A stretch of 64,000 nucleotides of DNA, taken from a virus. Positions 1-64,000 of this stretch are shown piece after piece. The notes under the pieces are model-generated. The model was not told where the DNA came from. It saw only the letters and a program-made list of their open reading frames with translations, and did no database searches. Both the position numbers and the translations under genes were made by a program. Each line of letters opens with the position of its first letter. Positions within the stretch are counted from its first letter, which is position 1. The stretch lies in IMG/VR virus record IMGVR_UViG_3300037501_000212, one strand, 5' to 3'.

Positions 1-304
1 GTGGCCAGTTTTTGGCAGTTTTTGGACAGGTTGGCACCCCAAGCAAGCTTTTTTCAGCACAAAACTGCAGCTTTTGTTCAATGATAGCAATAGGATAGCT
101 TGAAAACACAGCTTTATGTGCAAAAAAATAATCTTATTTTTTCTTAGTTTTTCATTTTTTTTCATTCAATATGCTGCTATCATTGAATATCTTTTTTCAT
201 AGCAGCTGGCGAAAGGTAGGTGCCAAGTAGGGTTGGCCATGCCTTCGTAGGAAAGCCTTGCAGTGGGCCTTTCCTGCAGCCTGGAAGTCGTAAAAAGTGG
301 CTGT

Positions 305-1291
305 TCAAGCTACGAAAAGCGGAGTTGCTGCTTCTATGGCGGCAACCCTTTCCCACCCCAGCTCGTTTACATCCCCATCGGTCAGCCGAACTACCTTTAC
401 CTGTTTGACAAAGGTGGTCAGGTTGCGAGCCAACTCAACAGCTCTTGAAAGGCTGTACCAATCGTCAAAGGTGGTGGGATCAAATATAACAGATGCAGAG
501 GCTGGGCCAAGCTTTTGAAGCAATGCAAGCTGCGACGTGCTGCAGCCACCCTTGCTGACTGCCAATGCAGTTGGGCCAATGGTGATCTTGTCGAATATGC
601 CTTCAACAATTCTTGCGTGCTTGCACTGGCTTTGTTTGAATTCCTCTGAGCCATACAGAAGCTCTTTTGGACGCTTGAGGGATTGCTTTGCAGGACAGTT
701 ACGATAGCGCTGGTTGGCATATCCAGTGTAATCACGGCCAGCCCAGCATACAATTTGGTTTGACTCAAGGAATGGAATGATCACTCTGCCACGCCATGGA
801 TCATTGGATGCAACATCCACTGTTGTGTAGAGCATCTTGTGCTTCTTTATCAGACTATCATCAAAGCCACGGCTGTTTAGATATTCACGAGCCATGCTTT
901 GAGAAAACTCTTGCAGACCATTCTTTACAACACTGAAGAACTCATAGCAATTATCTGGCAACCATGTGCTGCTTGGTCTTGCGAATGTTTCTGGATCTTG
1001 CTCAGAATCTGGATAGCCTTTTACCAGCTGCAGTGCTTTTTCCTTAGCATCCCTGTGTGAGATGTCTTCAAGCTCAAATATCAAATCAGCGAGCCAAGGT
1101 CTCTTGCGCCTTCCTTCAAAGTTGCATGCCCAGCAGTTCAACCAGCCATGCACTCGATGAATGCCGAGATGCTTCTCCTTTCCGCACCATGGGCAGTCAA
1201 TGTTTAAGTCATTTGGGCCAACATCAGTTCCAGAGAACTTGATGTCAACTCCGATGCTATCAAGCCACTCTCTGATGTTAGAATGGTACAT
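305..1291 (-). CDS. DNA primase (zinc finger + TOPRIM-like core)
   Basis: 328-aa ORF. N-terminal CxxC...CxxC zinc finger (CPWCGKEKH...CWACNFEG), then acidic TOPRIM-like motifs (IVEGIFD, FDPTTFDDW). Lies in the minus-strand replication block with two helicases. Confidence 0.75.
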   Translation of the reverse strand: MYHSNIREWLDSIGVDIKFSGTDVGPNDLNIDCPWCGKEKHLGIHRVHGWLNCWACNFEGRRKRPWLADLIFELEDISHRDAKEKALQLVKGYPDSEQDPETFARPSSTWLPDNCYEFFSVVKNGLQEFSQSMAREYLNSRGFDDSLIKKHKMLYTTVDVASNDPWRGRVIIPFLESNQIVCWAGRDYTGYANQRYRNCPAKQSLKRPKELLYGSEEFKQSQCKHARIVEGIFDKITIGPTALAVSKGGCSTSQLALLQKLGPASASVIFDPTTFDDWYSLSRAVELARNLTTFVKQVKVVRLTDGDVNELGWERVAAIEAATPLFVA

Positions 1292-1598
1292 CGTTGATTT
1301 CGTATATTATTGACAGGATTTCTTGGCCGTGACAACGCTTTGGCAAACAGCAGCAAACAAGATCCACATCGACACCATACTCATCAGCAGCAGCCAGCTG
1401 CCACACGATATTCTTGATGACAGCGTCATTCCTTATCTTGTCTCTTATCCATTGCCTATACTTTTGACAAACTTGATCACGTGTGCCATCACGCCCAACA
1501 ACAAATGGGTTGCCAAGTAGATTGGGTCGCATGATGTTTACAACCACTGCTCCTCTCCTTGGCAACTCCATGTAGCAGTTGATAAGCTTTACGCTCAT
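1278..1598 (-). CDS. DUF4326-family protein
   Basis: Motifs LLGNPF and CCCLPKRCHGQ resemble DUF4326 (recalled). Start placed at MSVKL (1598), which forms an ATGA overlap with the upstream stop. The ORF track starts it at 1610. Confidence 0.55.
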   Translation of the reverse strand: MSVKLINCYMELPRRGAVVVNIMRPNLLGNPFVVGRDGTRDQVCQKYRQWIRDKIRNDAVIKNIVWQLAAADEYGVDVDLVCCCLPKRCHGQEILSIIYEINDVPF

Positions 1599-1927
1599 AT
1601 CTTGTGGCATGCAGTGCAGGACACAGATTTGTCAGCATGCTTCTTGTGATATTTTGTTTGCCAAAGAGAAAATATTTTATTGGCAGATCCTGGGTGGCAA
1701 CTTCCACAGCTGTCAAATGCATTGCTGCTGCTGGGCTTTTCAGCTGGGGGAGGAATAGTCTGATCAATCCAGCACCTTGGACAAAGTGAATTCCAAAGTG
1801 GTGTGAACTCGTTCTCAAAGCAATGCAATCTGCCAGCCTCTTCAATGCACGGCACAAAGCCACTCTGCAACGCTGCTGCAGGAACAGCAATCAATGCCAG
1901 CAAAACAACAGCAAAAAATCTTTTCAT
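1595..1927 (-). CDS. secreted dihaem c-type cytochrome (c3/c7-like)
   Basis: N-terminal signal peptide MKRFFAVVLLALIAVPAAALQ. Two CxxCH haem-attachment motifs (CGSCH, CTACH) plus extra His (YHKKH) suitable for bis-His ligation. Confidence 0.75.
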   Translation of the reverse strand: MKRFFAVVLLALIAVPAAALQSGFVPCIEEAGRLHCFENEFTPLWNSLCPRCWIDQTIPPPAEKPSSSNAFDSCGSCHPGSANKIFSLWQTKYHKKHADKSVSCTACHKI

Positions 1928-2196
1928 CTTTCTTTCTCCTTTTCTGCTTCAGTCTTTTTCTTGTAGTCGGCCTTGATTGCACCGACAGCCTTGCGAAGCA
2001 TCTTTAGATCATTCATCGCTTTACCAATGACTTTGCGAATCCTGGTTCCAGCTGGTCGCCAGCCATATCCGCGAGTGTCAAATGTCAAAGTGTCTTTCTT
2101 GGAGTCACTCAGATCGTTCATGATGCTGTTAAGCGACAGATCAATTTGTACATCAAGCATCGGATCTTTTGCTGGTGCTGCAGTCTTCTTAGCCAT
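1924..2196 (-). CDS. hypothetical protein
   Basis: 90-aa ORF. 4-nt overlap with the downstream gene, same-strand operon packing. No motif recognised. Confidence 0.5.
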   Translation of the reverse strand: MAKKTAAPAKDPMLDVQIDLSLNSIMNDLSDSKKDTLTFDTRGYGWRPAGTRIRKVIGKAMNDLKMLRKAVGAIKADYKKKTEAEKEKER

Positions 2197-2225
2197 CTTT
2201 TGTTCTCCTTGGTTGTTGGTTTTTG

Positions 2226-2876
2226 CTATCTGACCCTTTCTATCTTCTTCGGTTCTTCTGGCTGCTTGTTTGTCTCACGCTTTCCAAGCCTTGCAGAAAG
2301 GCCATCAAAGTATCCATTCTTGTATCCTTCAAGAATTGCCCACTTGACCCACTTCAAATCTCGCAGCAGTCTGTCGTCACCATCTTCCATGCGCAGTCGG
2401 TCGGTGTAAACGCGCATCAGCGTGCCATAATGATAAATGCACAGAAGATAGAGCTCCCCTTCTTCCTTCAACCAGTTGACATCGCCACCAAAGATGTCTT
2501 TCAGCAGGATGCCATTGAATCGCTTTCCAAGATCAGCCTTTCCACCGAGCACTTCCTCTATGAACTCCTCCTTGCTGCGCATGACAACTTCATATTTGTT
2601 TCCAAGCATTGGATCTATAAAGTCATTGGCCTTTGGGCTTCCAAACCTTTCCCATTCAACCCTGCGCCAGTTGTACTTGTACAAAATGCGCTCAGTTGCT
2701 GGCATTGTGCTCTCATCAAATTCAAAAATGTAGACAGCCTTGCCTTCCTGGCTTGCTTCTGGCATTGCATCAAGGATTTCCTCAATACTGTTGGCTGGTC
2801 CATCAAACATTCCAAACTGGCCTGGCTCATGCTCAATGCCAGCTGCATAAATGACATTCTTCTTAGCCATTGACAT
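2226..2876 (-). CDS. hypothetical protein
   Basis: About 216-aa ORF. A GGAGG lies 6 nt upstream of the third in-frame codon, Met-3 (2876), so that start is preferred over 2882. No motif recognised. Confidence 0.55.
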   Translation of the reverse strand: MSMAKKNVIYAAGIEHEPGQFGMFDGPANSIEEILDAMPEASQEGKAVYIFEFDESTMPATERILYKYNWRRVEWERFGSPKANDFIDPMLGNKYEVVMRSKEEFIEEVLGGKADLGKRFNGILLKDIFGGDVNWLKEEGELYLLCIYHYGTLMRVYTDRLRMEDGDDRLLRDLKWVKWAILEGYKNGYFDGLSARLGKRETNKQPEEPKKIERVR

Positions 2877-3120
2877 TGACATCCTCCACCAGCTCTACAG
2901 GCAACCAGCCACCATCAACATCTTCGTACATCATGCGAGTCCAAGGTGTTCTTGATGGGATGTGGATCCCATTCATCAGCTCTGGCTCAGAATACACGAT
3001 GTACTTGGTTCCAAGAATCACATGGTCACACATCTCAAGCAACCCATCTAAGGTAGCACGCCTTACAAGCTTGACCATTTTGATCGGCCTGCCATTCTTC
3101 CTGTAGTTGGCTTTACCCAT
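2863..3120 (-). CDS. hypothetical protein
   Basis: 85-aa ORF packed between neighbours on the same strand. Confidence 0.45.
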   Translation of the reverse strand: MGKANYRKNGRPIKMVKLVRRATLDGLLEMCDHVILGTKYIVYSEPELMNGIHIPSRTPWTRMMYEDVDGGWLPVELVEDVNVNG

Positions 3121-4624
3121 CCAATTCTCCTTTCAAATACTTCTTCCAGCGCTTGCTGTTCATTGCTTTGGAAAACAGGTCAAGGTTGCGCTTCAATGCT
3201 GCATGCATAGAGACCTCTACTGTGTTATTCGCCAAAAGGTCGTAGTAGAAGCGACTGTCCTTTATTTCACCGCGATGGATTCTCTTCTCACATTGGGAGC
3301 GATTGATTGGGCTGTGATCGTTGCTGAAGAAGATGCAATACCTTGCTACATTCAAGTTGATGCTTGCACCACCACTCAATGGGTGTGCAACCATGACTCT
3401 GAACTTGTCCTCCTTTTCAAACTTCTTGTACTCAGCATACTTGTCCTTGGTGCTTCCATTGAGCACACAATAGAGCACCTTCAGCTTCTTCAGCATTTCA
3501 ATGATGATCTTAGACTCAAGTATGAACTGGTGGAATATGACTATCTTGTGTTCATCAACAACAGATTCTACCAAGTCGTTGAGAAGCTTCAGTTTGGGAT
3601 TGCTCTTGAACAAATAGTTGGTGCTGACAATGATGCCAGAGCAAATTTGTCTGTAAATCATGCTGCTGTTTTCCAAGAAGGTGAATTCACCTTCCTTGTT
3701 GCTTGCATCATCGTAAGCCTTGCGCTGCTCAGAAGAAAGATTGAAGCCAATTACACGATAAACCTTTGGAGGCATGTCCTTTATCTCTGCCTCATTGTAT
3801 CTGATTGCCTTTGTGAACAACTTTGACTCTATTGCTTTCCTGCCATCTCTTGTCACTTTCCAATCTGGGCCAAAGTATCCCCTATCAACAAAATACTTGC
3901 TGCGAAATTCGGTGAATCTTGAGCCATATGTTGATCCATAATCAACGATGTAGTACTGACTCCATATTCCGAGCAAAGACTTCCCGTATGGGGTGCCAGT
4001 CAGAAGAATTCTGACACCAACATCAACTGCAATTCGAGCAGCAATCTTGTAGTTGAGTGTGTCAATGGACTTTATCTTGTGGGCTTCATCAACAATCAGC
4101 GCATCGAATCCAAGATCCATCAGCCTTCGCATTGCAGTTGGATCGTGTGCCATCTTGTTGATTACCTTTTCCTGCCCTTTGACTATCTTTATCCTGCTTG
4201 GCTTGCGAACAGTCAGCATATGCTGAAGGCTCTCATAGTTTGCAACAAAGAAGCCTTTGCCTTCCATGCAACGGAACCTTTGCTCCTTGGTTTCACCAAA
4301 TGAGCCATCTGGTCTGACAGCTATGCAATCCATGTCAGAGTTGAGCTTAATCTCATCAAGCCAGTTACCAACTGCTGATGCAAGACAAATGACAAGAGCT
4401 CTAACAGGTCTTCCCAAGCAGAATTCTATGAACCTTACTGCATCAATGGCAACCTTGGTCTTTCCAGTTCCAAGATCAAGCCAAACATTGAATCCATCTT
4501 CACTGATTGCTGCAATGAATGCAGCCAACTGGTGATCCCATGGTGGCAGCTTGAATTTGAATCCATTCGGAACCATTTCCAGCAGCTGTTTGCGGCTAAG
4601 CTTCTTGAGATCAAAATAGTTCAT
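3113..4624 (-). CDS. SNF2-family DEAD/H helicase
   Basis: Motif I LDLGTGKTKV, motif II LIVDEAHKIK, LLTGTP, and a C-terminal helicase domain (VIFHQF...GGASINL...RIHRGE). Start at MNYFDL (4624) gives an ATGA overlap with the upstream ORF. The ORF track extends it to 4720. Confidence 0.85.
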   Translation of the reverse strand: MNYFDLKKLSRKQLLEMVPNGFKFKLPPWDHQLAAFIAAISEDGFNVWLDLGTGKTKVAIDAVRFIEFCLGRPVRALVICLASAVGNWLDEIKLNSDMDCIAVRPDGSFGETKEQRFRCMEGKGFFVANYESLQHMLTVRKPSRIKIVKGQEKVINKMAHDPTAMRRLMDLGFDALIVDEAHKIKSIDTLNYKIAARIAVDVGVRILLTGTPYGKSLLGIWSQYYIVDYGSTYGSRFTEFRSKYFVDRGYFGPDWKVTRDGRKAIESKLFTKAIRYNEAEIKDMPPKVYRVIGFNLSSEQRKAYDDASNKEGEFTFLENSSMIYRQICSGIIVSTNYLFKSNPKLKLLNDLVESVVDEHKIVIFHQFILESKIIIEMLKKLKVLYCVLNGSTKDKYAEYKKFEKEDKFRVMVAHPLSGGASINLNVARYCIFFSNDHSPINRSQCEKRIHRGEIKDSRFYYDLLANNTVEVSMHAALKRNLDLFSKAMNSKRWKKYLKGELDG

Positions 4625-5031
4625 TCCACAAAGAACCCACCCAATGGCTCTATAAGCTTCTTGGTGCGATTGGATGCACGCTGGGCAATCATCATCGCAA
4701 AGTTGGCTGTGTCCGCACATTGCTTCACCAACTCCGCAATGTCATCATCTGCTACAAAGTACTTCTCTTTTCCACCTCCGTTGATGAATGGCTTGATAAG
4801 ATCGTTGATGCAACAAACTTGCCAAGCCAGCCGATCCAGAAGATGCAAGAAGTCGCACTCATCACGCATCCAGCCAAATGTTGAATCTTTCAGCTTGCCA
4901 CTCTTGTCATATGTGTAGTCAAGCATGCTTCTTTCCACAAGTCGCCTTGTCATATGCGAGGCAAATTCAATGGTGTTCTCAGTGTGCACAGCAGTTGCAT
5001 CCTTGACGTCTTCGGCGCTAAGAGTTTTCAT
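4621..5031 (-). CDS. hypothetical protein
   Basis: 136-aa ORF in the operon. No confident motif. Confidence 0.5.
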   Translation of the reverse strand: MKTLSAEDVKDATAVHTENTIEFASHMTRRLVERSMLDYTYDKSGKLKDSTFGWMRDECDFLHLLDRLAWQVCCINDLIKPFINGGGKEKYFVADDDIAELVKQCADTANFAMMIAQRASNRTKKLIEPLGGFFVE

Positions 5032-6406
5032 TTGTCAAGATTCCTTCCTTCTTCATGATCTCTTTGTAAGCAGTATGATCATACTCTTGACTGTAATAAC
5101 CAAACTGCCCACGGCCATAATCATTGCGGATCCAACATTTGGCTCCTACTGGGCCATCTGTGTGCTTAAACAAAAACAACCTTGCATAGTTCTTCTGCAG
5201 CTCGCTGTCCCTGGCATTTATACTGATACCAACATGTGCTTTTCGTACCTTGTTTATGTCATCACCAATGTTGTCGCTTCCAGCCCACCAACGCTTGGCA
5301 GCAGCTCGCTGGCTTTGGCTTGTTGTGACAACACAGATGTTGCGATCTTTGGCAAAGTTCTTGAGGAAGGTGTAGGTGGCTGTGCTGTTTTCTATCTTAT
5401 CTCTTGATGGTCTTCCAGGTGGTCTTAGATCATCTGCACTGTCAAGCAGCAACAGTTTGATCTCACGACCATCTCTCTGCTTTATGTTGTCAATCACTGC
5501 ACCAAGAGCATCAACTGACATTGACTTTTCTTCTTCATCAAGCAAGTACAAGCTGCTCTTTCGCATGAACACTTGCTTGCGCATGCGCTGATATTCTTTT
5601 GGGCTGTTGCGCAATTCAGATGTTCCAAGTGCAGTGACAGAAGACTTCCACCTGAGCTTCCATGTTCGGTTGCTCATCTCTGTTGGCACCACCAAGCAGC
5701 TGTTGCCACTCCTGACAGCTCGCTTTGCCAGATGTATGATGCATTGGCTTTTACCACGAGAGGTGAAGGCTTGTATGATAATAAACTGCCCAAGATGCAA
5801 GCCACCACCCAAAGGATTGTCAAGTGTTGGAATTCCGAAGTTCACCACAACATCGCCAGTTTGAGTCACAAGCTCGTCTTCACGCATATCTTCTGCAGAC
5901 ATCTTACAGTTGCACTCATCAAGCTGGTCAAGTGCATTACGCATTATATCAAGTATTATATTTGGGTCGTACTCAGCTGTTCCAATTCTTGCAAGGATGT
6001 CGTTTGATGCTGTGAAGGCAATGCGACGTTTGACAAACTCGTCAAGCCTCTCAACCAGGTAGCCGTTAGAATTTTCTTCTGCCTTAGCAGCAGTGTCAGC
6101 AAGCTCTCCAATATAGCTAACAACAATGTCATATTTGTCAGCAGCAATTCGCTTCTTCTTACGGCTGTCATCAAACAGGCTGAGTATTGCTTCCCCAGGT
6201 GACTCCTTGAATTTTTCATAGAAGTCATAGGCCTTACCAACCACAAGTTGTCTTGCATCACCAGCAAAGTAGTCAGGTTTTATCTTGCGACGATAACAGT
6301 TTCCAAGGAAGTCCTTGTCCTTGATCATCTTGTATATGACGACATCTTGCTCGTCTGTTGACAAGGACAAGTCGTTTGGGCTGGTTTGCTCTGTAACTTT
6401 TGGCAT
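5018..6406 (-). CDS. DnaB-like replicative helicase
   Basis: GIPTLDNPLGGGLHLGQFIIIQAFTSRGKSQ (DnaB C-terminal RecA-like Walker A region) and Walker B LLLLDSADDL. 462 aa. Confidence 0.8.
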   Translation of the reverse strand: MPKVTEQTSPNDLSLSTDEQDVVIYKMIKDKDFLGNCYRRKIKPDYFAGDARQLVVGKAYDFYEKFKESPGEAILSLFDDSRKKKRIAADKYDIVVSYIGELADTAAKAEENSNGYLVERLDEFVKRRIAFTASNDILARIGTAEYDPNIILDIMRNALDQLDECNCKMSAEDMREDELVTQTGDVVVNFGIPTLDNPLGGGLHLGQFIIIQAFTSRGKSQCIIHLAKRAVRSGNSCLVVPTEMSNRTWKLRWKSSVTALGTSELRNSPKEYQRMRKQVFMRKSSLYLLDEEEKSMSVDALGAVIDNIKQRDGREIKLLLLDSADDLRPPGRPSRDKIENSTATYTFLKNFAKDRNICVVTTSQSQRAAAKRWWAGSDNIGDDINKVRKAHVGISINARDSELQKNYARLFLFKHTDGPVGAKCWIRNDYGRGQFGYYSQEYDHTAYKEIMKKEGILTNENS

Positions 6407-6443
6407 GATGGCTTGTCTTCATATCTTCGATCACAGTTATGGT

Positions 6444-7013
6444 TTATGCGGGACGGACACCTATGTCAATTGGATCGATGCCAACCAGATCCTCCCCCAA
6501 TCTTCCAGATCGAGCTTGCTCAATCAGTTTGGCTTTGGCTGCTTGGGCTGCTTTGATTGAATCAGCAGCTGCCTTCTCAACAGCTTTCTTGTTCAAGATC
6601 GACACCTGCCAGTAACACTGTTCGTATTCTTCTTCAAACTTGGCAATCCAGTGTCCATAAACATGCATGGTGAATTCTGTTGGAACAAGCTGTGCAGTGA
6701 ATGGCACGATCTTGTGCTTGCTCTTGTAATGACTGTGCACAGCTTCAATGTAATCCTCGAACATGTCTTCCCAAGGATTGGTGTGCTCACCACGCATCTC
6801 AATCAACTTAACAATAATCGTCCTCAATATTCGATGATACTTGTTGCTTGGCTGCTTTTGAATATATTGCTGTTTGGTGAATGCATCTGCAAAGAACTTG
6901 CCATCTGTGTAGCGTCTGCGCACCTTGCCATAGATGGCAGCAGCTTTCACTATCCGCTTCTCCCAAAGGTCCCTCTCAGCCTCTGGACTCATGATGCGCT
7001 TTATAACAGCCAT
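6444..7013 (-). CDS. hypothetical protein
   Basis: 189-aa ORF on the same strand. No motif recognised. Confidence 0.5.
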   Translation of the reverse strand: MAVIKRIMSPEAERDLWEKRIVKAAAIYGKVRRRYTDGKFFADAFTKQQYIQKQPSNKYHRILRTIIVKLIEMRGEHTNPWEDMFEDYIEAVHSHYKSKHKIVPFTAQLVPTEFTMHVYGHWIAKFEEEYEQCYWQVSILNKKAVEKAAADSIKAAQAAKAKLIEQARSGRLGEDLVGIDPIDIGVRPA

Positions 7014-7019
7014 GCAAAC

Positions 7020-7247
7020 CTACTTCAAATCTTTCTTCTTGAGTCGCTTCAATGATTTTGTCTTGGTCTTAACAATGTCAACCGAAACAATCTCTGTAAA
7101 ATCAAACAAGCTGCCATCTTTGAGATCTTCCCAAAGCAGCTGCTTGTCTACATCAATGTATTCACCAACAACTTCAGGATCAGTTATCTTTAGAACTATT
7201 TTTAGTTCTTTCATCAGAGGTTGTCTCAATGTAAAATGTAAAAACAA
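7020..7247 (-). CDS. hypothetical protein
   Basis: 75-aa ORF on the same strand. Confidence 0.4.
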   Translation of the reverse strand: MFLHFTLRQPLMKELKIVLKITDPEVVGEYIDVDKQLLWEDLKDGSLFDFTEIVSVDIVKTKTKSLKRLKKKDLK

Positions 7248-7250
7248 AAC

Positions 7251-7589
7251 CTACTTCAAATCGTCTTGGATCATGTGGTTGTTGATGATTTCTCTGATAC
7301 CAGATGCAATTTGGTCGCCCTTGGATTTGATCAAAAAATCCACAACAGGGTTTTGCTCACAAAGCGGAAAGTTGCGATCTTTTGAATTGCTTGCAGTAGA
7401 GAAGTTGCCAATACGTTGCTTGCCACACCACTCGCACCTCAAACTTCCATCTGCTTGAGTTACCCAGCAGTGGCTCTCATAGCGCCACATCTCAAGCTGC
7501 TGTCTCAGCACATTTGCCAAGTCTGCACCTTTGTGCACTACTTTTGGGTCGATCCACATGTTGGCTTGGCTCCTTCCGGAACATTGCAT
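7251..7589 (-). CDS. hypothetical protein
   Basis: 112-aa ORF. Start uncertain because it overlaps the upstream ORF by 52 nt. Confidence 0.4.
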   Translation of the reverse strand: MQCSGRSQANMWIDPKVVHKGADLANVLRQQLEMWRYESHCWVTQADGSLRCEWCGKQRIGNFSTASNSKDRNFPLCEQNPVVDFLIKSKGDQIASGIREIINNHMIQDDLK

Positions 7590-7807
7590 GAGCGATGAGA
7601 CCAGCGTCCATCAATCTCAAGCAAAGCCTGATCTCTGTTTGTTACAGGTCTTCCACAAATAGCACAAAGGTTGGGTCGTAGCCAAATTTCTCCAGGTCGG
7701 TCTGGTATGCTGTCAGGAATATCACCCATCATGTCAACCTCCTCCACCCTAAAAGTTAAACAACCAAACGGAACATAATCGTTCCTGCTACAGTGTATAT
7801 TCGCCAT
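7538..7807 (-). CDS. hypothetical Cys-containing small protein
   Basis: 89-aa ORF. CAICGRP...SHRSC could be a zinc-binding motif. Confidence 0.4.
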   Translation of the reverse strand: MANIHCSRNDYVPFGCLTFRVEEVDMMGDIPDSIPDRPGEIWLRPNLCAICGRPVTNRDQALLEIDGRWSHRSCNVPEGAKPTCGSTQK

Positions 7808-7850
7808 TTACGGAGATTTGCAAAGCAGCCAGCAAAGGCAATGCTTTTTG

Positions 7851-8229
7851 CAGTCTTACTTGTTCAGTCTTACTTGTTTGGGTTGTAAAAGAACTATCGC
7901 ATCTTGGTGCGCTGTGCGCACCAAGTGCGGGACGGAGCGGAGCGAGGAGCTGAGCGACGAGCGAAGCGAAGTCCAGCTTCTCGTTTGTCAAGATAAGTAG
8001 TTGATCGAAAAGTTGGGCGATGTATCGCAGACAAGTCACTACTCGATCAATGTCTCTGTATAGACTTAAAGAGACATTGATCTCGTATTCTTTTCTTTCT
8101 TCTCTCTTCTTTCTTATTCTTATTCTTATTCTTATCTTTAATTTTGTAATTTGTATTTGTATTATAATAAGTAATGTAAGTAAAGAGAAAGAAGAGAGAG
8201 GGAGTGCAGAGGGAGAGAGAAGAAGGAGT
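7851..8229. other. structured intergenic region, putative replication origin
   Basis: Tandem 14-mers CAGTCTTACTTGTT x2 (7851-7878). Palindrome CTTGGTGCGC-TGT-GCGCACCAAG (7903-7925). 13-bp inverted repeat (8045-8057 / 8070-8082). Pyrimidine tract with (TTCTTA)4 (8087-8139), AT-rich core (8140-8181), and a roughly complementary purine tract (8182-8229). Confidence 0.35.
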
Positions 8230-8241
8230 GTTGACAAATTG

Positions 8242-8661
8242 TCATCTGCTGAGCTGGGTCTCAAGGTCTCCTCCTTCAAGATATTCACCATGTGCAATTC
8301 CGTACAAGTTGAAAAGCTGATCAACATTGATGTAGCACATGTTCACTGCTGGCATGCCAATGCGCTTGACTTTGATGATTCTTAGCTCCTTGAGAGTTTG
8401 AATGGCACTGGCTTGCTGCTTGAAGCTAAGCATTGTCAAATTTTGAACTTCTTCTCTCACAAGTTTGAACCAGTATTTGTAGCTGTTAGGCTCCCATGCA
8501 TTGGTGTTGGCCTTTGCACACTCATCCAAATGCATCAATGCAGTCAAGTAAACAGCTGTGTTGGCACTCATGTGTTGAATGAGCTGCTTGTTGATATGGA
8601 TATGGGTGCTGTCAATGTGCTTTGATGTGCTGGTTGGCTTTCTTCTTAGAAGGCTTGTCAT
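8242..8661 (-). CDS. putative DNA-binding (winged-helix-like) protein next to the origin-like region
   Basis: 139-aa ORF. The LTMLSFKQQASAIQTLKELRIIKVKRIG segment looks HTH/wHTH-like. Assignment is positional and weak. Confidence 0.35.
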   Translation of the reverse strand: MTSLLRRKPTSTSKHIDSTHIHINKQLIQHMSANTAVYLTALMHLDECAKANTNAWEPNSYKYWFKLVREEVQNLTMLSFKQQASAIQTLKELRIIKVKRIGMPAVNMCYINVDQLFNLYGIAHGEYLEGGDLETQLSR

Positions 8662-8665
8662 TTTC

Positions 8666-9079
8666 TCACCTTACAATCAGCACGACTGTCTTTACAACAA
8701 TCCACAGCAATCCAGCTGTTGTTATTATTGCTGCGAAAGCTGCCAAAGATCCAACTACAAGCAGCTGGGTGCTTTTGATCTCTGCTGCTTTTTGTCTGCG
8801 ATGGTTTGCAGTTGTGTTGTACCTTACCACAGCAGGTGTTTCAACGACAATATTGTCATCGTTTGGATTTTTGCACAGCAGCCCTTCAACTTTGTTGAGG
8901 TACTTGCGGTAGCGCGCCAACGCTGCTGATGCTGCTGTGTAACTGCCATAGGGACCAAACTTGCCATGCTTGCCAGTTTGATCCCAGAAGTAATGCATTC
9001 CATCTTCATCCTTGAAGATTGGATCATCACCCACTTTGTCTTCTCCGAGTAGTTGGAGTTGTGCAGTTAGAGCAGGCAT
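8666..9079 (-). CDS. membrane-anchored hypothetical protein
   Basis: C-terminal hydrophobic segment LLVVGSLAAFAAIITTAGLLWIVV. Start at MPALTA (9079) has an AAGGAAG RBS and avoids overlap. The ORF track starts it at 9130. Confidence 0.45.
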   Translation of the reverse strand: MPALTAQLQLLGEDKVGDDPIFKDEDGMHYFWDQTGKHGKFGPYGSYTAASAALARYRKYLNKVEGLLCKNPNDDNIVVETPAVVRYNTTANHRRQKAAEIKSTQLLVVGSLAAFAAIITTAGLLWIVVKTVVLIVR

Positions 9080-9083
9080 AAGT

Positions 9084-9584
9084 TTACTTCCTTTCTGCAG
9101 AAAAAGTAAAGTCTGAGATTTGCTTTGCATTCCAGTACCTTTCCATATGAGCTTGCTTCTTTGTTGTCAACATTTTAACAGGCCACCAGTAAGGTGCTTC
9201 TGGATCTACACCAGGCCACATATGTCCGTAGAAATCGTAGTCCTTGCGCACCAGATTGCATCTGTGAGAAAGATGCAATCTTGGGTCTCCCAGCCATTTT
9301 GGCAAGCGAATATTATCACCAAACCACATAGGCAGAGCATAAAAATTCATGCTGTTTTTGAAGCCTCTGCGCTTCCACTCTGAAATAATGACATTTGTGT
9401 ACAGCTTCAAAGCATCTTCATAGCCACGCCACATGCGAACAGCTACATGGTTTTGCCAGCAGCTGCCATGCTCAAGTGTCTGCAATATTTGCATGGCTTC
9501 AACTCTTTGCTTGCCAAGACGCTTAGAGTCAAGACACATTGCACTTTCTAAGAATCCTGCATATGGAAGAAATGTTTGCACCAT
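9084..9584 (-). CDS. possible pyrimidine-dimer DNA glycosylase-like (Pyr_excise-like) protein
   Basis: The N-terminal pattern FLPY..F..SA.CLD.KRLGKQRVEA.QIL...W.NH.A..MW.GY resembles a family I recall annotated as DenV-like glycosylases. This is memory-based only. Confidence 0.4.
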   Translation of the reverse strand: MVQTFLPYAGFLESAMCLDSKRLGKQRVEAMQILQTLEHGSCWQNHVAVRMWRGYEDALKLYTNVIISEWKRRGFKNSMNFYALPMWFGDNIRLPKWLGDPRLHLSHRCNLVRKDYDFYGHMWPGVDPEAPYWWPVKMLTTKKQAHMERYWNAKQISDFTFSAERK

Positions 9585-9610
9585 TACATCCAGTTCAGGT
9601 TTACTTTGAC

Positions 9611-10264
9611 TTACTTGGTTGCTTCCGGATCTTTGCTTGCAGCCAACTGGTCAGACGGAACAAAGTCGGCAAGAGTGCCATTAATCGAGATTTTGGTAAG
9701 CCTTCCTTGATCATTGAATGACATGCAGTCTTGGATGACATTGACGAAGCAAAATGTGCCTCTGACAGAAATGTCCTTCGTTGGATCATCTGACAAAATG
9801 TTGATCTTCTTGTCTTGATCGCCATGATAGCTTTGCTTGCTCATTGCTTCAACCTCTGCAATCTTTTCCTTGGCTGCGGTTCTGGCAGCAGAAGCAGCAG
9901 ATCTGGCAGCAGCGTAAGATTTTGACAATTTATGCATCTCACTTGTGTTCAGTTGCGTCTTGACTAACTCAGCTGGTACAAGCATCAGCAGCTTCATGCT
10001 GCGAACTCCTTCTATTGACTTGACACTGATGCCATTCATAAACGGCACCTTGTCCTTTTCGAATTGCATCAAGTAGTACTTGGCAAAGCTCATCTCTCGC
10101 TGTGCCTGTGCTGGTTTCATCAGATGATCATTCATCACATCAGCAGAGCTGGTTGGCAGACCTGCTGCTGATCTCTTCAGTATTGACTCAAATGCCAGAT
10201 GCACAAGTGATAGCTCTTGCTGCTTTTTGGTCTTCTTGATTCTATTGGTCTTGCTTCTCTTCAT
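9611..10264 (-). CDS. hypothetical protein
   Basis: 217-aa ORF with an ATGA overlap with the upstream gene. Confidence 0.5.
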   Translation of the reverse strand: MKRSKTNRIKKTKKQQELSLVHLAFESILKRSAAGLPTSSADVMNDHLMKPAQAQREMSFAKYYLMQFEKDKVPFMNGISVKSIEGVRSMKLLMLVPAELVKTQLNTSEMHKLSKSYAAARSAASAARTAAKEKIAEVEAMSKQSYHGDQDKKINILSDDPTKDISVRGTFCFVNVIQDCMSFNDQGRLTKISINGTLADFVPSDQLAASKDPEATK

Positions 10265-11103
10265 TTGTCTGCTCCTTCTTGTCTTTCCCTGTTTGATGGT
10301 GAGATTATTGTTTCGCTGATTCTCTTCTTCATTTGCTGCATCATCATTCTGTGTTGCTCAATGAGCTTTTCTCTTATTTGAATCGCCTCCTCCATTGTTG
10401 GCTTTCTCAGCTTTGGCCATATCCAGCTTTTTATCACATTGTCATTGTGGACACGTTCAACTAATTCTTGTGCAAACTTGCCAAACAGGTTGTCAGTCCA
10501 TGGTGGTGTCCAGCCACCTGATCTGCAGATGAACACCATGTCATAAATCTTTGGAGTTGGAAGCTTGTAATTCCAACCACCAAACTTGCCCATTCGCCGT
10601 CTCAGCTCCGCCCTGCTTCTTTCTGGCTGATTGGCTCTCCATGGTGGATAATGAACTGTGTATCTTCCCATTCTTCCAACATTGGCGAGGTAAGCAGCCC
10701 ACTCGCCGCAATCTACATGGCTATCTCTATCCATATCCCCATATCCACAGTCATGGTGCTGGTCAAAGTTGTCAACCTCATGTGCATAGCAATCCTTGTC
10801 AGAAAGATACTTTGCCAGCCCTGCATGACTTTCTTCTATCAGAAGATCAAACTTACTGCTTGGATGGATGGTCCTTTCCCAAAAGTTGTCCAGCAACATT
10901 GGATCAGGCTTCATACAATCTAGCACAGATTCTCTTGTCTTCATGTTGAAGTCATTGCATCGAATCATCCATACATGCTCAATCAGCATCGCTGACTCAT
11001 TGTGTCCCCAATCCATCCATGCCATGTCTGGAAAGAAATAATCCCAATCAACTGACAAGATTCGGTTGTACTCCTTTATTCTCCTCCTATGTTCCCTACT
11101 CAT
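10261..11103 (-). CDS. hypothetical protein (His/Asp-rich motif NFDQHHDCGYGD)
   Basis: 280-aa ORF. Possible metal-binding motifs, but the family was not recognised. Confidence 0.55.
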   Translation of the reverse strand: MSREHRRRIKEYNRILSVDWDYFFPDMAWMDWGHNESAMLIEHVWMIRCNDFNMKTRESVLDCMKPDPMLLDNFWERTIHPSSKFDLLIEESHAGLAKYLSDKDCYAHEVDNFDQHHDCGYGDMDRDSHVDCGEWAAYLANVGRMGRYTVHYPPWRANQPERSRAELRRRMGKFGGWNYKLPTPKIYDMVFICRSGGWTPPWTDNLFGKFAQELVERVHNDNVIKSWIWPKLRKPTMEEAIQIREKLIEQHRMMMQQMKKRISETIISPSNRERQEGADK

Positions 11104-11128
11104 ATTCTCCTCCTATGTTCCCTACTCA

Positions 11129-11725
11129 TCAATTGCCTACTTTTACAAATTGGAATATCATCTTGCTTGTCTTGGCAGCAGATGCAGCTGTCTCTGCAGC
11201 TGGTGCTGCTGGATGTATATCTCTTCCTCTTCCATCAACAGGTGGCAGCTCAATGAATTCCACCTTCCTTGGTACTTCAAACATCAATTCTCCTTCCTTT
11301 GCCATTTCCTCATTTGGAAGGATGATTGTTCCATTGAATCTCCAGTTTGTTCTTGATATTCTAACAACACCAGATCTTTTGCTTTCCTCTGCAGTCTTTG
11401 TGTCTCCACGATAGCAAATCTTCAGCCCATTTGGATCTGGTCTTATCAATCCAAATCGATCATTCTTGTCAATAAGGACATCAATTCTTTGCCCTATAGA
11501 GAATCCAACCATCTTCATCAACTCATTTCCAATTACAATGACAAGCTGGAAATGCACAAATGGCCGACTTCGATCTACAGCTGTGTTGTACAATCTGGCT
11601 GTTAGCAGTCTTCCATCTCTTCCTCTGCCTGTTGTTCTATCTACTTCCTTCTTGTCTTCCTTGATTGGCTTTTTGCGCAGGATTGATTCAAATGCCATGT
11701 CAATCTCTCCTTCGGTTTTCTTCAT
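11129..11725 (-). CDS. hypothetical protein
   Basis: 198-aa ORF, the first gene of the minus-strand block next to the divergent region. Confidence 0.5.
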   Translation of the reverse strand: MKKTEGEIDMAFESILRKKPIKEDKKEVDRTTGRGRDGRLLTARLYNTAVDRSRPFVHFQLVIVIGNELMKMVGFSIGQRIDVLIDKNDRFGLIRPDPNGLKICYRGDTKTAEESKRSGVVRISRTNWRFNGTIILPNEEMAKEGELMFEVPRKVEFIELPPVDGRGRDIHPAAPAAETAASAAKTSKMIFQFVKVGN

Positions 11726-11845
11726 TTTGTCGATTGCCGTTTCTTCCAGGGAACGACTGGTCTTACTTTCTTATTCGCCATTTGTGTGTGGATGTGTGAA
11801 AAAATTTTCTTTACTTTTCGTGTTGCATCAGGTAAGATTCTGTCC

Positions 11846-12634
11846 ATGAGCGACTCTATAAAAAGAATCAAAGATCCTCTACGACGGTCCAAGTTGATTG
11901 CTCCCAATATTGGCGATGGAGCCATTCCAAAACAACTGCGCAATGTTAGAACTGGTAGAAAGTCTACTGACAAGCTGAATACGATGCAGCGTCGGTTTGT
12001 TGACAATTATGTCAAAACTGGACGCAAGGGATGGTCTGCGACTCAAGCTGGCTACAGTGGTGGGCCAAATGCTGCGTCAAACATGTTGAAAAATCCAAAG
12101 ATCCAGGCCGCCATTGAGTCCCGCAGGGCTAAGATGCAGCAGGTTGTAGATGAAATCTTCTCGGTTGAAGCTAAGGAAGTTTTGCGTGAGATTGCATTGA
12201 TTGCATTCAGCAACATGGGTGATTTCTTCAAGGATTGGGGACAGCGACAGAAGACAATTTCAATTCCTGGCAAGGATGGTAAGGTTCAGACAATCACCAT
12301 CAATGAGAACTTTGTCATACCAAAGAGCAAGAGCGAGCTGTCAGAGCTGCAGCAGCGTTGCATTGATGAGATTAGCCTTGAGGAAAGCAACAAGGGCAAG
12401 ACATTTCGATTCAAGATCAAGGACAAGCTGGGTGCACTCAAGCTGCTTGGCAGCTACTTTGGATTGTTTGATGGTGGTGGCAAACGGGTTGATCCCAATG
12501 ACACTGTTGCACAGCTGAGAGAAGCAGCTGCCAGGATGGACAATCTGATGCCTGGTGGCTCTCGCAACAACGGTGTTACATCTGAGGATATGCCTGACTA
12601 TGAGGAAGATCCAGCTGATTCTGATGATGAGTAG
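11846..12634 (+). CDS. terS: terminase small subunit
   Basis: MQRRFVDNYVKTGRKGWSATQAGYSGGPNAASNMLKNPKIQAAIE resembles the HTH N-terminus of Terminase_2-type small subunits. It is the first gene of the late block upstream of terL. ATG 11846 is preferred over GTG 11786. Confidence 0.7.
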   Translation: MSDSIKRIKDPLRRSKLIAPNIGDGAIPKQLRNVRTGRKSTDKLNTMQRRFVDNYVKTGRKGWSATQAGYSGGPNAASNMLKNPKIQAAIESRRAKMQQVVDEIFSVEAKEVLREIALIAFSNMGDFFKDWGQRQKTISIPGKDGKVQTITINENFVIPKSKSELSELQQRCIDEISLEESNKGKTFRFKIKDKLGALKLLGSYFGLFDGGGKRVDPNDTVAQLREAAARMDNLMPGGSRNNGVTSEDMPDYEEDPADSDDE

Positions 12635-12798
12635 TCTTGCACTCATCTCTTGCACAGAGCAGAAGGTCTATGTTCTTCAAATCAAGGACAGCTACAACGT
12701 TTGCGTGAATATCAAGACCACCATTGACAAGCCATTTGAGCTGACTGCAGACATTCCAATCAGTGTGATTCCAAAATCAGAAGCAAAGGAGGAGTCAA

Positions 12799-13662
12799 GT
12801 GCTGAAAAACAAGATCGCCCTATGTGTTGGAATCAATAACTATCCTGGCATTGACTCAGATTTGTCTGGCTGCGTGAATGATGCCAAGGACTGGTCCGAG
12901 CTGCTAAAGAAAAATGGATTTGTCGTTGGTCTTTTGCTTGACCAGGTGGCAACTCGATCAAATGTTTTGCATCGCTTGCATTCAATGGTAGCTGTGCTGC
13001 AACCAAATGACACCATGGTGTTTACATTCAGTGGGCATGGCACTCAAGTGCCAGATGAGAACAGTGATGAGCCAGATGGGCTGGATGAATGTCTGTGCTG
13101 CTATGACAGCAAGTTTGGTGGTCTTATTTATGATGATGAGATTTGGAAGATCTTCCGCAGCAAGAAGCCTGGTGTGAAGATTGTCATGATCAGCGACTCT
13201 TGTCATTCAGGCACCGTAGCTCGCAAGATGGGTGCAAGACCTTTGCTGCTTGATCCAGACAAGCAAAATGGTCCACCAATTGCTCGAAGAAAGTATGTTC
13301 CGTATCAGGTGCTGGAAATGGCTGGCTGCATGCCAAGAGGTCCTGAGCTGGATCCAGCTGCCAGGCAAATGCTGTCAGAAGAAGGTGGCTGGCTGAAGGA
13401 ATCTGTTGGCTCAGACAAGGTGCCATGGCCTTTGCTTCTTCTATCTGGATGTCAAGACAACGAGTACAGCTACGATGCTGAGATAAACCATCGCCCCAAT
13501 GGTGCTTTGACTGCTTATGCAATCAGCACCTACAACAATCTTCCAAAAGATGTCACCTACCGACAATGGTTCACTGAAATTCGCAGCAAACTGCCAAACT
13601 TATACTATCCACAGACACCTCGCATGGCTGGTTCCTATATTGATACTCCAGCACTCAGCTAA
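12799..13662 (+). CDS. caspase-fold (peptidase C14, metacaspase/orthocaspase-like) protease
   Basis: Catalytic dyad motifs in canonical order, FTFSGHG (His) and ISDSCHSG (Cys). N-terminal LCVGINNYPG...GCVNDA and p10-like LSGCQDNEYSYD...GALTAYA. AGGAGG lies 6 nt before GTG 12799. Confidence 0.85.
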   Translation: MLKNKIALCVGINNYPGIDSDLSGCVNDAKDWSELLKKNGFVVGLLLDQVATRSNVLHRLHSMVAVLQPNDTMVFTFSGHGTQVPDENSDEPDGLDECLCCYDSKFGGLIYDDEIWKIFRSKKPGVKIVMISDSCHSGTVARKMGARPLLLDPDKQNGPPIARRKYVPYQVLEMAGCMPRGPELDPAARQMLSEEGGWLKESVGSDKVPWPLLLLSGCQDNEYSYDAEINHRPNGALTAYAISTYNNLPKDVTYRQWFTEIRSKLPNLYYPQTPRMAGSYIDTPALS

Positions 13663-13673
13663 GGAGGAATCAA

Positions 13674-13856
13674 ATGGCAAAGCTAATGATCAAAAAAGCT
13701 CGTACTGCTGCGCAAAAGGCTGCTGCAAAGAAATGGGCTGCAGCTGGTGCTGCCAAGCGCAAGACTGGCAAGAAGATGGGGTTGAAGGAGTACCTCAAAA
13801 GAAGCTCCAAAGGCAACCGCACTGGATACAGTGCTCGCATAGAGGCTTTCTACTGA
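13674..13856 (+). CDS. small Lys/Arg/Ala-rich basic protein
   Basis: 60-aa ORF with a strong RBS (AAGGAGG, 6 nt spacer). Contains KKWAAAGAAKRK, a motif repeated in ORF 15654-15767. Confidence 0.5.
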   Translation: MAKLMIKKARTAAQKAAAKKWAAAGAAKRKTGKKMGLKEYLKRSSKGNRTGYSARIEAFY

Positions 13857-13877
13857 TATCCAGAGAATTCCAAGAAG

Positions 13878-14093
13878 TTGCTGCGTGGTGTGTACAAAAC
13901 CATCCTTGCCAAAGAGATCAACAGTGCAAAGGCTTACAACAAGAACAGACGTGGTTCCAATCGCTTTGATCTCACCAAAGGCTCCAAGGACTTTGCCAAC
14001 ATTCGTAAGGCAGCAGCCAACACATTCAAAGACAAAGTTCGGTTGCACAACTTTTCGTCTGGCAAGACCAATTCTTACATGAAGAAGCGATAA
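13878..14093 (+). CDS. small basic protein (possible readthrough extension of 13674-13856)
   Basis: In frame with the previous ORF across a single TGA (13854-13856). The only start is TTG 13878, with no RBS. Confidence 0.3.
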   Translation: MLRGVYKTILAKEINSAKAYNKNRRGSNRFDLTKGSKDFANIRKAAANTFKDKVRLHNFSSGKTNSYMKKR

Positions 14094-14095
14094 GC

Positions 14096-14278
14096 TTGGC
14101 TGACATACTTCCATTTCCATCACATGCAGAAGAGCTTGGATTCGGCTACATCATCTGTGGTGAGTGCAAGGGCAGGCACTTTATTGTTGAAGTTGAAGAT
14201 GGTGTCGGCAAATATCATGTCTCAGTCTTGCATTGCACCAAATGTGGTGCTTATCTTGAGTTAGACAAAACCAAATGA
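14096..14278 (+). CDS. zinc-ribbon small protein
   Basis: CGECKG...CTKCG (two CxxC pairs). TTG start 2 nt after the preceding TAA. Its stop overlaps the terL ATG (ATGA). Confidence 0.45.
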   Translation: MADILPFPSHAEELGFGYIICGECKGRHFIVEVEDGVGKYHVSVLHCTKCGAYLELDKTK

Positions 14279-15657
14279 CAGAAAATCCTCCATTGTTGAC
14301 ACCTCGCTGGACTCCTATGAAGGAGCATGATGAGCAAGCTCGTTTGGTTTCGAGTCTTGCCAGATTCCGTGTTGTTCCAGCTGGTCGGCGATCAGGCAAG
14401 ACTGAATTGGTCGGCAAGAGACAAATGATTCAGCGATGCCTGTCATGCCATGATCCAAGCAGTCGTTACTTCCGTCCATTTGCAGATCCTCGCTTTTTTG
14501 TAGCAGCTCCAACTCGTGACCAGGCCAAGAGAATTTATTGGTCTGATTTGAAGGCTTTGACACCTAAGTGGTCCATGTCAAAGGCACCCAACGAGAGCCA
14601 CCTGGTGATCAGCTATATCACTGGTGCAGAGCTGCATGTTTTGGGGATGGATCGGCCAGAGCGTGTAGAAGGTACTCCATGGGATCATGGATTGCTGGAT
14701 GAATATGGCAACATGAAGAAGCAGACATGGGAGGCACATGTTCGGCCTTCCTTGTCTGATCGCAAGGGTGGCTGTGACTTCATTGGTGTGCCAGAAGGTC
14801 GCAACCACTACTACGATTTGTACAAGCGTGCTCAAAAGCGCAAGGCAGAAGCTCTTGCAAAGGGCTTGTATCCAACCTGGGATGTCTTCTGGTGGCCAAG
14901 TCGTGACATTCTCGATTCAGACGAAATAGAGGAAGCTAAGCAAGACCTTGATGAGTTGACATACCAGCAAGAGTATGAAGGAAGTTTCATCAATTTTACA
15001 GGTCGTGCTTACTATGCCTTCCAAGAGCACTTGCACTGCAAGCGAATGTTCTACGACAAGTTCTCAGACTTAATTCTGGCCATGGACTTCAACGTAGCGC
15101 CTGGTGTAGCTGTGATCATGCAGGAGCAGGTCTTGCCAGGCAATCTTGGCTTTACTGGAACTGGTATCATTGGAGAGGTGTACATTCCTCGCAACAGCAA
15201 CACCGAGCTGGTCACTCGGAAGTTCATCACTGATTGGGGAAAGCACAAAGGTCGCATCTTCGTCTATGGTGACTACACTGGTGGAAGTTCCAAGAGCAGC
15301 AGCTTGATGGGCAGCGACTGGGAGATTGTCAAACGCATGCTGCGTGCCCACTTTGATCCAGAGAAGCTGTTCTTCCGCATCAAGCCCAATCCTCGTGAGA
15401 GGGATCGTGTCAATTCTGTTAACAGCCGACTGCTGTCAATGGATGGTCGCATTCGGATGATGGTTGATCCTGGCAAGGCTCCAAATGTTGTCAAGGACTT
15501 TGAAGGTGTCACATTGGTAGAAGGTGGCAGCGGAGAAATTGACAAGAAGGAGAATCCTGATCTTACTCATTTGACAGATGCAATCGGCTACTATGTGTGG
15601 ACCGAATATCCGCTGTCTCGTGTCTGGGAACCTCTTAAAGAAAGGTATTGGAAATGA
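14275..15657 (+). CDS. terL: terminase large subunit
   Basis: Walker A VPAGRRSGKTE and Walker B GLLDEYGNM. C-terminal nuclease-type acidic motifs (LAMDFNVAPG, VYGDYTGG, HLTDAIGYY). 460 aa. Confidence 0.85.
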   Translation: MTENPPLLTPRWTPMKEHDEQARLVSSLARFRVVPAGRRSGKTELVGKRQMIQRCLSCHDPSSRYFRPFADPRFFVAAPTRDQAKRIYWSDLKALTPKWSMSKAPNESHLVISYITGAELHVLGMDRPERVEGTPWDHGLLDEYGNMKKQTWEAHVRPSLSDRKGGCDFIGVPEGRNHYYDLYKRAQKRKAEALAKGLYPTWDVFWWPSRDILDSDEIEEAKQDLDELTYQQEYEGSFINFTGRAYYAFQEHLHCKRMFYDKFSDLILAMDFNVAPGVAVIMQEQVLPGNLGFTGTGIIGEVYIPRNSNTELVTRKFITDWGKHKGRIFVYGDYTGGSSKSSSLMGSDWEIVKRMLRAHFDPEKLFFRIKPNPRERDRVNSVNSRLLSMDGRIRMMVDPGKAPNVVKDFEGVTLVEGGSGEIDKKENPDLTHLTDAIGYYVWTEYPLSRVWEPLKERYWK

Positions 15658-15767
15658 GCAAGCGCAGATCTTATCGAATGACTCAGGCTCGCAAGGAAGC
15701 AACCAAGCGCTGGCAAGCTGCTGGTGCTGCCAAACGCAAGCTTAGCAGTTCTTCCATGTTCGCATAA
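15654..15767 (+). CDS. small basic peptide (paralogous motif to 13674-13856)
   Basis: 37-aa ORF MSKRRSYRMTQARKEATKRWQAAGAAKRKLSSSSMFA. ATGA overlap with the terL stop. Not in the ORF track because it is under 60 aa. Confidence 0.35.
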   Translation: MSKRRSYRMTQARKEATKRWQAAGAAKRKLSSSSMFA

Positions 15768-15875
15768 GTAAGGCATTGGTGCATGGCTATGGCAAGCTGT
15801 CTGGCAAAGCTCGCAATGCAACTGGTCCGAAGAAGTTGAATATCAAGATGGCAAAGGCCAAGCTTTGGGACAAAC

Positions 15876-16250
15876 TTGGGCAATGGTAGGCCAAACACAA
15901 TGGACAGTCCTGTTTGCAAGTTTACAAAGGTTGACAAGCTTTGGGGGCATGAAGAGATCATCGTAAATGATGAGTTCTGCTTCAAGCGTCTTGTTGTCAA
16001 CAAGGGATGGAGAGTCAGCTATCACCACCACAAGATTAAGGATGAGCTGTTCTATCTTGAGAAAGGACTGGTGGTGATTGAACTGAATACGGTGGAATAC
16101 ACACTTGGGCCAGGCCAATGGCTGCGTGTTAGGCCTGGTGACTGGCACTCCTTTGCAGCACTGGCTGATTCGGTGCTGCTTGAAGCCAGCACCCACGATG
16201 ATCCTTCTGACAGCTACAGAGATCCAAGTCGGTTGAGTGGAAGGTGGTAG
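15876..16250 (+). CDS. cupin-domain protein (sugar-phosphate isomerase-like?)
   Basis: WGHEEIIVND...SYHHHKIKDELFYLEKG...PGDWHSF is a typical cupin two-motif pattern. Start uncertain (TTG 15876 or ATG 15900). Confidence 0.6.
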   Translation: MGNGRPNTMDSPVCKFTKVDKLWGHEEIIVNDEFCFKRLVVNKGWRVSYHHHKIKDELFYLEKGLVVIELNTVEYTLGPGQWLRVRPGDWHSFAALADSVLLEASTHDDPSDSYRDPSRLSGRW

Positions 16251-16253
16251 TCT

Positions 16254-16739
16254 GTGTCTTCTGAACACAAAATAATGAAGCTGGCAGAGCTTAGGAAGGC
16301 ATTGGTGCATGTCAGAAAGTATCTTGGCACCATTGTGTTCACCAATGGTTGCTTTGATATTCTGCATGCTGGCCATGTTGATTATTTAGAAAAGGCAAAG
16401 CAGCTTGGTACGGTGCTGGTTGTTGGTGTCAACTGCGACAGATCTGTCAGAAATCTCAAAGGTCCAGCTCGTCCATACACACCGATGGATGAAAGATGCA
16501 GAATCATAGCAGCACTTGCTTGTGTTGACTATGTTACCATCTTCTTCCAGAACACTCCAATGAAGTTGATTGAGCATCTGCGCCCACACATCATCGTAAA
16601 GGGAGATGATTGGAAGGAAGATGGTGTCGCTGGTGCTAAGTTCATAAAGGACTATGGCGGAAAAGTGATTCTTGTTGAGCAGGTGTTCTCAGTTCACACC
16701 ACTGCTTTGATAGAAAGAATTAAGGGTGAAAAGCCTTAG
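16254..16739 (+). CDS. hldC: D-glycero-beta-D-manno-heptose 1-phosphate adenylyltransferase (RfaE domain II type)
   Basis: FTNGCFDILHAGHVDYLEKAKQLG...LVVGVNCDRSVR...KGPARP...ERCRIIAALACVDYV closely follows the HldE C-terminal/HldC cytidylyltransferase-fold signature. It is adjacent to the matching kinase. Confidence 0.85.
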   Translation: MSSEHKIMKLAELRKALVHVRKYLGTIVFTNGCFDILHAGHVDYLEKAKQLGTVLVVGVNCDRSVRNLKGPARPYTPMDERCRIIAALACVDYVTIFFQNTPMKLIEHLRPHIIVKGDDWKEDGVAGAKFIKDYGGKVILVEQVFSVHTTALIERIKGEKP

Positions 16740-17598
16740 ACCAAAGATCCTTGTGATAGGTGATCTAATCATAGACGAATATGTCTATGGGGATTGCCAC
16801 CGCATCAGCCCAGAGGCACCAGTGCCTGTTGTCAGTGAGACTCGTCGGTTCATCACCCAGGGAGGCGCTGGGAATGTCGCTGAGAATCTCAAGGCATTGG
16901 GAGCAGAGGTTACATTCTGGTATGGTGAAAAGAGCAGCCACAAGATGCGTATTGTAGCTGGCCATCAGCATGTGGTGCGATTGGACAAGGATGACCTGAC
17001 AGAGGTGCCTTCTCCTGGTATGCTTGAGGACTGGGTCTACTATGTTGACTTGGTTGTTGTAAGTGACTATTGCAAGGGTGTTGTTACGGAGGAGATGCTT
17101 GAACTGCTGAATGAGTATTGTTCGATATATGGCAAGCCACTGATGGTGGATCCATACAATGGTCGCTGCAACTATGGTGCTGCAGTCACTTTGATAAAGC
17201 CTAATCGCTACGAGTGCCAATCTGTGACTGGCATCAAAATTGTTGACAACACAAGTTTGCACGAGTCTGCCCAAAAATATCTGCAGATGTCTAAAGCCAA
17301 GCATTTGGTTGTTACATTGGGTGCTGAAGGCATGGTTTTGTTCTATTCGGACAACAAAGTTGAACCATACCATTCCAGATGTGAGCCAAGACAAATATTC
17401 GATGTGACTGGAGCTGGTGACACAGCCATGGCAACACTGGCATACATATGGGCGTTGCCTGAAGGTGGTAAACTGAGCAAGCGCTCTTCGGTTGATTGGG
17501 CTGCAAAAGCAGCCAGCTTGGCTGTGGAGAAGCTTGGTACATCTGTAATTGGCTACAAAGAGCTGTTTGGTGAAAATTTTAACAACAAGGAGAAATAG
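16726..17598 (+). CDS. hldA: D-glycero-beta-D-manno-heptose 7-phosphate kinase (RfaE domain I, pfkB family)
   Basis: ILVIGDLIIDEYVYGDCHRISPEAPVPVV...GGAGNVAENLKALG and DVTGAGDT (pfkB motif) are typical of the HldE N-terminal/HldA kinase. It overlaps hldC. Confidence 0.85.
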   Translation: MKSLRPKILVIGDLIIDEYVYGDCHRISPEAPVPVVSETRRFITQGGAGNVAENLKALGAEVTFWYGEKSSHKMRIVAGHQHVVRLDKDDLTEVPSPGMLEDWVYYVDLVVVSDYCKGVVTEEMLELLNEYCSIYGKPLMVDPYNGRCNYGAAVTLIKPNRYECQSVTGIKIVDNTSLHESAQKYLQMSKAKHLVVTLGAEGMVLFYSDNKVEPYHSRCEPRQIFDVTGAGDTAMATLAYIWALPEGGKLSKRSSVDWAAKAASLAVEKLGTSVIGYKELFGENFNNKEK

Positions 17599-17600
17599 CC

Positions 17601-19166
17601 ATGCCTACTGCAACCCAAGAAGGTGCTGTTGTAATCGACATGGTGGACAAGCTTTTTACAGATTCAGAACAGGACAAGTCCACATTGGAGAAAAAGCATG
17701 CACTGTATCTTGAGAACATAGAGAACTGGAATTTCTTGCTGGCTTGCTATGAAGGTGCAGAGGCCATGCGCAAGCTGGGATTGCTCTTCCAAAATGAAAG
17801 GGAATCAGACAAGAATTACCAGCGCAGGCTGAAGGAGCTGTACACCTTCAACTACAGTCGCAGCGTGGTTGATCTATTTAACTTCTACCAGTTCAAGTCA
17901 CCTATCCGACGCCAGCTGGCTTCTCTTGGGAATCATCCTGATTGGGAAGACTTTGAGAAGGATTGCAATCGGGATGGTGACAACCTTGACAACTTCATGA
18001 TGGAGCAGTCCAAGATGGCCGACATCCATGGACATGTTGGCATCTTGGTTGACAGACCAAAGGGAGATTTCCAGACAGCTGCAGATGCTCTTGGAAAGTG
18101 GCCATACTTTTGTGCATACCTTCCGCAAAACATACTGGATTGGGAGTTTGAAAGGGACGAAAGTGGTCGCAGAGTGCTGGTCTACATCAAGCTGCTGGAT
18201 GATGAAGGCAAATATCGGCTGTGGTTCCTTGACCACTGGGAGATATGGGAAATCCAAAAGGAGGAAGGCAGTGGTACAGAAAGGGCTGTGCTGCTGGAGT
18301 CAGCTGTCAATCCTCTTGGAGAGATTCCATTTGTTTGGCTGTACTGCAACAAGAGCACCAAGCGAGAGATTGGCAAGAGCGACATTGCCGACATTGCCAA
18401 GATTGATGCAAGCATCATGCGAAACTTGTCCCAGATGGAAGAGATCATCAACTTCGCAGCCTTTCCGATGATGCGGAAGCCTTACAAAGAGCATGGCCAG
18501 ACAGAGCAGCCGGATGATGCTGGTGTTACAGCTGTGCTTGGCTTTGATCCAACCATGCCTGAGTCTAAGCCTGATTGGCTTGAGGCAGCTGTAGAAGGTC
18601 CGATAAATGCCATCCGTGAATTTTTGATGAAGAAGATTGAGGAAATATATCGTGCCAGCAATGCAGGTGGCTTGGCAGCTACAGAGATCCAAGGTCAGGC
18701 CAAAAGTGGTGTGGCTCTTCGCACCGAGTTCCAACTGCTGAATGGAAAGTTGATAAAGAAGTCTGAGAATGTTGTCAAGGCCGAGCGCATGTTGCTTTAC
18801 TTCTGGTGCTTGTGGGTTGGAATTCCAGAGGCTTGGGATGAGGTCAAGATCGAAAGGCCAAGAACTTTTGAGATTGAAGACTTGGCTACCGATTTGAACA
18901 ATGTGCTCACTGCCAAGACCATCGTTGTCAGCAAGACATTTGATGCTGAGTTGCAGAAGATGGTTGTGCGCTTGATGCTGCAAACAGCTGATGATGAGAC
19001 AATCACGACCATCGATGAGGAAATTGAGGAAGCCATTGAGCATAATGAATTGCTTGGATATGGCGAAGGTCTGGAAGGCTACATGAATGGCATGGGTCTG
19101 ACAGAAGAAGATCTTGCAGCTGCAGATCAGATGCCAGAGGAGGAAGAAGCTGAAGAGGAGGTGTGA
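17601..19166 (+). CDS. portal protein
   Basis: 521 aa with an AAGGAG RBS, in the packaging module and followed by a MuF-type protein. Very acidic C-terminus. The call rests on position and size; no family motif was identified. Confidence 0.65.
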   Translation: MPTATQEGAVVIDMVDKLFTDSEQDKSTLEKKHALYLENIENWNFLLACYEGAEAMRKLGLLFQNERESDKNYQRRLKELYTFNYSRSVVDLFNFYQFKSPIRRQLASLGNHPDWEDFEKDCNRDGDNLDNFMMEQSKMADIHGHVGILVDRPKGDFQTAADALGKWPYFCAYLPQNILDWEFERDESGRRVLVYIKLLDDEGKYRLWFLDHWEIWEIQKEEGSGTERAVLLESAVNPLGEIPFVWLYCNKSTKREIGKSDIADIAKIDASIMRNLSQMEEIINFAAFPMMRKPYKEHGQTEQPDDAGVTAVLGFDPTMPESKPDWLEAAVEGPINAIREFLMKKIEEIYRASNAGGLAATEIQGQAKSGVALRTEFQLLNGKLIKKSENVVKAERMLLYFWCLWVGIPEAWDEVKIERPRTFEIEDLATDLNNVLTAKTIVVSKTFDAELQKMVVRLMLQTADDETITTIDEEIEEAIEHNELLGYGEGLEGYMNGMGLTEEDLAAADQMPEEEEAEEEV

Positions 19167-19313
19167 CATGGGCTGTAAAGGAAACTCCTTCAAAGCCAAG
19201 AGGAAGCGCTGAGTCAAGTCTGTTAAAGCTGGTGGAGCCAGCACAAGCAGCGCATATGCCATCTGCACCAAGAGCATAAAAGGCAAGAGCAAGAAGAATA
19301 GGAAGTAGCCCAA

Positions 19314-21407
19314 ATGCCGACACTCGAAGAGATTGCCAAGCAGCAGCGCTACTTCCTTGTTACAAGCATCCAAGAGGATCGTGACAACCTGCTGGCAGCT
19401 ATTGAAGGCTTGGAAAAGCGCATTGTTGACATGGCTCGCAAAAGGCTTGAGACAGACGATGCGCAAAAGCTGCTTGGCCCAAAGGCCAATCTCAAGATGG
19501 CTCAAAAGTTGCATGAGGATCTCGTACGAGAATTCAAGAAGAAGTATGAGGATGTTGTTCTCAAAACAGTTGAAGGCTATGACGAGATTGCTGCAATGAT
19601 CAGAGACAGCTGGGCAGAGCTTGGCACTGTTGTCAGGTACACAGCTGTTGATCGTGAAATGATGGAGGTGTTGAGGAAAGGCTACTACGACGAGTTCACC
19701 AAGTTCGGCACAGATGCTCAGCAGAAGATGACAAGAGCGATGTATGATGCGGTGGCTGGCCAAAGTGGCTTTGATGTACTGGAGTCTGCCATCAGTGCAG
19801 CACTTACTGGCAAGGTTTCAAAGAATGGCCGACCAATGTCAACTTATGCAGCCATGTTTGCCAATGATGCAATCATGAACTTCCACAATGCGGTGACAAT
19901 GAAGAAGGCTGCAGATGTTGGCATCAAGACCTTCCTGTATTATGGCAACCTGATCAATACCAGTCGCCCTTTCTGCATAGAAAGAGCAGGCAAGAAATAC
20001 ACCCAAGAGGAAATTGATAGCTGGACCTTCCCATGGATTGGCAAGTCTGGTCCAGCAATGACACACCGAGGTGGCTACAACTGTCGTCACCACTGGATGC
20101 CAATACATCCTGACTGGAGCAGCAAACCTGAACCACCACCTGCTGTGCCTGAACCACCCAAGCCTCCACCAGACATCAAAATAAAGATCAGCAACCCGAC
20201 TACTCCAGAGGCTGCTGCCAAGTACATGGCTTACCTTTCCAAGAAGGAAGGGGAGCTTCTGAAATTGTTTGACAATGACAAGTATCGATCAATTCACCAG
20301 CGCTTGATAGAAATAAAGCTTGACAATGACTTGCTGAAGATAAATGAGGATGCATTTGCCTATCTGAAGACTGAATTTGATTCAATGGGCATTGACAAAG
20401 ATGCAAGCAAGATTGTCAACTCTGTGTTTCGTGTTTGGGGAGAGCAGCGCAAAGCCAACATAATCATGAGCACCACCAAGGTTGCAACGCCAGCTGTTTT
20501 CCAAGACATGATGAATGATATCAGGATAGGGTACAAGACTGGTGAGTTCACAATGGAGCAAGCAATCAAGGAGCTTGAGAAGCTTGCTTCGGAATTTATA
20601 GATGACTCCATCTATTGGGACTTTACTGGGTGTGATCCAGAGGCAATATACAGCTCCTTGGCAGAGTTGAATGAAATGGCAAAGCTGTATCCAGGTGTCA
20701 TGAAGAGGCTTGAGTACATAGGAACCTATGGCGGCAATGTTTCAAACTTTCCTGTTTCTGTCAAAGAATCTTTGAACATGAAGATAGACAAGTTTGGCAC
20801 TAATGAATTTGCCCATGCCAACTATTCACACGGAACATACATCGGCATCAACCCCAAGTATTACAGCAACTATAACAGATTGAGGAAGAGTGTTGTTTCT
20901 TGCGAGGCTTCTGGACACCACCCCATTGGAACTGATAGGGCTAGCAGCATCATGGTTCACGAGTTTGGCCACATGGTTCAAAGCGAGCTGCGCCACAAGT
21001 TTGGAACAGTGGTTGAAGAATGGGAGCAGTTCTTTATGAAGGGAACCTTTGTCAACAAGAAAAGGCCAAAGGTGCAAAGTGATAATCCGATGTTCCTTTC
21101 TGGCTATGCAGTCAAGGCTGGAAGATTGGAGCCATGGGCAGAAGCATTTGCGCAGATGTGGTGCGTAAAGGAGCCTTCAGAGCTTGCTTACTTCACAATG
21201 GAGCTTAAAAGGTTCTTGACCTTTTCCAAGACAGCCAACTACACTGACATGAAATGTCTTGGAAGGATCATCAAGTCAGCATCTACAAAGATATTTGGCA
21301 GCAGCCCATCTCCAACGAAGCTGGCAGAGGTGTTTGAGCAAGCAGCAGACAAGCTTGGTGGAACATACCAAGAAGTTGCAAAGAAATACATGTCAATAAG
21401 GCTGTAG
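19314..21407 (+). CDS. MuF/SPP1 gp7-type minor head protein fused to a C-terminal HExxH metallopeptidase-like domain
   Basis: SRPFCIERAGKKYT...GPAMTHRGGYNCRHHW (MuF signature). Pro-rich linker PEPPPAVPEPPKPPP, then about 400 aa containing HEFGH (20958-20972). Confidence 0.8.
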   Translation: MPTLEEIAKQQRYFLVTSIQEDRDNLLAAIEGLEKRIVDMARKRLETDDAQKLLGPKANLKMAQKLHEDLVREFKKKYEDVVLKTVEGYDEIAAMIRDSWAELGTVVRYTAVDREMMEVLRKGYYDEFTKFGTDAQQKMTRAMYDAVAGQSGFDVLESAISAALTGKVSKNGRPMSTYAAMFANDAIMNFHNAVTMKKAADVGIKTFLYYGNLINTSRPFCIERAGKKYTQEEIDSWTFPWIGKSGPAMTHRGGYNCRHHWMPIHPDWSSKPEPPPAVPEPPKPPPDIKIKISNPTTPEAAAKYMAYLSKKEGELLKLFDNDKYRSIHQRLIEIKLDNDLLKINEDAFAYLKTEFDSMGIDKDASKIVNSVFRVWGEQRKANIIMSTTKVATPAVFQDMMNDIRIGYKTGEFTMEQAIKELEKLASEFIDDSIYWDFTGCDPEAIYSSLAELNEMAKLYPGVMKRLEYIGTYGGNVSNFPVSVKESLNMKIDKFGTNEFAHANYSHGTYIGINPKYYSNYNRLRKSVVSCEASGHHPIGTDRASSIMVHEFGHMVQSELRHKFGTVVEEWEQFFMKGTFVNKKRPKVQSDNPMFLSGYAVKAGRLEPWAEAFAQMWCVKEPSELAYFTMELKRFLTFSKTANYTDMKCLGRIIKSASTKIFGSSPSPTKLAEVFEQAADKLGGTYQEVAKKYMSIRL

Positions 21408-21417
21408 GAGGTGCAGC

Positions 21418-21624
21418 GTGACAATTGGTGACATGCCAAAATGCTATCATTGTAAGTGGTTTGAGAACAACAATGCAGAGGCAGCAAAGGCTGCTGCTGA
21501 TCTAAGCGACATGACATGTCTTGCCTATCCTGCAGGAATACCAGATGAAATATTCTTGCATGGTGTTGTGCATGATTTTGTCAGGTCTGACCAGTCTGGC
21601 ACGTTTGTTTTTGAGCAAGTGTAA
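21418..21624 (+). CDS. hypothetical small protein
   Basis: 68-aa ORF. GTG start after the MuF stop. Confidence 0.4.
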   Translation: MTIGDMPKCYHCKWFENNNAEAAKAAADLSDMTCLAYPAGIPDEIFLHGVVHDFVRSDQSGTFVFEQV

Positions 21625-21708
21625 AAAAACACTTTACTTTTGCGCTCAACTGCAGTAAGATTTGTGTCATGTAAGTGAATCACCCTTGGAACAACCTGGG
21701 GTGAAAAA

Positions 21709-21766
21709 GGCAGCGTGGCCTAGCAAGCAGAGATGCTTGCTGAAACTGCGCTGCCTTTGTTGTTTG
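21709..21766 (+). terminator. nested hairpin followed by a T-rich run (terminator-like)
   Basis: Outer stem GGCAGCG (21709-21715) pairs with CGCTGCC (21749-21755). Inner stem AGCAAGCA pairs with TGCTTGCT. Followed by TTTGTTGTTTG. Confidence 0.45.
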
Positions 21767-21871
21767 TGGGGATCGTCTTGAGCAAGCATAAATCAATTTC
21801 TCATTTCATCGATTCCTCAGCAGAGGAACAATCACACGTGTGTCCCAGTTGGGGCAAGGAGGCTTGAAGCC

Positions 21872-22768
21872 ATGAGCATGAAGATCAAATTGGACGACAA
21901 GAACAACGCTGTAATCACACCTGAAGGCCATGTGGTGTTTGTAGATGCCGATGGCAAAGACTTGCCAGTTGATGTGCCTGGCCTTTATGCAAAAGTCGAG
22001 GAGCTGAATGCTGAGTCTGCAAAGCATCGCAAGCAGCGTAACGAGCTTCGCGACAAGTACAAGATCTTCGAGTCAATCGAGGATATCGTGAAGTGGAAGT
22101 CTGATGCAGAAAAGGCCATGTCTACTGTCAAGAATCTCAAAGACAAGGAGCTTGTTGATGCTGGCAAGATTGAGCAGATCAAGCTCGAGACCATTGCAGC
22201 CAAAGACACCGAGATCAACCAAATCAAGGCCGAGTTCAGCACAATAATCGCTGAGAAGGACAAGATCATTGAGAAGGCCAACAGCGACATCCGTGATCTG
22301 ATGGTGGGTGCTCAATTCCGTCAGCATTCCTACTTCGTCGGAATCGGCGACCAGGCTCCCAAAACACTCCTGCCTCCAGACATTGCTGAGACTTACTTCG
22401 GCAAGCACTTCAAAGTAGAGGCAGGCAAGAACGGATCTCCAACTGTCGTTGGTTATGACAGCAGGGGCAATCAAATCTTCAGCCGTAAGAAGCCTGGCGA
22501 GTTGGCCGAGTTTGATGAGGCCATTGTGCGCATTGTCGAAGAGTATCCTCAGAAAGACCAAATCATGCGCGGTGGAAAGGGTGGCTCTGGTGGTGAAGGT
22601 GGCAGTGGTGGTGGTGCTCGCAAGACTGGCATTGATGCTGAGATCGCCAAGCTTGAAGAAGCCCATGTCAAGGCATCTCAGGCCAAAGATGGTCGCACTG
22701 CAGTGGCCTTGAAGAACAAGATTCACGAGCTCAAGCAACGCAAGTCGCTTGGGTTCACAACGGTGTAG
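21872..22768 (+). CDS. scaffolding protein
   Basis: 298 aa immediately upstream of the capsid gene. Charged coiled-coil-like sequence plus a Gly-rich patch GGKGGSGGEGGSGGG. GGAGG RBS. Confidence 0.65.
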   Translation: MSMKIKLDDKNNAVITPEGHVVFVDADGKDLPVDVPGLYAKVEELNAESAKHRKQRNELRDKYKIFESIEDIVKWKSDAEKAMSTVKNLKDKELVDAGKIEQIKLETIAAKDTEINQIKAEFSTIIAEKDKIIEKANSDIRDLMVGAQFRQHSYFVGIGDQAPKTLLPPDIAETYFGKHFKVEAGKNGSPTVVGYDSRGNQIFSRKKPGELAEFDEAIVRIVEEYPQKDQIMRGGKGGSGGEGGSGGGARKTGIDAEIAKLEEAHVKASQAKDGRTAVALKNKIHELKQRKSLGFTTV

Positions 22769-22854
22769 CAGTGCTGTTGCAAGTTGTCCTTTGTGGTCGG
22801 CTTGCTCAGCAGCCAAAAGCAACTTAGCAAACCACACACAAAGGAGCAATCAAG

Positions 22855-23814
22855 ATGGCAAACACCAATGCAGCTGCAACCGTATGGAACTGCCCCAACT
22901 ATGTGGGCGAGCTTTACATGATCGGAGCGAACCAAACTCCTTACCTCAACCTGATCGGTGGTCTTCAGGGTGCCAATGTGCGCACCGTCGGCGACTTCCA
23001 GTTTGCCTTGGCTCAGCCCTGGGCACTGGAATCTGCTTCTCAGCCGGCAATCACGGAAACGGCATCTTTGACCGCACCCACTGCCTGGACGTATGTCCGT
23101 GGCCAGGATGTCAACACCTGCCAGATCTACCAGCGCCAGGTGTCGGTGTCTTACGCCAAGCAGTCTGTCACTGGCCAGATCAAGGCCGACGCTACTACTG
23201 GCCTGGCAGAGCTGGGTGTGCAGCCGGTACAAAACGAGCGTGATTTCCAAATCATGGCTCACATGCGCCAGATCGCCTTGGATGCAGAGTACACCTTCCT
23301 AAATGGCACCTATCAGCAGGCCACCGATGCTGGCACAGCTGCCAAGACGCGTGGCATCATCACTGCTGCTTCTACCAATGCTGTCAATGCAGCTTCGGCA
23401 GCTTTGAGCAAGGCATTGATGAATCAGTTGCTGCGCACCATGGCAGCCAACGGTGCCGAGTTCGTCAATCCGGTCATCTTCTGCAATGCTTTCCAGAAGC
23501 AACAGCTCAGTGACATCTACGGCTATGCTCCGGAAGATCGCAATGTCGGAGGTGTCAACATCAAGCAGATCGAGACTGACTTCGCGATGCTCGGTGTTGT
23601 CTGGGCTCCACAGGTTCCTACTGCCACCCTGCTGATTGCCGATCTGGCATTCTGCTCTCCGGTGTTCCTGCCTGTTCCGGATAAGGGTGTGTTGTTCTAC
23701 GAGGAGCTGGCTCGCACTGGTGCCTCCGAGAAGGGACAGATCTACGGTCAGATCGGTCTGGACTACGGTCCGGAAGAGTATCACGGCAAGATCACCAGCT
23801 TGTCCACCTCCTGA
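22855..23814 (+). CDS. major capsid protein
   Basis: 319 aa, after the scaffold, with an AAAGGAG RBS and followed by a strong hairpin. Position and composition fit an HK97-fold coat protein. The family guess (DUF5309/SU10-like) is from memory. Confidence 0.75.
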   Translation: MANTNAAATVWNCPNYVGELYMIGANQTPYLNLIGGLQGANVRTVGDFQFALAQPWALESASQPAITETASLTAPTAWTYVRGQDVNTCQIYQRQVSVSYAKQSVTGQIKADATTGLAELGVQPVQNERDFQIMAHMRQIALDAEYTFLNGTYQQATDAGTAAKTRGIITAASTNAVNAASAALSKALMNQLLRTMAANGAEFVNPVIFCNAFQKQQLSDIYGYAPEDRNVGGVNIKQIETDFAMLGVVWAPQVPTATLLIADLAFCSPVFLPVPDKGVLFYEELARTGASEKGQIYGQIGLDYGPEEYHGKITSLSTS

Positions 23815-23846
23815 TGGCTGGCTGTAGTGGTTGCTCGGTGTGTGCT

Positions 23847-23877
23847 GGTGGTAGGTGTGAAAGCACCTACCACCTTT
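23847..23877 (+). terminator. hairpin + TTT after the capsid gene
   Basis: GGTGGTAGGTG-tgaaag-CACCTACCACC followed by TTT. Confidence 0.5.
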
Positions 23878-23929
23878 GCAGCATCGAGCTGGTCAAACTC
23901 TGGCTTCAACCTTTTAGGAGGAACAAACC

Positions 23930-24127
23930 ATGGCAAGCAGACTCAGAGGTCTCACCGAGCGGTCCAACTTCCGCAAGAAGCTGCGGGAGAATCCGGCCAC
24001 TTCTCCGGAAATGCGCGAGCTTTTGGAGCAGCTTGAAGACTCTGTGAATTGGTCTTCGAGTTCTTCGTCTTCGAGCTCCAGAAGCTCTTCGTCTTCGAGC
24101 TCCAGCTCCAGCAGCAAGCTGCCGTAA
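23930..24127 (+). CDS. small protein with a C-terminal poly-serine tail
   Basis: 65 aa with a strong RBS (TAGGAGGAAC...ATG). Ends WSSSSSSSSSRSSSSSSSSSSSKLP (Ser tract 24053-24115). Confidence 0.55.
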   Translation: MASRLRGLTERSNFRKKLRENPATSPEMRELLEQLEDSVNWSSSSSSSSSRSSSSSSSSSSSKLP

Positions 24128-24143
24128 AGCGAGCGGAAAGAGC

Positions 24144-24173
24144 GAATGGCAGTGGTCGTAGCCACTGCCATTC
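24144..24173 (+). terminator. perfect 12-bp hairpin (no U-tract)
   Basis: GAATGGCAGTGG-tcgtag-CCACTGCCATTC directly after the stop of 23930-24127. Confidence 0.35.
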
Positions 24174-24204
24174 ATCAACAAAGGCTATAGAAAAGGAGAG
24201 AGAC

Positions 24205-24588
24205 ATGTCCGCAATCACTTTTCACCAATCAGGCAAAGAGCGCATCGTTTGGAATCCTGCTACATCCAAGGCAGGCGCTGAATTCATTGGTGGCACTTTC
24301 ACGACTGAAGATGAGTCTGTGCAAAAGCTACTGATCAACCTCGGTTACAAGACCATTGAGCAGGTCAAAGCAGGAATTGCAGAGGCAGCTTTGCAAATGC
24401 CTTATTCAAGGCCTGCTGTGCCGTCAACGGAGGCAGGTGGAGCAACTGCAGAGGCTGAAGACAACATCAAGAGGCGTGATCAGACAGCCTTTGCTGACAC
24501 GACAGCTGCTGAGGAAAGCAACAGTCCCAGGCCGACTGTTGCAAGGAATCGGCCAGGCGCAAAGGCAAACAGACGAGTCCAACCCTAA
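24205..24588 (+). CDS. hypothetical head-module protein (decoration candidate)
   Basis: 127 aa starting at MSAITF with an AAAAGGAGAG RBS. The 5' extension in the ORF track (24049) is an alternative-frame reading of the Ser tract. Confidence 0.5.
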   Translation: MSAITFHQSGKERIVWNPATSKAGAEFIGGTFTTEDESVQKLLINLGYKTIEQVKAGIAEAALQMPYSRPAVPSTEAGGATAEAEDNIKRRDQTAFADTTAAEESNSPRPTVARNRPGAKANRRVQP

Positions 24589-24614
24589 GCTGGTAATTCT
24601 CGGAGGTAGCACAA

Positions 24615-25121
24615 ATGTCTTCGTCTTCCTCCAGCTCCAGTTCTTCATGCAGCAGCTCTTCTGAGAGCACCAAAGCAGCTGTTCCTTACTGCACTGAACA
24701 GCATCTCAAGGAAGAACGTCCCAACATCATGCAATATGGTGTTAGCAACTGGGACGACAAAATAGTTGAAGCCAGTGACATCATCAACGAGGACTTGGAT
24801 CTTCGGTGGTACAGAGGTGCTGCTGAAAACCACGGCATGGATTGGCGTGAGTATGCGTTTGATCCAGATCTGCTTTACAGCTCCACAAGGGTGCGCAGGC
24901 TTGCTGTTTACAAATCGCTGGAGTTGATATATCGGTTCTTGACAAAGGACAGCCCAGAAGCAGATGCGTTTGAGCGACAAAGCAAGCTGTATGCAAGCCT
25001 ATACGAAAGGGAGCTCAAGTCACTTACTACTTATGGAGTCGACTACGACTGGGATGCCTCTGGTGGAATCACCTATGAGGAAAAGCGACAGCCAACGTTG
25101 CGACGATTGACGAGGTGCTGA
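24615..25121 (+). CDS. head-tail adaptor-like protein with an N-terminal poly-serine tract
   Basis: 168 aa with a GGAGG RBS. N-terminus MSSSSSSSSSSCSSSSE. The role is inferred from position between the head and neck genes. Confidence 0.45.
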   Translation: MSSSSSSSSSSCSSSSESTKAAVPYCTEQHLKEERPNIMQYGVSNWDDKIVEASDIINEDLDLRWYRGAAENHGMDWREYAFDPDLLYSSTRVRRLAVYKSLELIYRFLTKDSPEADAFERQSKLYASLYERELKSLTTYGVDYDWDASGGITYEEKRQPTLRRLTRC

Positions 25122-25616
25122 TTGGCTGGAAAGTCTGACATAGATCTCCGAGGCTACGAAGAGATACGTCGTTTGCTGTTTCTGGCAGCAAAGGCTGGCA
25201 AGGATGTGCGGCCACTGTTTGAAGAAATTGGGCTGTTCTTGCAATCTCAGATCAAGCTGCGAACTGCAGAAGGACTTGATGTTGAAGGCAGGAAGTTCAA
25301 GCCTTACAGCACTCGTCATGCTGCCAAGCGCAAAAGTCTCGGTCTGCCAATCGACAAGGTTGATCTGTTCTTCACTGGCAGCATGCTTAGCAGCATGAAC
25401 CATGAGGCAGCACAGAGCCAGGTGCGAGTCTTCTTCATGCCAACCACCGACAAGTTTGGTGGTTCCAATCCTGCCAAAGCCTTCTACATCAATGAAGGTC
25501 AAGGTAGGGAGTTCTTCGCAATCAGCAGCAAGGAAGCAGATGACATCTTGAACCTTGCAGCCAGAAGGCTTGTGCAGATTCTAAACACACCAACAGGTGG
25601 TCAGACCAGTGGCTGA
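25122..25616 (+). CDS. virion morphogenesis / head-tail joining protein
   Basis: 164 aa with a TTG start abutting the previous stop. Loosely resembles Mu gpG-type morphogenesis proteins (EEIGLFLQSQIKLR...GRKFKPYS). Weak assignment. Confidence 0.4.
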   Translation: MAGKSDIDLRGYEEIRRLLFLAAKAGKDVRPLFEEIGLFLQSQIKLRTAEGLDVEGRKFKPYSTRHAAKRKSLGLPIDKVDLFFTGSMLSSMNHEAAQSQVRVFFMPTTDKFGGSNPAKAFYINEGQGREFFAISSKEADDILNLAARRLVQILNTPTGGQTSG

Positions 25617-26076
25617 GAACAGCAAGCGAGAGCAAATCCTTGAAGCCATGAAGGGCAGGCTGCTGCAGATGCAGTGGCCCAAAGCTGTCAAGCGCAGTCG
25701 TCCCAGCTTCGACAAGCTTAAGACAATTCCTGGCACCCAGTTTCCGTTCGTGGGATTGACAGGCCAGCTTCCGAGTGCAGTCGGAAGCAGCAAGGTTGAT
25801 CGACGCAATGCTTACGCCAGCTATACAACTTTCATCAGCACACTGCGCTGCGAGATTGTCGTCTATGAGATGGTCTACAATGATGATGAGTATGACAAGC
25901 TCATCAGCAATCGCGCAGATGATATATGGGCCATGATCTATACTGACCCCAGCTTTGGCAACATCTGTTTGAGCTGCTTGATTGAGCCAGAGGTGGTGGT
26001 TGGCTACTGGGATCCTTACCTTGCATTCAAGTTCACTGTCGTGGTGACTTACCAACATGGAACAGGAGGAATCTAA
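25597..26076 (+). CDS. neck/tail-terminator-like protein
   Basis: 159 aa with a GTG start overlapping the previous gene. Positional call only. Confidence 0.4.
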   Translation: MVRPVAENSKREQILEAMKGRLLQMQWPKAVKRSRPSFDKLKTIPGTQFPFVGLTGQLPSAVGSSKVDRRNAYASYTTFISTLRCEIVVYEMVYNDDEYDKLISNRADDIWAMIYTDPSFGNICLSCLIEPEVVVGYWDPYLAFKFTVVVTYQHGTGGI

Positions 26077-26078
26077 AG

Positions 26079-26639
26079 ATGCCCACTCCCCCGAACACCG
26101 AAAACTACACTCTTGGAAAAGGCCGTCTGAGCATTGCCGAATTTTCTGGTGGTGCACCTGGCGCCTACTACGATGCTGGCAATGCTCCCAGTGTCGAAGT
26201 TGAACCGACCACAGAGCGCTTGCCACATTACAGTTCTCGTTCCGGTGCAAAGCTGAAGGACAAGAATCCTGTCATCAGCAACGATTATAGCATCAACATC
26301 ACACTGGACGAGATGGCCACCGAGAACATCCAGAAGTTCTTGCTTGCCAGCCTATCTGGCGGGATCATCAACATGTTCGGCAATGTGGAGGGAGAGTTTG
26401 CTCTGCGCTTTGTAGAGGACAATCCTGCTGGGCCAAATCGGATCTGGCACTTCTGGCGTGGCACGTTGGCTCCCAATGGGCCGATGCAACTGATTGGAGA
26501 TGAGTGGCGCCAGATGAGCTATCGCTTTGAAGGATTGGCAGATTCTGTGAACCATCCGCTGCATCCTTATGCGATTGCATCTCTGAGCTCCAGTTCCAGC
26601 AAGTCGAGCTCCAGTTCCAGCTCCAGCAGCTCTTCGTAA
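26079..26639 (+). CDS. major tail tube protein with a C-terminal poly-serine tail
   Basis: 186 aa immediately before the chaperone and tape measure genes, with a GGAGGA RBS. Ends LSSSSSKSSSSSSSSSSS. Followed by a strong terminator-like hairpin. Confidence 0.65.
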   Translation: MPTPPNTENYTLGKGRLSIAEFSGGAPGAYYDAGNAPSVEVEPTTERLPHYSSRSGAKLKDKNPVISNDYSINITLDEMATENIQKFLLASLSGGIINMFGNVEGEFALRFVEDNPAGPNRIWHFWRGTLAPNGPMQLIGDEWRQMSYRFEGLADSVNHPLHPYAIASLSSSSSKSSSSSSSSSSS

Positions 26640-26661
26640 AGCCAGGACTGGTAGGCCACCA

Positions 26662-26706
26662 AATAAGGCTGCTGCTTGCAATTGTGCAGCAGCAGCCTTA
26701 TTATTT
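26662..26706 (+). terminator. rho-independent terminator-like hairpin
   Basis: AATAAGGCTGCTGC ... GCAGCAGCCTTATT (14-bp perfect stem) followed by ATTT. Confidence 0.55.
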
Positions 26707-26735
26707 CCCGCAACCAAATTGGAGAGGAGAGGCAA

Positions 26736-27161
26736 ATGCCAAGGTTACACAAGATTCTCGAGATCAAGGTTGGCTCAGAGGTTTTGGCCATCACCGTTTA
26801 CGAACTGACTGTCAACCAAATCATATCAATGGTAAATGATGAGGCAGTGTCTGGTGATAAGAAGGGCGAGCCAGAAGGTGTCCTGAAGTTCATTGAGCGC
26901 AATCTTGGAAAGTGCACAAGCTTAACAATTGAACAGGCTAGAGAACTTCCACCCAGTGACCTCAAGCTGGTCTATGATGCATTCAGAGAGGTCAATGCCA
27001 CTTTTTTCGAGGTAGCTCGGGAGGCAGGGCTGATAAATCTGCTGAACGAGCTAAAGGCAGTTTTGGCCGTGAGCTTTTCAAATCTGCTTGTCGGCTCATT
27101 GAAGCGGGCCATGGACAGGGAGTTCTCGAATATGGATACTCCTACTTCATCGATGCAATAA
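26736..27161 (+). CDS. tail assembly chaperone (gpG-like)
   Basis: 141 aa between the tube and tape measure genes, with a GGAGAGGAGAGG RBS. Contains an internal slippery heptamer. Confidence 0.65.
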   Translation: MPRLHKILEIKVGSEVLAITVYELTVNQIISMVNDEAVSGDKKGEPEGVLKFIERNLGKCTSLTIEQARELPPSDLKLVYDAFREVNATFFEVAREAGLINLLNELKAVLAVSFSNLLVGSLKRAMDREFSNMDTPTSSMQ

Positions 27162-27271
27162 ACGAGAATGTCAAGATCAGCCATGATGATCTCAGACACA
27201 GAGCTTTGGCCCATCGTGTTGCTGCCACAGCTGACAAGCCAGGGTGGCGCAGATTCATGAAGATGAGGTAG
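27002..27271 (+). other. -1 programmed frameshift site (T_TTT_TTC) and gpT-like extension
   Basis: The heptamer T TTT TTC at 27002-27008 sits in the correct 0-frame phase (acT TTT TTC). The -1 frame is stop-free from there to TAG 27269-27271, just before the tape measure ATG at 27291. Confidence 0.6.
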
Positions 27272-27290
27272 GCTCTGAAGGAGCACACTG

Positions 27291-29873
27291 ATGTTGGCAA
27301 CTAGCAGGCTGCTCGAACTGATTGTCAGAGCAAAGGATGAAGCCAGCTCTGAGTTGAAGAAGATTGGCAGTGCTTTGGATGGGCTTCGCACCAAAGCCAA
27401 CAATGCATTCAACTCTGTTGTCAGCGGTGTGTTCTCTCTGCAAGGAGCACTGGCTGGTGCTGGTATCGGGCTGTTTGTCAAGAGCTTCATTGATGCTGCT
27501 CGTGAGACTGAAGGTTATCGGATGCAACTTCGCATCCTGACTGGTGATGTTGAACGAGGCAACCAGCTATTCAAGGAAGCTGCTGACTATGCCAGCAAGG
27601 TCACCTTTGAGTATCGTGACATCATGGGTGTTGTCACCCAGTTGCGTGGTGTCATCAAAGGCTCTGACAAGGAAGTGGTGAAGTGGCTGCAGATTGTTGG
27701 CGATGTTGCAGCTGCAACTGGCATTGACATCCGAACCACCACTGAGCAAATCAGTCGCATGTATTCTGCTGGTGCACAATCAGCAGAGCTTTTCAAGGAG
27801 CGTGGCAAGCTTGCCATGCTTGGCTTTACCACAGGTGTCAGCTATTCTGTTGCAGAGACGCGTAAGAAAATTGAGGAAATGTGGACAAAGTCTGACAGTC
27901 CAATACGTGGTGCTGCGGCAGAGCTGGCGAATACTTGGGATGGTTTGCTCAGCATGATTTCTGACAAGTGGTTCCAATTTCGCACAATCATGATGGAGCA
28001 ATCTGGCATATTCAACTATCTAAAGGCTTGGGTGAAGACTTATGTAGATTACCTCAACAAGATGGTCACTGAAGACACGATGGCCAATTGGGCGCAGCAC
28101 ACAGGAGAAGTTGTCATAGGCAGCTTTGAAAAGATGGCGATGGCTGCAGGCTATCTTGGCACATCATTCCAAGGCATTGGCATCATAATGGGTGGTGCTG
28201 GCAAACTGATAGCTTGGGTTGTAAATCTTGTGCTTGATGGTGCTGACAAGCTTGGTGTCTTTGCCAGATATGTCATTGGGCTGGTGGAGCAGTTTGCCAG
28301 TTATCAAACTGACATAGCCAACAGCAGGTTCACTCCTGGGTGGCTGAAGGAGTCCATGCTCGAAAGTGCAATAAGAATAACAGGCCAGCTGAAACAATGG
28401 AGGATTTCTCTCAAAGAAGGTGATGACCAGATCAATGCAATAAGGAGTGGTATCAAGGAGCTTGATGATGACTCCACAAAGTTGTTGAACAACTTCATAA
28501 ACCAAATACCTGTACATGAGAGAATACGTGGTTTGCTCATACAAGTAAGAGATCTTGCAAAGACCATGTCAGATCCAAGTGCCAGAGCAACTGGTGGCAT
28601 TGGAACAGAAGAAGAAAAGAAGGTTGCCAAGCGTTCTGAGATCCTGAAAGCTGGCTTCCAGAAGTTGCAAGCTGACCTTGAACTTGAGCTGGCATTCTTG
28701 CAATCCCAGTTTGACCAAAGACTGATTGATCTCAACACCTACTACGATCGTCGTCGCGAGATCATTCTGCAACGCACCAATGCAGAGATTGCACTGCAGA
28801 AGGAAATGCTCAAGACTCAGGAGATATCTGAGAATCCTGAGAAGGTTCTTGATATAAAGACAAAGATCTATGAGCTTGAGAAAAAGCAGCTTGGTGAGAT
28901 CATCAAGCTTGAGCAAGAGCGCAGGGAGAAGACCAAGGCTTTTGCTGAGCAACAAGAGAATGTTGCACGGATGGTTGAGGACATCCGCAAGCGCACTGAG
29001 GTGCCTGTGTCTGGAAATCTTGGAGCTACCTTTGAGAAGGAGCTTCGAGACATGGATTTCAAGCACCAAGAAGAAATCAAAAAGATGAAGGAGCAGCAAG
29101 CTGCCAAAGCGCAGCTTGAGGATGCTTATATATTGCAGCGTATTGAGAAGCAAAAGCTGATATCTGACCAGCAAAGAAGACTTGATGAGGCACTGCTGCA
29201 GCAGGCCCAGACCACCTTTGGACAGATGGAGACGATGTTTGGGGATTTGTACGAGGTGTCTGGAAAGAAGATGAAGGCATTCTTCTATTTGCAGAAAGCT
29301 GCTTCGATTGCAACAACCATCGTTTCAACTTATGAAGCTGCCCAAAAGGCTTATACAACCTTTGCTGCATATCCACATGTTGCTGCTGCTGCTGCAGCTG
29401 TTGCAACTGCAGCTGGTATGGCAAGGATAGCTGTGATTGCCAGCCAGACACTTGCAGAAGGTGGTGAGGTAAAAGGCCATTCTCCACACTCCAGAGCTGA
29501 CAACATACCTGCAAGATTGACTGCTGGGGAGTTTGTACATCCAGTTGATGCAGTCAACTACTATGGCAAGGGCATAATGGAGGGTCTTCGCAAGAAGACA
29601 ATCCCAAGGAGTCTGCTGGCAGGCTATGCACTGCCAAGTGTTGGCCCAGCTCGCAGAGCTTTGCATTTTGCTGCTGGTGGTGCAGTTGGGGAGCCTAAGT
29701 ACAATAGCAATGAAGTGTCTGCAAAAGAGCAGACAATCAATTTGATCAACTTCGTTGATCCTGCAATGCTTGGAAGCTATTTGGCATCAGTGCCTGGACA
29801 GAAGCAGCTTATCAATGTTATTGGATCAAACCCTGCTGCATTCCAGAATGCACTGTTTGGTGGAGCAGGTTGA
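27291..29873 (+). CDS. tail tape measure protein
   Basis: 860 aa, largely helical/coiled-coil composition, after the chaperone pair. A hydrophobic Ala-rich segment lies near the C-terminus. Confidence 0.85.
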   Translation: MLATSRLLELIVRAKDEASSELKKIGSALDGLRTKANNAFNSVVSGVFSLQGALAGAGIGLFVKSFIDAARETEGYRMQLRILTGDVERGNQLFKEAADYASKVTFEYRDIMGVVTQLRGVIKGSDKEVVKWLQIVGDVAAATGIDIRTTTEQISRMYSAGAQSAELFKERGKLAMLGFTTGVSYSVAETRKKIEEMWTKSDSPIRGAAAELANTWDGLLSMISDKWFQFRTIMMEQSGIFNYLKAWVKTYVDYLNKMVTEDTMANWAQHTGEVVIGSFEKMAMAAGYLGTSFQGIGIIMGGAGKLIAWVVNLVLDGADKLGVFARYVIGLVEQFASYQTDIANSRFTPGWLKESMLESAIRITGQLKQWRISLKEGDDQINAIRSGIKELDDDSTKLLNNFINQIPVHERIRGLLIQVRDLAKTMSDPSARATGGIGTEEEKKVAKRSEILKAGFQKLQADLELELAFLQSQFDQRLIDLNTYYDRRREIILQRTNAEIALQKEMLKTQEISENPEKVLDIKTKIYELEKKQLGEIIKLEQERREKTKAFAEQQENVARMVEDIRKRTEVPVSGNLGATFEKELRDMDFKHQEEIKKMKEQQAAKAQLEDAYILQRIEKQKLISDQQRRLDEALLQQAQTTFGQMETMFGDLYEVSGKKMKAFFYLQKAASIATTIVSTYEAAQKAYTTFAAYPHVAAAAAAVATAAGMARIAVIASQTLAEGGEVKGHSPHSRADNIPARLTAGEFVHPVDAVNYYGKGIMEGLRKKTIPRSLLAGYALPSVGPARRALHFAAGGAVGEPKYNSNEVSAKEQTINLINFVDPAMLGSYLASVPGQKQLINVIGSNPAAFQNALFGGAG

Positions 29874-31339
29874 TGACAGATCCGTCTATTGTACTTGATG
29901 TCGAGCCAGATTGGTCAGAGAAGCCAAACATTTCTTATAACTTCCTGACTGCAATTGCCCAGACTCCATATTTTGTAGAGCAGCGCAGACCACTGTTGCC
30001 ATCTCCTACCAGAAGTGTTTCGTACACATTTACCGAAAGCGGAAGCGATATACAAAGAGCCAGGAACAGGTTAGCAGCTGCTGCTGGCCAAAAGATATGT
30101 GTGCCAATATTTCAAGAACCAATATTTGCGTCTTCAATACAAACAGGTGGCAGTATTATTGTTGCAACAACTCCGCTTGGCAATCTTTGGAATGCACAGA
30201 ACTGTGACTATGTTGTGCTGATAAACTTCTACACTGGCGCATCTGAGATGATTGGGTGCGAGCGTGTGGATGGCACATGGATCAGGCTTTCAAGCAGCAT
30301 TGTTGGGACATGGCCAACTGATGAGACTGTTGTGTATCCAGCCTTCGTTGGCTACATGAAGGCATTTCGAGACAACAACATCACAGATGGGCTTGGCAAG
30401 CTATCTGCAGAATTTGAAGAAATTTCAGAAAGTGCAGAGGCTTCCTTTGAATGGGAAGGCATTGTTGACAAAGGATACCACAGCTACACAGCATTGCAGG
30501 TTGACAAGAACATGTACACAGACGATGTTTCAGAATCTGATCTGCAAGATGGCATCATAGACAAGAGCAGGACTGGAACAATTGCGCTTGGCATGTGGCC
30601 TGCTCAGTTCAACTATGTCCGCACTAAGTTTGAGAAAATTGACGGAATGGCAGCAGAAGAGCCTTCTGGCAACTTTGCGCCTGGGTGGAGATCAATATGT
30701 CCAAACAACTGGAGTGGCTGGTGGGGAGTTGGTGTTGACAATGGAGATGGTGCAAGCAATGGAGAGCTTCTAAGGCTGTTCCAGCCAAAGGGGATCCATT
30801 TCCTTGAATTTGATTTCTACCACACCGATTACATGATAGAGCCTTACTACACCAATTGGGGAGCGGACAACTTGAATGGCAGTTGGGAAATATTTGCTGC
30901 GTTCTTGCCAGATCCTGTCCAATATTACACTGGTGTATCTCAATATGCTCAGCCTTACCATGTTCCTTCTGTTGGTGGATTGTGTGCAATTAGGTTCAAT
31001 CTTAGAAGCTTTTCTTCTTCAAGAGTTACTTTGCGACAGTATCTGCCAGATGGTCTTGGAAGCTACACAATGTCATATTTGACATCTCCTTATGGATCAA
31101 CAGGAGAGTGTGGAATAATAACTGGCTTGCGCACAGGCACCACTGATTACAACAAGTACAAGTTTGAGATGGATTTTTACAACCATACACTGTCTGTGTG
31201 GGTCAACAACGAGCTGGTTGTAGATCGTCTTGCTTACGACCAGTCCATTGAGCAATACTTTGCCAATGGCTTCCGGATGGTGATACACCAGCGCAGAGGT
31301 CTTGGCACTTGCTACTTTAAGCATATCAGGGCAATCTAA
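29870..31339 (+). CDS. tail protein with a C-terminal concanavalin/DUF1080-like lectin-fold domain
   Basis: 489 aa. The C-terminus ...LSVWVNNELVVD...GFRMVIHQRRGLGTCYFKHIRAI resembles the DUF1080/LamG ending (G.igLq..g..v.FrnIri), from memory. Confidence 0.5.
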   Translation: MMTDPSIVLDVEPDWSEKPNISYNFLTAIAQTPYFVEQRRPLLPSPTRSVSYTFTESGSDIQRARNRLAAAAGQKICVPIFQEPIFASSIQTGGSIIVATTPLGNLWNAQNCDYVVLINFYTGASEMIGCERVDGTWIRLSSSIVGTWPTDETVVYPAFVGYMKAFRDNNITDGLGKLSAEFEEISESAEASFEWEGIVDKGYHSYTALQVDKNMYTDDVSESDLQDGIIDKSRTGTIALGMWPAQFNYVRTKFEKIDGMAAEEPSGNFAPGWRSICPNNWSGWWGVGVDNGDGASNGELLRLFQPKGIHFLEFDFYHTDYMIEPYYTNWGADNLNGSWEIFAAFLPDPVQYYTGVSQYAQPYHVPSVGGLCAIRFNLRSFSSSRVTLRQYLPDGLGSYTMSYLTSPYGSTGECGIITGLRTGTTDYNKYKFEMDFYNHTLSVWVNNELVVDRLAYDQSIEQYFANGFRMVIHQRRGLGTCYFKHIRAI

Positions 31340-31340
31340 A

Positions 31341-31967
31341 ATGGCTGACAGTTTGACAAAGGTTGGCAGTATCTATCGATGGGAGAAGGAGCCCAACTGG
31401 GTAAACGACATCACTGCTGAGTACAAGCTGTCAAGACGACTGATTGCTTATCCAGGAACACCTGTCATTCTCGAGCCTGTTGCAGAAGAAACTATTCTGG
31501 CTGTAACATTGAAATTCATGTGTAAGGACAAGGATGAAGAATATCAGTTCATCACAAAGTTTGTTGACTTTAAGGGAAGGGTTGGCAGATTTTGGATGAA
31601 GCATCCTGCGAACTTCTTCACGATGAAGACCAACTCTTTTGTTGGTGCACCTGGCATTTACTGTGAGTACAATGGGTTTGGAGAAATTTACCAAGGCTAT
31701 GAGCGTGTGTTCATTCCGATGAACGATGGCGACTTGGTGGTCAGAAAGGTTGTCGGTGTTTCTGAGACTGTAGGAAGCCATACCTTCTTGCAGTTTGATA
31801 CAATACTTGACAGAGATATAATCACAGGCAACCATTTGATGATAGGTCGCTATTTGCTCGGAAGGTTTGATTCAGACAGCTTGAGATTTGTGCACCACAG
31901 CAATGTTGTCAGCGAGGTGGACATCAACTTTGTTGAACTTGTCAAAGAATATGACTTTGCTGACTGA
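31341..31967 (+). CDS. distal tail protein (DUF2460 / GTA g12-like)
   Basis: 208 aa. The C-terminal LLGRFDSDSLRF...VDINFVEL resembles the DUF2460 signature. Start at ATG 31341. Confidence 0.55.
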   Translation: MADSLTKVGSIYRWEKEPNWVNDITAEYKLSRRLIAYPGTPVILEPVAEETILAVTLKFMCKDKDEEYQFITKFVDFKGRVGRFWMKHPANFFTMKTNSFVGAPGIYCEYNGFGEIYQGYERVFIPMNDGDLVVRKVVGVSETVGSHTFLQFDTILDRDIITGNHLMIGRYLLGRFDSDSLRFVHHSNVVSEVDINFVELVKEYDFAD

Positions 31968-31975
31968 GGCATACC

Positions 31976-32782
31976 ATGTCTTTTGAGACTGAGATAAAAG
32001 CAACAGAGCAGCCACAGATTCCAGAGCTGTATGAGGTTCGCGGAAATGGCTATGTTTGGCGCTACACATCGTACAAGAACGATTTGTCATTTCAAGGCAA
32101 GACTTATAAGGCTTCTACAATAAAGCGAGGAGCATTCAACCGCACTTCTTCTGCTGGAGATTCAAAAGTCAGCATATCATTTCCAGTAGCAGCTCCAATC
32201 AAGGAGCACATAGCCAGCTATCCGATACAAAATGTTTGGGTGAAGATCTTCCAAGCCATTGATCCTGCGATGACAAGCTATGCCTTGCTTTTTGAAGGCA
32301 AGATAAAGAAGGTTTCGTTACAAGGTAAGATAATAACAGCCGAGTGTGGCATTGATGATGATCTGTCGCAAATGCTGCCACACATTGTCTATCAAAGCTA
32401 CTGCAACTGGACAGTCTTCGATCGCAATTGTGGTCTTGAAGACAATGCTTGGGCTGTCACAGCTGCAATCACTGGCCAGACAGATGGTGGCATGTACATA
32501 GTCAGCCCTGTGTTTGCCACCTATGAGAATGGCTGGTTCACACAGGGCAGGGTTGTCTATGATGGTGATGCAAGGTTTGCTATTTGGCATGAAGGCAGCA
32601 CTGTGTGTTTGCAAGTTCCATTTACAGCTGGTGCAGGTGTCGTCGGAAACTCGGTGACTGCATATCCTGGATGTGATGGCAATCCATCCACCTGCAAGAC
32701 CAAGTTCAACAATTTCTTGCTTAGACATGTATCAATGCCTTACATCCCATGCAACAACCCAGTGCTCTGGGGATTCAAGTGA
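31976..32782 (+). CDS. tail hub protein (DUF2163 + BR0599-type C-terminus, GTA g13-like)
   Basis: C-terminal CDGNPSTCKTKFNNFLLRHVSMPYIP matches the 'phage conserved hypothetical BR0599' motif (C.....C..kF.N..nF.G.P.iP). Confidence 0.65.
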   Translation: MSFETEIKATEQPQIPELYEVRGNGYVWRYTSYKNDLSFQGKTYKASTIKRGAFNRTSSAGDSKVSISFPVAAPIKEHIASYPIQNVWVKIFQAIDPAMTSYALLFEGKIKKVSLQGKIITAECGIDDDLSQMLPHIVYQSYCNWTVFDRNCGLEDNAWAVTAAITGQTDGGMYIVSPVFATYENGWFTQGRVVYDGDARFAIWHEGSTVCLQVPFTAGAGVVGNSVTAYPGCDGNPSTCKTKFNNFLLRHVSMPYIPCNNPVLWGFK

Positions 32783-33273
32783 TGACACCATTCTTTGAAG
32801 ATAGGCTTAACTGGACAAAGGCCAAGCTTGTCATGCAAGAGTGGATGGGCACGCCATACAGACATTTGTGGATGAAGAAGCAAAGAGGAGCTGACTGCTC
32901 ATTGTTTGTTGGTGCTATATTGAAGGAGCTTGGCATCATACGAAATGTAGTGCACGACATATATCCTCCTGATTGGTATGTGCATTCAAACAAGCTAGAT
33001 CTGATAAGAGATGGCTTCGCAGAGCACATAAAAGCTGAGATGGCAAATGGATTTGCGCTTGTGAAGATTGAAAGCATCAAGTGCATAATGCGCGGTGACA
33101 TGCTTACATTCAGCACAGTCAAAACTGGTGTTACCAACCATGCTGGAATCATGCTTGATCCTCCAACCACCTTTGTACATTCGGTTCGTGGTAGAGGCGT
33201 GTCGCTGATGAATTGGGGCAAATACTGGGAAGAAAAGACAACAGCAATATATAGGGTGTGCTGTGGGAACTGA
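32782..33273 (+). CDS. NlpC/P60-family cell-wall peptidase (tail-associated, GTA g14/lambda K-like)
   Basis: PYRHLWMKKQRGADCSLFV (catalytic Cys context) and NHAGIML (His). Start ATG 32782 overlaps the preceding TGA. Confidence 0.7.
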   Translation: MTPFFEDRLNWTKAKLVMQEWMGTPYRHLWMKKQRGADCSLFVGAILKELGIIRNVVHDIYPPDWYVHSNKLDLIRDGFAEHIKAEMANGFALVKIESIKCIMRGDMLTFSTVKTGVTNHAGIMLDPPTTFVHSVRGRGVSLMNWGKYWEEKTTAIYRVCCGN

Positions 33274-35875
33274 ACTGCTGATATTTGGCGCAGTAATGAT
33301 TATAGGTGCAGCAGCTGCATACTTCTTGACTAGACCACCTTCTCTCAAAAGTGACAGAATGAAGCCAGCTACACTTGACTCATTCAACATCACTTATTGT
33401 GAAGAAGGCACAGTTGTGCCTTTGGTCTATGGGAAGGTGCGCAGACCAGGCAACTTCCTTTGGTATGGCAATCTTGTCACTCGTGTTTCTCATGCAAAAG
33501 GTCCTGGAAGACCTGTTGATGGTTACCACTACTATCTTGACATGTGGCAAGGAATCGGAATTGGGCTCCTTGAGATAGTTGGCTGTTATATAGACAACAA
33601 GAAAAAGGATTTCACTGATTCTTACACATACGATCCTGGCAGCATTGGAGTGGAAGGTGTCACCAGGGTCATAGAATCTGGAAGATCCATAACATATAAC
33701 CCTGGTGATTCTGGATACAGGCCTGATGAGGCTGGTGATAACGCCTCTGCAATGAATCCAATTTGCCATGCATTCATGAAGGAGTTCCATCTTGGCTTCA
33801 ATGTTGGCACTGCTCCAACAATTCACTTTGTTGTCAAGAGAAGATTTGACCATGGCTTCCGTGTGAGGCATGCCGAGCTTTCCAATGGCAGCAACCCAGC
33901 TGCTGTGATAATGGATATTCTGTTGCGTGCTGGCTACCTGGATTTTGACTACGACAAATTCAATGCTGCAGCTGACTACTGGTACAACCAGGGATATGGC
34001 ATCAACATGGACTTCTCTGAGCTTGAAGAAGCAAAGTCCATGATACAAAAGGTGTTCAACTATGTTGATGGTGTTTTAAGGAAAAACTCTCTTGGCAAGT
34101 GGGAACTGATCGCATTCACTGACACCGATGCAGCTGTTGGCGACCCATTCATGACGGAGGACTTCATAGAGTTCTCTATTGTAAGACCTTCTTGGGACAC
34201 AGTATATAACCATTTCATAGGAAACTACACAGATGAGAGTGCTGAGTTCACAAGGCGCACAATACGCGTGTCAAATCCGGCTGGCGTTTCAATTGTTGGC
34301 TATCGTCGTACCAAGACGGTTGATCTGACTGCATTCATTGACAAGGAAACTGCCTCAAAGCGACTTTGGGAAATTGCAAAGCGTGTAAGCTATCCTTACA
34401 TGCAAATGCAGTTCAAGACAAACTTAAAGTGGCAAGATGTCAATGTTGGCGATGTCAAGAAGATATACAACACAGAATATGGAATCGATGGTGCAGATGT
34501 TCGCATTATAGGCAAAAGCATTGACGAGATCAACAGCAACACTTTCACATTTGAAGCTGAGCAAATGCTGTCAACCCTGTTTGATGGCTCGTTTGAAGTC
34601 AGTGGCGGCACCCAACAAGTTACTCCAGATTACACACCAACTGCACTTATACACCAGAAGATATTCAGGCTTCCAGCTGCAATCACAGATTTCACTCCAC
34701 AGCCTTGTTATTTGGCATTAGCTGCACGCAACAATGGCACAGAGATATCATTCCAGGTTTGGATTTCTTATGATGGTGGCACCAGCTACTCTTACTATGA
34801 TACATTTACTGTTTGGGCACTCAAGGGATTGCTTACAGCTGACTATGACTCCAGCCACACCAGCATTGATGATCCTGTTGGTATAAGCTTGGATGCTTAT
34901 AGAGAGGATCCTGAATTTGAGACGCTTATCAGCAGCGACTTCCCAACAGCTCGGCGCTATGCGCTTGTGAATGGCGAGCTGATGAGATTTCAAACAGTAA
35001 GTCCTGGCAGTGGCACGACTGATTTGGTGCTTACAAGAATTGTCAGAGGTGAGTATGACACTGATGTAAAAAGCCACTTGAGTGGTGATGAGATATGGCT
35101 GTTTGAGCTTTCTTCCGACAATGTAATGGAAGGCATCACTGCCAACAAGTTTCACATCAAATTGCTTCCATCCTTTGGAGACGAGGTTGTTAGCATAGAA
35201 GATGCTACAGCAATATACTACTCATATAGCTCCAGCTCTCGTAGCTCCAGCTCCGAGAGCAGTTCTTCTTCCAGCAGCAGCAAGGGCAGCAGTTCTTCAA
35301 GCTCCAGCAGCAGTGTTTCTTCGAGCAGCAAGAGCTCTTCAAGCAGCAGTCGTTCTTACAGTTCCAGTTCCAGCAGTCGTGGCAGCAGCTCTTCTCGAAG
35401 CAGCAGTAGTTCTTCAAGCTCGAGCTCAAAATCAAGCTCCAGTTCTAGTTCCAGCAGTTCTTCGAAAAGCTCGAGCTCTCGCAGTTCGAGTTCCAGCTCT
35501 CGCAGTTCCAGCTCTTCATCAAGCAGTCGGTCTTCGAGCAGCTCTTCTAAATTCAGTCAGTCTTCATCAAGCTCTAGCAGCTCTTCAAGAAGTCGTTCTT
35601 CATCAAGCTCCAGCAGCTCTTCGAGGAGCAGTTCTTCTTCCAGTTCAAGCTCTTCAAAGTCAAGCTCCAGTTCCAGCAGCAAGAGCTCCTCAAGCTCTTC
35701 AAGATCAAGCTCCAGTTCCAGCAGCAAGAGTTCTTCGTCAAGCTCCAGCTCTCGCAGCTCTTCAAGTTCCAGCAGTTCGAGCAGCAGGTCGTCTTCCTCT
35801 TCTTCCAGCTCATCAAGCTCTCAGATTCCAACTGGAGAAACAGTGATAGAAGACATTCTTGTCAAGGAATTTTAA
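33263..35875 (+). CDS. host-specificity / central tip protein (J- or GTA g15-like) with a ~198-aa C-terminal Ser tract
   Basis: 870 aa. N-terminal EGTVVPLVYGKVRRPGNFLWYGNL is typical of Phage-tail_3/GTA g15-type proteins. The C-terminal Ser/Arg/Lys low-complexity region spans 35228-35821. Confidence 0.7.
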   Translation: MGTELLIFGAVMIIGAAAAYFLTRPPSLKSDRMKPATLDSFNITYCEEGTVVPLVYGKVRRPGNFLWYGNLVTRVSHAKGPGRPVDGYHYYLDMWQGIGIGLLEIVGCYIDNKKKDFTDSYTYDPGSIGVEGVTRVIESGRSITYNPGDSGYRPDEAGDNASAMNPICHAFMKEFHLGFNVGTAPTIHFVVKRRFDHGFRVRHAELSNGSNPAAVIMDILLRAGYLDFDYDKFNAAADYWYNQGYGINMDFSELEEAKSMIQKVFNYVDGVLRKNSLGKWELIAFTDTDAAVGDPFMTEDFIEFSIVRPSWDTVYNHFIGNYTDESAEFTRRTIRVSNPAGVSIVGYRRTKTVDLTAFIDKETASKRLWEIAKRVSYPYMQMQFKTNLKWQDVNVGDVKKIYNTEYGIDGADVRIIGKSIDEINSNTFTFEAEQMLSTLFDGSFEVSGGTQQVTPDYTPTALIHQKIFRLPAAITDFTPQPCYLALAARNNGTEISFQVWISYDGGTSYSYYDTFTVWALKGLLTADYDSSHTSIDDPVGISLDAYREDPEFETLISSDFPTARRYALVNGELMRFQTVSPGSGTTDLVLTRIVRGEYDTDVKSHLSGDEIWLFELSSDNVMEGITANKFHIKLLPSFGDEVVSIEDATAIYYSYSSSSRSSSSESSSSSSSSKGSSSSSSSSSVSSSSKSSSSSSRSYSSSSSSRGSSSSRSSSSSSSSSSKSSSSSSSSSSSKSSSSRSSSSSSRSSSSSSSSRSSSSSSKFSQSSSSSSSSSRSRSSSSSSSSSRSSSSSSSSSSKSSSSSSSKSSSSSSRSSSSSSSKSSSSSSSSRSSSSSSSSSSRSSSSSSSSSSSQIPTGETVIEDILVKEF
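35228..35821 (+). repeat. Ser-coding low-complexity repeat (in frame within the J-like gene)
   Basis: About 198 codons, nearly all Ser with sporadic R/K/G/E. The six Ser codons are interleaved. Confidence 0.9.
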
Positions 35876-35931
35876 TATTTACTTTTGAGATGAAAAGAGG
35901 TAAACTTATACAATCCTTGTGAAGGTGAAAA

Positions 35932-36168
35932 ATGGGAAGGATCTTAAGACTTCTCGAAACGACTGACATTATGTCTCAGGCTGAAGCAAGCAATCTGTTC
36001 GCTGCAGCTGATGTTGGAACAACTGAACTAAGAGCAGCACTTGCACCACTTACACAGTACAGTGCAAACAGGAGGAAGCGACTGTTCAGAGCTGTGGTGC
36101 AGATCAGGACAATGTCGTCGAGCTCTCGCTCGAGCTCAAGCAGCAGCTCAAGCAGCAAACTGTCGTAG
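35932..36168 (+). CDS. small protein with a C-terminal poly-serine tail
   Basis: 78 aa ending TMSSSSRSSSSSSSSSKLS. It has the same SSSKL(P/S) terminus as 23930-24127 and lies immediately upstream of the large GT gene. Confidence 0.45.
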   Translation: MGRILRLLETTDIMSQAEASNLFAAADVGTTELRAALAPLTQYSANRRKRLFRAVVQIRTMSSSSRSSSSSSSSSKLS

Positions 36169-36199
36169 CAAATCCCGCACCGCAAAAGAGGAGAGTGAA

Positions 36200-39103
36200 A
36201 TGAAAGTAGAGAAGATGCTCCAAAGAGAGATATCCACACTTCCGATGGATGTCCGCTCCCGCACGGACTGTGAGAATGTGGCTGTCTTGTTGCAATTTGC
36301 TGATGGAACTTACCACCATATATTGCCATCCCACGCTGTATCAAAAGCAATCATTGAAGCCTGCGCAGAGCACATTGGTGCAGCTGATATCATCATCAAA
36401 GCTGAGAATGCAGCCTGCAAGCACCATGATGATTTTGCCAAAACTGTTGCCACACATGTTGCTGCGGACGAGTTGCCAGATGCTGTGATCTTCAAGAACA
36501 GACAAGCAATTGGTGACATTCTCTGCATGACTGGTGCTGTGCGTGACTTCAAGAATGCTTATCCAAATGTGCGCGTCAATGTCATCACCACAGCAATGCA
36601 TATTTGGGATCACAATCCAGCCCTTGACAGATCGCTGAACGACCATTCGAAAATTCTTGAAGTTGGCCCAGGCTTTGGCACAAATCGTAGCAATGCTTGG
36701 AACATAAATCTGATTGATGCTTTTCGGATGGACTTCGAGAACAAGCTGAAGGTCAGGATAGAAAAAGGTCCTGTCAGGCCTGACATTTGGATGACAAAGG
36801 AAGAATACGAAAGGCCACCTATCATCGAAGGTCCGTATTGGATCATCATCAATGGCGGAGAACCTGGTTGGCCATCAAAGCAGTATCCATACTGGCAGGA
36901 AGTTGTTGATCAGCTGTCTGGAAAGATCAAGTTTGTGCAGCTTGGTCTAAAAGGACATCCTTGGCCTTTGCTTGATGGTGTTGTCAACATGGTTGGAAAG
37001 ACCGAGGATCGCAACACTGGCATACGAGACATGTTCAACTTGTTTTTGCATGCACAAGGCTCCATCGGTCTTGTCTCGATGCACATGCATCTCTCGGCTG
37101 CATTCGGGAATCCATGTGTTGTTGTTGCTGGCGCTAGGGAGCCTGCATGGTTCACCCAGTACTTCGGCCACCAATATCTGCAGACAAACGGAACCTTGCG
37201 CTGTGGGCTGCACACTGCTTGCTGGAAGTGCAAGATAGAAGGTTGCCAATACCATGCAGAGGCTCCTCGCAAACAGATCAAGGGCAAGGATGGCAACCTT
37301 CTGCCAGTGCCAAAGTGTGTTGACATAATCAGTCCTGATGAAGTTGTTGATGCTGTGCTGAAGTACTACCAGGGTGGCAGGTTGGAGTTTGGCAAAAAGG
37401 TTCCGAACAAATTCTTCTCGAACATTGCCAAAGCTCCTTCTACTGTTGTTTCTGTTCCTAGAGCAGCAGAGGCTTCCAAGGAAGACAATGACTTTGTAAC
37501 CAGTGCTGGATTCACTTGGGGTGGTGGATCATTGACCGACAGAGACTGGGTCTTCATCAAAGGGCTGTTGAAGGCTTACGATGTCAAGACTGTGTTGGAG
37601 TTTGGTGCTGGCCTTAGCACGTTGCTTTTTCAGAGAGAGGTTGACAGGGTGATATCCTACGAGACTTCTCCAGGATGGATCAAGAAAATTAGCTCTTTGA
37701 TTGATCCCAATCGTGGCAGAGTGCTGCATTGGAATGGTGAGTACTTCAAGATGGTTGGGATGCAGTGCGACCTTGCCTTTGTGGATGGTCCATCTGGTGG
37801 GCAAAGCAGGGAGTTCTCAACAAAGATTTCATCAGAGCTTGCAGATCTTGTTGTCGTGCATGATGCAGGAAGAGGTCCAGAGAAAGAGTGGCAGCAGAAA
37901 TACTTGGCTGAAGAGTTTGATATGATCAGCAAGGGCGGCCATCGCTGCCATTTCTGGGTCAGAAAGGACAGTGCCAAGAATCCCCACAGAAACAAACCAA
38001 GCCAACTTGTGGCTGCTCCTTTGAGGATAGAAAATCCTGCTGCAAGAGCTCCTGATGTTGGTCTTGCAATGGATGCTGGCTGCGACCTTGAAGACGAAAG
38101 TGTTAAGACAGCCATCATGATTACTACCTGCAGAGGATATGGTGGCAGTGAGCGCAGCAGCATACAATTGATGCGGATGTTGCAAGAGCAAGGATATGAG
38201 GTGTATTTGTGTCCGACCGGAAACATCAGTGGCGAGTACAGAGCTAACATACCAGCTGGTGTCATTGTGATGAATTGGGAACAGCTGAAGGAAGCTGCTG
38301 TTGATCTGGTTGTTTTTTACACATCTGACACAATATGGGGATTCAAGGAGCAGCGCTATTGTGAGGTGATGCCTACCATACTTGCTGATCGCAAGGTGAT
38401 GGTGCTCAACTATCAGCTGGGTGGTGCAGGAATTGTTCCTTGGACAATCGGGTGGGATCTGTACATGTTTCTGAACACCACCAAGGAGAAGGAATTCTTG
38501 GCACTTGCTCCTGGCTCTAACACAAAGGTGCTTGCTCCTGCAACTGACTTGACCAAGTTCTTTGAAGTGGTGCCAGATTACAACAGCAACTTGCGCTTGA
38601 TAAGGCACAGCTCGCAAGGTGATGCCAAACACCCAGACTACACAAACGACATGATCCTTGACATACTTGGGATCTATCCTGGCACCGAGTTCTACTTCAT
38701 GCCGGCTCGGTCAGACTGCATGGAACATCCTGCAGTCCATCGCCACCGCAAGAATGTGCCACCAGTGTACGAGTTTCTTTCTCTTGGCAACTGCTTCTTC
38801 TACCATTTGCCTCCAGGCTACCAGGATCAAGGGCCCAAGGTGATATGTGAGGCAATGGCAGCTGGTCTTCCGGTGATTGCAGACAATAGATATGGTGCAA
38901 AAGACAGAGTCACACCAGACACTGGCTGGCTTATAAACTCTCCTGATGAAATACCTGCAATCATCCGTGAAATAAAGGACAATCCTGGCTTGCTTGAGAA
39001 GAAGGGCAAGGCTGCTCGTGAAAGAGCCAAGCAGTTATTTGTTATGGAACGCTGGATTGATGCAATCGTTGGAGAAGAGGTCAATGCGCAGCAGCTATCA
39101 TGA
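36200..39103 (+). CDS. three-domain enzyme: GT9 heptosyltransferase-like + class-I methyltransferase-like + GT4 glycosyltransferase
   Basis: Start at MKVEK with an AAAGAGGAG RBS. About 36480-37370: GT9-like (IGDILCMTGAVRDFKNAYPNVRVNVI; WPSKQYPYWQEVVDQLSGKIKFVQLG; IGLVSMHMHLSAAFGNPCVVVAG; CWKCKIEGC). About 37500-37960: VLEFGAGLST...DLAFVDGP. About 38100-39100: GGSERS...KVICEAMAAGLPVIA (GT-B/GT4). Confidence 0.75.
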   Translation: MKVEKMLQREISTLPMDVRSRTDCENVAVLLQFADGTYHHILPSHAVSKAIIEACAEHIGAADIIIKAENAACKHHDDFAKTVATHVAADELPDAVIFKNRQAIGDILCMTGAVRDFKNAYPNVRVNVITTAMHIWDHNPALDRSLNDHSKILEVGPGFGTNRSNAWNINLIDAFRMDFENKLKVRIEKGPVRPDIWMTKEEYERPPIIEGPYWIIINGGEPGWPSKQYPYWQEVVDQLSGKIKFVQLGLKGHPWPLLDGVVNMVGKTEDRNTGIRDMFNLFLHAQGSIGLVSMHMHLSAAFGNPCVVVAGAREPAWFTQYFGHQYLQTNGTLRCGLHTACWKCKIEGCQYHAEAPRKQIKGKDGNLLPVPKCVDIISPDEVVDAVLKYYQGGRLEFGKKVPNKFFSNIAKAPSTVVSVPRAAEASKEDNDFVTSAGFTWGGGSLTDRDWVFIKGLLKAYDVKTVLEFGAGLSTLLFQREVDRVISYETSPGWIKKISSLIDPNRGRVLHWNGEYFKMVGMQCDLAFVDGPSGGQSREFSTKISSELADLVVVHDAGRGPEKEWQQKYLAEEFDMISKGGHRCHFWVRKDSAKNPHRNKPSQLVAAPLRIENPAARAPDVGLAMDAGCDLEDESVKTAIMITTCRGYGGSERSSIQLMRMLQEQGYEVYLCPTGNISGEYRANIPAGVIVMNWEQLKEAAVDLVVFYTSDTIWGFKEQRYCEVMPTILADRKVMVLNYQLGGAGIVPWTIGWDLYMFLNTTKEKEFLALAPGSNTKVLAPATDLTKFFEVVPDYNSNLRLIRHSSQGDAKHPDYTNDMILDILGIYPGTEFYFMPARSDCMEHPAVHRHRKNVPPVYEFLSLGNCFFYHLPPGYQDQGPKVICEAMAAGLPVIADNRYGAKDRVTPDTGWLINSPDEIPAIIREIKDNPGLLEKKGKAARERAKQLFVMERWIDAIVGEEVNAQQLS

Positions 39104-39677
39104 AAACAACTACGGAGCAGTGCTGCAGACTGCAGTTCGTACAACAGCTCCGAATGTCATTGTAGAGCTTGGTGTTCTGGATGGCTACAGCACTCTGCAT
39201 CTTGCGCGTGGTGCAAAGTGGCTTACGGAAAACAAGGGAATGTGCTCGCACCTATTCTCTTTCGACCTGTTTGATGATTACAAGTACAAGCATGGTGACA
39301 AGGAAAAGGTGCAAGCAATGCTTGAGCAGAAGAAGGTAGCCAACTTCGTAACTCTTGAGAAGGGCGATGCCTTCCATGTTCACAGCAAGTTTGGCGATGA
39401 CTCGGTTGGATTGCTGCACATTGACATCAGCAACGATGGCAATGTGGTGTGCGAGCTGCTGAAGCTGTGGTGCTCCAAGCTGAAGCAAACTGGTGGATGG
39501 GTTCTTCTTGAAGGAGGATCAAAGGAGAGGGATTGCATCCCATGGATGCAGAGGTACAGCAAACGCAAGATAGGCGAGGCTTTCTGTGAAGAGTTTGTCT
39601 TGAAAAACTTCACTCCTCCGATGGTTCTCCAAAAGTTCCCTTCCATGACAGTGCTTCAAAAAAGGAGCAAACCATGA
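39084..39677 (+). CDS. class I SAM-dependent methyltransferase
   Basis: VIVELGVLDGYSTLHLA (motif I) and LLHIDISND. Start ATG 39084 overlaps the previous gene by 20 nt. Confidence 0.65.
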   Translation: MRSSYHENNYGAVLQTAVRTTAPNVIVELGVLDGYSTLHLARGAKWLTENKGMCSHLFSFDLFDDYKYKHGDKEKVQAMLEQKKVANFVTLEKGDAFHVHSKFGDDSVGLLHIDISNDGNVVCELLKLWCSKLKQTGGWVLLEGGSKERDCIPWMQRYSKRKIGEAFCEEFVLKNFTPPMVLQKFPSMTVLQKRSKP

Positions 39678-40351
39678 CAATCAACGCTGGCAAGTTGGTA
39701 AAACTGTCTTACAAAAACATCACAGATGCAGTTGATTCATTTCATGAATTCTATGAGATGAACAAGTTGTGGGAGAAGACCACATGGCTTGGGCAGCAGA
39801 TGTGGAAGCTGCCATTTGATGCAATCGTGCTGCAGGAGATCATATATGCTACCAAGCCTGATCTTGTAATAGAGACAGGCACTGGCATGGGTGGCTCAGC
39901 GCTATTCTATGCAAGCATCTTGCACTTGCTTGACAATGGAATGGTGCTGACAATAGATGAGAAGCGCAAATTCCACAATTTTGGTGATACAACTGCAGCC
40001 AATCGCATCAACTTCATAGAAGGATCCAGCATTGCAGACAAAACGCTGGAGCATGTGAGACGCATTGCATCTGGCAGGCGCTGCATGGTTATACTTGACT
40101 CTTGGCACACCTTTGAACATGTGCAGAAGGAGCTGGAGGCTTACAAGGAGTTTGTCTCGCTCGGCTGCTACATGGTTGTGGAAGACACCCATGTCAATGG
40201 CCACCCAGTGCAATGGGAATGGGGTGCTGGTCCATACGAGGCTGTGCAGCATTTCATCGAGAAATATCCAGGAGTGTTTGTGGTTGACAAACAGAGGGAG
40301 CGCCACATGATGACATTCAACCCTTCTGGATATCTGAGGAGGATGATATGA
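39674..40351 (+). CDS. CmcI/cephalosporin-hydroxylase-family methyltransferase (sugar O-methyltransferase type)
   Basis: WLGQQMWKLPFDAIVLQEIIYATKPDLVIETGTGMGGSALFYA...ILDSWHTFEHV...VVEDTHVNGHPV follows the CmcI family pattern. Confidence 0.75.
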   Translation: MTINAGKLVKLSYKNITDAVDSFHEFYEMNKLWEKTTWLGQQMWKLPFDAIVLQEIIYATKPDLVIETGTGMGGSALFYASILHLLDNGMVLTIDEKRKFHNFGDTTAANRINFIEGSSIADKTLEHVRRIASGRRCMVILDSWHTFEHVQKELEAYKEFVSLGCYMVVEDTHVNGHPVQWEWGAGPYEAVQHFIEKYPGVFVVDKQRERHMMTFNPSGYLRRMI

Positions 40352-41445
40352 TACCGCTATTCAAAGTATTCATGGATGGAGCAGTTGACACTGCGCTTTC
40401 CAAAGTGCTTCACTCTGGCTACATTGGCCAGGGCGAGAAGGTTCGGCAGTTCGAGGCAGCGCTTGGCAAGCGATTTGGCAACTGCAATGTGCTGGCATTG
40501 AGTGCTGGCACCCATGGGTTGCACCTTGCATTACGGCTGGCTGGAGTGGGAAAAGGTGATGAAGTAGTCACGACGCCACTGACTTGCACTGCCACCAACT
40601 GGCCTATTCTGATGCAAGGTGCAACACCAATTTGGGCTGATGTAAAGGACGACTTCAATGTTGATCCTGAATCAGTCAGAACAGCTATAACAGATCGCAC
40701 CAAAGCTATCATCTGTGTGCATTGGGGTGGCTATCCATGCGACATGGCGGAGTTGACAAAGATTGCTTACGACAACAATCTGGTGCTGATTGAGGATGCA
40801 GCCCATGCCTATGGAAGCGACTACAAGGGCATTCCAATAGGCAGCATGCCAGGCACCGATTACACCATGATGAGCTTTCAAGCAATCAAGCATCTGACAA
40901 CAGTCGATGGTGGTGCTCTTTTCTGCAAGACCAAGGAGCAGTATGACAAGGCCAAGTTGCTGCGCTGGTATGGTATTGACAGAGAAGGACCACGCACTGA
41001 CTTCCGCTGCGAGCAGCCAATAGCAGATTGGGGATACAAGTACCACATGAATGATGTCTGTGCTACTATTGGTCTGCAAAACATGGCAGCAGCTGACAGA
41101 AACATAGAAAGATGCAGAGCCAATGCTGCTTTGTACGACAGAGAGCTTGCAGGTGTGCCTGGGTTGAAGATTACTCAAACAGCTGATGATCGCAAGAGCT
41201 CTTATTGGCTGTACACAATCATGGTCGAGAATCGTAGCGAGTTCTGCTACATGATGGGAAGCAGAGGCATAGCAGTCAGCAGAGTGCATGAAAGAAATGA
41301 CAAGCATCCTTGCACCTCTGACTTTTGCTGCTTCCTTCCTAAGCTCGAAGAAGTTGTAAGCAAGCAAATTTGCATACCAGTAGGCTGGTGGCTTGGTGAT
41401 GACCAAGTTGAGCACATCATAGAGTCAATCAAAGGAGGATGGTGA
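40348..41445 (+). CDS. DegT/DnrJ/EryC1/StrS-family PLP-dependent sugar aminotransferase
   Basis: GYIGQGEKVRQFEAALGKRFG, SAGTHGLHLALRLAGVGKGDEVVTTPLT, EDAAHAYGS, and the SFQAIKHLTTVDGG Lys motif. Confidence 0.85.
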   Translation: MIPLFKVFMDGAVDTALSKVLHSGYIGQGEKVRQFEAALGKRFGNCNVLALSAGTHGLHLALRLAGVGKGDEVVTTPLTCTATNWPILMQGATPIWADVKDDFNVDPESVRTAITDRTKAIICVHWGGYPCDMAELTKIAYDNNLVLIEDAAHAYGSDYKGIPIGSMPGTDYTMMSFQAIKHLTTVDGGALFCKTKEQYDKAKLLRWYGIDREGPRTDFRCEQPIADWGYKYHMNDVCATIGLQNMAAADRNIERCRANAALYDRELAGVPGLKITQTADDRKSSYWLYTIMVENRSEFCYMMGSRGIAVSRVHERNDKHPCTSDFCCFLPKLEEVVSKQICIPVGWWLGDDQVEHIIESIKGGW

Positions 41446-41930
41446 TGTTTTCAGCTTGGCGAAACAGGTTGCTGCTTGACTATGCACAGTGGATCATAGA
41501 CCACCCACTTACAAGAGAGATGGGTGCTCCAATTGATGGAGAAGGTCCAGTCTATTTTTCTGCAATTGATGATTCTGAGATAGAAATTTGCAAGGCTCTT
41601 TGGGAAGGCAATGACTACTTGCGCATTCCTCCACCCAGAAGGATTTGGAACAGCCAATTCTGCAATGACTTTGACAAGTGGCGCGATGCATTCTGGAGAA
41701 TGGCAAATGCATTGGCAGATGGGGTTGAAAGGATACACACAGAAGGCATTGACAAGTTCCACTTGCCAGTGTTTGGCAGAGGTATTCAGCTGGTGCTTGC
41801 TGCTCAAGCAGTGCAGCTCAAAAGCGTAACAGTGGGGTGCTACAAATTCCCGTACGCAGTTGAACAGTTTTTGGAATATGCCATTCGCAGGCCAGAAATA
41901 TCTTACATCAAGGAGGTGTTGGTATGGTAG
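41439..41930 (+). CDS. hypothetical protein
   Basis: 163-aa ORF overlapping both neighbours within the sugar island. Confidence 0.5.
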   Translation: MVMFSAWRNRLLLDYAQWIIDHPLTREMGAPIDGEGPVYFSAIDDSEIEICKALWEGNDYLRIPPPRRIWNSQFCNDFDKWRDAFWRMANALADGVERIHTEGIDKFHLPVFGRGIQLVLAAQAVQLKSVTVGCYKFPYAVEQFLEYAIRRPEISYIKEVLVW

Positions 41931-42577
41931 AGGAGAGGAAAGAGCATCCAGGATCCAGAGAGCTTTATGATCTGGTTGCAAACTGGCATCCTGGGCCATT
42001 GTTTTTCAGCAAGACCTTCGGGTGGGAGCGATGGGGCTTGCTTGGTGTGCTTGCAGATTTCTTCTTGCACTACACACCTGGATGCATCATAGAGATTGGT
42101 GCATGCGAGACGTCCATATTCTTCTCTGCACTGGCTGAGAAACATGGTCGTAACGTTTACCACTGCGACATACAACAGTCAATCATCGAGAACTGCAAGA
42201 CCGTGCCAGGTTACTTTGGCAAGAACTCAAGAACCTTTGTGATGCCATCAGATGAGTTCTTTGCTTGGTACAGAAAGGAAATGCCGGAAAGAGCAGCATT
42301 GGTATTTATTGATGGCGATCACATGTACGATCAGGTTCGCAAGGACTTCATCAATGCACTTGCTGTGCTGGATGAGGAAGGTGGTTACATATTCTTGCAC
42401 GACACAGCTCCGCCAGATGCTGAATGGATAGGTCCTACTCGCTGTGGCACCGTCTACAAACTGCGCAGGGAGATAGAGCAAAGCGGAAACTTCGACATCT
42501 TCACATTCAGGAACTCTGCTTGGGGTGTTGGGCTTAGCATTGTTCGCTTGCGTGTGAATGGATACGATGGTGACTGA
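41924..42577 (+). CDS. class I SAM-dependent methyltransferase (Methyltransf_24-like)
   Basis: CIIEIGACETSIFFSALA, LVFIDGDHMYDQVRKDF, GGYIFLHDT. Confidence 0.65.
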   Translation: MVEERKEHPGSRELYDLVANWHPGPLFFSKTFGWERWGLLGVLADFFLHYTPGCIIEIGACETSIFFSALAEKHGRNVYHCDIQQSIIENCKTVPGYFGKNSRTFVMPSDEFFAWYRKEMPERAALVFIDGDHMYDQVRKDFINALAVLDEEGGYIFLHDTAPPDAEWIGPTRCGTVYKLRREIEQSGNFDIFTFRNSAWGVGLSIVRLRVNGYDGD

Positions 42578-43581
42578 TGGCAACTAACTTCCTACCAAAC
42601 TGGGTCCACAACAGGAAGCCATTCGAGTCTAAGATTGCAATACTTGTGACTGGATGGCCTGGCCACATCAAGTGGATGAAGTACACTCTAAGCAGCTACG
42701 TTGCAACTGGCGCATTTGTTCTTCTGGCTTACGACAGCCACATCAAATTTGACGATTACAAAATAAGCGTAGCTGATCACTTTCCACCGATAGATGTGTT
42801 TGTCTTGCCTCATGCTGTTGTTTTGAAACACGCCACCTGGGACGCGGACAAGCGCAATGGCTGGCTTTGGAACTTCATATATGGAGCACAACAGCTCTTA
42901 GGCTTCGGTTTCGAGCATATTCTGACGATCAACAGCGACTGCGCAATTGACAAGCCTGAAGGGATTCACCAGCTGATTGAGTTGCTTGGCTCTGCAGACA
43001 TGATGTCCCAGTCGGTTGAGTATAATGACGCCGAGCAAAAGGATCCCAAGAGTATACACACTTGCAGCATGCTGTTTCGACGCTCGGCATTGGACTCAGT
43101 GTGTTCCTACTTCAAAAAGGAGATGAGCCATGCCGGACCAGAATCGTACAGTCCAGAGCTGCTGCTGCTTGAGGCACTCAAAGAGCTTGGGCTCAAGTTG
43201 CAGCCAACACCCAAAGTGCCTTTGTTCCCAAAAGGACACCCATTCGAAGGAGCAGTTGACCACTACCAGTCCTACAATGAGGATTCGACATGGAAGGAGG
43301 TCATCGGATTCCGTAACTTGTGTGCTGAGAACGATACCGCAGGCATAGAGAGACTGCCACCATTGCCAGGCAAGTATTTTGATCTGCGAGATGGTGGCAG
43401 GCTGCTGCCAGGGTATGAGAGGGAGAGCTTATACCACTACTACTTGTCCGGAGGGGATCTCCGCTATCTCTGGATGTTTTGGGACAAGGATGAAGACTCA
43501 TGGTACGACAGGAGAAACTACTCCGTAGACCATTACGGCTCCCAGCCAGTCTACAATACAAAGGGGGACACCATCGTATGA
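42577..43581 (+). CDS. hypothetical protein, paralogue A (candidate GT-A-like transferase)
   Basis: 334 aa. Clearly related to the next ORF (ILVTGWPGH/VLLTSHPGN; LLAYDSH/VLAYDNY; NSDCAIDKPEG/NGDCVLEKPEN; GFRNL/GFRHI). Confidence 0.55.
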   Translation: MATNFLPNWVHNRKPFESKIAILVTGWPGHIKWMKYTLSSYVATGAFVLLAYDSHIKFDDYKISVADHFPPIDVFVLPHAVVLKHATWDADKRNGWLWNFIYGAQQLLGFGFEHILTINSDCAIDKPEGIHQLIELLGSADMMSQSVEYNDAEQKDPKSIHTCSMLFRRSALDSVCSYFKKEMSHAGPESYSPELLLLEALKELGLKLQPTPKVPLFPKGHPFEGAVDHYQSYNEDSTWKEVIGFRNLCAENDTAGIERLPPLPGKYFDLRDGGRLLPGYERESLYHYYLSGGDLRYLWMFWDKDEDSWYDRRNYSVDHYGSQPVYNTKGDTIV

Positions 43582-44510
43582 CTGTAACATTGCAGCAACT
43601 GATTGATGACCCGAACACAAGCGATAAGGACAGGGAAGACTACAAGGTTGTCCTTGATCGCTACAAGGCCTGTGATGTTTGGGCCAACAAGATTCATGGC
43701 AAGGTTGGTGTGCTTTTAACATCACACCCTGGCAATCGTGCCTTTTTGAAGGCTTCTGCAGAAAGCCACAAGCAGCTTGGATTCTGGATGGTGCTGGCTT
43801 ACGACAACTATCTTGATCCATCAAGGCCTGACCTGGAATGGAATCACATCATGCCGTATCGAGATGTTACGGACATGTTCAACACCATTCTGGTTGGTCC
43901 ACACCAAACCTGGGGTGGTGTGCTGTATCCATATTTCTGGCTGCTGAGAATTGGTGTTGAAGCTCTGAATTGTTTTGATTACATATACTGTGCAAATGGA
44001 GACTGTGTTCTGGAAAAGCCTGAGAACTTCCCAGCTCTTATGGACATGCTTGGTGATGGAGACATCATGGGGTGTGGTTGGGAAGACAATGGCAGTCGTC
44101 CGATCTTCAACACCACTGGCTTCATCGCAAAGTCCAAAGCAGCCAGTGCTATAATGAAGCACTTCCAGGATCATCTGATTCCACTGGCTGCTTATGAAGA
44201 GTCAGCTCCAACCTTCGGCAACACAGAAGGTCGCTTTGCCAGAGCCATCTTGGACCTTGGGTTGAAGGTGGTAAAGGTTCCTACCAACCCAAACGACACT
44301 CAGTTGTCAAGATCAAGTGGCACTTGGTACGAGAAGGTTGGCTTCCGCCATATCCATGGCGAGTACAACAAGGCATACAGATACAAGCTTGTGCCACCTG
44401 AGACAAAATACCTTGACAGCAGGTACTTCAACAAAGCTGAGCTTGATCTGTTGGATAAATATCACGAGACAAAAGACCAAAAGGTGCTTGAGGAATGGTG
44501 GGCGAAATAA
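43578..44510 (+). CDS. hypothetical protein, paralogue B (candidate GT-A-like transferase)
   Basis: 310 aa from MTVTLQQL, with an ATGA overlap. Tandem paralogue of 42577-43581. Confidence 0.55.
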   Translation: MTVTLQQLIDDPNTSDKDREDYKVVLDRYKACDVWANKIHGKVGVLLTSHPGNRAFLKASAESHKQLGFWMVLAYDNYLDPSRPDLEWNHIMPYRDVTDMFNTILVGPHQTWGGVLYPYFWLLRIGVEALNCFDYIYCANGDCVLEKPENFPALMDMLGDGDIMGCGWEDNGSRPIFNTTGFIAKSKAASAIMKHFQDHLIPLAAYEESAPTFGNTEGRFARAILDLGLKVVKVPTNPNDTQLSRSSGTWYEKVGFRHIHGEYNKAYRYKLVPPETKYLDSRYFNKAELDLLDKYHETKDQKVLEEWWAK

Positions 44511-44989
44511 CAAGAGTGCAGGAGCTTAGGCAGCTTCTGCTTACTATATTGGAAACAGCCTTCCAGGAGAATGGTGATGTTGTCGCCAAGCAGCAGCTTG
44601 GTGTCAGTGTCTCAAATGCCATAAAGAAGGATGGTGGTGTTCTTGTCATACAGAACCAGAATGTTGAGGTGTATGCAAGGATAGTGCCGTCAATGGTAAA
44701 GGCCATACGCATCTGTGACATGATTGATGAGCAACCAATCAAGCTGCTGCCAACACCAATGTCAGAGCCAACTGTTGTTGATTCTGTAGCTGGCGACCCT
44801 GTGGATGATTGCTGCAAATATTTGCTAAGCAAAGGCACCAAATGGGAGGATATGCAAGAAATAGTGAAGTCAAGATATCTTAAGCATGTTGTAGAAATGG
44901 CTGGCAAGAAATCAGAAGCTGCTAAATGGCTTGGGATTGGCCCAACATACATTTGCAAGCTGCTAAAACAACACAATGGAGGAAGCTAA
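44495..44989 (+). CDS. protein with a C-terminal Fis-type HTH (HTH_8)
   Basis: The C-terminus RYLKHVVEMAGKKSEAAKWLGIGPTYICKLLKQH matches the Fis/NtrC-type HTH pattern. Confidence 0.5.
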   Translation: MVGEITRVQELRQLLLTILETAFQENGDVVAKQQLGVSVSNAIKKDGGVLVIQNQNVEVYARIVPSMVKAIRICDMIDEQPIKLLPTPMSEPTVVDSVAGDPVDDCCKYLLSKGTKWEDMQEIVKSRYLKHVVEMAGKKSEAAKWLGIGPTYICKLLKQHNGGS

Positions 44990-44990
44990 A

Positions 44991-45416
44991 ATGAAACCGA
45001 GAACCATCATGCTGCTGCTTTTCGTCTTCACAATTGGAGTCCTGTTCACTACGGTCCCTACTTTTGCTCAGCAGGCAAGTGGAGTCAAAATCATGTGGAA
45101 CCAGCCAGCCGCTGAGCTACCTTTTGTCAAGGAGTGGATCGTCTACGAAGGCAACGCAGCCAATCCTACGACCGAGCTGGCAAGGTTGCAAAACACAGGT
45201 GGCCCATTGACAACCAATGTTCCAATCAATGTTAGTGGAGCTCCTGGCACAAAGGTGCAGAAGTACTATTCTGTGTCTGCAGTTGGCATGAATGGCAAGG
45301 AGACAGCCAAGACACCTGGCACTACATCTGGTGGAATCTCGTACTTGGAATTTACGATTCCCTATCCGGACGTGACTGCTCCGCAGTCAGTCATCTTTGA
45401 GATTGTGTTCAAATGA
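44991..45416 (+). CDS. secreted/exported protein, FN3-like
   Basis: Signal-peptide-like MKPRTIMLLLFVFTIGVLFTTVPTFAQQ. The body (IMWNQP...EWIVYEG...YYSVSAVG) resembles a fibronectin-III-like beta-sandwich. Confidence 0.5.
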   Translation: MKPRTIMLLLFVFTIGVLFTTVPTFAQQASGVKIMWNQPAAELPFVKEWIVYEGNAANPTTELARLQNTGGPLTTNVPINVSGAPGTKVQKYYSVSAVGMNGKETAKTPGTTSGGISYLEFTIPYPDVTAPQSVIFEIVFK

Positions 45417-46327
45417 AGAAGCTGCTTTTCAACTTGATGCTGGCTATGGCGCTGCTGCCTTCATTGGCAGCAGCACAGGCACTTCACTACTACCAGAGCA
45501 ACCCAGGCAAGTCAGTCAATGTTGCTTGGGACCACAGCAAGTTTACCATCAGTTGTTCTGGAACACTTGTTGAAATCAGTCCTGCCACCACCAGCTTTGT
45601 TTGCGATGGCAGGACATATACAGTTGTTTGGACTGGTGGAGCAGTTAGGATAACTGGCAAGAATGCAGACGGCACAGATTATTTGTACAATGGCAGCATC
45701 AAGTACAAATATCGTGCAGTAGTCACTGGCGGATCGAGCCAAATAAGCATTGTAGCCAATGGGCCAGGCAGCTATCCATTCCTTATTCCAAATGCAGGCC
45801 AATACCATGTTTGGGGATATGTAAGGCGTGATTCCACGACTGGCAGGAACTCCTTCTTTTACAGCATGGACGGCTCTGCACAAAGAATATGGGCAACACC
45901 ATCCGGAACACCAGATGGAGAGTGGCTTTGGGATAGGATCAACGATGGGACGTCGCTTGGTGAACAAGGACCTATAGTTGTGTTTCAGCTGGCATCTGGT
46001 CAGCACACCTTGGTGCTGCTGGAGCGAGAGGCTGGTACAGGACTAAATGGAATGGTTGTTGCACCAACTTCTGTTGCATCTCCATCTGCAGAGACTGAAC
46101 TGCTGTTTGGCGAAGCAACTGGAAATACACTGCCAATAAACCTTAATACTCTTGGTGACATTCGCATCGAAGTGGCTGCTGTGCTGACAGATTCTGGTGG
46201 AGAGAAAATGTCAGCTTATGCAAAGTCAACAGATCCTGCCTATGCAACTGTTGATGGTGTTGCCAAGGGATGGATGGTTTCTTCAAGCTTGAGCAACCCT
46301 TCTGGTGTCGTGATGGCTGCCGAATAG
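45413..46327 (+). CDS. secreted/exported hypothetical protein
   Basis: Signal peptide MKKLLFNLMLAMALLPSLAAAQA. 304 aa. Confidence 0.5.
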   Translation: MKKLLFNLMLAMALLPSLAAAQALHYYQSNPGKSVNVAWDHSKFTISCSGTLVEISPATTSFVCDGRTYTVVWTGGAVRITGKNADGTDYLYNGSIKYKYRAVVTGGSSQISIVANGPGSYPFLIPNAGQYHVWGYVRRDSTTGRNSFFYSMDGSAQRIWATPSGTPDGEWLWDRINDGTSLGEQGPIVVFQLASGQHTLVLLEREAGTGLNGMVVAPTSVASPSAETELLFGEATGNTLPINLNTLGDIRIEVAAVLTDSGGEKMSAYAKSTDPAYATVDGVAKGWMVSSSLSNPSGVVMAAE

Positions 46328-46336
46328 GAGGCTGCT

Positions 46337-46849
46337 ATGCCTGTCATGCACATACCAATCGATCTGTATGTTCCAAAGCAATCTTCTTCAGTTGCTGGCA
46401 ACTGCTATTGGAATGTCAGCACATTGACAGCTCTGGATGACGGCCATTGGGAGTTTGTCAAGGATGTTGATGGCTACATCTATGGAAGAGTGCTTGTGCC
46501 AAATAACCTGGCAGCTTCCCCAGCAGCCAAGATAGAGCTTTCCGTGAAGGCTCCTTCTTCTGGTGGTAATCGCAGTGTCAGATTCAAAGTCGCTGCACAC
46601 CCAGTGGCTGATGGCGAATCCATGAATCCATCAGCACTTTGCACACCAATTGAGCAGTTGTTGGATCTTGGTGCAACTGAGTATGCAAGAGGAATAATGG
46701 AATTCACTTTGCCAGTCACTGGCTCCTTTCCAATCGTTGCAGGAGATCTGCTGCTGGTGGAAATATGCCACTACGGATCACACATTAGCGATCTGCTGGC
46801 AGTGAACTGCCATCTTGATGAAGCCTACTTGGTCGTAGAGGTGGTGTGA
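46337..46849 (+). CDS. hypothetical protein
   Basis: 170-aa ORF with a GGAGG RBS. Confidence 0.5.
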   Translation: MPVMHIPIDLYVPKQSSSVAGNCYWNVSTLTALDDGHWEFVKDVDGYIYGRVLVPNNLAASPAAKIELSVKAPSSGGNRSVRFKVAAHPVADGESMNPSALCTPIEQLLDLGATEYARGIMEFTLPVTGSFPIVAGDLLLVEICHYGSHISDLLAVNCHLDEAYLVVEVV

Positions 46850-47904
46850 TGGGCTTGACCTTGCATGCAACTTCTGGCAGCAAAGCTGGAACTCTTTGCT
46901 GCGAGAATTTCTTTACCAAGAAGCAGCCATGGTCAATATGTTCTTGGATAAAGTACAACACCAGTGTTGGCTTCACATATACGCAAGGCAAAGGGCTTAT
47001 CGTACACAGCTCTCCGACAGCAATGTACACCTCAGAGGATGGATATACGTACAGCGAGGTTTCTGCAGAAGGAGATGGCATTGTTGCCAATGTTTGGTTC
47101 CACTCTGCTTATGTTCGCAATGGCAACAACCATTACGGATACTGCAATGGCAAATTGATGATGAGAGTCAGTGGATATGATCCGTCTGCATTTGATGCAG
47201 AGCTTCAAGTTGGTGGCATCAAGTACAGTGAAACAGAAAAGTATGCTGGTGTTGTTGGGCAAATGGCAGCACTCAAAGCTTGGCATGCTGCTTTGACTCC
47301 TGAGGAGATCAGGGCAGAGATGTACCAGTATGCACCAGTAAGATTTGCTGATCTTGGTGGGTACTGGCCTATGCTTGTGTATGGTGGAGAAGCTTACACA
47401 GTCAGAGATCAATCTGGCAATGGCAAACATTTTACTACAACAGATGCAATGGATGCCAGTGCCTTTGAATACTGGTTCCTGCCAGAGCCAAAGGGACCGC
47501 ATATTTCTCCGTTCAAACCAAAACATGGTGGGAACAGAGTTCCACGCTTGCTGAATCCAATTCGTACTTCAATTTGCTACGGACATGATACTGGTGTTAC
47601 AGAGGAAGTGAAGGCTCCTCTTGCACATTTTGTCACGAATGGTAAGCTTAGAAACAATCCTTACAATGACTATGAAGTTATAGAGCTTGATTTCGGTCAG
47701 TGGGCTGAGATGGTTGGAACAATTCGCATGCTTGGAACTGTTACTTGCCAAGTAAACACGTACAGATCATATGGGCCAGGCACTTTGACAAAGTATTACA
47801 AGACAGGCGCAACATCTTCTGGTTGCGAGGCTGACACTTGGAAGGTATTTTCAACTTCATTCGTAAGCCAAGGCTACGTAAAGGTGAGATTCGAGGCTTT
47901 ATGA
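46846..47904 (+). CDS. LamG/concanavalin-like lectin-fold protein with a shared fibre C-terminal module
   Basis: NVWFHSAYVRNGNNHYGYCNGKLMM...LQVGG...QMAALKAWHAALTPEEI is LamG-like (Laminin_G_3 style). The C-terminal ~100 aa are homologous to the C-terminus of 51015-52556. Confidence 0.55.
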   Translation: MMGLTLHATSGSKAGTLCCENFFTKKQPWSICSWIKYNTSVGFTYTQGKGLIVHSSPTAMYTSEDGYTYSEVSAEGDGIVANVWFHSAYVRNGNNHYGYCNGKLMMRVSGYDPSAFDAELQVGGIKYSETEKYAGVVGQMAALKAWHAALTPEEIRAEMYQYAPVRFADLGGYWPMLVYGGEAYTVRDQSGNGKHFTTTDAMDASAFEYWFLPEPKGPHISPFKPKHGGNRVPRLLNPIRTSICYGHDTGVTEEVKAPLAHFVTNGKLRNNPYNDYEVIELDFGQWAEMVGTIRMLGTVTCQVNTYRSYGPGTLTKYYKTGATSSGCEADTWKVFSTSFVSQGYVKVRFEAL

Positions 47905-48803
47905 GAAATGTTCTGGTAACTGGTGGAGCAGGCTTCCTTGGAAGCCACTTATGCGAAGAGCTTATCAAACACGATGATGTTTCAAGAGTTGTCTGTGTTG
48001 ATAACATTGTGACTGGCAGCTGGTCAAATGTAGACCACCTGATCGGCTGCAAGAAGTTCAAAATTTATGAATGTGATGCTATTGCTGCTTCTCAAATTGA
48101 CTGGAACTGGCTTGGTGGGCTTGATGAGATATATCATCTGGCATCTCCAACTTCTCCAGTGGCAATTAACAACTATAAGGAGATGACACGCAAGGTCAAT
48201 TCAATTGGAACATGTGCACTCATAAACCTTGCAAGCAAGCAAAAGGCCAAGATGCTTTTTGTTTCATCTGTCAAGGTCTATGGAGAATGTGATCGTGTTT
48301 CTGACTACATATTCGGGAAAAGAGTTGGTGAAGAGCTGTGTGCGCATGCTGGCCACAAGATTGCCAGGCTTGCCAGTGTGTATGGTCCTCGCATGGCTTT
48401 GAATGACTCAAGAGTTATTCCAGTTTTCATAACAAGGACTTTGCTTGGCCAGCCCATTCAGCTTTGGAATGGTGGCAATCAGGTTGACTCCTTCTGCTAT
48501 GTTGATGATGTTGTGAAAGGTCTTGTAAGCTACATGTCTTCAAGCAAGAATGGAGTAATAGAGTTTGGTGCTGAAAATGGCATCACCATAGCTGCGCTTG
48601 CAGAGAAGATTATGCAGCTGATTGGCACGACTGTTCCAGCTTGCACAACAGCAGTGAATGTTTCAGAAGAGTGCCATAAGGTTGTTGACATAAACAAGGC
48701 AAGGTCAGCATTGGGCTGGCAGCCAGCAGTCACCTTGGGGGAGGGGCTGCAATTGACAATCAACTATTTCAAAGAGGAAATGAAGAAGAGGAGAGATCTA
48801 TGA
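47901..48803 (+). CDS. NAD-dependent sugar epimerase/dehydratase (extended SDR, UXS-like)
   Basis: VLVTGGAGFLGSHLCEELI, VCVDNIVTGSWSNVDHL, SSVKVYG, Y..GK. ATGA overlap with the previous gene. Confidence 0.8.
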   Translation: MRNVLVTGGAGFLGSHLCEELIKHDDVSRVVCVDNIVTGSWSNVDHLIGCKKFKIYECDAIAASQIDWNWLGGLDEIYHLASPTSPVAINNYKEMTRKVNSIGTCALINLASKQKAKMLFVSSVKVYGECDRVSDYIFGKRVGEELCAHAGHKIARLASVYGPRMALNDSRVIPVFITRTLLGQPIQLWNGGNQVDSFCYVDDVVKGLVSYMSSSKNGVIEFGAENGITIAALAEKIMQLIGTTVPACTTAVNVSEECHKVVDINKARSALGWQPAVTLGEGLQLTINYFKEEMKKRRDL

Positions 48804-49507
48804 ACAAGATCAAGAAATGCTTATTCACATTGGCAACCAAAGGCTATGAAGAAGAGATGATGGAGCTGACACTGCCGCTCCTCAAGCAGTATGCAGACAA
48901 GATAAGAGCAGAGTTTCACATCATAGAAGGCAGAAAATTCCCAGAATGGCCTGTGCAGTGTGAAAAGCTGCAGATCTTTGATCTTGGCAGACAGATGGGC
49001 AATGATTGGAACATCTACATTGACTCGGATGCTTTGGTGCATCCTGAGATGATAGATGTGACGACATTGATACAAAAGGACACGGTGCTGCATGCTGGGA
49101 TGGATTATGCAAATGTCCGATGGCTGTATGATGAGTACTTCCTGAGAGATGGACGCAATATCGGAAGTTGCAATTGGTTCACTGTTGCCAGCGATTGGTG
49201 TCTTGATTTGTGGCGAATGCCAGACGATTTGACGCCAGAAGATGTTGCAGCTCGCATCATTCCAACAGTTGATGAGGAACTGACTGGCATGAAGACCAGC
49301 TTGAATCTTGCAGATGACTTCTTGCTCGGTCGCAACATAGCCAGGTTTGGCCTGAAGTTCAGACCATTGTATCAAATTCTTCCAGAGGTTGGGCTTGGCA
49401 ACAGTTTCTTCCTATGGCACCAATACACAAAGACGCCAGAGCACAAGCTTGAGGAGATGAAGCAAGTGCTGGCAGGCTGGCGACTTTTCCAGCCGTATGC
49501 CAAGTGA
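48800..49507 (+). CDS. possible GT-A-fold nucleotide-sugar transferase
   Basis: 235 aa with a DxD-like IYIDSDALVHPE after an N-terminal Rossmann-like segment. Weak assignment. Confidence 0.4.
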   Translation: MNKIKKCLFTLATKGYEEEMMELTLPLLKQYADKIRAEFHIIEGRKFPEWPVQCEKLQIFDLGRQMGNDWNIYIDSDALVHPEMIDVTTLIQKDTVLHAGMDYANVRWLYDEYFLRDGRNIGSCNWFTVASDWCLDLWRMPDDLTPEDVAARIIPTVDEELTGMKTSLNLADDFLLGRNIARFGLKFRPLYQILPEVGLGNSFFLWHQYTKTPEHKLEEMKQVLAGWRLFQPYAK

Positions 49508-49515
49508 GGTGGCTT

Positions 49516-50052
49516 ATGAAAAAATACAAGCTGCCAAAGATAAATGGTTGGATGAGTGATGAGGAGATGTATTGGCTTTATGAAAAGGCCAAGCTGATGG
49601 CTTCCATTGCTGAGATTGGATGCTGGCGTGGTCGCAGCACTCATGCATTGCTGTCTGGATGCACAGGTCCGGTCTTCGCAATAGACACATTTGAAGGAAG
49701 CCCAAGTGAAATTGACAGTGCTCACAGCGAAGTTGCCAGTCATGACATCAGAAGGGAATTCTTGAACAACCTGAGGAAGTTCAAAAACTTAGTTCCAATT
49801 TGCATGGACAGTGTTTCTGCGTCAAGATATTTTGCAGAAGAGTCAATAGACATGGTGTTCATTGATGGCAGTCATTCTTACAAGGATGTGTTGGCTGATA
49901 TTTGGAGATGGAAGCCAATATGCAGATGGCTTCTGTGTGGGCATGATCGTGACCAGGATGGTGTGCCGAAGGCTTTAAAGAAGCTTGGGCTAAAAATTAA
50001 AAAGGAGGCTGGCACAATTTGGTCTGTTGATATGACGGAGGTGCAAAAATGA
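49516..50052 (+). CDS. class I SAM-dependent methyltransferase (Methyltransf_24-like)
   Basis: IAEIGCWRGRSTHALL, MVFIDGSHSYKDVLADI. GAGGTGG RBS before ATG 49516. Confidence 0.65.
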   Translation: MKKYKLPKINGWMSDEEMYWLYEKAKLMASIAEIGCWRGRSTHALLSGCTGPVFAIDTFEGSPSEIDSAHSEVASHDIRREFLNNLRKFKNLVPICMDSVSASRYFAEESIDMVFIDGSHSYKDVLADIWRWKPICRWLLCGHDRDQDGVPKALKKLGLKIKKEAGTIWSVDMTEVQK

Positions 50053-51008
50053 AGGCACTTCTTGACAACGACACAATCCAAATTGAGATTACCAACCACT
50101 GCCACAAACGCTGTGCCAACTGCACTCGCTTTGTTGGGCATGTCCAGAAGCAATACCACATGGACTTTGATACCTTCAAACATGCTGTTGACAGTCTGGT
50201 TGGCTTCCCACATATGGTTGGCATCATGGGTGGCGAACCATTGCTGCATCCAGAGTTTGAAAGGTTCTGTGAATATGCTTTGAGCAAGATTCCTCGCATA
50301 CAGCTTGGTCTGTGGTCAGCCTTTCCAGAAGGCCATGAAAGCTACAGAGAAACGATCTGCAAAACATTTGGAAACATATTGCTAAACGACCATACCAGGG
50401 CTGACATCATGCACCATCCGTTCTTGGTTGCAATAGAGGAAGTGGTGCAAGATAAGGGCAAGATGTGGAACAAGATCAACAAGTGCTGGGCACAAGAGTC
50501 TTGGTCGCCATCTATAAATCCGCATGGTGCTTACTTCTGTGAAATGGCAGCTGCCTTTGCAATGTTGTTTGAAGGAACTGTAAACTTCATGCCTGGTTGG
50601 CCAATTGAGAGCAGATGGTGGGAGAGAATTCCAAAGGATTACACTGCCCAGATGGAGTGGTTCTGTCCACTTTGTGGTGGAGCTGCGCAGCTTAAGAGGA
50701 GAAGTAGCTTAGACAAGTTTGATGACATATCTCCATTGAATTTGAAGCGATTGAAGCCAATCTCGCAGAGAATCAGAGCTGGTAAGTACAAACTGCACAG
50801 CCTTATAGAAGTTGGCAGTGAGCAGGAAATGGGGGAGATGCAGTCTTATAAGAATCAAGGCTATCGAGATGTCATTGCTGCCCGCTACAGAATCTTCTTG
50901 ACACACAATGAACTTGGATTCAATGATCCCAAGCTGATGAGAGTCGGTCGTAAGATGGAGATGCAACCAACTTACATTGACAAATTAAAAGCGAGGTATG
51001 CAGCATAG
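50049..51008 (+). CDS. radical SAM enzyme
   Basis: IEITNHCHKRCANCTRF (CX3CX2C) followed by GIMGGEPLLHPEF. 319 aa. Confidence 0.75.
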   Translation: MKALLDNDTIQIEITNHCHKRCANCTRFVGHVQKQYHMDFDTFKHAVDSLVGFPHMVGIMGGEPLLHPEFERFCEYALSKIPRIQLGLWSAFPEGHESYRETICKTFGNILLNDHTRADIMHHPFLVAIEEVVQDKGKMWNKINKCWAQESWSPSINPHGAYFCEMAAAFAMLFEGTVNFMPGWPIESRWWERIPKDYTAQMEWFCPLCGGAAQLKRRSSLDKFDDISPLNLKRLKPISQRIRAGKYKLHSLIEVGSEQEMGEMQSYKNQGYRDVIAARYRIFLTHNELGFNDPKLMRVGRKMEMQPTYIDKLKARYAA

Positions 51009-51014
51009 CAGCCT

Positions 51015-52556
51015 ATGGCATGGGTAACTAACACTTGGAATACACCTGGAGTTACTAACTGGACTGTTCCTGCTGGTGTTTCCAGTATACGTATTCGAGT
51101 ATGGGGTGCAGGTGGCGGAGGTGGTGGAGCCAACAACAATGCATATTACAAAGATGCAGGTGGCGGTGGTGGCGGAGGCGGCTTTGCAGAGGTTACCAAT
51201 TACGCAGTTACTCCTGGTTCAAACCTTTCTATAACAGTAGGCAATGGAGGCAACAGAGGAGGCATATCTGGCACTTCGGGTGGTAACGGCTCTTTGTCTT
51301 CTGTGAGAGACGGCAACTTAGCTTTCATATGTGCAGCCAATGGAGGACAAAGAGGTAATGGCGGCAATATGATTCCTCCAGCTGCAGGAGGAAATGGTGG
51401 TATAGGCAATGCCGGAAATATTTTTAAAGCTGGCGGATCTGGAGCCTACGCCAGTGGAGACAGAGGCGGATCTGGTGGTGGTGCTGGCGGTGCCAACAAC
51501 AATGGCAATGGAAATAATGGAAATGGCAGGCCAGGAATTAACACAGGTTATCCGTCTTTAGGAGGTGCTGGAGGAAACGCAGACAGCAACGGCAATGATG
51601 CTGGAGGCAGAGGCGGCAACTCTGTAATGAACAACAACGCTTCTGCCAACACAGATGGTACTTGGCCTGGAGGCGGTGGTGGTGGACACCATGGCAATGG
51701 AGACACTGGGTATGGAGGCTATGGCGCTGCTGGTGGAGTTGTCATATTTTACAGCATTGCCAGTTCCAGCAGTCGGTCTTCAAGCTCCAGTTGTTCATCT
51801 TCCAGCTGCTCATCTTCAAGCAGCTCTTCAAAATCAAGCTCCAGTTCCAGCAGCAAGATACCGTCCATTTCCAGTTCCTCTTCATCAAGCAGCTCCAGCA
51901 GCAGTCAAGGATCATCTTCGAGCAGTTCAAAAAGCATGTCATCCAGCTCGAGCAGCATGTCTGCTGCTTGGCAAATTGAAGATGTTGTTCTAACAGGATC
52001 TGTCAGCAGCAGTTCCAGCAGCAGCAAATCGTCTTCTTCTTCCAGCAGCAGCCGTGGAAGCTCTTCTTCATCCAGTTCCAGTCGGTCAAGCAGTTCTTCG
52101 TCTTCAGTTTCAAGAAGCAGTTCTTCGAGCTCAAGCAGCATGTCGTCTTCATCCAGCTCCAGTCGCTCAAAGAGCTCTTCGTCTTCAAGCTCCAGCAGCC
52201 ACGCAGCTTTGACAACTGTTTGGGGTCAATCAACTGGATACAGCGAGGGCATTGCCAAGCCAATGGCTGGAAATTGGGATGTAGAAGCTGGCAGCATCAG
52301 TGGCTCTGGCGATTCTGAGAAGATGGTGCTTTCCAGTTACGAGTCTTACAGTGAATCAGATCCTTTCAATATCGGGAATATGGTTGGAGTTATCAAACTC
52401 AATCAATACAATGCTGGCTCCGGCAACGCTCCGACCATATACTACAAGACTGGTGTCACGCAAGCGTCTTGTGAGCAAGACCTTTGGCACCTTTACAACG
52501 GAGTCTCATTCAACTGCAAAGGTTGGGTAAAGATTCGGTTGTATAAGGCTGCCTAA
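51015..52556 (+). CDS. glycine-rich-domain fibre-like protein with an internal Ser tract
   Basis: N-terminal WNTPGVTNWTVPAGVSSIRIRVWGAGGGGGG...GGGGGGGGFAEV module. Ser tract at 51762-52199. C-terminal module shared with 46846-47904. Confidence 0.65.
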   Translation: MAWVTNTWNTPGVTNWTVPAGVSSIRIRVWGAGGGGGGANNNAYYKDAGGGGGGGGFAEVTNYAVTPGSNLSITVGNGGNRGGISGTSGGNGSLSSVRDGNLAFICAANGGQRGNGGNMIPPAAGGNGGIGNAGNIFKAGGSGAYASGDRGGSGGGAGGANNNGNGNNGNGRPGINTGYPSLGGAGGNADSNGNDAGGRGGNSVMNNNASANTDGTWPGGGGGGHHGNGDTGYGGYGAAGGVVIFYSIASSSSRSSSSSCSSSSCSSSSSSSKSSSSSSSKIPSISSSSSSSSSSSSQGSSSSSSKSMSSSSSSMSAAWQIEDVVLTGSVSSSSSSSKSSSSSSSSRGSSSSSSSSRSSSSSSSVSRSSSSSSSSMSSSSSSSRSKSSSSSSSSSHAALTTVWGQSTGYSEGIAKPMAGNWDVEAGSISGSGDSEKMVLSSYESYSESDPFNIGNMVGVIKLNQYNAGSGNAPTIYYKTGVTQASCEQDLWHLYNGVSFNCKGWVKIRLYKAA

Positions 52557-52567
52557 GGTCTTGACCG

Positions 52568-55500
52568 ATGCCGTGGGGCAATAACATATACACAAATGCG
52601 GGTAACGTTACCTGGACTGTTCCGTCTGGTGTTACCAATGTATTGGTACGAGCCTGGGGTGGTGGCGGTGGCGGCGGTGGTGGTAACGCTACTCATGGCG
52701 GTGGAGGCGGTGGTGGTGGTGGCTTCGCACAGTTTAATGCGATGGCTGTCACTCCAGGCCAAAACCATGTTTTGACTGTTGGTAATGGCGGCAATGGAGG
52801 AGCTGCCAATGCCAATGGTACTGCTGGTGGCAACACAATTATCCGCTGGAGTAATAACGCCAATGCGATGATTGCTGCCAGAGGGTCTGCTGGCCAGCGA
52901 GGTGCTAATGGCGCTGGTGGTGCTGGTGGAACTGTCGCAACATCTACTGGAAACTTGGAGTATGCTGGTGGCAACGGAGCTGCCAAGGCCACTGTAAATC
53001 CGGGTTCTGGCGGTGGTGGTGCGGGTTCTGGTGGCAATGGCTCGGCTGGATCCAACGGAGCCAATGCAGCTGGCGGTGCTGGTGGAGCTGCAAACAACAA
53101 TGCTGTCATTCCAAGTGTAGCTGGCGGTGCCGGTGGCAATGCCGTACTTAATGGTAATGGCGGCAATGCACTCGGTCCGGGCGGTGGTGGTGCTGGTGGT
53201 GGCGCTACCAACAAAGTAGGTGGCAGAGGTGGCGTAGGTCGTATCGAAATTTATTGGAGTATCGCTTCCAGTTCATCATCTTGCTCTTCTTCCAGTTGCT
53301 CCTCTTCATCTTGCAGTTCCAGCAGTTGTTCCTCGTCATGTTCAAGTTCCAGTAGCGGCACTTTGAGTTCTTCGTCCAGCTGCTCAAGCTCCAGTTGCTC
53401 AAGCTCCAGTTGCTCATCGTCGAGCAGCAGCAGCAGCAAACCTCCTTCTCCTTACGGATGGCAAACCGTAGTTTATACTCCAGGCAATTACACATGGACA
53501 GTTCCAGCTGGTGTAACTGGAGTAAGGATTCGTGCATGGGGTCCTGGTGGTGGCGGTGGTGGTTACAATGGCAATGCAGCCACTCCTGGAGGAGGTGGCG
53601 GAGGTGGTGGTTTTGCACAAGCCAACAACTTTGCAGTTACGGCCGGACAAAACCACAACATCGTAGTTTCTCCAGGAGTTGCGGGAGGAGCTGCTAATAG
53701 CGATCCTTCGTATGCCAACAACACGACTTTTTATCATACAAACAATGCTATTGTAATCCAAGCCACTTGTGGAAACAGAGGCAGAGTAACAGGGGCTGGT
53801 GGTGGATTTGGAAATGGCACCATAACTGCTTGGACCAATGTTTACAAAATGGGCGGCAATGGTGCCAACAACAATACAGCGACATATTCTGGTGCTGGTG
53901 GTGGTGGAGCCGGCACCACTGGCAATGGGTCGCCTGGCAACAACAACGGCTCGGGAGCTGGAGGAGGCGCTGGAGGTCTTGGCGACAATGGATCTACTGA
54001 TGTAGCGAACGGAGCTGGTGGCAACGGAGGAAATGCAGCCAGTGCAGGGTTCTTTGTGGGTGGTGGAGGTGGTGGAGGGAACAGTCTGTTCCGTGCGGGA
54101 GGAAATAGTGCAGATGGCAAGTTAGAATTGTACTTTAGTGTTCCGAGTGTTAGCAGCTCCAGCTCTTCATCGTCCAGCAACAGCAGCTCCAGTTCTTCAT
54201 CCAGTTCTTCATCAAGCTCTCCAGCAGCAGTAAGCAGTTCGTCCAGCTGCAGCAGCTCCAGCTCTTCATCGTCCAGCAACAGCAGCTCCAGTTCTTCATC
54301 CAGCTCCAGCAGCAGCTCTTCAAGCAGCTCCAGCTCCAGATCAAGCTCGAGCTCCAGTTCTTCTTCGTCCAATTCTTCGTCCAGTTCTTCAAGCAGCTCG
54401 AGTCGGAGTTCTTCAAGCAGCTCCAGCTCCAGATCAAGCTCGAGCTCCAGTTCTTCTTCAAGCAGGTCTTCATCCAGTTCTTCATCAAGCTCCAGCAGCA
54501 GTTCTTCAAGTAGCTCCAGATCAAGCTCGAGCTCCAGCAGCTCTTCAAGCAGGTCTTCATCCAGTTCTTCATCCAGCTCCAGCAACAGCTCTTCAAGCAG
54601 CTCTTCATCAAGCTCCAGATCAAGCTCCAGCAGCAGTTCTTCAAGCAGCTCCAGATCAAGCTCTAGCTCCAGCAGCTCTTCAAGCAGGTCTTCATCCAGC
54701 TCTTCAAGCAGTTCGAGTCGTAGCTCTTCATCCAGCTCTTCAAGCAGTTCGAGTCGTAGCTCTTCATCCAGTTCTTCAAGCAGCTCCAGATCAAGCTCGA
54801 GTTCCAGCAGCTCTTCAAGCTCAAGCAGTTCGAGTCGTAGCTCTTCATCCAGTTCTTCAAGCAGTTCGAGTCGTAGCTCTTCATCCAGTTCTTCAAGCAG
54901 CTCCAGATCGAGTTCGAGCTCCAGTTCTTCTTCAAGCTCAAGCAGTTCGAGTCGTAGCTCTTCATCCAGCTCTTCAAGCAGTTCCAGATCGAGTTCGAGC
55001 TCCAGTTCTTCTTCAAGCAGGTCTTCATCCAGCTCTTCAAGCAGTCGTTCTTCTTCAAGCAGCAGCCGTTCTTCATCCAGCAGTTCCAGCAGTTCCATCC
55101 AAAGCAGCTCCAGCAGCTCAAGATCTTCTTCGAGCTCCAGCTCCAGCTCCAGATCAAGCTCGAGCTCCAGCAGCTCTTCAAGCAGGTCTTCATCCAGTTC
55201 TTCAAGCAGTTCGAGTCGTAGCTCTTCATCCAGCTCTTCAAGTAGCTCCAGATCAAGCTCGAGCTCCAGTTCTTCTTCAAGCAAGTCTTCATCCAGTTCT
55301 TCAAGCAGTCGTTCTTCTTCAAGCAGCTCCAGCAGTTCCAAACAAAGCAGCTCCAGCAGTTCCAGATCAAGCAGTTCCAGTTCTTCTTCAAGCAGGTCTT
55401 CATCCAGTTCTTCAAGCAGTTCGAGTCGTAGCTCTTCATCCAGCTCTTCAAGCAGTTCCAGATCAAGCTCGAGCTCCAGTTCTTCTTCAAGCAGGTCTTC

Positions 55501-55930
55501 ATCCAGCTCTTCAAGCAGTCGTTCTTCTTCAAGCAGCTCGAGTCGTAGCTCTTCAAGTAGCTCTTCTAACAGCAGTTCTTCAAGCTCGAGCAGGTCCAGT
55601 TCCAGTTCCAGCTCCAGATCAAGCTCGAGCAGCAGCTTGTCATCTTCTTCATCAAGCAGCAGTCGAAGTCGCTCGCTCAGCAGCTCTTCATCCAATTCTT
55701 CGTCCAGCTCTTCTTCAAGCAGATATGGAACACCAGAGCTGGTTGAGCCAAGATGGAAGTTCAAGGCATACAAATATCGCTCAGAGTTCATGCTGCAACC
55801 AATGCAGCTTCGCATAGAACTAAAGGCTTGCATTGGCAAGCCCAAATTTGTGAACAGAGTATTGACATTGAGAACTAACCTTATAGCCCAGCAAGCCAGG
55901 CCAACCTTTGTGGCAAGGCTGGGAAGATGA
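52568..55930 (+). CDS. giant fibre-like protein: two glycine-rich modules, a (SSSSC)n linker, a ~523-codon poly-Ser tract and a basic C-terminal domain
   Basis: 1120 aa. Modules begin YTNAGNVTWTVPSGVTNVLVRAWGGGGGGGGG and YTPGNYTWTVPAGVTGVRIRAWGPGGGGGG. Ser tracts at 53267-53437 and 54152-55720 are in frame with both modules. Confidence 0.7.
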   Translation: MPWGNNIYTNAGNVTWTVPSGVTNVLVRAWGGGGGGGGGNATHGGGGGGGGGFAQFNAMAVTPGQNHVLTVGNGGNGGAANANGTAGGNTIIRWSNNANAMIAARGSAGQRGANGAGGAGGTVATSTGNLEYAGGNGAAKATVNPGSGGGGAGSGGNGSAGSNGANAAGGAGGAANNNAVIPSVAGGAGGNAVLNGNGGNALGPGGGGAGGGATNKVGGRGGVGRIEIYWSIASSSSSCSSSSCSSSSCSSSSCSSSCSSSSSGTLSSSSSCSSSSCSSSSCSSSSSSSSKPPSPYGWQTVVYTPGNYTWTVPAGVTGVRIRAWGPGGGGGGYNGNAATPGGGGGGGGFAQANNFAVTAGQNHNIVVSPGVAGGAANSDPSYANNTTFYHTNNAIVIQATCGNRGRVTGAGGGFGNGTITAWTNVYKMGGNGANNNTATYSGAGGGGAGTTGNGSPGNNNGSGAGGGAGGLGDNGSTDVANGAGGNGGNAASAGFFVGGGGGGGNSLFRAGGNSADGKLELYFSVPSVSSSSSSSSSNSSSSSSSSSSSSSPAAVSSSSSCSSSSSSSSSNSSSSSSSSSSSSSSSSSSSRSSSSSSSSSSNSSSSSSSSSSRSSSSSSSSRSSSSSSSSSSRSSSSSSSSSSSSSSSSSRSSSSSSSSSSRSSSSSSSSSSNSSSSSSSSSSRSSSSSSSSSSSRSSSSSSSSSSRSSSSSSSSSSRSSSSSSSSSSSRSSSSSSSSSSRSSSSSSSSSSSSSSSRSSSSSSSSSSSRSSSSSSSSSSRSSSSSSSSSSSSSSSRSSSSSSSSSSRSSSSSSSSSSRSSSSSSSSRSSSSSSRSSSSSSSSSIQSSSSSSRSSSSSSSSSRSSSSSSSSSSRSSSSSSSSSSRSSSSSSSSSSRSSSSSSSSSSKSSSSSSSSRSSSSSSSSSKQSSSSSSRSSSSSSSSSRSSSSSSSSSSRSSSSSSSSSSRSSSSSSSSSSRSSSSSSSSRSSSSSSSRSSSSSSSNSSSSSSSRSSSSSSSRSSSSSSLSSSSSSSSRSRSLSSSSSNSSSSSSSSRYGTPELVEPRWKFKAYKYRSEFMLQPMQLRIELKACIGKPKFVNRVLTLRTNLIAQQARPTFVARLGR
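54152..55720 (+). repeat. 1.57-kb degenerate tandem Ser-coding repeat
   Basis: Blocks of about 10-11 codons of S9-10 followed by R, N or K. The core AGATCAAGCTCGAGCTCC, or a near-identical variant, recurs at about 54338, 54431, 54518, 54788, 55151, 55250 and 55460. Confidence 0.9.
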
Positions 55931-56255
55931 TGGAGGTGCCTCTGTGGAATCATTCAAAATCATCCAGCCAGTCCATCCAAGTGAAGAAGGCTTTGTGGAA
56001 ATTGACATCAGTGTTTGGCTTGGCACTGATACGATCAAGAGTGTTGCCTACACAGCCACTGATGCAAAAACAGGAGAGGATGCAACATCTGCTGTGCTTG
56101 ACACAGGACTTTGCACCTTTTCTGGAAAGATCATCAAACCTTATATCAAGGGTGGCACAAACAAGAAAAGCTACAAGGTGCTTTCTCTTGTCACTTGCAA
56201 CGAGGTAACAGATGTTGGTGCGTTTGTTGTCGAGTTCGACACCAAGTCGCAGTAG
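55908..56255 (+). CDS. hypothetical virion-associated protein
   Basis: 115-aa ORF overlapping the end of the fibre gene, with beta-rich composition. Start uncertain. Confidence 0.4.
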   Translation: MWQGWEDDGGASVESFKIIQPVHPSEEGFVEIDISVWLGTDTIKSVAYTATDAKTGEDATSAVLDTGLCTFSGKIIKPYIKGGTNKKSYKVLSLVTCNEVTDVGAFVVEFDTKSQ

Positions 56256-56261
56256 GAGGTT

Positions 56262-56744
56262 GTGATGGATGAACGACAAGAGCATTCTCCAGTGTCGAAG
56301 TATCAGAGCCTTAAGGAATACTGGTCTGACCCAATAAGGAACAGAAGAGTAAAGGCTGGTGGAAGAAGGGAGGCAGATTTTGCTGTGTGTGCATTCCATG
56401 AGTCTAAGGAAGAACAAGATCGCAAGAGCGCTGAGCATATCTGTGGAAGATTAAAGACACTCAAGTCTGACATAGAAAAGGATCTGAGCCAATTGAAGAT
56501 GGAGCATGAAAGTGACAAAGCAGCAATGGAAGGTCGGATATCATCATTGGATTCTCGCAGCATAGGCAAATGGCCATTTGGTATATTTGTTATTCTGTTT
56601 GGGCTGATTGTTGGACTGATAAGTTTAAACAACAACTCAATGCTGAAGCGGATTCTTGATGACATAGATAATCTGAAGGAAAAAGTTGTAGTGATAAGCA
56701 CTGTCATCAACCGAGAAGGCAAAGATGCTATCAGCCCAAAGTGA
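56262..56744 (+). CDS. membrane protein (one TM segment, coiled-coil N-terminal part), lysis-module candidate
   Basis: The hydrophobic segment WPFGIFVILFGLIVGLISL is flanked by charged regions. Confidence 0.45.
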   Translation: MMDERQEHSPVSKYQSLKEYWSDPIRNRRVKAGGRREADFAVCAFHESKEEQDRKSAEHICGRLKTLKSDIEKDLSQLKMEHESDKAAMEGRISSLDSRSIGKWPFGIFVILFGLIVGLISLNNNSMLKRILDDIDNLKEKVVVISTVINREGKDAISPK

Positions 56745-56917
56745 TACGATTGCCTCAGCAGCAAGGCGACGTCCCTCTCTCCTCCGTCGCTTGTTGGCAG
56801 TATCTCCCCCTCTGCTGGCGCTGCTGCTGAGGAGGCACTCCGTCTGGTTGTGTGCGGGACAGCTGGACGGAGTGCCACTTACCAATTCCAATCCCGCAAA
56901 TTACAAGAGGAGGTTTT

Positions 56918-57403
56918 ATGAGCATGATTTACAAGTTGTTTCTGGTGGTGGCAATTGGCATGGCGTGCGTGGCAGCTTCCTGTCCTGTGAAGCCTGTCTC
57001 TGTCTGCCAGGACGTTCCTGGAGAAAGCTATCTCGAAAAGTGGATCCCAGATCTGAAGCTGGCAGGCACTTTGTTCAAGCTTGGCGTGCTTGAGATTGGT
57101 CGTCTGGAAGAAGTCAAGCAAAAGGATATTGCAAAGGTGCTTGATGAAGCAGAGGCTTTTCTGAATGCAGCTCCAACTTATGATGGGTTCTACATGTATC
57201 TGCTGCCAAAGTTCCAGTGGGTCAGGGACAACATGGGTGGAGAGGTTGTAATTATTGGAGACTACTTCACTGACTTCCAAGGAGTTGCAACTCCTATCTT
57301 TCCAAGGGACATCTGCTATTTGAAGTATCACATCAATGACCAGCGCAAGAATGTGCTGCCTTGGATCAGAGGGATGAAGGCTTCTCCACCGAAAGGAAAG
57401 TGA
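56918..57403 (+). CDS. probable lipoprotein / secreted protein
   Basis: GAGGAGG RBS. N-terminus MSMIYKLFLVVAIGMACVAASC has a lipobox-like Cys. Confidence 0.55.
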   Translation: MSMIYKLFLVVAIGMACVAASCPVKPVSVCQDVPGESYLEKWIPDLKLAGTLFKLGVLEIGRLEEVKQKDIAKVLDEAEAFLNAAPTYDGFYMYLLPKFQWVRDNMGGEVVIIGDYFTDFQGVATPIFPRDICYLKYHINDQRKNVLPWIRGMKASPPKGK

Positions 57404-57405
57404 AA

Positions 57406-57915
57406 ATGACTCCGAACGAGATTCCTACACAAATTGCTGAGCCACTGCTAAAAGGGCTTGCAGACATCATCAATCTTGTGCTGGCATTCATCATTACTAC
57501 ATTGCTGCCATATTTGTTCTTGTTGTTCCGCAATTGGTACAAGTTGAAGATTGCTGAGATGAGGACAAGAATCTCTGCAATTGAGAACGCCGATCTGCGC
57601 AATGGCATCAACGATGCTTTGACAAGACTTGACCAAACAACTGAAACAGTTGTTGCGGAAATTGAGGCAACGATAAAGAAAATTGATGCGAGGACAGCCA
57701 AGGTTGTCAATGCGGAGGAGATCAAGGTGGTGGCTCGCAACCGGATTCTTGCAAGACTTCCTCCGAATGTCCAGCGAGTTCTTTGTTCTACGTATGAGCC
57801 AAAGGATCTTGACAGGCTGGTCGATTCCAAGATCGAGAGGAAGGCTCTAGCCATGAAATTGGCTAAAAAAAGGAGCCTTAAGCAGCCGGATTGCTCCCAA
57901 AGTAGGGCGATTTAG
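57406..57915 (+). CDS. N-terminally membrane-anchored protein (holin- or i-spanin-like)
   Basis: TM segment IINLVLAFIITTLLPYLFLLF followed by a long helical charged region. It is the last gene of the plus-strand block. Confidence 0.4.
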   Translation: MTPNEIPTQIAEPLLKGLADIINLVLAFIITTLLPYLFLLFRNWYKLKIAEMRTRISAIENADLRNGINDALTRLDQTTETVVAEIEATIKKIDARTAKVVNAEEIKVVARNRILARLPPNVQRVLCSTYEPKDLDRLVDSKIERKALAMKLAKKRSLKQPDCSQSRAI

Positions 57916-57953
57916 GTGCTGTAATCGTGCTGGAGGAGCCCACTGCAATGCGA

Positions 57954-57986
57954 AGGGATCGTAGGATAGCCCAACCTACGATCCCT
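57954..57986. terminator. hairpin between convergent blocks (bidirectional terminator candidate)
   Basis: AGGGATCGTAGG-atagcccaa-CCTACGATCCCT, a perfect 12-bp stem between the plus-strand end (57915) and the minus-strand end (58015). Confidence 0.5.
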
Positions 57987-58014
57987 CCTGCCCATGTCCA
58001 ATGAAAACAGCCAC

Positions 58015-58611
58015 TTATGGTTTTTTCTCAGTCTCAATTATTTCAATAGGTTGCGGCAGTGTGCTTTCAGGTGGGTTCAGGGTGGCTGGGATGGTAAAAA
58101 GGATCTGCCTCTTGATAGCTGGAACCAAAGCGTCGTAGCTGCCTTCTATCCACCTTACTTGTCCGTCGTTTAGCCGTTTGTTCCACGACAAAAATCCTTC
58201 CAAAATCTCAGCATCCTTGTTCATGCCTTTTATCTTCTTAGGATGGGAAAGCTTGTCATTGCTTGACAGATGCAGAAGTGTTGCACCCTTTATCCACCAG
58301 TAAACGACAATTGCTTTGCACTTGGTCGGATCATCAAGCGGAATTCTTTCTTGCACTCTTGCAATCCAAGACCTGATGACAAGTGCAGACCATCTTGACC
58401 ACTTATCACTGGTTGGTGGCAAACCAAGTTTCTTGCAAAGCAGGAATTGCTTCCTTATCATATCAACTGCATCACCGAAGGCCACATTGCGAGAGAATGC
58501 ATCCTGGTTGGCAAATCGCTTCTCATCTGACTCTGGCAATGGTTCTGCTTTTGGCATCAGGCTTTCCAGAGAGCTTCTTGGTTGTGGTGGTTGGCTTGTC
58601 ATCAGTTTCAT
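58015..58611 (-). CDS. hypothetical protein
   Basis: 198-aa ORF. Start uncertain: it overlaps the upstream gene, and alternative Met codons exist at 58557 and 58461. Confidence 0.45.
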   Translation of the reverse strand: MKLMTSQPPQPRSSLESLMPKAEPLPESDEKRFANQDAFSRNVAFGDAVDMIRKQFLLCKKLGLPPTSDKWSRWSALVIRSWIARVQERIPLDDPTKCKAIVVYWWIKGATLLHLSSNDKLSHPKKIKGMNKDAEILEGFLSWNKRLNDGQVRWIEGSYDALVPAIKRQILFTIPATLNPPESTLPQPIEIIETEKKP

Positions 58612-59236
58612 GTCTTACATCTCCTACAATTTCTCGTTTGACTGCATTGGTTTTCTCGCCATCATGGCTGAACACATAGTGGCAATCAGCAATAGATGCA
58701 AGCTGGTCAGTGTGTGTGATGATTATCAGCTGCACACCAAATGTTGCTGCAAGGTTGCGCATCACAGCAATGGCCTGGTCCAGCCTTCCACTTTGGCCAA
58801 GGTTCTTGAATGGCTCGTCCAGGAAGAACACTGGCCTGCTCTTCTTGCCACCCAGCACCCATTCTGCAAGCCTGGCAACAAAGCTGATTATGTCAACAAC
58901 ACTGCCACCTTTCTCATCCTTTGGATCAAGAACCATTCCACCAGTCTTTACGACAGCTGTGCAATCCAAGCGCTGGCCACGCCTATCAAACTCTAACTCA
59001 AACTGGTGCTCACGATCAAACACAGCATTGAGTGCAGCTGTGACAGTGTTCTCGTAAGCAGCCTTCAATCGTTGCTGGGTGAGTATAGCTGCTTCTGTAA
59101 GCAGCCAGCCAACAATCTGCAGAGCTTCCAATTGCTCTTCGTAAAGTCGCTTGTTAAGTTGGGCCTCGTCAAGCAGCTGCCTTGCAGATTCGGCTTTGCC
59201 TCTCAAGTAGTTGTATTTGTCTTTTGCTTCAATCAT
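58523..59236 (-). CDS. Rad50/SbcC-like ATPase, C-terminal half
   Basis: N-terminal coiled coil, then a signature-like GGSVVDIISF, Walker B PVFFLDEPFKNL, and an H-loop LIIITHTD. It has no Walker A of its own. Confidence 0.65.
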   Translation of the reverse strand: MIEAKDKYNYLRGKAESARQLLDEAQLNKRLYEEQLEALQIVGWLLTEAAILTQQRLKAAYENTVTAALNAVFDREHQFELEFDRRGQRLDCTAVVKTGGMVLDPKDEKGGSVVDIISFVARLAEWVLGGKKSRPVFFLDEPFKNLGQSGRLDQAIAVMRNLAATFGVQLIIITHTDQLASIADCHYVFSHDGEKTNAVKREIVGDVRHETDDKPTTTTKKLSGKPDAKSRTIARVR

Positions 59237-59766
59237 ACAAATATCCTTGCCCCACCTGGGCTTCTCAAATAATCATCATCTTGCTCTTTAACAGGACATG
59301 GGTCAGGTTTTGGCTCTCTATCAACATCAGCCAGCCTGATATCCAACTCTCTGACTGTTTCTACATTGAAATGCCAAAGCTCTGTTGTTATGCCAGAATA
59401 ATATCGAAATGCTGTTTTCCTGATATCTTCATCTGGGTGTTTGTATGCGATTATTTCAAGAGCATACAAGAAGTGGGTCGCGAAATGTACCGAACAATAG
59501 TTGATCTCATTTTCTATATCTTCTGCTGTTGGCAATGCATCTTTCTTGCACATAAAAGTGTGTTTTTTATCAGCGTTGTTCAAAGTAATGGAGCGCATCC
59601 AACGACAGACTATCTTTATAGCTTTGCAGAAATGAGTGTCTGGTGCACGCAGTCCTTGGTTGACGACTGTTTGCATCTTCCAAGACAGCTTGGAAAGCCA
59701 AGCTGCTTGAACATGGTCACAACCATGAATTTCAACAGTCTCTTTCTTGCAGAATACATTTCTCAT
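59233..59766 (-). CDS. hypothetical protein
   Basis: 177-aa ORF with 4-nt overlaps on both sides. Confidence 0.5.
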   Translation of the reverse strand: MRNVFCKKETVEIHGCDHVQAAWLSKLSWKMQTVVNQGLRAPDTHFCKAIKIVCRWMRSITLNNADKKHTFMCKKDALPTAEDIENEINYCSVHFATHFLYALEIIAYKHPDEDIRKTAFRYYSGITTELWHFNVETVRELDIRLADVDREPKPDPCPVKEQDDDYLRSPGGARIFV

Positions 59767-59975
59767 TTCTTTTTTACACCTATTGTTGCTGCAAGTTTAT
59801 CTCTCTGCTTCTTGAATTCATCAGCAAGTCTTCTGTAGGCTTGCTTGAAGCCATTGCGAAGATATTCTTCATCAAACTCGTCTGCAGAAGCTTCGAGCTC
59901 CTTGAGTTCGCTTATCTTATCATCAAAGTTGGCAAGCTTTCTCTCAAGTCTGCCAGGATTTTTCTTTGCTTTCAT
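59763..59975 (-). CDS. small coiled-coil protein
   Basis: 70 aa, highly charged and helical. Confidence 0.4.
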   Translation of the reverse strand: MKAKKNPGRLERKLANFDDKISELKELEASADEFDEEYLRNGFKQAYRRLADEFKKQRDKLAATIGVKKK

Positions 59976-60238
59976 CCCATCTTTTCCATTAGCTGCAAGG
60001 CTTCCTCATTGGCAGCTTTCCTGCGCTTCTGCAGCTCGCTCAGCTCTTGTGCAATCTTCTTGAGCTCGGAATCTATTGCATCTACAGTTGGATTGCTTAT
60101 CTTTAAATCAGCTTTGACCTTCATCAGAAGACTATCAAGCTGCTCTCTGTGAACACCCAGGGTTGTTTTAAGACTGCTGGCTTTTGCCTCAAGCTTACTT
60201 AGTTCTACATTGCCTTGATGCTGGTTTTTCTTTACCAC
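59972..60238 (-). CDS. small coiled-coil protein
   Basis: 88 aa, charged and helical. Confidence 0.4.
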   Translation of the reverse strand: MVKKNQHQGNVELSKLEAKASSLKTTLGVHREQLDSLLMKVKADLKISNPTVDAIDSELKKIAQELSELQKRRKAANEEALQLMEKMG

Positions 60239-61160
60239 GTGCTACCTCCACATTTATGCCTGTGATGTCTGCAAGCAGCTGCATCACGGTGGTGTTGGTC
60301 TTGCCTGTGTTTTTTAAAACAACCTCTGCAAGTATATCAGCAAATCTTACATCTGTTCCAGTCTTGCCAGGCTTTGAGGATTGCAACTGATTTATCAGCT
60401 GGTCGTATGCTCTTTCTTTTTCGATGTGCTCACGGCTGATTATCTTGTCTGCTGGCTCGTGTGGTATTTCCACCTTGACTGGGACGAGATCTTTGCCAAC
60501 TATGTAAAAGTGTGGCTTATGCTCGCCTTCGTCTGACTTCCTTCTAAGCAATGGCCCAGTGTTGATGATGAATCTTTTTCCAATTTTCTCATAGAATGCT
60601 CTGTGTATGTCTCCACATATTACACCATCGAAGCTTCTTGCAGCTTGCCAAAGAAAGTCGTTGGCATTGTAATAGCTCTGGCCAACCCAAAGCTCTCTGT
60701 CTGAAATTGGTGCATGTATAACAAGCAGGTTGCCCTTTCTCTTTGTGTCTGGTTTTGGAAGCTCTTGGCCATAGCTTGCTCCATGCAACCTGATTCCAGC
60801 TGAAACTTCTACTGGATCACTGCCAAGAACTGTAAGCAAACCAGCTGCCTCCATTGCGCCAATGATTGTCTTCTTCCTGCCAACAACAGAGTACATGTAT
60901 GTGTCGTGCTGTCCGAATACGACCATTGTCATTATTGTCTGGCTGTACTTCCTCAAGAAAGCAGCCAGCTCTGGCAGCAACGACCAGCTGCAGGCAATGT
61001 CTACAAGATCACCAGCAAGCACAACAGCTTTGCAGCCAGCTGCAAATGCTTTTGTGTAAACCCAGTTTAGCTTATTCCATTGGGTGACTCTAAGATCATC
61101 CTTTCGACAAATTGGGTTGTGGCTGCTGAGATGCACATCGGAAAGCATTGCAATAGTCAT
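60195..61160 (-). CDS. calcineurin-like metallophosphoesterase (SbcD/Mre11-like nuclease)
   Basis: Motifs in order: MLSDVHL, LAGDLVD, VFGQHD, VIHAP, CGDIHR. Confidence 0.8.
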   Translation of the reverse strand: MTIAMLSDVHLSSHNPICRKDDLRVTQWNKLNWVYTKAFAAGCKAVVLAGDLVDIACSWSLLPELAAFLRKYSQTIMTMVVFGQHDTYMYSVVGRKKTIIGAMEAAGLLTVLGSDPVEVSAGIRLHGASYGQELPKPDTKRKGNLLVIHAPISDRELWVGQSYYNANDFLWQAARSFDGVICGDIHRAFYEKIGKRFIINTGPLLRRKSDEGEHKPHFYIVGKDLVPVKVEIPHEPADKIISREHIEKERAYDQLINQLQSSKPGKTGTDVRFADILAEVVLKNTGKTNTTVMQLLADITGINVEVARGKEKPASRQCRTK

Positions 61161-61163
61161 GTA

Positions 61164-62150
61164 TCACCCATTTATCATTTTGTCTGTTATCCTTGAGATT
61201 GCTTCTTTGTCAATCTTGCTGTAACAGCGATCGCATATTCCAGCTTTGGCCAAAGCTTCCACATATTCCAGCACAGCAGCATCCTTTGCTGCTGCCATTG
61301 CTTCAACCTCTGCAATCTTTTCCTTGGCACCTTCAAGAAGCACAGATTTGGTACTAAGCTCCAGCATTCGGTTGTGGATTGCTCTGATTTCTGCAACCAG
61401 CTCCAGTGCTCTTGTGCAATCTTCTTCTGAAGCTGTGACTGCTTCTATCTTAGATCTGGCTTCGACTATGTCGGAATAAAGCTGGCGCAATCGGTTGAAC
61501 TTTGTTGATAGGCTTGCGATCTTCTTGTCTGCTGCATCAATTTCCTTTACAAGCATTTCTACTGCTGGCAACTTCTCATACTTGCTTATTTGTGTGGATG
61601 CTTCTGCAATCTGTGCTTGGCTGCTTCGTATTGATGAGTTGGCAACCTTTATTCCGTTGCTGACAGCAGCTTGCCAACCATCAAACTTTTCCATGCCACT
61701 AAGCTTGTTGAACACATTGGCTAGCTCTCCACTTGTCAGCCATATCAAGTATGGCTCATCAAATTGTTCTTGTATGTTGATCTCATCAAGCCTAAGAGCT
61801 TCTCTGACTGGCTGCGGAACATCATTGCCAACCTTGGTAAAGTCTGATGCTTTGCCTTGGTGCACCATTCCATACCAGTTTTCCTTGCCTTTGCTATGGG
61901 CGATGGAAGTCCCATCAGCGAATTGCAGTGCGACAACAGTTTCCTTGCTGCTGTCCTTGTTGTGTCTGAACCTGTCACCAACAGGCCTGTTTGTCCTGCA
62001 CCAATTGACTGCTCTGAGCAAAGCAGTCTTGCCAGAATCTTCAAGTCCAGTGATGATGTTGATTCCAGGATCCAGCTCGAGCTTTGTGCACAGATGGCTT
62101 TGGAACCCAACTACCTCAATCATCTTTAGGTGCTGCTGCGTAGTGCTCAT
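61164..62150 (-). CDS. Rad50/SbcC-like ATPase, N-terminal half
   Basis: IEVVGFQSH...INIITGLEDSGKTALLRA (Walker A), then a long coiled coil ending near CDRC (a possible zinc-hook CxxC). Confidence 0.7.
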   Translation of the reverse strand: MSTTQQHLKMIEVVGFQSHLCTKLELDPGINIITGLEDSGKTALLRAVNWCRTNRPVGDRFRHNKDSSKETVVALQFADGTSIAHSKGKENWYGMVHQGKASDFTKVGNDVPQPVREALRLDEINIQEQFDEPYLIWLTSGELANVFNKLSGMEKFDGWQAAVSNGIKVANSSIRSSQAQIAEASTQISKYEKLPAVEMLVKEIDAADKKIASLSTKFNRLRQLYSDIVEARSKIEAVTASEEDCTRALELVAEIRAIHNRMLELSTKSVLLEGAKEKIAEVEAMAAAKDAAVLEYVEALAKAGICDRCYSKIDKEAISRITDKMING

Positions 62151-62346
62151 CGTTTATCTCGCAAATTCTGTCAATTATGCGCTCAACCAGCTTTTCTACA
62201 ACAGAGTCTTGCACCAGATCGTCTGACAGCTTCCTTTCTGGTGCAACCAATATGATCTTCTTGGAATAGCTGGTGACTGTTTGTCTGTTGGCAATCAGTT
62301 CAACTGTTACATTTGCGACCAGTCTGATGAATGGCTTTGTGCTCAT
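62116..62346 (-). CDS. hypothetical protein
   Basis: 76 aa from MSTKPF, with an ATGA overlap with the upstream ORF. Confidence 0.4.
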   Translation of the reverse strand: MSTKPFIRLVANVTVELIANRQTVTSYSKKIILVAPERKLSDDLVQDSVVEKLVERIIDRICEINDEHYAAAPKDD

Positions 62347-62567
62347 AGCAGTAGCACCGGAGGTCCTGGTTCTGGCAACCTGCTGCAATCTATTAGAACA
62401 ATGAATCGACTGTGGCCTTCAACCAGCCCAGGCAATCTGTTGTTGGCTCGCATGCGGTCTACTTCTTCTGCAAGCTCAAAGTGGGTTCTCTTGGCTGTTA
62501 GATAAATTGCCTCTGTGTAATACTTCCCAGTGGTTGGCTTGAAATATGTAAGCTTGACCTTTCTCAT
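62343..62567 (-). CDS. hypothetical protein
   Basis: 74-aa ORF in the operon. Confidence 0.4.
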   Translation of the reverse strand: MRKVKLTYFKPTTGKYYTEAIYLTAKRTHFELAEEVDRMRANNRLPGLVEGHSRFIVLIDCSRLPEPGPPVLLL

Positions 62568-62857
62568 GATGGCTCTCCAAGCACCTTGCCATCTATGATG
62601 ATCTGCTGTCTGCTGATGCTTGGCCCAACAGCATTGACTGCAGCTGCTATCATTCCTTGCAGTTGCTTCAAATTTCTGCTTGCAAGCAATATTGCGCAGC
62701 TGAATATTCCAGCACCACAGTACGGACAGTTGCTAAGTATTGGCTTAGTTGCATCGACATCGTAAGCAGCCATTGAAACGATCATGACTTTGCGGCATGC
62801 AGGACAAACAAACTTGGCTCTCTTGTCTTGCTCATCTTTTAGCAGTTCGATTCCCAT
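62564..62857 (-). CDS. zinc-ribbon protein
   Basis: CPACRK...CPYCG. Confidence 0.45.
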   Translation of the reverse strand: MGIELLKDEQDKRAKFVCPACRKVMIVSMAAYDVDATKPILSNCPYCGAGIFSCAILLASRNLKQLQGMIAAAVNAVGPSISRQQIIIDGKVLGEPS

Positions 62858-63122
62858 ATACAGGCTCCTTTGCTCTTTCGTTGTTCTTGTTTGCAGCAGC
62901 TACACTGGTGCTTGTGGACTTCTTCCAATTGCTGGCAAACTTTGCATAGTGCTGCTTGCCACATTCTGGGCAAAGCTGCTTTCTGCGCAGTTTGTCAAAG
63001 CTGTCGTAGATTGGATTTTCTTTGGCAAACTTCATACGATCTTCAAACCACTTGGGGTGGCCAAGGCTGATGTAGAAGCTGCCATTGCATTGCTTGCACT
63101 TTCCAGAAATGATTGCACTCAT
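62832..63122 (-). CDS. zinc-ribbon protein
   Basis: CKQCNG...CPECGK. Confidence 0.45.
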   Translation of the reverse strand: MSAIISGKCKQCNGSFYISLGHPKWFEDRMKFAKENPIYDSFDKLRRKQLCPECGKQHYAKFASNWKKSTSTSVAAANKNNERAKEPVYGNRTAKR

Positions 63123-63763
63123 AGCTCTATCCCATGCTTTTTTGGTTTGCTGTCTTCTTCGACATTGTCGGTTGAACTGCTGCTTTTGTTGGAGCCTGAT
63201 GATGCTGCCGAAGATGTGAATCTTGTTGTTCTTGAAACTCTTACCTTGACAGATTCTGCAATCTTTGCCAACCTCTTAAGCTCATCAAGCTCAGCAAGTG
63301 TTATTGTCTTGACAGAAAAGCCTTCTGGAGCCAAACCATCTTTTGGAGCAGGCTTTAGGTCTTCGTATATTGGTATGCGATATTGCTCTCTTGGTATAAA
63401 GCTGGTGGAGTTGCCAGTTGTCATTGATCTACCACCAGTGGATATGCTAGATTTGATTCCCACCATCTTGCGCAGAAATGTTTCTCTTAAAGCCAGCTCT
63501 TCCCTTGCTCTCTTTGCATACAGCAGCTTTTCTTGGTCTTTGCTTCCAGAGAGATTTGATGCAATCCATCGCAGGAATCTCTCGTCTATGCAGCCAAATC
63601 GCTTGTCTTTGTAATCAGGTGGGCCATATGGCCAAATGGTGTAGCTGCAGGCTCGTCTATCAGGTGGGACATCCTTCAAGCGCTCCTTTATGGCTTCCGT
63701 GGCTTTCTTGTCCTCAGCCAACCTTCGGAGCATTTGCTTTGCTGGATCTTCGTACATAGGCAT
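63119..63763 (-). CDS. protein with a DUF3820-like motif
   Basis: IWPYGPPDYKDKRFGCIDERFLRWIASN resembles the DUF3820 pattern (PFGKYKGK.L.ElP..YL.W), from memory. Confidence 0.4.
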   Translation of the reverse strand: MPMYEDPAKQMLRRLAEDKKATEAIKERLKDVPPDRRACSYTIWPYGPPDYKDKRFGCIDERFLRWIASNLSGSKDQEKLLYAKRAREELALRETFLRKMVGIKSSISTGGRSMTTGNSTSFIPREQYRIPIYEDLKPAPKDGLAPEGFSVKTITLAELDELKRLAKIAESVKVRVSRTTRFTSSAASSGSNKSSSSTDNVEEDSKPKKHGIEL

Positions 63764-63795
63764 GTCTTAAAGCCTTGATGGCAATGGTGTGCTGC

Positions 63796-63999
63796 TCATT
63801 CTGGATCGTCCTCAAAATGGCAGTTGTATTTCTCACGATGTTGCCATTCCTTGTCAGCTGACTCGCACAAGAACTTTTCTCTGCAGTTTTCTGCAACCCA
63901 TTTGACAAAGCTGCTTGGAAGCTCTCCCAGCATCTTGCCTTTGAACTTTATTGGCTTGTATGGCCATATTACGATGCCATGATCTTCCATCAGTTTCAC
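63796..63999 (-). CDS. small protein with a DUF3820-like motif (may extend beyond the window)
   Basis: IWPYKPIKFKGKMLGELPSSFVKWVAEN. The ORF reaches the window edge. Confidence 0.4.
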   Translation of the reverse strand: MKLMEDHGIVIWPYKPIKFKGKMLGELPSSFVKWVAENCREKFLCESADKEWQHREKYNCHFEDDPE

Positions 64000-64000
64000 C

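Follow-up and report, generated by a model that had tools for sequence, protein, structure and literature searches.

The tail fibre gp24 of cyanophage Pam3 (PDB 7YPX, 7YFW) bears a distal glycine-rich domain that has been proposed to be the receptor binder (PMC9608196). In this protein the head is C-terminal, an N-terminal helical bundle both trimerises and docks on the baseplate, and the chaperone gp25 is required. A further phage protein with such a domain, gp33 of mycobacteriophage Bxb1, the 'tail wing brush', is an outer tail decoration that appears to be dispensable: the wing genes 30-35 are absent from a related phage and a deletion mutant of the wing-base protein gp30 is viable (PMC12646305). 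It is compact, with 267 residues, and sits on an arm formed by gp31 on gp30.

Extended serine-rich regions are known from other contexts. Those of the serine-rich repeat glycoproteins (SRRPs) of Gram-positive bacteria, e.g. Fap1, GspB and PsrP, are O-glycosylated by glycosyltransferases encoded nearby (PMC6973325, PMC7948813). In mycobacteriophages (Che8, Corndog and Myrna), the phages' own glycosyltransferases modify capsid and tail-tube proteins (PMC12363180, citing Freeman 2023). Finally, unmodified polyserine linkers occur in bacterial carbohydrate-active enzymes (PMC2386152, PMC2699552).

Here we analyze two consecutive genes of an uncultured tailed phage, from a 64,000-nucleotide stretch of its DNA (IMG/VR record IMGVR_UViG_3300037501_000212; hereafter the window). 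Upstream of them, on the same strand, lie genes for the terminase, portal, capsid, tube, tape measure, hub and a J-like protein, and downstream are membrane-protein-like ORFs. Their parts, and a small ORF overlapping the end of the second gene, are:

51015..52556, + strand: ORF A (513 aa), starting with the Gly_rich_2 head, then a poly-Ser stalk and a C-terminal domain
51015..51752, + strand: module 1 (ORF A aa 1-246); TNF-like beta-sandwich with polyglycine lattice, PF21722
51753..52199, + strand: ORF A poly-Ser stalk; 149 aa, 112 Ser, net charge +8
52200..52556, + strand: ORF A C-terminal domain, 118 aa
52568..55930, + strand: ORF B, 1120 aa; head, Ser/Cys linker, head, poly-Ser stalk, C-terminal domain
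52568..53263, + strand: module 2 (ORF B aa 1-232), by AF2 model and Foldseek
53264..53434, + strand: ORF B linker 1; 57 aa, periodic (SSSSC)n, ending in KPPSP
53435..54145, + strand: module 3 (ORF B aa ~290-526); second PF21722 stretch, by alignment
54146..55717, + strand: ORF B long poly-Ser stalk; 524 aa, 468 Ser, 37 Arg, net charge +39
55718..55930, + strand: ORF B C-terminal domain; 70 aa, basic, beta-strand-like pattern
55908..56255, + strand: 115 aa; overlaps ORF B at its end and weakly resembles gp77, the fibre-tail adaptor of podophage GP4

The first-pass annotation had recognized three modules of about 230 residues in these genes, each running straight into poly-Ser. Both observations hold: modules 2 and 3 are respectively 51% and 43% identical to module 1 over ~230 alignment columns, and poly-Ser begins directly at the end of every module, with tracts of 149, 57 and 524 residues. 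The start and end motifs that it quoted are recovered in the three-module alignment, in which 83 columns are invariant and cover the non-glycine motifs W..(P/A)G..WTVP(A/S)GV, R.WG.GGGGGG, GGGGGGGGFA(E/Q) and AVT.G.N; the modules end in VVIFYSIAS, IEIYWSIAS and LELYFSVPS. Its further suggestion that this is a glycine-rich domain of phage fibre proteins is borne out by profile searches with the Pfam model PF21722 (Gly_rich_2), which recovered ORF A with 71.3 bits (E = 1.5e-19; model positions 2-225 of 226) and ORF B with 74.4 bits in two stretches (E = 1.7e-20). All three modules lie above the curated gathering cutoff of 24.3 bits, so the similarity reflects homology and more than a common glycine composition. 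On these profile matches, the module is a version of the known Gly_rich_2 domain rather than a new one. This domain is also found in cellular proteins, for instance together with DUF11 or SprB repeats.

Profile searches further related the module to residues 76-284 of Pam3 gp24 (7YPX_A; E = 1.5e-24) and to Bxb1 gp33 (9D93; E = 3.5e-12). As had been suggested at the outset, the structure of a single module was predicted, and the AF2 model of module 2 is a confident one (pLDDT 89.5, pTM 0.89), with 9 strands and long glycine segments that are neither helix nor strand. Its best Foldseek match is 9D93_Q (7.9e-9), and it also matches 7YPX_A (5.4e-8, TM 0.65); chains of the ALK glycine-rich domain rank after the phage chains (E = 1.7e-3 to 4e-2). 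Names such as tail fiber, minor tail and glycine-rich domain-containing occur among the 273 matches in BFVD. By both sequence and predicted structure, the heads match the TNF-like plus polyglycine-lattice type seen in Pam3 gp24 and Bxb1 gp33. Hence, the module is less obscure than the first-pass annotation held when it called the function unknown: its fold has been solved in these relatives, and the Pam3 representative has been proposed to bind the receptor (PMC9608196).

Comparison with these relatives brings out what is distinct about ORF A and ORF B. They share with Pam3 gp24 a homologous TNF-like beta-sandwich and a glycine-rich lattice, made up of 12 motifs with 39% Gly in gp24 and of about 12 glycine-rich runs with 30-33% Gly in the window modules (by run count, 12 runs and 32% in module 1). 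However, their heads are N-terminal, one of them is a tandem duplicate, and they stand on poly-Ser stalks. The modules begin at residue ~5, leaving no room for a helical bundle like that of gp24; given the absence of this trimerising domain, the heads of ORF A and ORF B may not be trimers. Bxb1 gp33 shares the domain by both profile and Foldseek searches, but has no low-complexity stalk and, unlike ORF A and ORF B, no linked glycosylation cassette. The polyglycine-II lattices of the Salmonella phage S16 adhesin gp38 and of the ALK/LTK glycine-rich domain likewise display variable loops for ligands; S16 gp38 (6F45) is not among the best 50 Foldseek matches listed for the module 2 model, and these proteins are fold-class analogues of the module rather than close relatives. 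Predicted structures of 'collagen-like' proteins from the giant viruses megavirus and moumouvirus, recovered among the BFVD matches, also combine this glycine-rich head with a repetitive stalk, but those are viruses of eukaryotes and their stalk is a triple helix of collagen repeats.

The C-terminal domains offer fewer clues. That of ORF A has DUF4847 as its best, sub-threshold, family match, and its relatives were found neither in viral contigs nor among the module homologues; that of ORF B has no family match and no similarity to the module homologues. We propose that both are virion-docking ends, and the product of the overlapping 115-aa ORF is a candidate docking partner. This ORF scores 25.7 bits against PF23148 (cutoff 27), and no relatives were found in viral contigs.

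The tracts themselves stand out from the Ser content of the other genes of the window (5.5%). In the long tract of ORF B the Ser run length is most often 10, and in the stalks Arg or Lys recurs about every 11 residues; the ORF A stalk is broken once by a short non-Ser stretch, AAWQIEDVVLTG. If extended, the long stalk of ORF B would measure ~130-190 nm (524 residues, a length taken from one assembly). The layout of ORF B, with a short Ser-rich region, a binding region, a very long Ser-rich region and a C-terminal anchor, is that of the SRRPs, although the likeness is one of layout only. The SRRPs belong to cells: they carry a signal peptide, leave by accessory Sec export, are held by an LPXTG anchor and consist of SxSx dipeptide repeats where ORF A and ORF B have near-pure poly-Ser. 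None of these traits is seen in ORF A or ORF B: direct reading of their N-termini (MAWVTNTWNTPG... and MPWGNNIYTNAG...) revealed no hydrophobic signal peptide, and the LPXTG motif is absent from both proteins. The resemblance is convergent.

The pairing of module and Ser tract, implicit in the first-pass annotation, holds for all three copies in the window but does not extend to the family, since a Ser tract was present in none of the 51 + 150 module homologues screened by sequence, and several virion proteins unrelated to the module, in this phage and in its relatives, do have Ser or Thr tracts. As far as this screen indicates, the Ser tract is not an inherent property of the Gly_rich_2 module. 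The overall topology does recur in homologues. In the closest of them, P0063, the head is again N-terminal and is joined to a ~85-aa C-terminal domain by ~55 residues of (SPSx)n, a Ser-Pro repeat and not poly-Ser. Its neighbor, a protein of 2411 residues, has a ~410-aa N-terminal domain, ~1900 residues of (SPSx)n and a ~60-aa C-terminal domain. In all the cassette-linked Gly_rich_2 proteins (see below) the head occupies residues ~5-230.

Besides ORF A and ORF B, at least five further virion-module ORFs of the window carry Ser tracts, including:

23930..24127, + strand: 65-aa ORF directly after the capsid gene; C-terminal poly-Ser-KLP
24615..25121, + strand: 168-aa ORF in the head-tail region; N-terminal poly-Ser tag MSSSSSSSSSSCSSSS
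26079..26639, + strand: major tail (tube) protein, phrog_807; 19-aa poly-Ser C-terminal tail
33263..35875, + strand: J-like tail protein, 870 aa, phrog_1101, by translation
35932..36168, + strand: small ORF directly after the J-like gene; C-terminal poly-Ser-KLS

For the tube protein, we collected 52 complete homologues with 42-79% identity. All 52 have a terminal tail: poly-Thr in 39, poly-Ser in 4, mixed Ser/Thr in 4 and acidic Ser-rich in 5, with no Gly/Ala/Pro-rich tail among them. This interchange of Ser and Thr indicates that the hydroxyl, rather than flexibility, is what has been conserved. In the J-like protein ~200 residues of poly-Ser (35222-35824, net charge +20) are followed by a 17-aa C-terminus, and its relatives have poly-Thr/Ser tracts directly after the homologous core. 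In relatives, J-like and fibre-like proteins with SPRY or LamG heads show poly-Thr in the place of the window's poly-Ser. Homologues of the 168-aa ORF are tagged with poly-Ser (loci L001 and L009) or poly-Thr (L040, L052/53 and L076), or are untagged, and a Ser tract is also found at the position of the 65-aa ORF in L001, L009, L012, L056, L064, L067 and L070. Tracts in other phages include one of 1920 residues (L081) and one of 140 residues of Thr (L136). As terminal tails have no two domains to link, they are not linkers. We found no description of long homopolymeric Ser/Thr tags on phage proteins in the literature searched.

ORF A directly follows a conserved gene cassette, itself the end of a 15-kb sugar island:

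36200..39103, + strand: 967-aa protein with a C-terminal GT-B domain (Glycos_transf_1)
36200..47904, + strand: rest of the sugar island, from profile matches and the gene calls of a second assembly, L117
47838..48803, + strand: NAD-dependent sugar epimerase/dehydratase, first cassette gene (PF01370, E = 4e-33)
48800..49507, + strand: gt235, GT-A fold glycosyltransferase with a DxD motif (IYIDSDALV)
49504..50052, + strand: Methyltransf_24 methyltransferase between the gt235 and radical SAM genes, by profile match
50049..51008, + strand: putative radical SAM enzyme (sub-threshold match to PF04055), ending 6 nt before ORF A

The island also contains three Methyltransf_24 genes, an RMNT_CmcI sugar O-methyltransferase, a DegT aminotransferase, a LamG-domain protein and several ORFs with no assignment. 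No Pfam family matches gt235, but its AF2 model (pLDDT 93.1) has A64R of the chlorovirus PBCV-1, a viral glycosyltransferase acting on a capsid protein (2P6W/2P72/2P73; E = 1.4e-7), as its top Foldseek matches, followed by other protein-glycosylating GT-A enzymes. Some homologues have the Methyltransf_24 and GT-A domains in a single protein. Another phage (L081/L082) keeps the gene order epimerase, gt235, radical SAM, Gly_rich_2, with 33%, 54%, 55% and 62% identity respectively, and this order is seen again in L083 and L095. The radical SAM gene was found in 31 viral loci. In nearly all of the 19 closest loci, gt235 is accompanied by the radical SAM gene. These two genes are also present in loci whose available DNA has no visible Gly_rich_2 gene or Ser tract, indicating that the cassette is not dedicated to ORF A and ORF B. 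In several relatives with poly-Thr, the ~7 kb that follow the J-like gene yielded no window-like sugar genes, with L134 as the exception.

On balance, we lean towards the view that ORF A and ORF B encode accessory adhesins tethered by Ser stalks, and that these stalks accept O-linked glycans, making the virion mucin-like. The earlier picture of beads on a flexible, possibly glycosylated string fits this anatomy and draws support from the neighboring glycosyltransferase cassette; the glycosylation itself is inferred from these genes and from the Ser/Thr tags on the tube, J-like and fibre proteins. Like the mycobacteriophages and PBCV-1, the window encodes its own glycosyltransferases, and its tube protein bears a terminal acceptor-like tail. 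It differs from both in host lineage, enzymes and acceptor, its proposed acceptors being homopolymeric Ser/Thr tags of up to 524 residues on many tail proteins.

A less likely but serious alternative is that the same tethered adhesins have unmodified tracts, acting as flexible, hydrophilic entropic spacers or bristles, and that the sugar island serves another end, such as modifying a host surface polysaccharide during infection. Secreted carbohydrate-active enzymes of Saccharophagus, Teredinibacter and Cellvibrio do have near-pure Ser runs between a binding and another module. These linkers are tens of residues long and, to our knowledge, solely internal, never forming terminal tags or being swapped for poly-Thr. 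The regular Arg/Lys might merely keep a long Ser chain soluble, and some loci have the cassette but no visible Ser tract. Against this, many of the tracts are terminal (at the tube C-terminus, at the N-terminus of the 168-aa ORF and in the small ORFs), and the strict Ser/Thr interchange in the 52 tube homologues favors the hydroxyl. Moreover, the sugar genes lie within the late structural operon, no more than 6 nt from ORF A, and the GT-A enzyme has a virion-protein glycosyltransferase as its best structural match.

It is improbable, but worth considering, that the Ser/Cys tracts are instead substrates of a chemistry centred on the radical SAM enzyme, which might oxidise Ser/Cys to formylglycine, epimerise residues to the D form or form thioether cross-links, whether or not glycosylation follows. 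Its gene immediately precedes ORF A in a conserved pairing, linker 1 has periodic Cys and other tags also contain Cys. The CX3CX2C motif (C18-X3-C22-X2-C25) is invariant in 15 homologues, while the score against PF04055 is 28.0 bits (cutoff 29.5). Weak PDB profile matches point to the dehydrogenase BtrN and the peptide epimerase YydG as the nearest solved relatives, and partial NCBIfam matches are mostly to peptide-maturase families. However, the match to characterized families is limited to an N-terminal core of ~80 residues with E of 0.005 or worse, and most radical SAM loci have no Ser-rich ORF in the available DNA. BtrN-type enzymes act on sugar substrates and are paired with DegT-type aminotransferases, as in butirosin biosynthesis; with a DegT gene in the island, the enzyme is accounted for just as well if it serves in sugar biosynthesis.

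Still less probable is that the two proteins are morons, released or displayed on the host surface with a fibre-type domain and not part of the virion. Three points could be read in this way: an N-terminal docking domain of the Pam3 gp24 kind is missing, the C-terminal domains have no detected relatives, and Gly_rich_2 occurs in cellular proteins. Against them, no signal peptide is evident, the genes lie inside the late structural operon and on its strand, and similar Ser tags occur on bona fide tail proteins.

The DNA of the tracts bears on whether they are real. All six Ser codons are used in roughly genomic proportions and the DNA repeats are imperfect (59-97% matches), which argues for selection at the protein level and against a simple microsatellite. 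An independent Logan assembly, L117, agrees with window positions 38800-54181 at 100% identity, so that the repeats proposed earlier hold in a second assembly for ORF A and, in ORF B, for the two modules and linker 1, while the long tract breaks off at 54181, 36 nt into it; the exact length of the 524-aa tract therefore rests on one assembly. That this tract is an artefact of repeat expansion, collapse or chimerism is highly improbable: this break and the tandem periods of 81-135 nt found by TRF, with matches of up to 97%, might suggest it, but the parts that precede it in ORF A and ORF B are identical in L117, the frame stays open over 1572 nt of intermixed Ser codons into a non-repetitive C-terminal domain, and comparable or longer tracts occur in L081 and L136.

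Under the glycosylated tethered-adhesin reading, a siphovirus-type virion would carry the ORF A and ORF B proteins as accessory host-adhesion factors, each docked on the tail by its small C-terminal domain and presenting one or two heads at its free N-terminal end. Each head would be a TNF-like beta-sandwich that extends into roughly 8-12 glycine-rich strands, stacked as a polyglycine-II lattice whose variable tips may bind a host-surface ligand, and the stalks would space the heads from the C-terminal domain. The Ser/Thr tags on the tube, J-like, fibre-like and small-ORF proteins would be O-glycosylation acceptors too, forming a lineage-wide set. The epimerase, DegT and O-/C-methyltransferase enzymes of the late-operon island would build modified nucleotide sugars, possibly with the radical SAM enzyme as a dehydrogenase, and the GT-A enzyme and the GT-B domain protein would transfer them. 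A glycosylated stalk would be a stiffened, protease-resistant, mucin-like 'bottle-brush', keeping the multivalent heads tens to >100 nm off the tail and so enlarging the capture radius, and the first contact of these heads with the host surface would be reversible. What is unusual here is the placement of N-terminal heads on Ser stalks, the spread of such tracts over the virion proteins and their sugar-gene neighborhood, which together suggest a virus particle that is heavily sugar-coated.

The window contains two consecutive genes that encode three copies of a glycine-rich module:

51015..52556, + strand: ORF A, 513 aa
52568..55930, + strand: ORF B, 1120 aa

The module segments (residues 1-246 of ORF A, and 1-232 and ~290-526 of ORF B) can be aligned over ~230 columns, with the latter two showing 51% and 43% identity to the first. 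The 83 invariant columns of this three-module alignment include the non-glycine motifs WTVPxGV, R.WG, GGGGGGGGFA and AVTxGxN as well as the hydrophobic strand with which each module closes (VVIFYSIAS, IEIYWSIAS and LELYFSVPS); each module is 30-33% Gly and has 8-12 glycine-rich runs. The module of ORF A leads directly into 149 aa of poly-Ser, the first module of ORF B directly into a periodic (SSSSC)n tract of 57 aa (linker 1), and the second directly into a 524-aa tract with 468 Ser and 37 Arg, whose commonest Ser run is 10, roughly (S10 R)n. The Ser background in the other proteins of the window is 5.5%. These observations bear out the first-pass annotation, which had described three modules in two consecutive fibre-like genes, quoted their start and end motifs, and noted that every copy runs into poly-Ser. 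All six Ser codons occur in the tracts, in approximately genomic proportions, and the repeats at the DNA level are imperfect; selection is therefore on the amino acid. The homopolymers are hydrophilic, are punctuated by positive charges, and are followed in both proteins by short unique C-terminal domains. Some tracts also display regularly spaced Cys, which is unusual in an extracellular flexible region: 53264-53434 (the (SSSSC)n linker 1 of ORF B), 51762-51806 (ORF A) and 24615-24662 (the N-terminus of the 24615 ORF). An exact look-up of ORF A in the assembly collection returned no record, and a single-protein scan of viral contigs recovered no relatives of its C-terminal domain. BLASTP and phmmer comparisons of ORF B with the module homologues P0056, P0057 and P0059 found no shared C-terminal anchor below E ~0.2; accordingly, an anchor motif common to ORF B and its closest multi-domain homologues was dropped as a candidate.

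The module corresponds to the Pfam domain Gly_rich_2 (PF21722), far over threshold. A profile built from the three modules and 50 homologues matched the tail fibre gp24 of cyanophage Pam3 (7YPX, 7YFW; E 1.5e-24) and the 'tail wing brush' gp33 of mycobacteriophage Bxb1 (9D93; E 3.5e-12). Structure prediction of a single module, which had been proposed as a check, gave a confident AlphaFold2 model for the first module of ORF B (pLDDT 89.5, pTM 0.89), with nine beta strands and long glycine segments that are neither helix nor strand. In a Foldseek search of the PDB this model recovered 9D93_Q (7.9e-9) and 7YPX_A (5.4e-8; TM 0.65) as the top matches, followed by the glycine-rich domain of ALK. The glycine-rich domain of Pam3 gp24 is a distal fibre domain with a proposed role in receptor binding, in which twelve glycine-rich motifs form a four-layer lattice with hypervariable tips (PMC9608196), and the Pam3 and Bxb1 domains have been classed as polyproline-II/polyglycine-II bundles like S16 gp38 (PMC13243192). 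Bxb1 gp33 is located on an outer wing in which gp31 is mounted on gp30; a related phage lacks the wing genes, and Bxb1 remains viable when gp30 is deleted (PMC12646305). Thus, the module itself is already known and is almost certainly a binding head of this kind; given these matches, the earlier remark that its function was unknown is out of date. The fold is common in viruses, with 273 BFVD matches at E <= 1e-3, among them giant-virus 'collagen-like' proteins and proteins named tail fiber, minor tail or glycine-rich domain-containing; these names and PF21722 agree with the first-pass assignment of the N-terminal pattern to 'glycine-rich domain-containing' proteins of phage fibre loci. With the same E-value cutoff the three-module profile matched 7453 cluster representatives, and giant multi-module proteins are frequent in this set (e.g. 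5418 aa with seven modules). What distinguishes ORF A and ORF B from the known heads is an inverted head-stalk-anchor topology and stalks of homopolymeric Ser.

The window is a siphovirus-type genome, with the following starts for the genes of its head and tail module:

14275, + strand: terminase
17601: portal
21872: scaffold
22855: capsid
26079: tube protein (major tail protein)
27291: tape measure
29870 to 32782: distal tail and hub genes
32749: NlpC/P60 gene
33263: J-like tail protein

The tail tip (31976-33273) resembles the GTA/phiJL001 type, having a hub with Phage_phiJL001_Gp84_N and BR0599, then an NlpC/P60 peptidase and the J-like protein. A sugar island of ~15 kb (36200-51008), on the same strand and within the late structural operon, separates the J-like gene from the fibre-like genes:

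36200 (start), + strand: 967-aa protein with a C-terminal GT-B (Glycos_transf_1) domain
+ strand: four Methyltransf_24 genes and an RMNT_CmcI sugar O-methyltransferase
+ strand: DegT-type aminotransferase and NAD-dependent epimerase
+ strand: GT-A enzyme (gt235, 235 aa, 48800..49507) and radical SAM enzyme

ORF A starts 6 nt past the radical SAM stop codon. The island ORFs at 41439, 42577, 43500, 44495, 45413 and 46337 have no family match, and neither ORF 42577 nor the other family-less ORFs has a PDB match. A megablast of 40000-51000 against isolated phages found no match, and the window has no tRNAs. The first island gene is listed as a 1020-aa TTG ORF at 36041, and the listed 5' end overlaps a small ORF with a poly-Ser end (35932-36168) in a different frame; the start of the island gene is probably the ATG at 36200, which gives the 967 aa called in a second assembly, L117. 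On the other side of the fibre-like genes, a 115-aa ORF (55908-56255) shares 23 nt with the end of ORF B and narrowly misses the cutoff for the podophage GP4 fibre-tail adaptor gp77 (25.7 bits; cutoff 27); a single-protein scan of viral contigs found no relatives of it, and such an adaptor is unconfirmed among the cassette-bearing relatives. By eye, the three small + strand ORFs that follow (56262-57915) have features of membrane proteins: a C-terminal transmembrane segment (56262), a lipoprotein-like signal, …AASC (56852), and a coiled coil behind a transmembrane segment (57361). They may constitute a lysis or spanin cassette, which, if real, would suggest a Gram-negative host.

To trace the Ser tracts we screened the Gly_rich_2 homologues and surveyed the window by a six-frame scan. 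No poly-Ser tract was found in the homologues (0/51 and 0/150 sequences screened); P0124 (513 aa) and P0129 (1120 aa) were rejected as instances of the same architecture, their lengths being coincidental and their Ser content 11% and 7%. The scan of the window recovered further tracts:

24615, + strand: ORF with a Ser tract at its N-terminus
26580-26636, + strand: Ser tail of 19 aa at the C-terminus of the tube protein
33263..35875, + strand: J-like protein with a ~200-aa Ser tract near its C-terminus
after the capsid gene and after the J-like gene, + strand: two small ORFs with Ser tracts at their C-termini

The Ser tracts are, hence, a property of the phage and not of the module. Relatives carry tracts at the same positions. 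For the J-like protein a single-protein scan of viral contigs found no relatives, and profile queries were needed. The comparison that decides the matter is the tube protein: all 52 complete homologues of the tube protein from related contigs (42-79% identity; loci L001-L080 and L114) end in a hydroxyl-amino-acid-rich tail of 14-34 residues, which is poly-Thr in 39, poly-Ser in 4, mixed Ser/Thr in 4 and acidic Ser-rich in 5. The tube protein falls in a PHROG family whose name refers to an Ig-like domain; the window protein has no match to that domain. Poly-Thr/Ser tracts also lie directly downstream of the homologous J-like core in relatives, and fibre-like proteins with SPRY or LamG heads further downstream bear internal and terminal poly-Thr; in two related loci (L131 14208-17761 and L136 15826-18570) such proteins have poly-Thr linkers and tails, and one of 914 aa is 34% Thr. 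Since Ser and Thr are freely exchanged, the hydroxyl emerges as the conserved feature. A rival explanation, namely that the tracts are unmodified flexible spacers like the polyserine linkers of Saccharophagus and Teredinibacter enzymes, would suit the internal tracts, but is at odds with the terminal tails, which cannot serve as linkers, and with the Ser/Thr interchange. We consider O-glycosylation of the tracts somewhat more likely than not. The literature searched yielded no descriptions of Ser/Thr homopolymer tags on phage proteins, and we regard these lineage-wide tags as a new variant on virion glycosylation and Ser-rich glycoprotein adhesins.

The capsid protein has at least 149 relatives in IMG/VR (64-91% identity; contigs up to 95 kb), and identity to isolated phages reaches only ~30% at most, for the portal protein. 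Three contigs with capsid relatives (L114, L116 and L115; 67-79% identity) were binned with Desulfobacteraceae, Desulfovibrio and Zixibacteria MAGs, which is only a weak hint as to the host, the binning of phage contigs being unreliable; a radical SAM enzyme in the phage genome would be in keeping with an anaerobic host.

The closest homologue of the first head of ORF B (P0063; 62% identity) has its parts in the same order and differs in the stalk: a linker of ~55 aa, (SPSx)n, joins the N-terminal head to a C-terminal domain of ~85 aa. Its gene is preceded by a cassette like that of the window, comprising an epimerase (33% identity), a 231-aa protein (54% to gt235) and a radical SAM enzyme (55%), with further GT2 and GT17 glycosyltransferases upstream. 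Two ORFs downstream is a gene for a 2411-aa protein (L081 4346-11581; also in L085, with its start in L082), in which ~1900 aa of (SPSx)n stand between an N-terminal domain of ~410 aa that looks beta-helix-like by eye and a repeat domain of ~60 aa at the C-terminus. The source gene calls for L081 lie there on the opposite strand, probably an error of annotation due to the repeat. A single-protein scan of viral contigs found no relatives of the radical SAM protein; a profile recovered 31 viral loci. A gt235-type gene of 231-235 aa is present in 17 of the 19 closest, the exceptions being L097 (short) and L099. The Gly_rich_2 gene directly follows the cassette in L081/82/85, L083 and L095 and lies nearby in L088 and L098, with the head N-terminal in every cassette-linked protein.

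The gt235 family has over 1000 members, some fused to Methyltransf_24 (~397 aa), and no Pfam model; by sequence it gives only glycogenin matches at E ~1 around the DxD motif and sub-threshold GT21/GT2 Pfam matches. Its AlphaFold2 model (pLDDT 93.1) adopts a GT-A fold, with PBCV-1 A64R, whose entry text reads 'involved in the glycosylation of the major capsid', as the best PDB match, followed by collagen hydroxylysine galactosyltransferase, UGGT, STIV A197 and glycogenin. In the putative radical SAM enzyme the CX3CX2C motif is invariant, and the protein resembles BtrN and YydG only weakly. The adjacency of its gene and the periodic Cys of linker 1 have suggested a modification of Ser/Cys centred on this enzyme, but a sugar dehydrogenase working together with the DegT aminotransferase would account for it equally well. 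Like the tags and the inverted topology, the conserved GT-A and radical SAM cassette is a new variation on virion glycosylation and Ser-rich glycoprotein adhesins. The glycosylation model has a precedent: mycobacteriophage-encoded glycosyltransferases modify capsid and tail-tube proteins (PMC12363180).

ORF A with one head and ORF B with two, each at the N-terminal end, are encoded where the tail module ends, immediately behind the glycosylation genes, and the combination of cassette and head is found again in other phages. A role for both as virion adhesins is likely; that they are not virion proteins is unlikely in view of their gene position and shared tags. On the sequence evidence we lean towards tethered adhesins with O-glycosylated Ser stalks. 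The C-terminal domains would dock on the tail, with the weakly gp77-like ORF at 55908 as a candidate partner, leaving the heads as free ends, and island enzymes would glycosylate the stalks, rendering them stiffer and protected from proteases. If extended, the stalks would place the heads ~14-21, 37-54 and 131-189 nm from the anchor (assuming 0.25-0.36 nm/residue), and would thereby enlarge the capture radius and valency when the phage first, and reversibly, touches the host surface. In its layout ORF B resembles the serine-rich repeat adhesins of bacteria, in which a short Ser region, a binding region, a long Ser region and an anchor follow one another (PMC6973325); as ORF B lacks their export and anchoring signals, the resemblance is convergent.

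Whether the repeats might collapse on re-assembly, a concern of the first-pass annotation, could be examined with L117 (Logan, run SRR12686701; 44,337 bp, short-read), which is 100% identical to window 38800-54181. It reproduces ORF A, both heads of ORF B and linker 1, but ends 36 nt inside the long poly-Ser tract; the 524-aa length is, therefore, based on one assembly. An assembly artefact could thus apply solely to the length of that tract, the identity of L117 excluding it for all else. Truncation of such poly-Ser genes in metagenome assemblies is probably systematic. A reverse-strand Leu/Glu-rich ORF of 703 aa (53842..55953) and its companions (169 and 297 aa, within 54150-55556) invite mis-calling; we rejected them as frame shadows of the Ser codon repeat, because the + frame is continuous with recognized domains and the same tracts are in frame in the tube and J-like proteins. 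As a lesson for annotation, standard pipelines mis-call such genes on the opposite strand (L081) and short-read assemblies break there (L117).

A bolder and rather doubtful extension is that of a widespread uncultured tailed-phage family, binned in part with Desulfobacterota MAGs, with a proteoglycan-like virion, in which Ser/Thr homopolymers (~10 to >500 residues) would be programmable acceptor tags on tube, tail-tip and fibre proteins, modified by the GT-A and radical SAM pair. The modification might be a modified-sugar O-glycan or a radical-SAM-altered Ser/Cys backbone, and interchangeable heads (Gly_rich_2, SPRY, LamG, beta-helix) would yield long mucin-like tentacles. If true, both the structural principle of such phage appendages and the system that modifies their proteins would be new. 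Phage virion glycosylation was reportedly first demonstrated directly in mycobacteriophages (Freeman et al., 2023); in the present, unrelated environmental phage family, the sequence by itself points to virion glycosylation that is much larger in extent and more systematic. The homopolymer tags are easily recognized and so offer a way of predicting glycosylated phage proteins from sequence, and the uncharacterized, conserved GT-A and radical SAM pair provides directly testable candidate enzymes. The modular layout of head, tunable low-complexity stalk and small anchor could account for long flexible appendages on uncultured phages and might serve as a design for phage engineering. On comparative sequence evidence, these observations lead to the testable prediction that a widespread uncultured phage family would present a mucin-like surface.

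Follow-up and report, generated by a model that had tools for sequence, protein, structure and literature searches.

A 523-codon poly-serine array in a siphophage tail-fibre gene, a putative acceptor for phage-encoded O-glycosylation

The fibre gene and its poly-serine array

The window analysed here, a 64,000-nucleotide stretch of viral DNA (IMG/VR record IMGVR_UViG_3300037501_000212), encodes a tail-fibre-like protein in which two Gly_rich_2 domains are followed by an in-frame poly-serine tract and a basic tail (Table 1). That the tract belongs to a fibre protein, as the original prediction held, was confirmed by profile and fold. The PF21722 profile scored 74.4 bits over two stretches of the 1120-residue protein and 71.3 bits on its 513-residue paralogue (gathering cut-off 24.3), and the Logan gene caller independently placed the gene start at 52568. 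The best fold matches of the domain 1 model were the cyanophage Pam3 fibre (7YPX/7YFW, E 4e-8, TM 0.60-0.66; for 7YPX E 3.8e-8, TM 0.66 and 28% identity) and tail-tip chains of phage Bxb1 (9D93). No homologue of the 69-residue C-terminal tail was found.

Table 1 Poly-serine features and sugar genes of the window, with supporting evidence.
Feature	Position	Strand	Basis
HldE-half-like ORFs: adenylyltransferase (16254-16739), kinase (16726-17598)	16254-17598	+	NCBIfam rfaE_dom_II, rfaE_dom_I
Small protein, 65 aa, directly after capsid gene, C-terminal poly-Ser tail	23930-24127	+	
Head/tail-module protein, 168 aa, poly-Ser start (24618-24665)	24615-25121	+	
Tail tube protein, poly-Ser tail of about 20 aa (26577-26636)	26079-26639	+	NCBIfam tail_tube_6XGR
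Tail protein, 870 aa, 206-aa poly-Ser near C-terminus (35222-35839)	33263-35875	+	PHROG 1101 tail protein
Putative gene: 78-aa ORF, poly-Ser then KLS at end	35932-36168	+	
Multidomain glycosyltransferase: GT9/TibC-like (about 36461-37450), methyltransferase-like middle, GT4 C-terminus	36041-39103	+	
Remaining sugar-modification genes	38994-51008	+	Radical SAM enzyme, LamG-domain protein, 235-aa protein with DxD motif, others
Paralogous Gly_rich_2 fibre protein, 513 aa, poly-Ser blocks (51753-51965, 52002-52205)	51015-52556	+	
Tail-fibre-like protein, 1120 aa, carries the tract	52568-55930	+	Pfam Gly_rich_2, 74 bits; Logan gene start 52568
Gly_rich_2 domain 1, aa 9-230	52592-53257	+	Pfam PF21722; AlphaFold model pLDDT 95
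Ser/Cys linker, 59 aa, (SSSSC)n type, between two fibre domains	53261-53437	+	Translation; reading frame shared with the domain matches on either side
Gly_rich_2 domain 2, aa about 291-527	53438-54148	+	Second Pfam stretch; 48% identity to domain 1
Leu/Glu-rich 'ORF', 703 aa, shadow, not a gene	53842-55953	-	Ser-codon complement; recoding simulation; Leu codons
Poly-Ser array, 523 codons	54152-55720	+	Modal 11-codon unit; AGA-, AGG- and CGT-type units
Basic non-repetitive C-terminal tail, 69 aa, and stop codon	55721-55930	+	Translation

The tract is read in the same frame as the rest of the fibre gene; its 523 codons encode 468 Ser (89.5%), 37 Arg, 6 Asn, 2 Lys and 10 other residues, with a net charge of +39/-0. 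Cutting it at every non-serine codon gives 56 units with a modal length of 11 codons (19 units). The distance from one Arg, Lys or Asn to the next is exactly 11 in 19 of 44 cases and lies between 10 and 12 in 57%, against 11% under random placement (matched in none of 20,000 shuffles), and the autocorrelation has maxima at lags 11 and 22. Both the periodicity and the regular interruption of the serine runs by R, N or K, as originally predicted, are thus real. Basic-residue spacing was also non-random in a second tract lacking clear DNA periodicity (CV 0.35 vs 0.88; 0 of 20,000 shuffles). The spacers in other phages with the same GT9 glycosyltransferase (see below) are Leu, Ile, Cys-Arg or Glu, so arginine is not generally required. 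Serving as marks for a transferase is a putative role of the regular basic residues, originally offered as speculation.

At the DNA level the tract consists of degenerate 33-nt units in tandem. These are of three types, starting with AGA, AGG or CGT, which combine into a 99-nt higher-order repeat. Formal repeat structure was found by Tandem Repeats Finder, with periods of 93, 99, 117 and 135 nt at 70-80% match and an 81-nt repeat (x2) at 97%, and younger segmental duplications of 56 nt (98%), 81 nt (97%) and 191 nt (90%) are present. The core motif AGATCAAGCTCGAGCTCC occurs within the tract in six exact copies and five with one or two mismatches (0.01 matches expected by chance); its recurrence stood up, but the copies lie 81-210 nt apart rather than at the 87-100 nt first proposed. 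The repeats and duplications bear out an origin by repeated duplication and divergence. In outline, a 33-nt unit encoding ten serines and one basic residue would have been duplicated in tandem, grouped at 99 nt and then diverged, and gain or loss of units would keep the length of the tract variable.

Serine tracts across the virion and among relatives

Nine poly-serine tracts were found in this uncultured siphophage, all in plus-strand structural genes, the 523-codon tract being the largest. The tail tube protein, identified at 89 bits with tail_tube_6XGR (cut-off 60), has orthologues with poly-Thr, poly-Ser or mixed S/E at the C-terminus. The small protein encoded after the capsid gene is kept in relatives with Ser/Thr tails of 12-164 residues, and the N-terminal tract of the 168-residue protein recurs in loci L042 and L050. 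The major capsid protein, whose closest cultured relatives are from actinophages (35-39% identity), is itself without a poly-serine tail. Relatives carry poly-Thr or, less often, poly-Ser tails at the same positions with differing lengths; 69 of 80 related-capsid loci have Ser/Thr tracts, 178 of 185 of these tracts being on the coding strand. The pattern thus spans the virion, taking in the tail tube, the capsid-adjacent small protein, a tail-tip protein and both fibres, and the array is its most extreme example.

Orthologous poly-Ser and poly-Thr tracts are of unequal length among related phages. Two near-identical phage pairs differ by 51 versus 49 residues (99.1% flank identity) and 104 versus 109 residues (95.4%), and all length changes seen in near-identical phages are in frame. 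The length variation foreseen for such an array is seen in orthologous tracts of related phages and so has indirect support; no close relative spanning 54152-55720 was found.

Sugar genes and competing readings of the tract

A block of sugar-modification genes of about 13 kb begins directly after the tail protein gene with a multidomain glycosyltransferase, for which translation probably starts near 36200, and extends to the fibre genes. In addition to the enzymes listed in Table 1, it contains four Methyltransf_24 genes, a CmcI-type O-methyltransferase, a DegT aminotransferase and an SDR epimerase/dehydratase. Homologues of the glycosyltransferase are named heptosyltransferase/GT9 or carry PF01075, and a GT4 match lies at the C-terminus. 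With the glycosyltransferase model (pLDDT 84), Foldseek returned TibC, a protein serine O-heptosyltransferase (4RAP/4RB4), as the top 12 matches and 20 of the top 22 (E 1e-10 to 1e-8, TM 0.47-0.57), followed by WaaF and WaaC (E about 1e-7). This is a fold-level match, with TM about 0.5 and 16% identity, the generic GT9 structure 3TOV scores nearly equally, and no PDB match was found at sequence level. Four cysteines (query positions 288, 294, 302 and 326) are invariant in the domain alignment of 30 homologues, where the model has pLDDT 77-91; Lu et al. are said to have described in 2014 a four-cysteine iron-finger motif in TibC. The natural acceptors of TibC are serines of beta-helix repeats, not poly-serine. 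Of the two ORFs resembling halves of HldE, the enzyme of ADP-heptose synthesis, the adenylyltransferase scored 181.3 bits with rfaE_dom_II (cut-off 181.5) and the kinase 220.7 bits with rfaE_dom_I (E 2.5e-65), below the cut-off of 345. Neither GmhA nor GmhB was identified among the window ORFs that were profile-scanned.

Across IMG/VR, stringently defined poly-serine lies within 10 kb of the GT9 enzyme in 50 of 80 loci, with tracts of up to 1129 residues, and 106 of 107 tracts share the enzyme's strand; 30 of the 80 loci lack poly-serine within that distance. Control loci with radical-SAM sugar genes had none (0/31, p = 1e-10 against the GT9 loci), and capsid-family controls had it in 8 of 80. 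L105, a second poly-serine member of the capsid family, tiles onto the GT9 locus L144 (99.6% over 1.7 kb). After de-replication the association persisted (36 of 53 GT9 clusters vs 0 of 17 control clusters, p = 3e-7, with a crude correction for relatedness). When GT9 loci were scored by homopolymer, poly-Ser was found in 51 of 80 and poly-Thr in none, and no other homopolymer was enriched.

Because poly-serine tracts adjoin a TibC-like glycosyltransferase across many uncultured phages, we favour, at a probability of roughly 55%, the reading that the tract is a disordered, length-variable stalk on the tail fibre and a putative acceptor for phage-encoded O-glycosylation. The serine hydroxyls would be O-glycosylated in the infected cell by the phage's own enzymes, the GT9 domain using ADP-heptose that may be made with the two HldE-half-like ORFs. 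Next, the amino-sugar and methyl-transfer genes, together with the fused GT4 domain, could extend or modify the glycan. A mucin-like bottle-brush of this kind may stiffen and lengthen the stalk and coat the particle, in which case tract length would determine both fibre reach and glycan load. The originally suggested link to glycan load thus has circumstantial backing in the sugar genes, the TibC-like enzyme and its co-occurrence with poly-serine, while the glycan itself is putative. Counting against glycosylation, the sugar genes could modify the host envelope instead, TibC is matched in fold only, the kinase ORF falls below its cut-off, poly-serine is missing near some GT9 enzymes, and one assembly alone supplies the tract interior.

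Alternatively, the tract may be an unglycosylated flexible linker or entropic brush, a hydrophilic disordered spacer that tethers fibre domains and stops particles sticking, while the sugar genes act on the host envelope or DNA. We regard this as possible, though rather unlikely. Short Ser/Cys and Ser linkers do connect folded domains within the same proteins, codon use is mixed as in known polyserine linkers, and the GT9 loci without nearby poly-serine fit such a role, as do the capsid-family relatives, most of which are poly-Thr-tailed with no glycosyltransferase seen in their examined DNA. However, the co-occurrence of GT9 with poly-serine is strong and specific, exchange among orthologous tracts is confined to the two hydroxyl amino acids, lengths of 523-1129 residues far exceed what a linker requires, and the glycosyltransferase genes lie within the late structural operon.

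A role at the DNA level, in which the serine-coding repeats act as a contingency locus or as shared recombination modules shuffling domains between structural genes and the peptide is a tolerated passenger, appears improbable. Its attraction is that in several genes the tracts mark the borders of domains and follow similar '...IY(W/F/Y)S(I/V/Y)...' strands, that AGATCAAGCTCGAGCTCC recurs with two mismatches at 35702 in the tail protein gene, and that the tracts are breakpoints of assemblies and differ in length between close relatives. Yet the codons mirror genome-wide usage and not one repeated sequence, Ser/Thr identity is kept across orthologues while the DNA diverges, and length changes preserve the frame.

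It is more doubtful still that the array is an artefact of assembly or annotation, with a mis-assembled, collapsed or expanded repeat and a real gene that ends earlier or uses another frame. Two independent short-read contigs from SRR12686701 do break off within the tract (at 54181 and at 55508), its interior (54182-55507) being supplied solely by the window's own assembly, and gene callers handle such regions badly. Against this, both contigs are 100% identical to the window, including the 30 and 212 nt by which they reach into the tract. The tract frame runs without a stop for 1569 nt and on into the non-repetitive C-terminus, the repeat copies are 70-90% alike and hence resolvable, and comparable arrays of 100-1129 residues occur on dozens of other viral contigs.

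Stop codons over the tract number 0, 1 and 13 in frames +0, +1 and +2, and 80, 0 and 3 in frames -0, -1 and -2, in keeping with the stop-poor frames on both strands noted at the outset. The open antisense frame arises because the reverse complement of a third codon base followed by AG or TC (N3+AG, N3+TC) is always CTN or GAN, never a stop; the remaining open frames arise because nnT|Ann codon pairs are avoided throughout the genome. This avoidance is frame-specific, and in the tract it fits the plus frame. All six serine codons are used there in roughly genome-background proportions. The tract is predicted to be translated in the plus frame, since it is contiguous with the Gly_rich_2 domains, has typical serine codons, follows the nnT|Ann avoidance and has orthologous tails that keep the Ser/Thr frame. 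The minus-strand Leu/Glu-rich ORF, already suspected to be a shadow, arises mechanically from serine codons and is not a gene. That it should be the true, coiled-coil-like product, on the strength of its 703 uninterrupted codons and of a gene caller having picked antisense ORFs like it on a related contig, can hardly be entertained: its openness follows mathematically from the serine codons (0.4 stops expected in a recoding simulation, 0 observed), its leucines are 97% CTN and 3% TTR against about 70% and 26-31% in real genes, it reads the Gly-rich domain beyond the tract as poly-Pro nonsense, every neighbouring gene between about 11.8 and 57.9 kb lies on the plus strand, and codon-pair bias supports the plus frame.

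Comparison with known systems

The N-terminal domains of the carrier are those of Gly_rich_2 fibres such as the Pam3 fibre and the Bxb1 tip, by profile and fold. It differs in its poly-serine array, which is absent from its best three sequence homologues; the nearest has a short (SPSx)n linker instead.

Howard et al. reportedly described in 2004 polyserine linkers in carbohydrate-active enzymes of the bacteria Saccharophagus, Teredinibacter and Cellvibrio; such linkers are tens of residues long. The array resembles them in being nearly pure serine, in mixing all six serine codons and in lying between or after folded domains. It differs in its 523 residues, in having only a 69-residue tail after it, in its regular basic spacers and glycosyltransferase co-occurrence, and in its carrier, a virion fibre and not a secreted enzyme. 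The 59-residue Ser/Cys linker of the same fibre fits the polyserine linkers, which are also mentioned in PMC2699552 and PMC6821194, by length and position, although its carrier is a virion protein.

On the preferred reading of a glycosylated stalk, the closest enzymatic parallel is the TibC/AAH (BAHT) family acting on TibA and AIDA-I, which O-heptosylates autotransporter passenger domains and hyperglycosylates a repetitive surface protein with heptose (PMC8498110). The phage enzyme shares a GT-B/GT9-like fold, with TibC as best structural match; it has a Cys cluster after the catalytic domain that may correspond to the iron finger of TibC, and ADP-heptose is a plausible donor. It has no sequence-level similarity to the family, and methyltransferase-like and GT4 domains are joined to it in one protein. 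The context is viral, with no autotransporter operon, and the putative acceptors are disordered poly-serine on virion proteins, not beta-helix passenger repeats.

In mycobacteriophages, glycans decorate capsid and tail tube subunits at their C-termini (Freeman 2023, Cell Host Microbe, as cited in PMC12619734), and phage glycosyltransferase genes adjoin structural genes according to that citing account, as they do here. The acceptors it mentions are C-terminal extensions; the tail tube protein here has a poly-serine tail, known from its gene, and in place of a tailed capsid protein the small protein encoded directly after the capsid gene has one. This phage differs in that at least eight proteins, fibres among them, bear the putative acceptors, which are nearly pure runs of 15-523 serines, that the enzyme is predicted to be GT9/TibC-like, and that candidate ADP-heptose genes are present in the phage.

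Mucins are Pro- and Thr-rich, whereas the phage tract is 89.5% Ser. Serine-rich repeat glycoproteins (SRRPs) of Gram-positive bacteria differ in their dipeptide-type repeats, accessory Sec export, GtfA/B enzymes and LPXTG anchor: among the window ORFs covered by Pfam, NCBIfam or PHROG scans, neither accessory Sec genes nor a GtfA/GtfB pair turned up, and the LPXTG motif is absent from the 69-residue tail of the fibre protein. Nevertheless, both SRRPs and mucin tandem repeats share with the array hundreds of residues of Ser-dominated repeats; their repeat number is variable and their dense O-glycosylation produces an extended stalk (PMC6973325, PMC8249670), as may hold for the phage tract. As in mucin-like variable repeats, repeat number varies among close relatives for orthologous tracts in other phages.

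The main poly-Ser array and its reading frame

The main Ser tract had been predicted to be a 523-codon poly-Ser array with a period of about 10-11 residues, and its composition (468 Ser, 37 Arg, 6 Asn, 2 Lys and 10 other residues) and spacing agree with that description. Cutting the tract at every non-Ser codon gave 56 units with a modal length of 11 codons (n=19). The spacing of R, K and N residues was exactly 11 in 19 of 44 cases and between 10 and 12 in 57%, compared with 11% under random placement, the observed value being reached in 0 of 20,000 shuffles, and the autocorrelation had its peaks at lags of 11 and 22 residues. The underlying DNA units are of three types, starting with AGA, AGG or CGT, which recur in that order and so form a 99-nt higher-order repeat. 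Tandem Repeats Finder reported periods of 93, 99, 117 and 135 at 70-80% match, bearing out the predicted encoding by a degenerate tandem DNA repeat, and younger duplications of 81 nt (x2, 97%), 56 nt (98%) and 191 nt (90%) are overlaid on the tract. The core motif named in the original prediction does recur (11 copies in the tract at up to two mismatches, 0.01 expected), although at spacings of 81-210 nt rather than 87-100 nt. As a marker of relatives this motif was rejected, its four matches in IMG/VR (loci L003-L006) carrying neither poly-Ser nor a GT9 gene.

Two Pfam Gly_rich_2 domains, a Ser/Cys linker, the main tract and a non-repetitive 69-aa tail are all read without a break in the + frame. 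The 703-aa Leu/Glu-rich ORF on the minus strand had been called a shadow of this frame, and it behaves as one. Its frame reads pairs of Ser codons as the reverse complement of N3+AG or N3+TC, that is, as CTN (Leu) or GAN (Asp/Glu), so that no stop can arise there; random synonymous recoding predicted 0.4 stops and none was observed. Moreover, TTR accounts for 3% of its Leu codons, compared with 26-31% in real genes on either strand. Stops over the main tract were also depleted relative to recoding in frame +2 (13 observed, 79 expected) and frame -2 (3 observed, 53 expected). Both deficits share one cause, the scarcity of T-ending codons before AGY. Selection for open +2 and -2 frames was rejected, since avoidance of the T|AG junction is genome-wide and not specific to the tract: the observed/expected ratio was 0.21 across 19 ordinary genes, compared with 0.05-0.15 for the nine Ser tracts, and CTAG occurs at 0.17 of expectation. 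This codon-pair bias attaches specifically to the codon junction and for that reason also counts as evidence for +0 as the translated frame. The T|A codon-pair bias of + strand genes is unusually strong in general, codons ending in T before codons starting with A being at 0.28 of expectation across the window. Ser codon use in the main tract is in line with the genome background, which shows that selection acted on the amino acid and not on one DNA repeat.

Two short-read contigs stop within the main tract, at 54181 and 55508, and its interior is therefore known from a single assembly. With this scope, the sequence evidence establishes a real, translated poly-Ser array, made by repeats, in a fibre protein. 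The predicted variability in array length was upheld for orthologous tracts of other phages, the main tract itself being without a comparator. Orthologous tracts measured 51 and 49 aa in near-identical phages (99.1% flank identity), 104 and 109 aa in a second pair (95.4%), and 119 and 106 aa in a third (85%), and all of these differences were in frame. Searches for relatives spanning the main tract in GenBank, IMG/VR, GTDB and JGI returned none: megablast of window 48-58 kb matched no GenBank phage, the exact 1120-aa protein was not on record, IMG/VR scans with fibre domain 1 (as peptide) and with the tail protein were empty, and the radical SAM protein found a single distant 1.2-kb contig in JGI metagenomes. 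The radical SAM profile found nothing in GTDB genomes, which thus gave no host or prophage clue.

Serine tracts in the carrier phage and its relatives

The + strand of the window encodes a large terminase, portal, major capsid protein, tape measure and tail proteins, with replication genes on the - strand at both ends, and the main tract is carried by a siphophage tail fibre protein. The AlphaFold model of its first Gly_rich_2 domain (pLDDT 95) best matched the cyanophage Pam3 fibre (E 4e-8, TM 0.60-0.66, 27-28% identity), followed by mycobacteriophage Bxb1 tail tip chains and, after these, by the ALK/LTK receptors (glycine-rich domain). A six-frame scan identified nine Ser tracts, all in + strand structural genes. 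In the tract of the 870-aa tail protein the basic residues are also spaced more evenly than by chance (CV 0.35 vs 0.88; 0 of 20,000 shuffles), and the DNA is without clear periodicity.

Ser tracts and sugar-related genes of the window
Feature	Coordinates	Strand	Remarks
Main Ser tract	54152-55720	+	aa 529-1051; 523 codons within 1120-aa fibre ORF 52568-55930
S/C linker	53261-53437	+	1120-aa fibre protein; between two fibre domains
Ser tracts, two blocks	51015-52556 (gene)	+	preceding gene; 513-aa paralogue of 1120-aa fibre gene
Ser tract	26079-26639 (gene)	+	tail tube protein; C-terminus
Ser tract, 206 aa, K/R spacers		+	870-aa tail protein; C-terminal region
Ser tract	23930-24127 (ORF)	+	small protein directly after capsid gene; C-terminus
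Ser tract		+	168-aa protein; N-terminus
Ser tract	35932-36168 (ORF)	+	78-aa ORF; overlaps annotated glycosyltransferase start; may not be a real gene
Glycosyltransferase, 1020 aa	36041-39103	+	sugar block
Methyltransf_24 genes (four) and CmcI-type O-methyltransferase			sugar block
DegT/PseC-like aminotransferase			sugar block
SDR epimerase/dehydratase			sugar block
LamG-domain protein; DxD-motif protein			sugar block
Radical SAM enzyme	50049-51008		CX3CX2C motif, conserved C-terminal cysteines; directly upstream of Gly_rich_2 fibre gene
Matches to HldE halves (heptose-1-phosphate adenylyltransferase, heptose-7-phosphate kinase)	16254-17598		separate ORFs, reversed order; between terminase and portal genes

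Several further features of these genes were observed. The two fibre domains are joined by a regular (SSSSC)n linker with 8 Cys, and long (S6-7 C R)n arrays occur in other phages with the GT9 enzyme (loci L159 and L139); periodic Cys in a Ser tract suggests disulfide or metal cross-links. The small post-capsid ORF and the 78-aa ORF share the same ending, a poly-Ser stretch, then KLP or KLS, then a stop; the former ORF is conserved in relatives. In locus L038 (11361-12508, equal to window 51409-52556) the automatic gene caller had fragmented the 513-aa fibre gene and placed antisense shadow ORFs over its Ser blocks. The terminase gene is immediately preceded by a caspase-like (Peptidase_C14) ORF at 12799-13662.

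Cultured phages offered no close relative, capsid identity being at most 39%, to actinophages. A related capsid protein was found on 149 IMG/VR contigs, and the 80 loci kept share 64-91% identity with the window capsid. S/T homopolymer tracts were present in 69 of these 80 loci, with 178 of 185 tracts on the coding strand. In nearly all members the tail tube protein has a C-terminal tail of ~10-33 residues, which is poly-Thr in most, poly-Ser in a sub-clade including the window phage, and a Ser/Glu mix in a few; the conserved small post-capsid protein carries an S/T tail of 12-164 residues. Conservation of the tails on both proteins argues that hydroxyl amino-acid tails are an old trait of the lineage, and comparison among relatives that tail length drifts freely, with Ser and Thr the only mutual substitutes. 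Some capsid-family phages have the small protein in duplicate, once with a short and once with a long tail.

A more distant relative, locus L009 (on the same contig as L001), has the same order of epimerase, DxD-motif protein, radical SAM and Gly_rich_2 genes. It encodes a 2411-aa protein (L009:4346-11581, +) in which a beta-helix-like N-terminal domain is followed by ~1900 aa of SPSx tetrapeptide repeats, where the public annotation instead places two minus-strand 'LGD/LGE' shadow ORFs. In this locus the adjacent Gly_rich_2 protein and the ORF after it also have linkers of the (SPSx)n type.

Sugar genes and the GT9 enzyme

A sugar-related block of ~13 kb lies between the tail and fibre genes. 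Its glycosyltransferase was examined through the N-terminal 420 aa, the GT9 domain, whose homologues are named ADP-heptose:LPS heptosyltransferase or GT9, several with PF01075 and usually as a GT4 fusion. For the structural model of this domain (pLDDT 84), all of the 12 best fold matches and 20 of the best 22 were TibC, a bacterial protein O-heptosyltransferase (E 1e-10 to 1e-8), with the LPS enzymes WaaF and WaaC behind at ~1e-7. The TM score against TibC was only ~0.5, a generic GT9 structure scoring similarly, and PDB sequence searches with the domain gave nothing for the single sequence and, for the profile, WaaF as best match (E 0.011). The modelled likeness to TibC is one of fold only. 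All 30 homologues compared keep four cysteines of the domain unchanged, candidates for a counterpart of the four-cysteine iron finger known in TibC.

Among the other sugar genes, the radical SAM enzyme gave weak N-terminal matches only, to many maturases. A Gly-rich gene directly downstream of it, as in the window, was found in only two, both distant, of the 31 IMG/VR loci that encode it (L007 and L009). The enzyme may act on a sugar or on a peptide, conceivably the Ser/Cys peptide. Of the two ORFs matching the halves of HldE, the kinase/adenylyltransferase of ADP-heptose synthesis, one scored at the NCBIfam cut-off and the other below it, and none of the capsid-family relatives has them at the terminase-portal position. 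A cupin ORF (~15900-16250) adjoins them. The window was also searched for tRNA genes, with none found, and promoter and terminator scans gave nothing informative.

Scanning IMG/VR with the GT9-domain profile identified 174 viral contigs, of which 80 loci were kept, and poly-Ser (at least 16 of 20 residues Ser, within 10 kb) was present in 50 of these 80, or in 36 of 53 clusters after de-replication, which corrects crudely for relatedness. Loci with radical SAM and sugar genes lacking GT9 scored 0/31 (Fisher p = 1e-10), or 0/17 clusters (p = 3e-7), and capsid-family loci 8/80 (p = 3e-12), or 6/52 clusters; DegT as a control query yielded 3 loci only. The tracts at GT9 loci lie on the enzyme's strand in 106 of 107 cases, the longest being 1129, 503, 452 and 405 aa. 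Under a looser 10-of-12 criterion, GT9 loci had poly-Ser in 51/80 and poly-Thr in 0/80, compared with 10/80 and 52/80, respectively, in the capsid family; the link between enzyme and tract is serine-specific. The tracts occur on varied proteins: Gly_rich_2 fibres, gpJ-like tail proteins, proteins with beta-helix or LamG domains, and a recurrent ~300-aa protein with a 100-175-aa Ser tail. Other sugar-block genes of the window are present in ~20 of these loci. A second genome with both features comes from L105, which belongs to the capsid family and has poly-Ser: over 1.7 kb its sequence overlaps that of L144, a GT9 locus, at 99.6%. These two loci are pieces of one genome, overlapping at such a Ser tract. 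The pattern of tracts is virion-wide and lineage-wide, and poly-Ser is specifically associated, at the genome level, with a TibC-like GT9 enzyme.

The largest arrays seen were on a 188-kb viral contig (L127), where proteins of at least 1561 and at least 2563 aa (L127:3-4685 and L127:13289-20977), each with more than 1100 Ser, adjoin a GT9-like gene.

A proposed glycosylated coat and its known counterparts

We infer that the serines are O-glycosylated, probably with heptose as the first sugar; passenger domains of autotransporters are hyper-heptosylated by TibC-family enzymes (PMC8498110). The main rival explanation holds that the arrays serve as an unglycosylated spacer or brush. If glycosylated, the main tract would form an extended brush-like stalk, and a change in repeat number would alter both stalk length and sugar load. 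Building on O-glycosylation, we tentatively propose, at a probability of roughly 0.4, that a widespread class of uncultured phages builds a mucin-like coat, in which Ser homopolymers on virion proteins would be O-heptosylated by the phage's own TibC-like enzyme with ADP-heptose from its own genes, the switch from poly-Thr to poly-Ser in the capsid family tracking acquisition of the enzyme. The proposed class comprises at least 36 sequence clusters in IMG/VR, and the carriers (fibres, tail tube, tail tip and head-associated proteins) have tracts of tens to more than 1000 residues.

Such a coat, if real, would extend protein O-heptosylation to viruses, beyond a few enterobacterial adhesins, and make glycosylated phage particles widespread, beyond mycobacteriophages. 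Poly-Ser beside a TibC-like GT9 gene would be a simple sequence signature, and the acceptor would be a module whose length is adjustable by gain or loss of repeats. The proposal would bear on how phages reach and stick to hosts and matrices, on evasion of proteases or immune recognition, and on glyco-engineering of particles for phage display or therapy. Since poly-Ser regions fragment short-read assemblies and lead gene callers astray to antisense shadow ORFs, such proteins are systematically under-reported in viral databases.

Polyserine linkers of bacterial enzymes, serine-rich repeat adhesins, TibC-type heptosylation and virion glycosylation in mycobacteriophages are already known; in a literature search for polyserine or poly-threonine phage proteins and phage heptosyltransferases, the pairing of poly-Ser virion proteins with a phage GT9 enzyme was not described. 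In a survey of 102 phage proteomes the low-complexity regions did not exceed 115 aa (PMC6821194), whereas the arrays described here reach 523 aa in the window and at least 1129 aa in related loci. The known kinds nearest to the poly-Ser/GT9 arrangement are phage virion glycosylation or mucin-like repeat domains.
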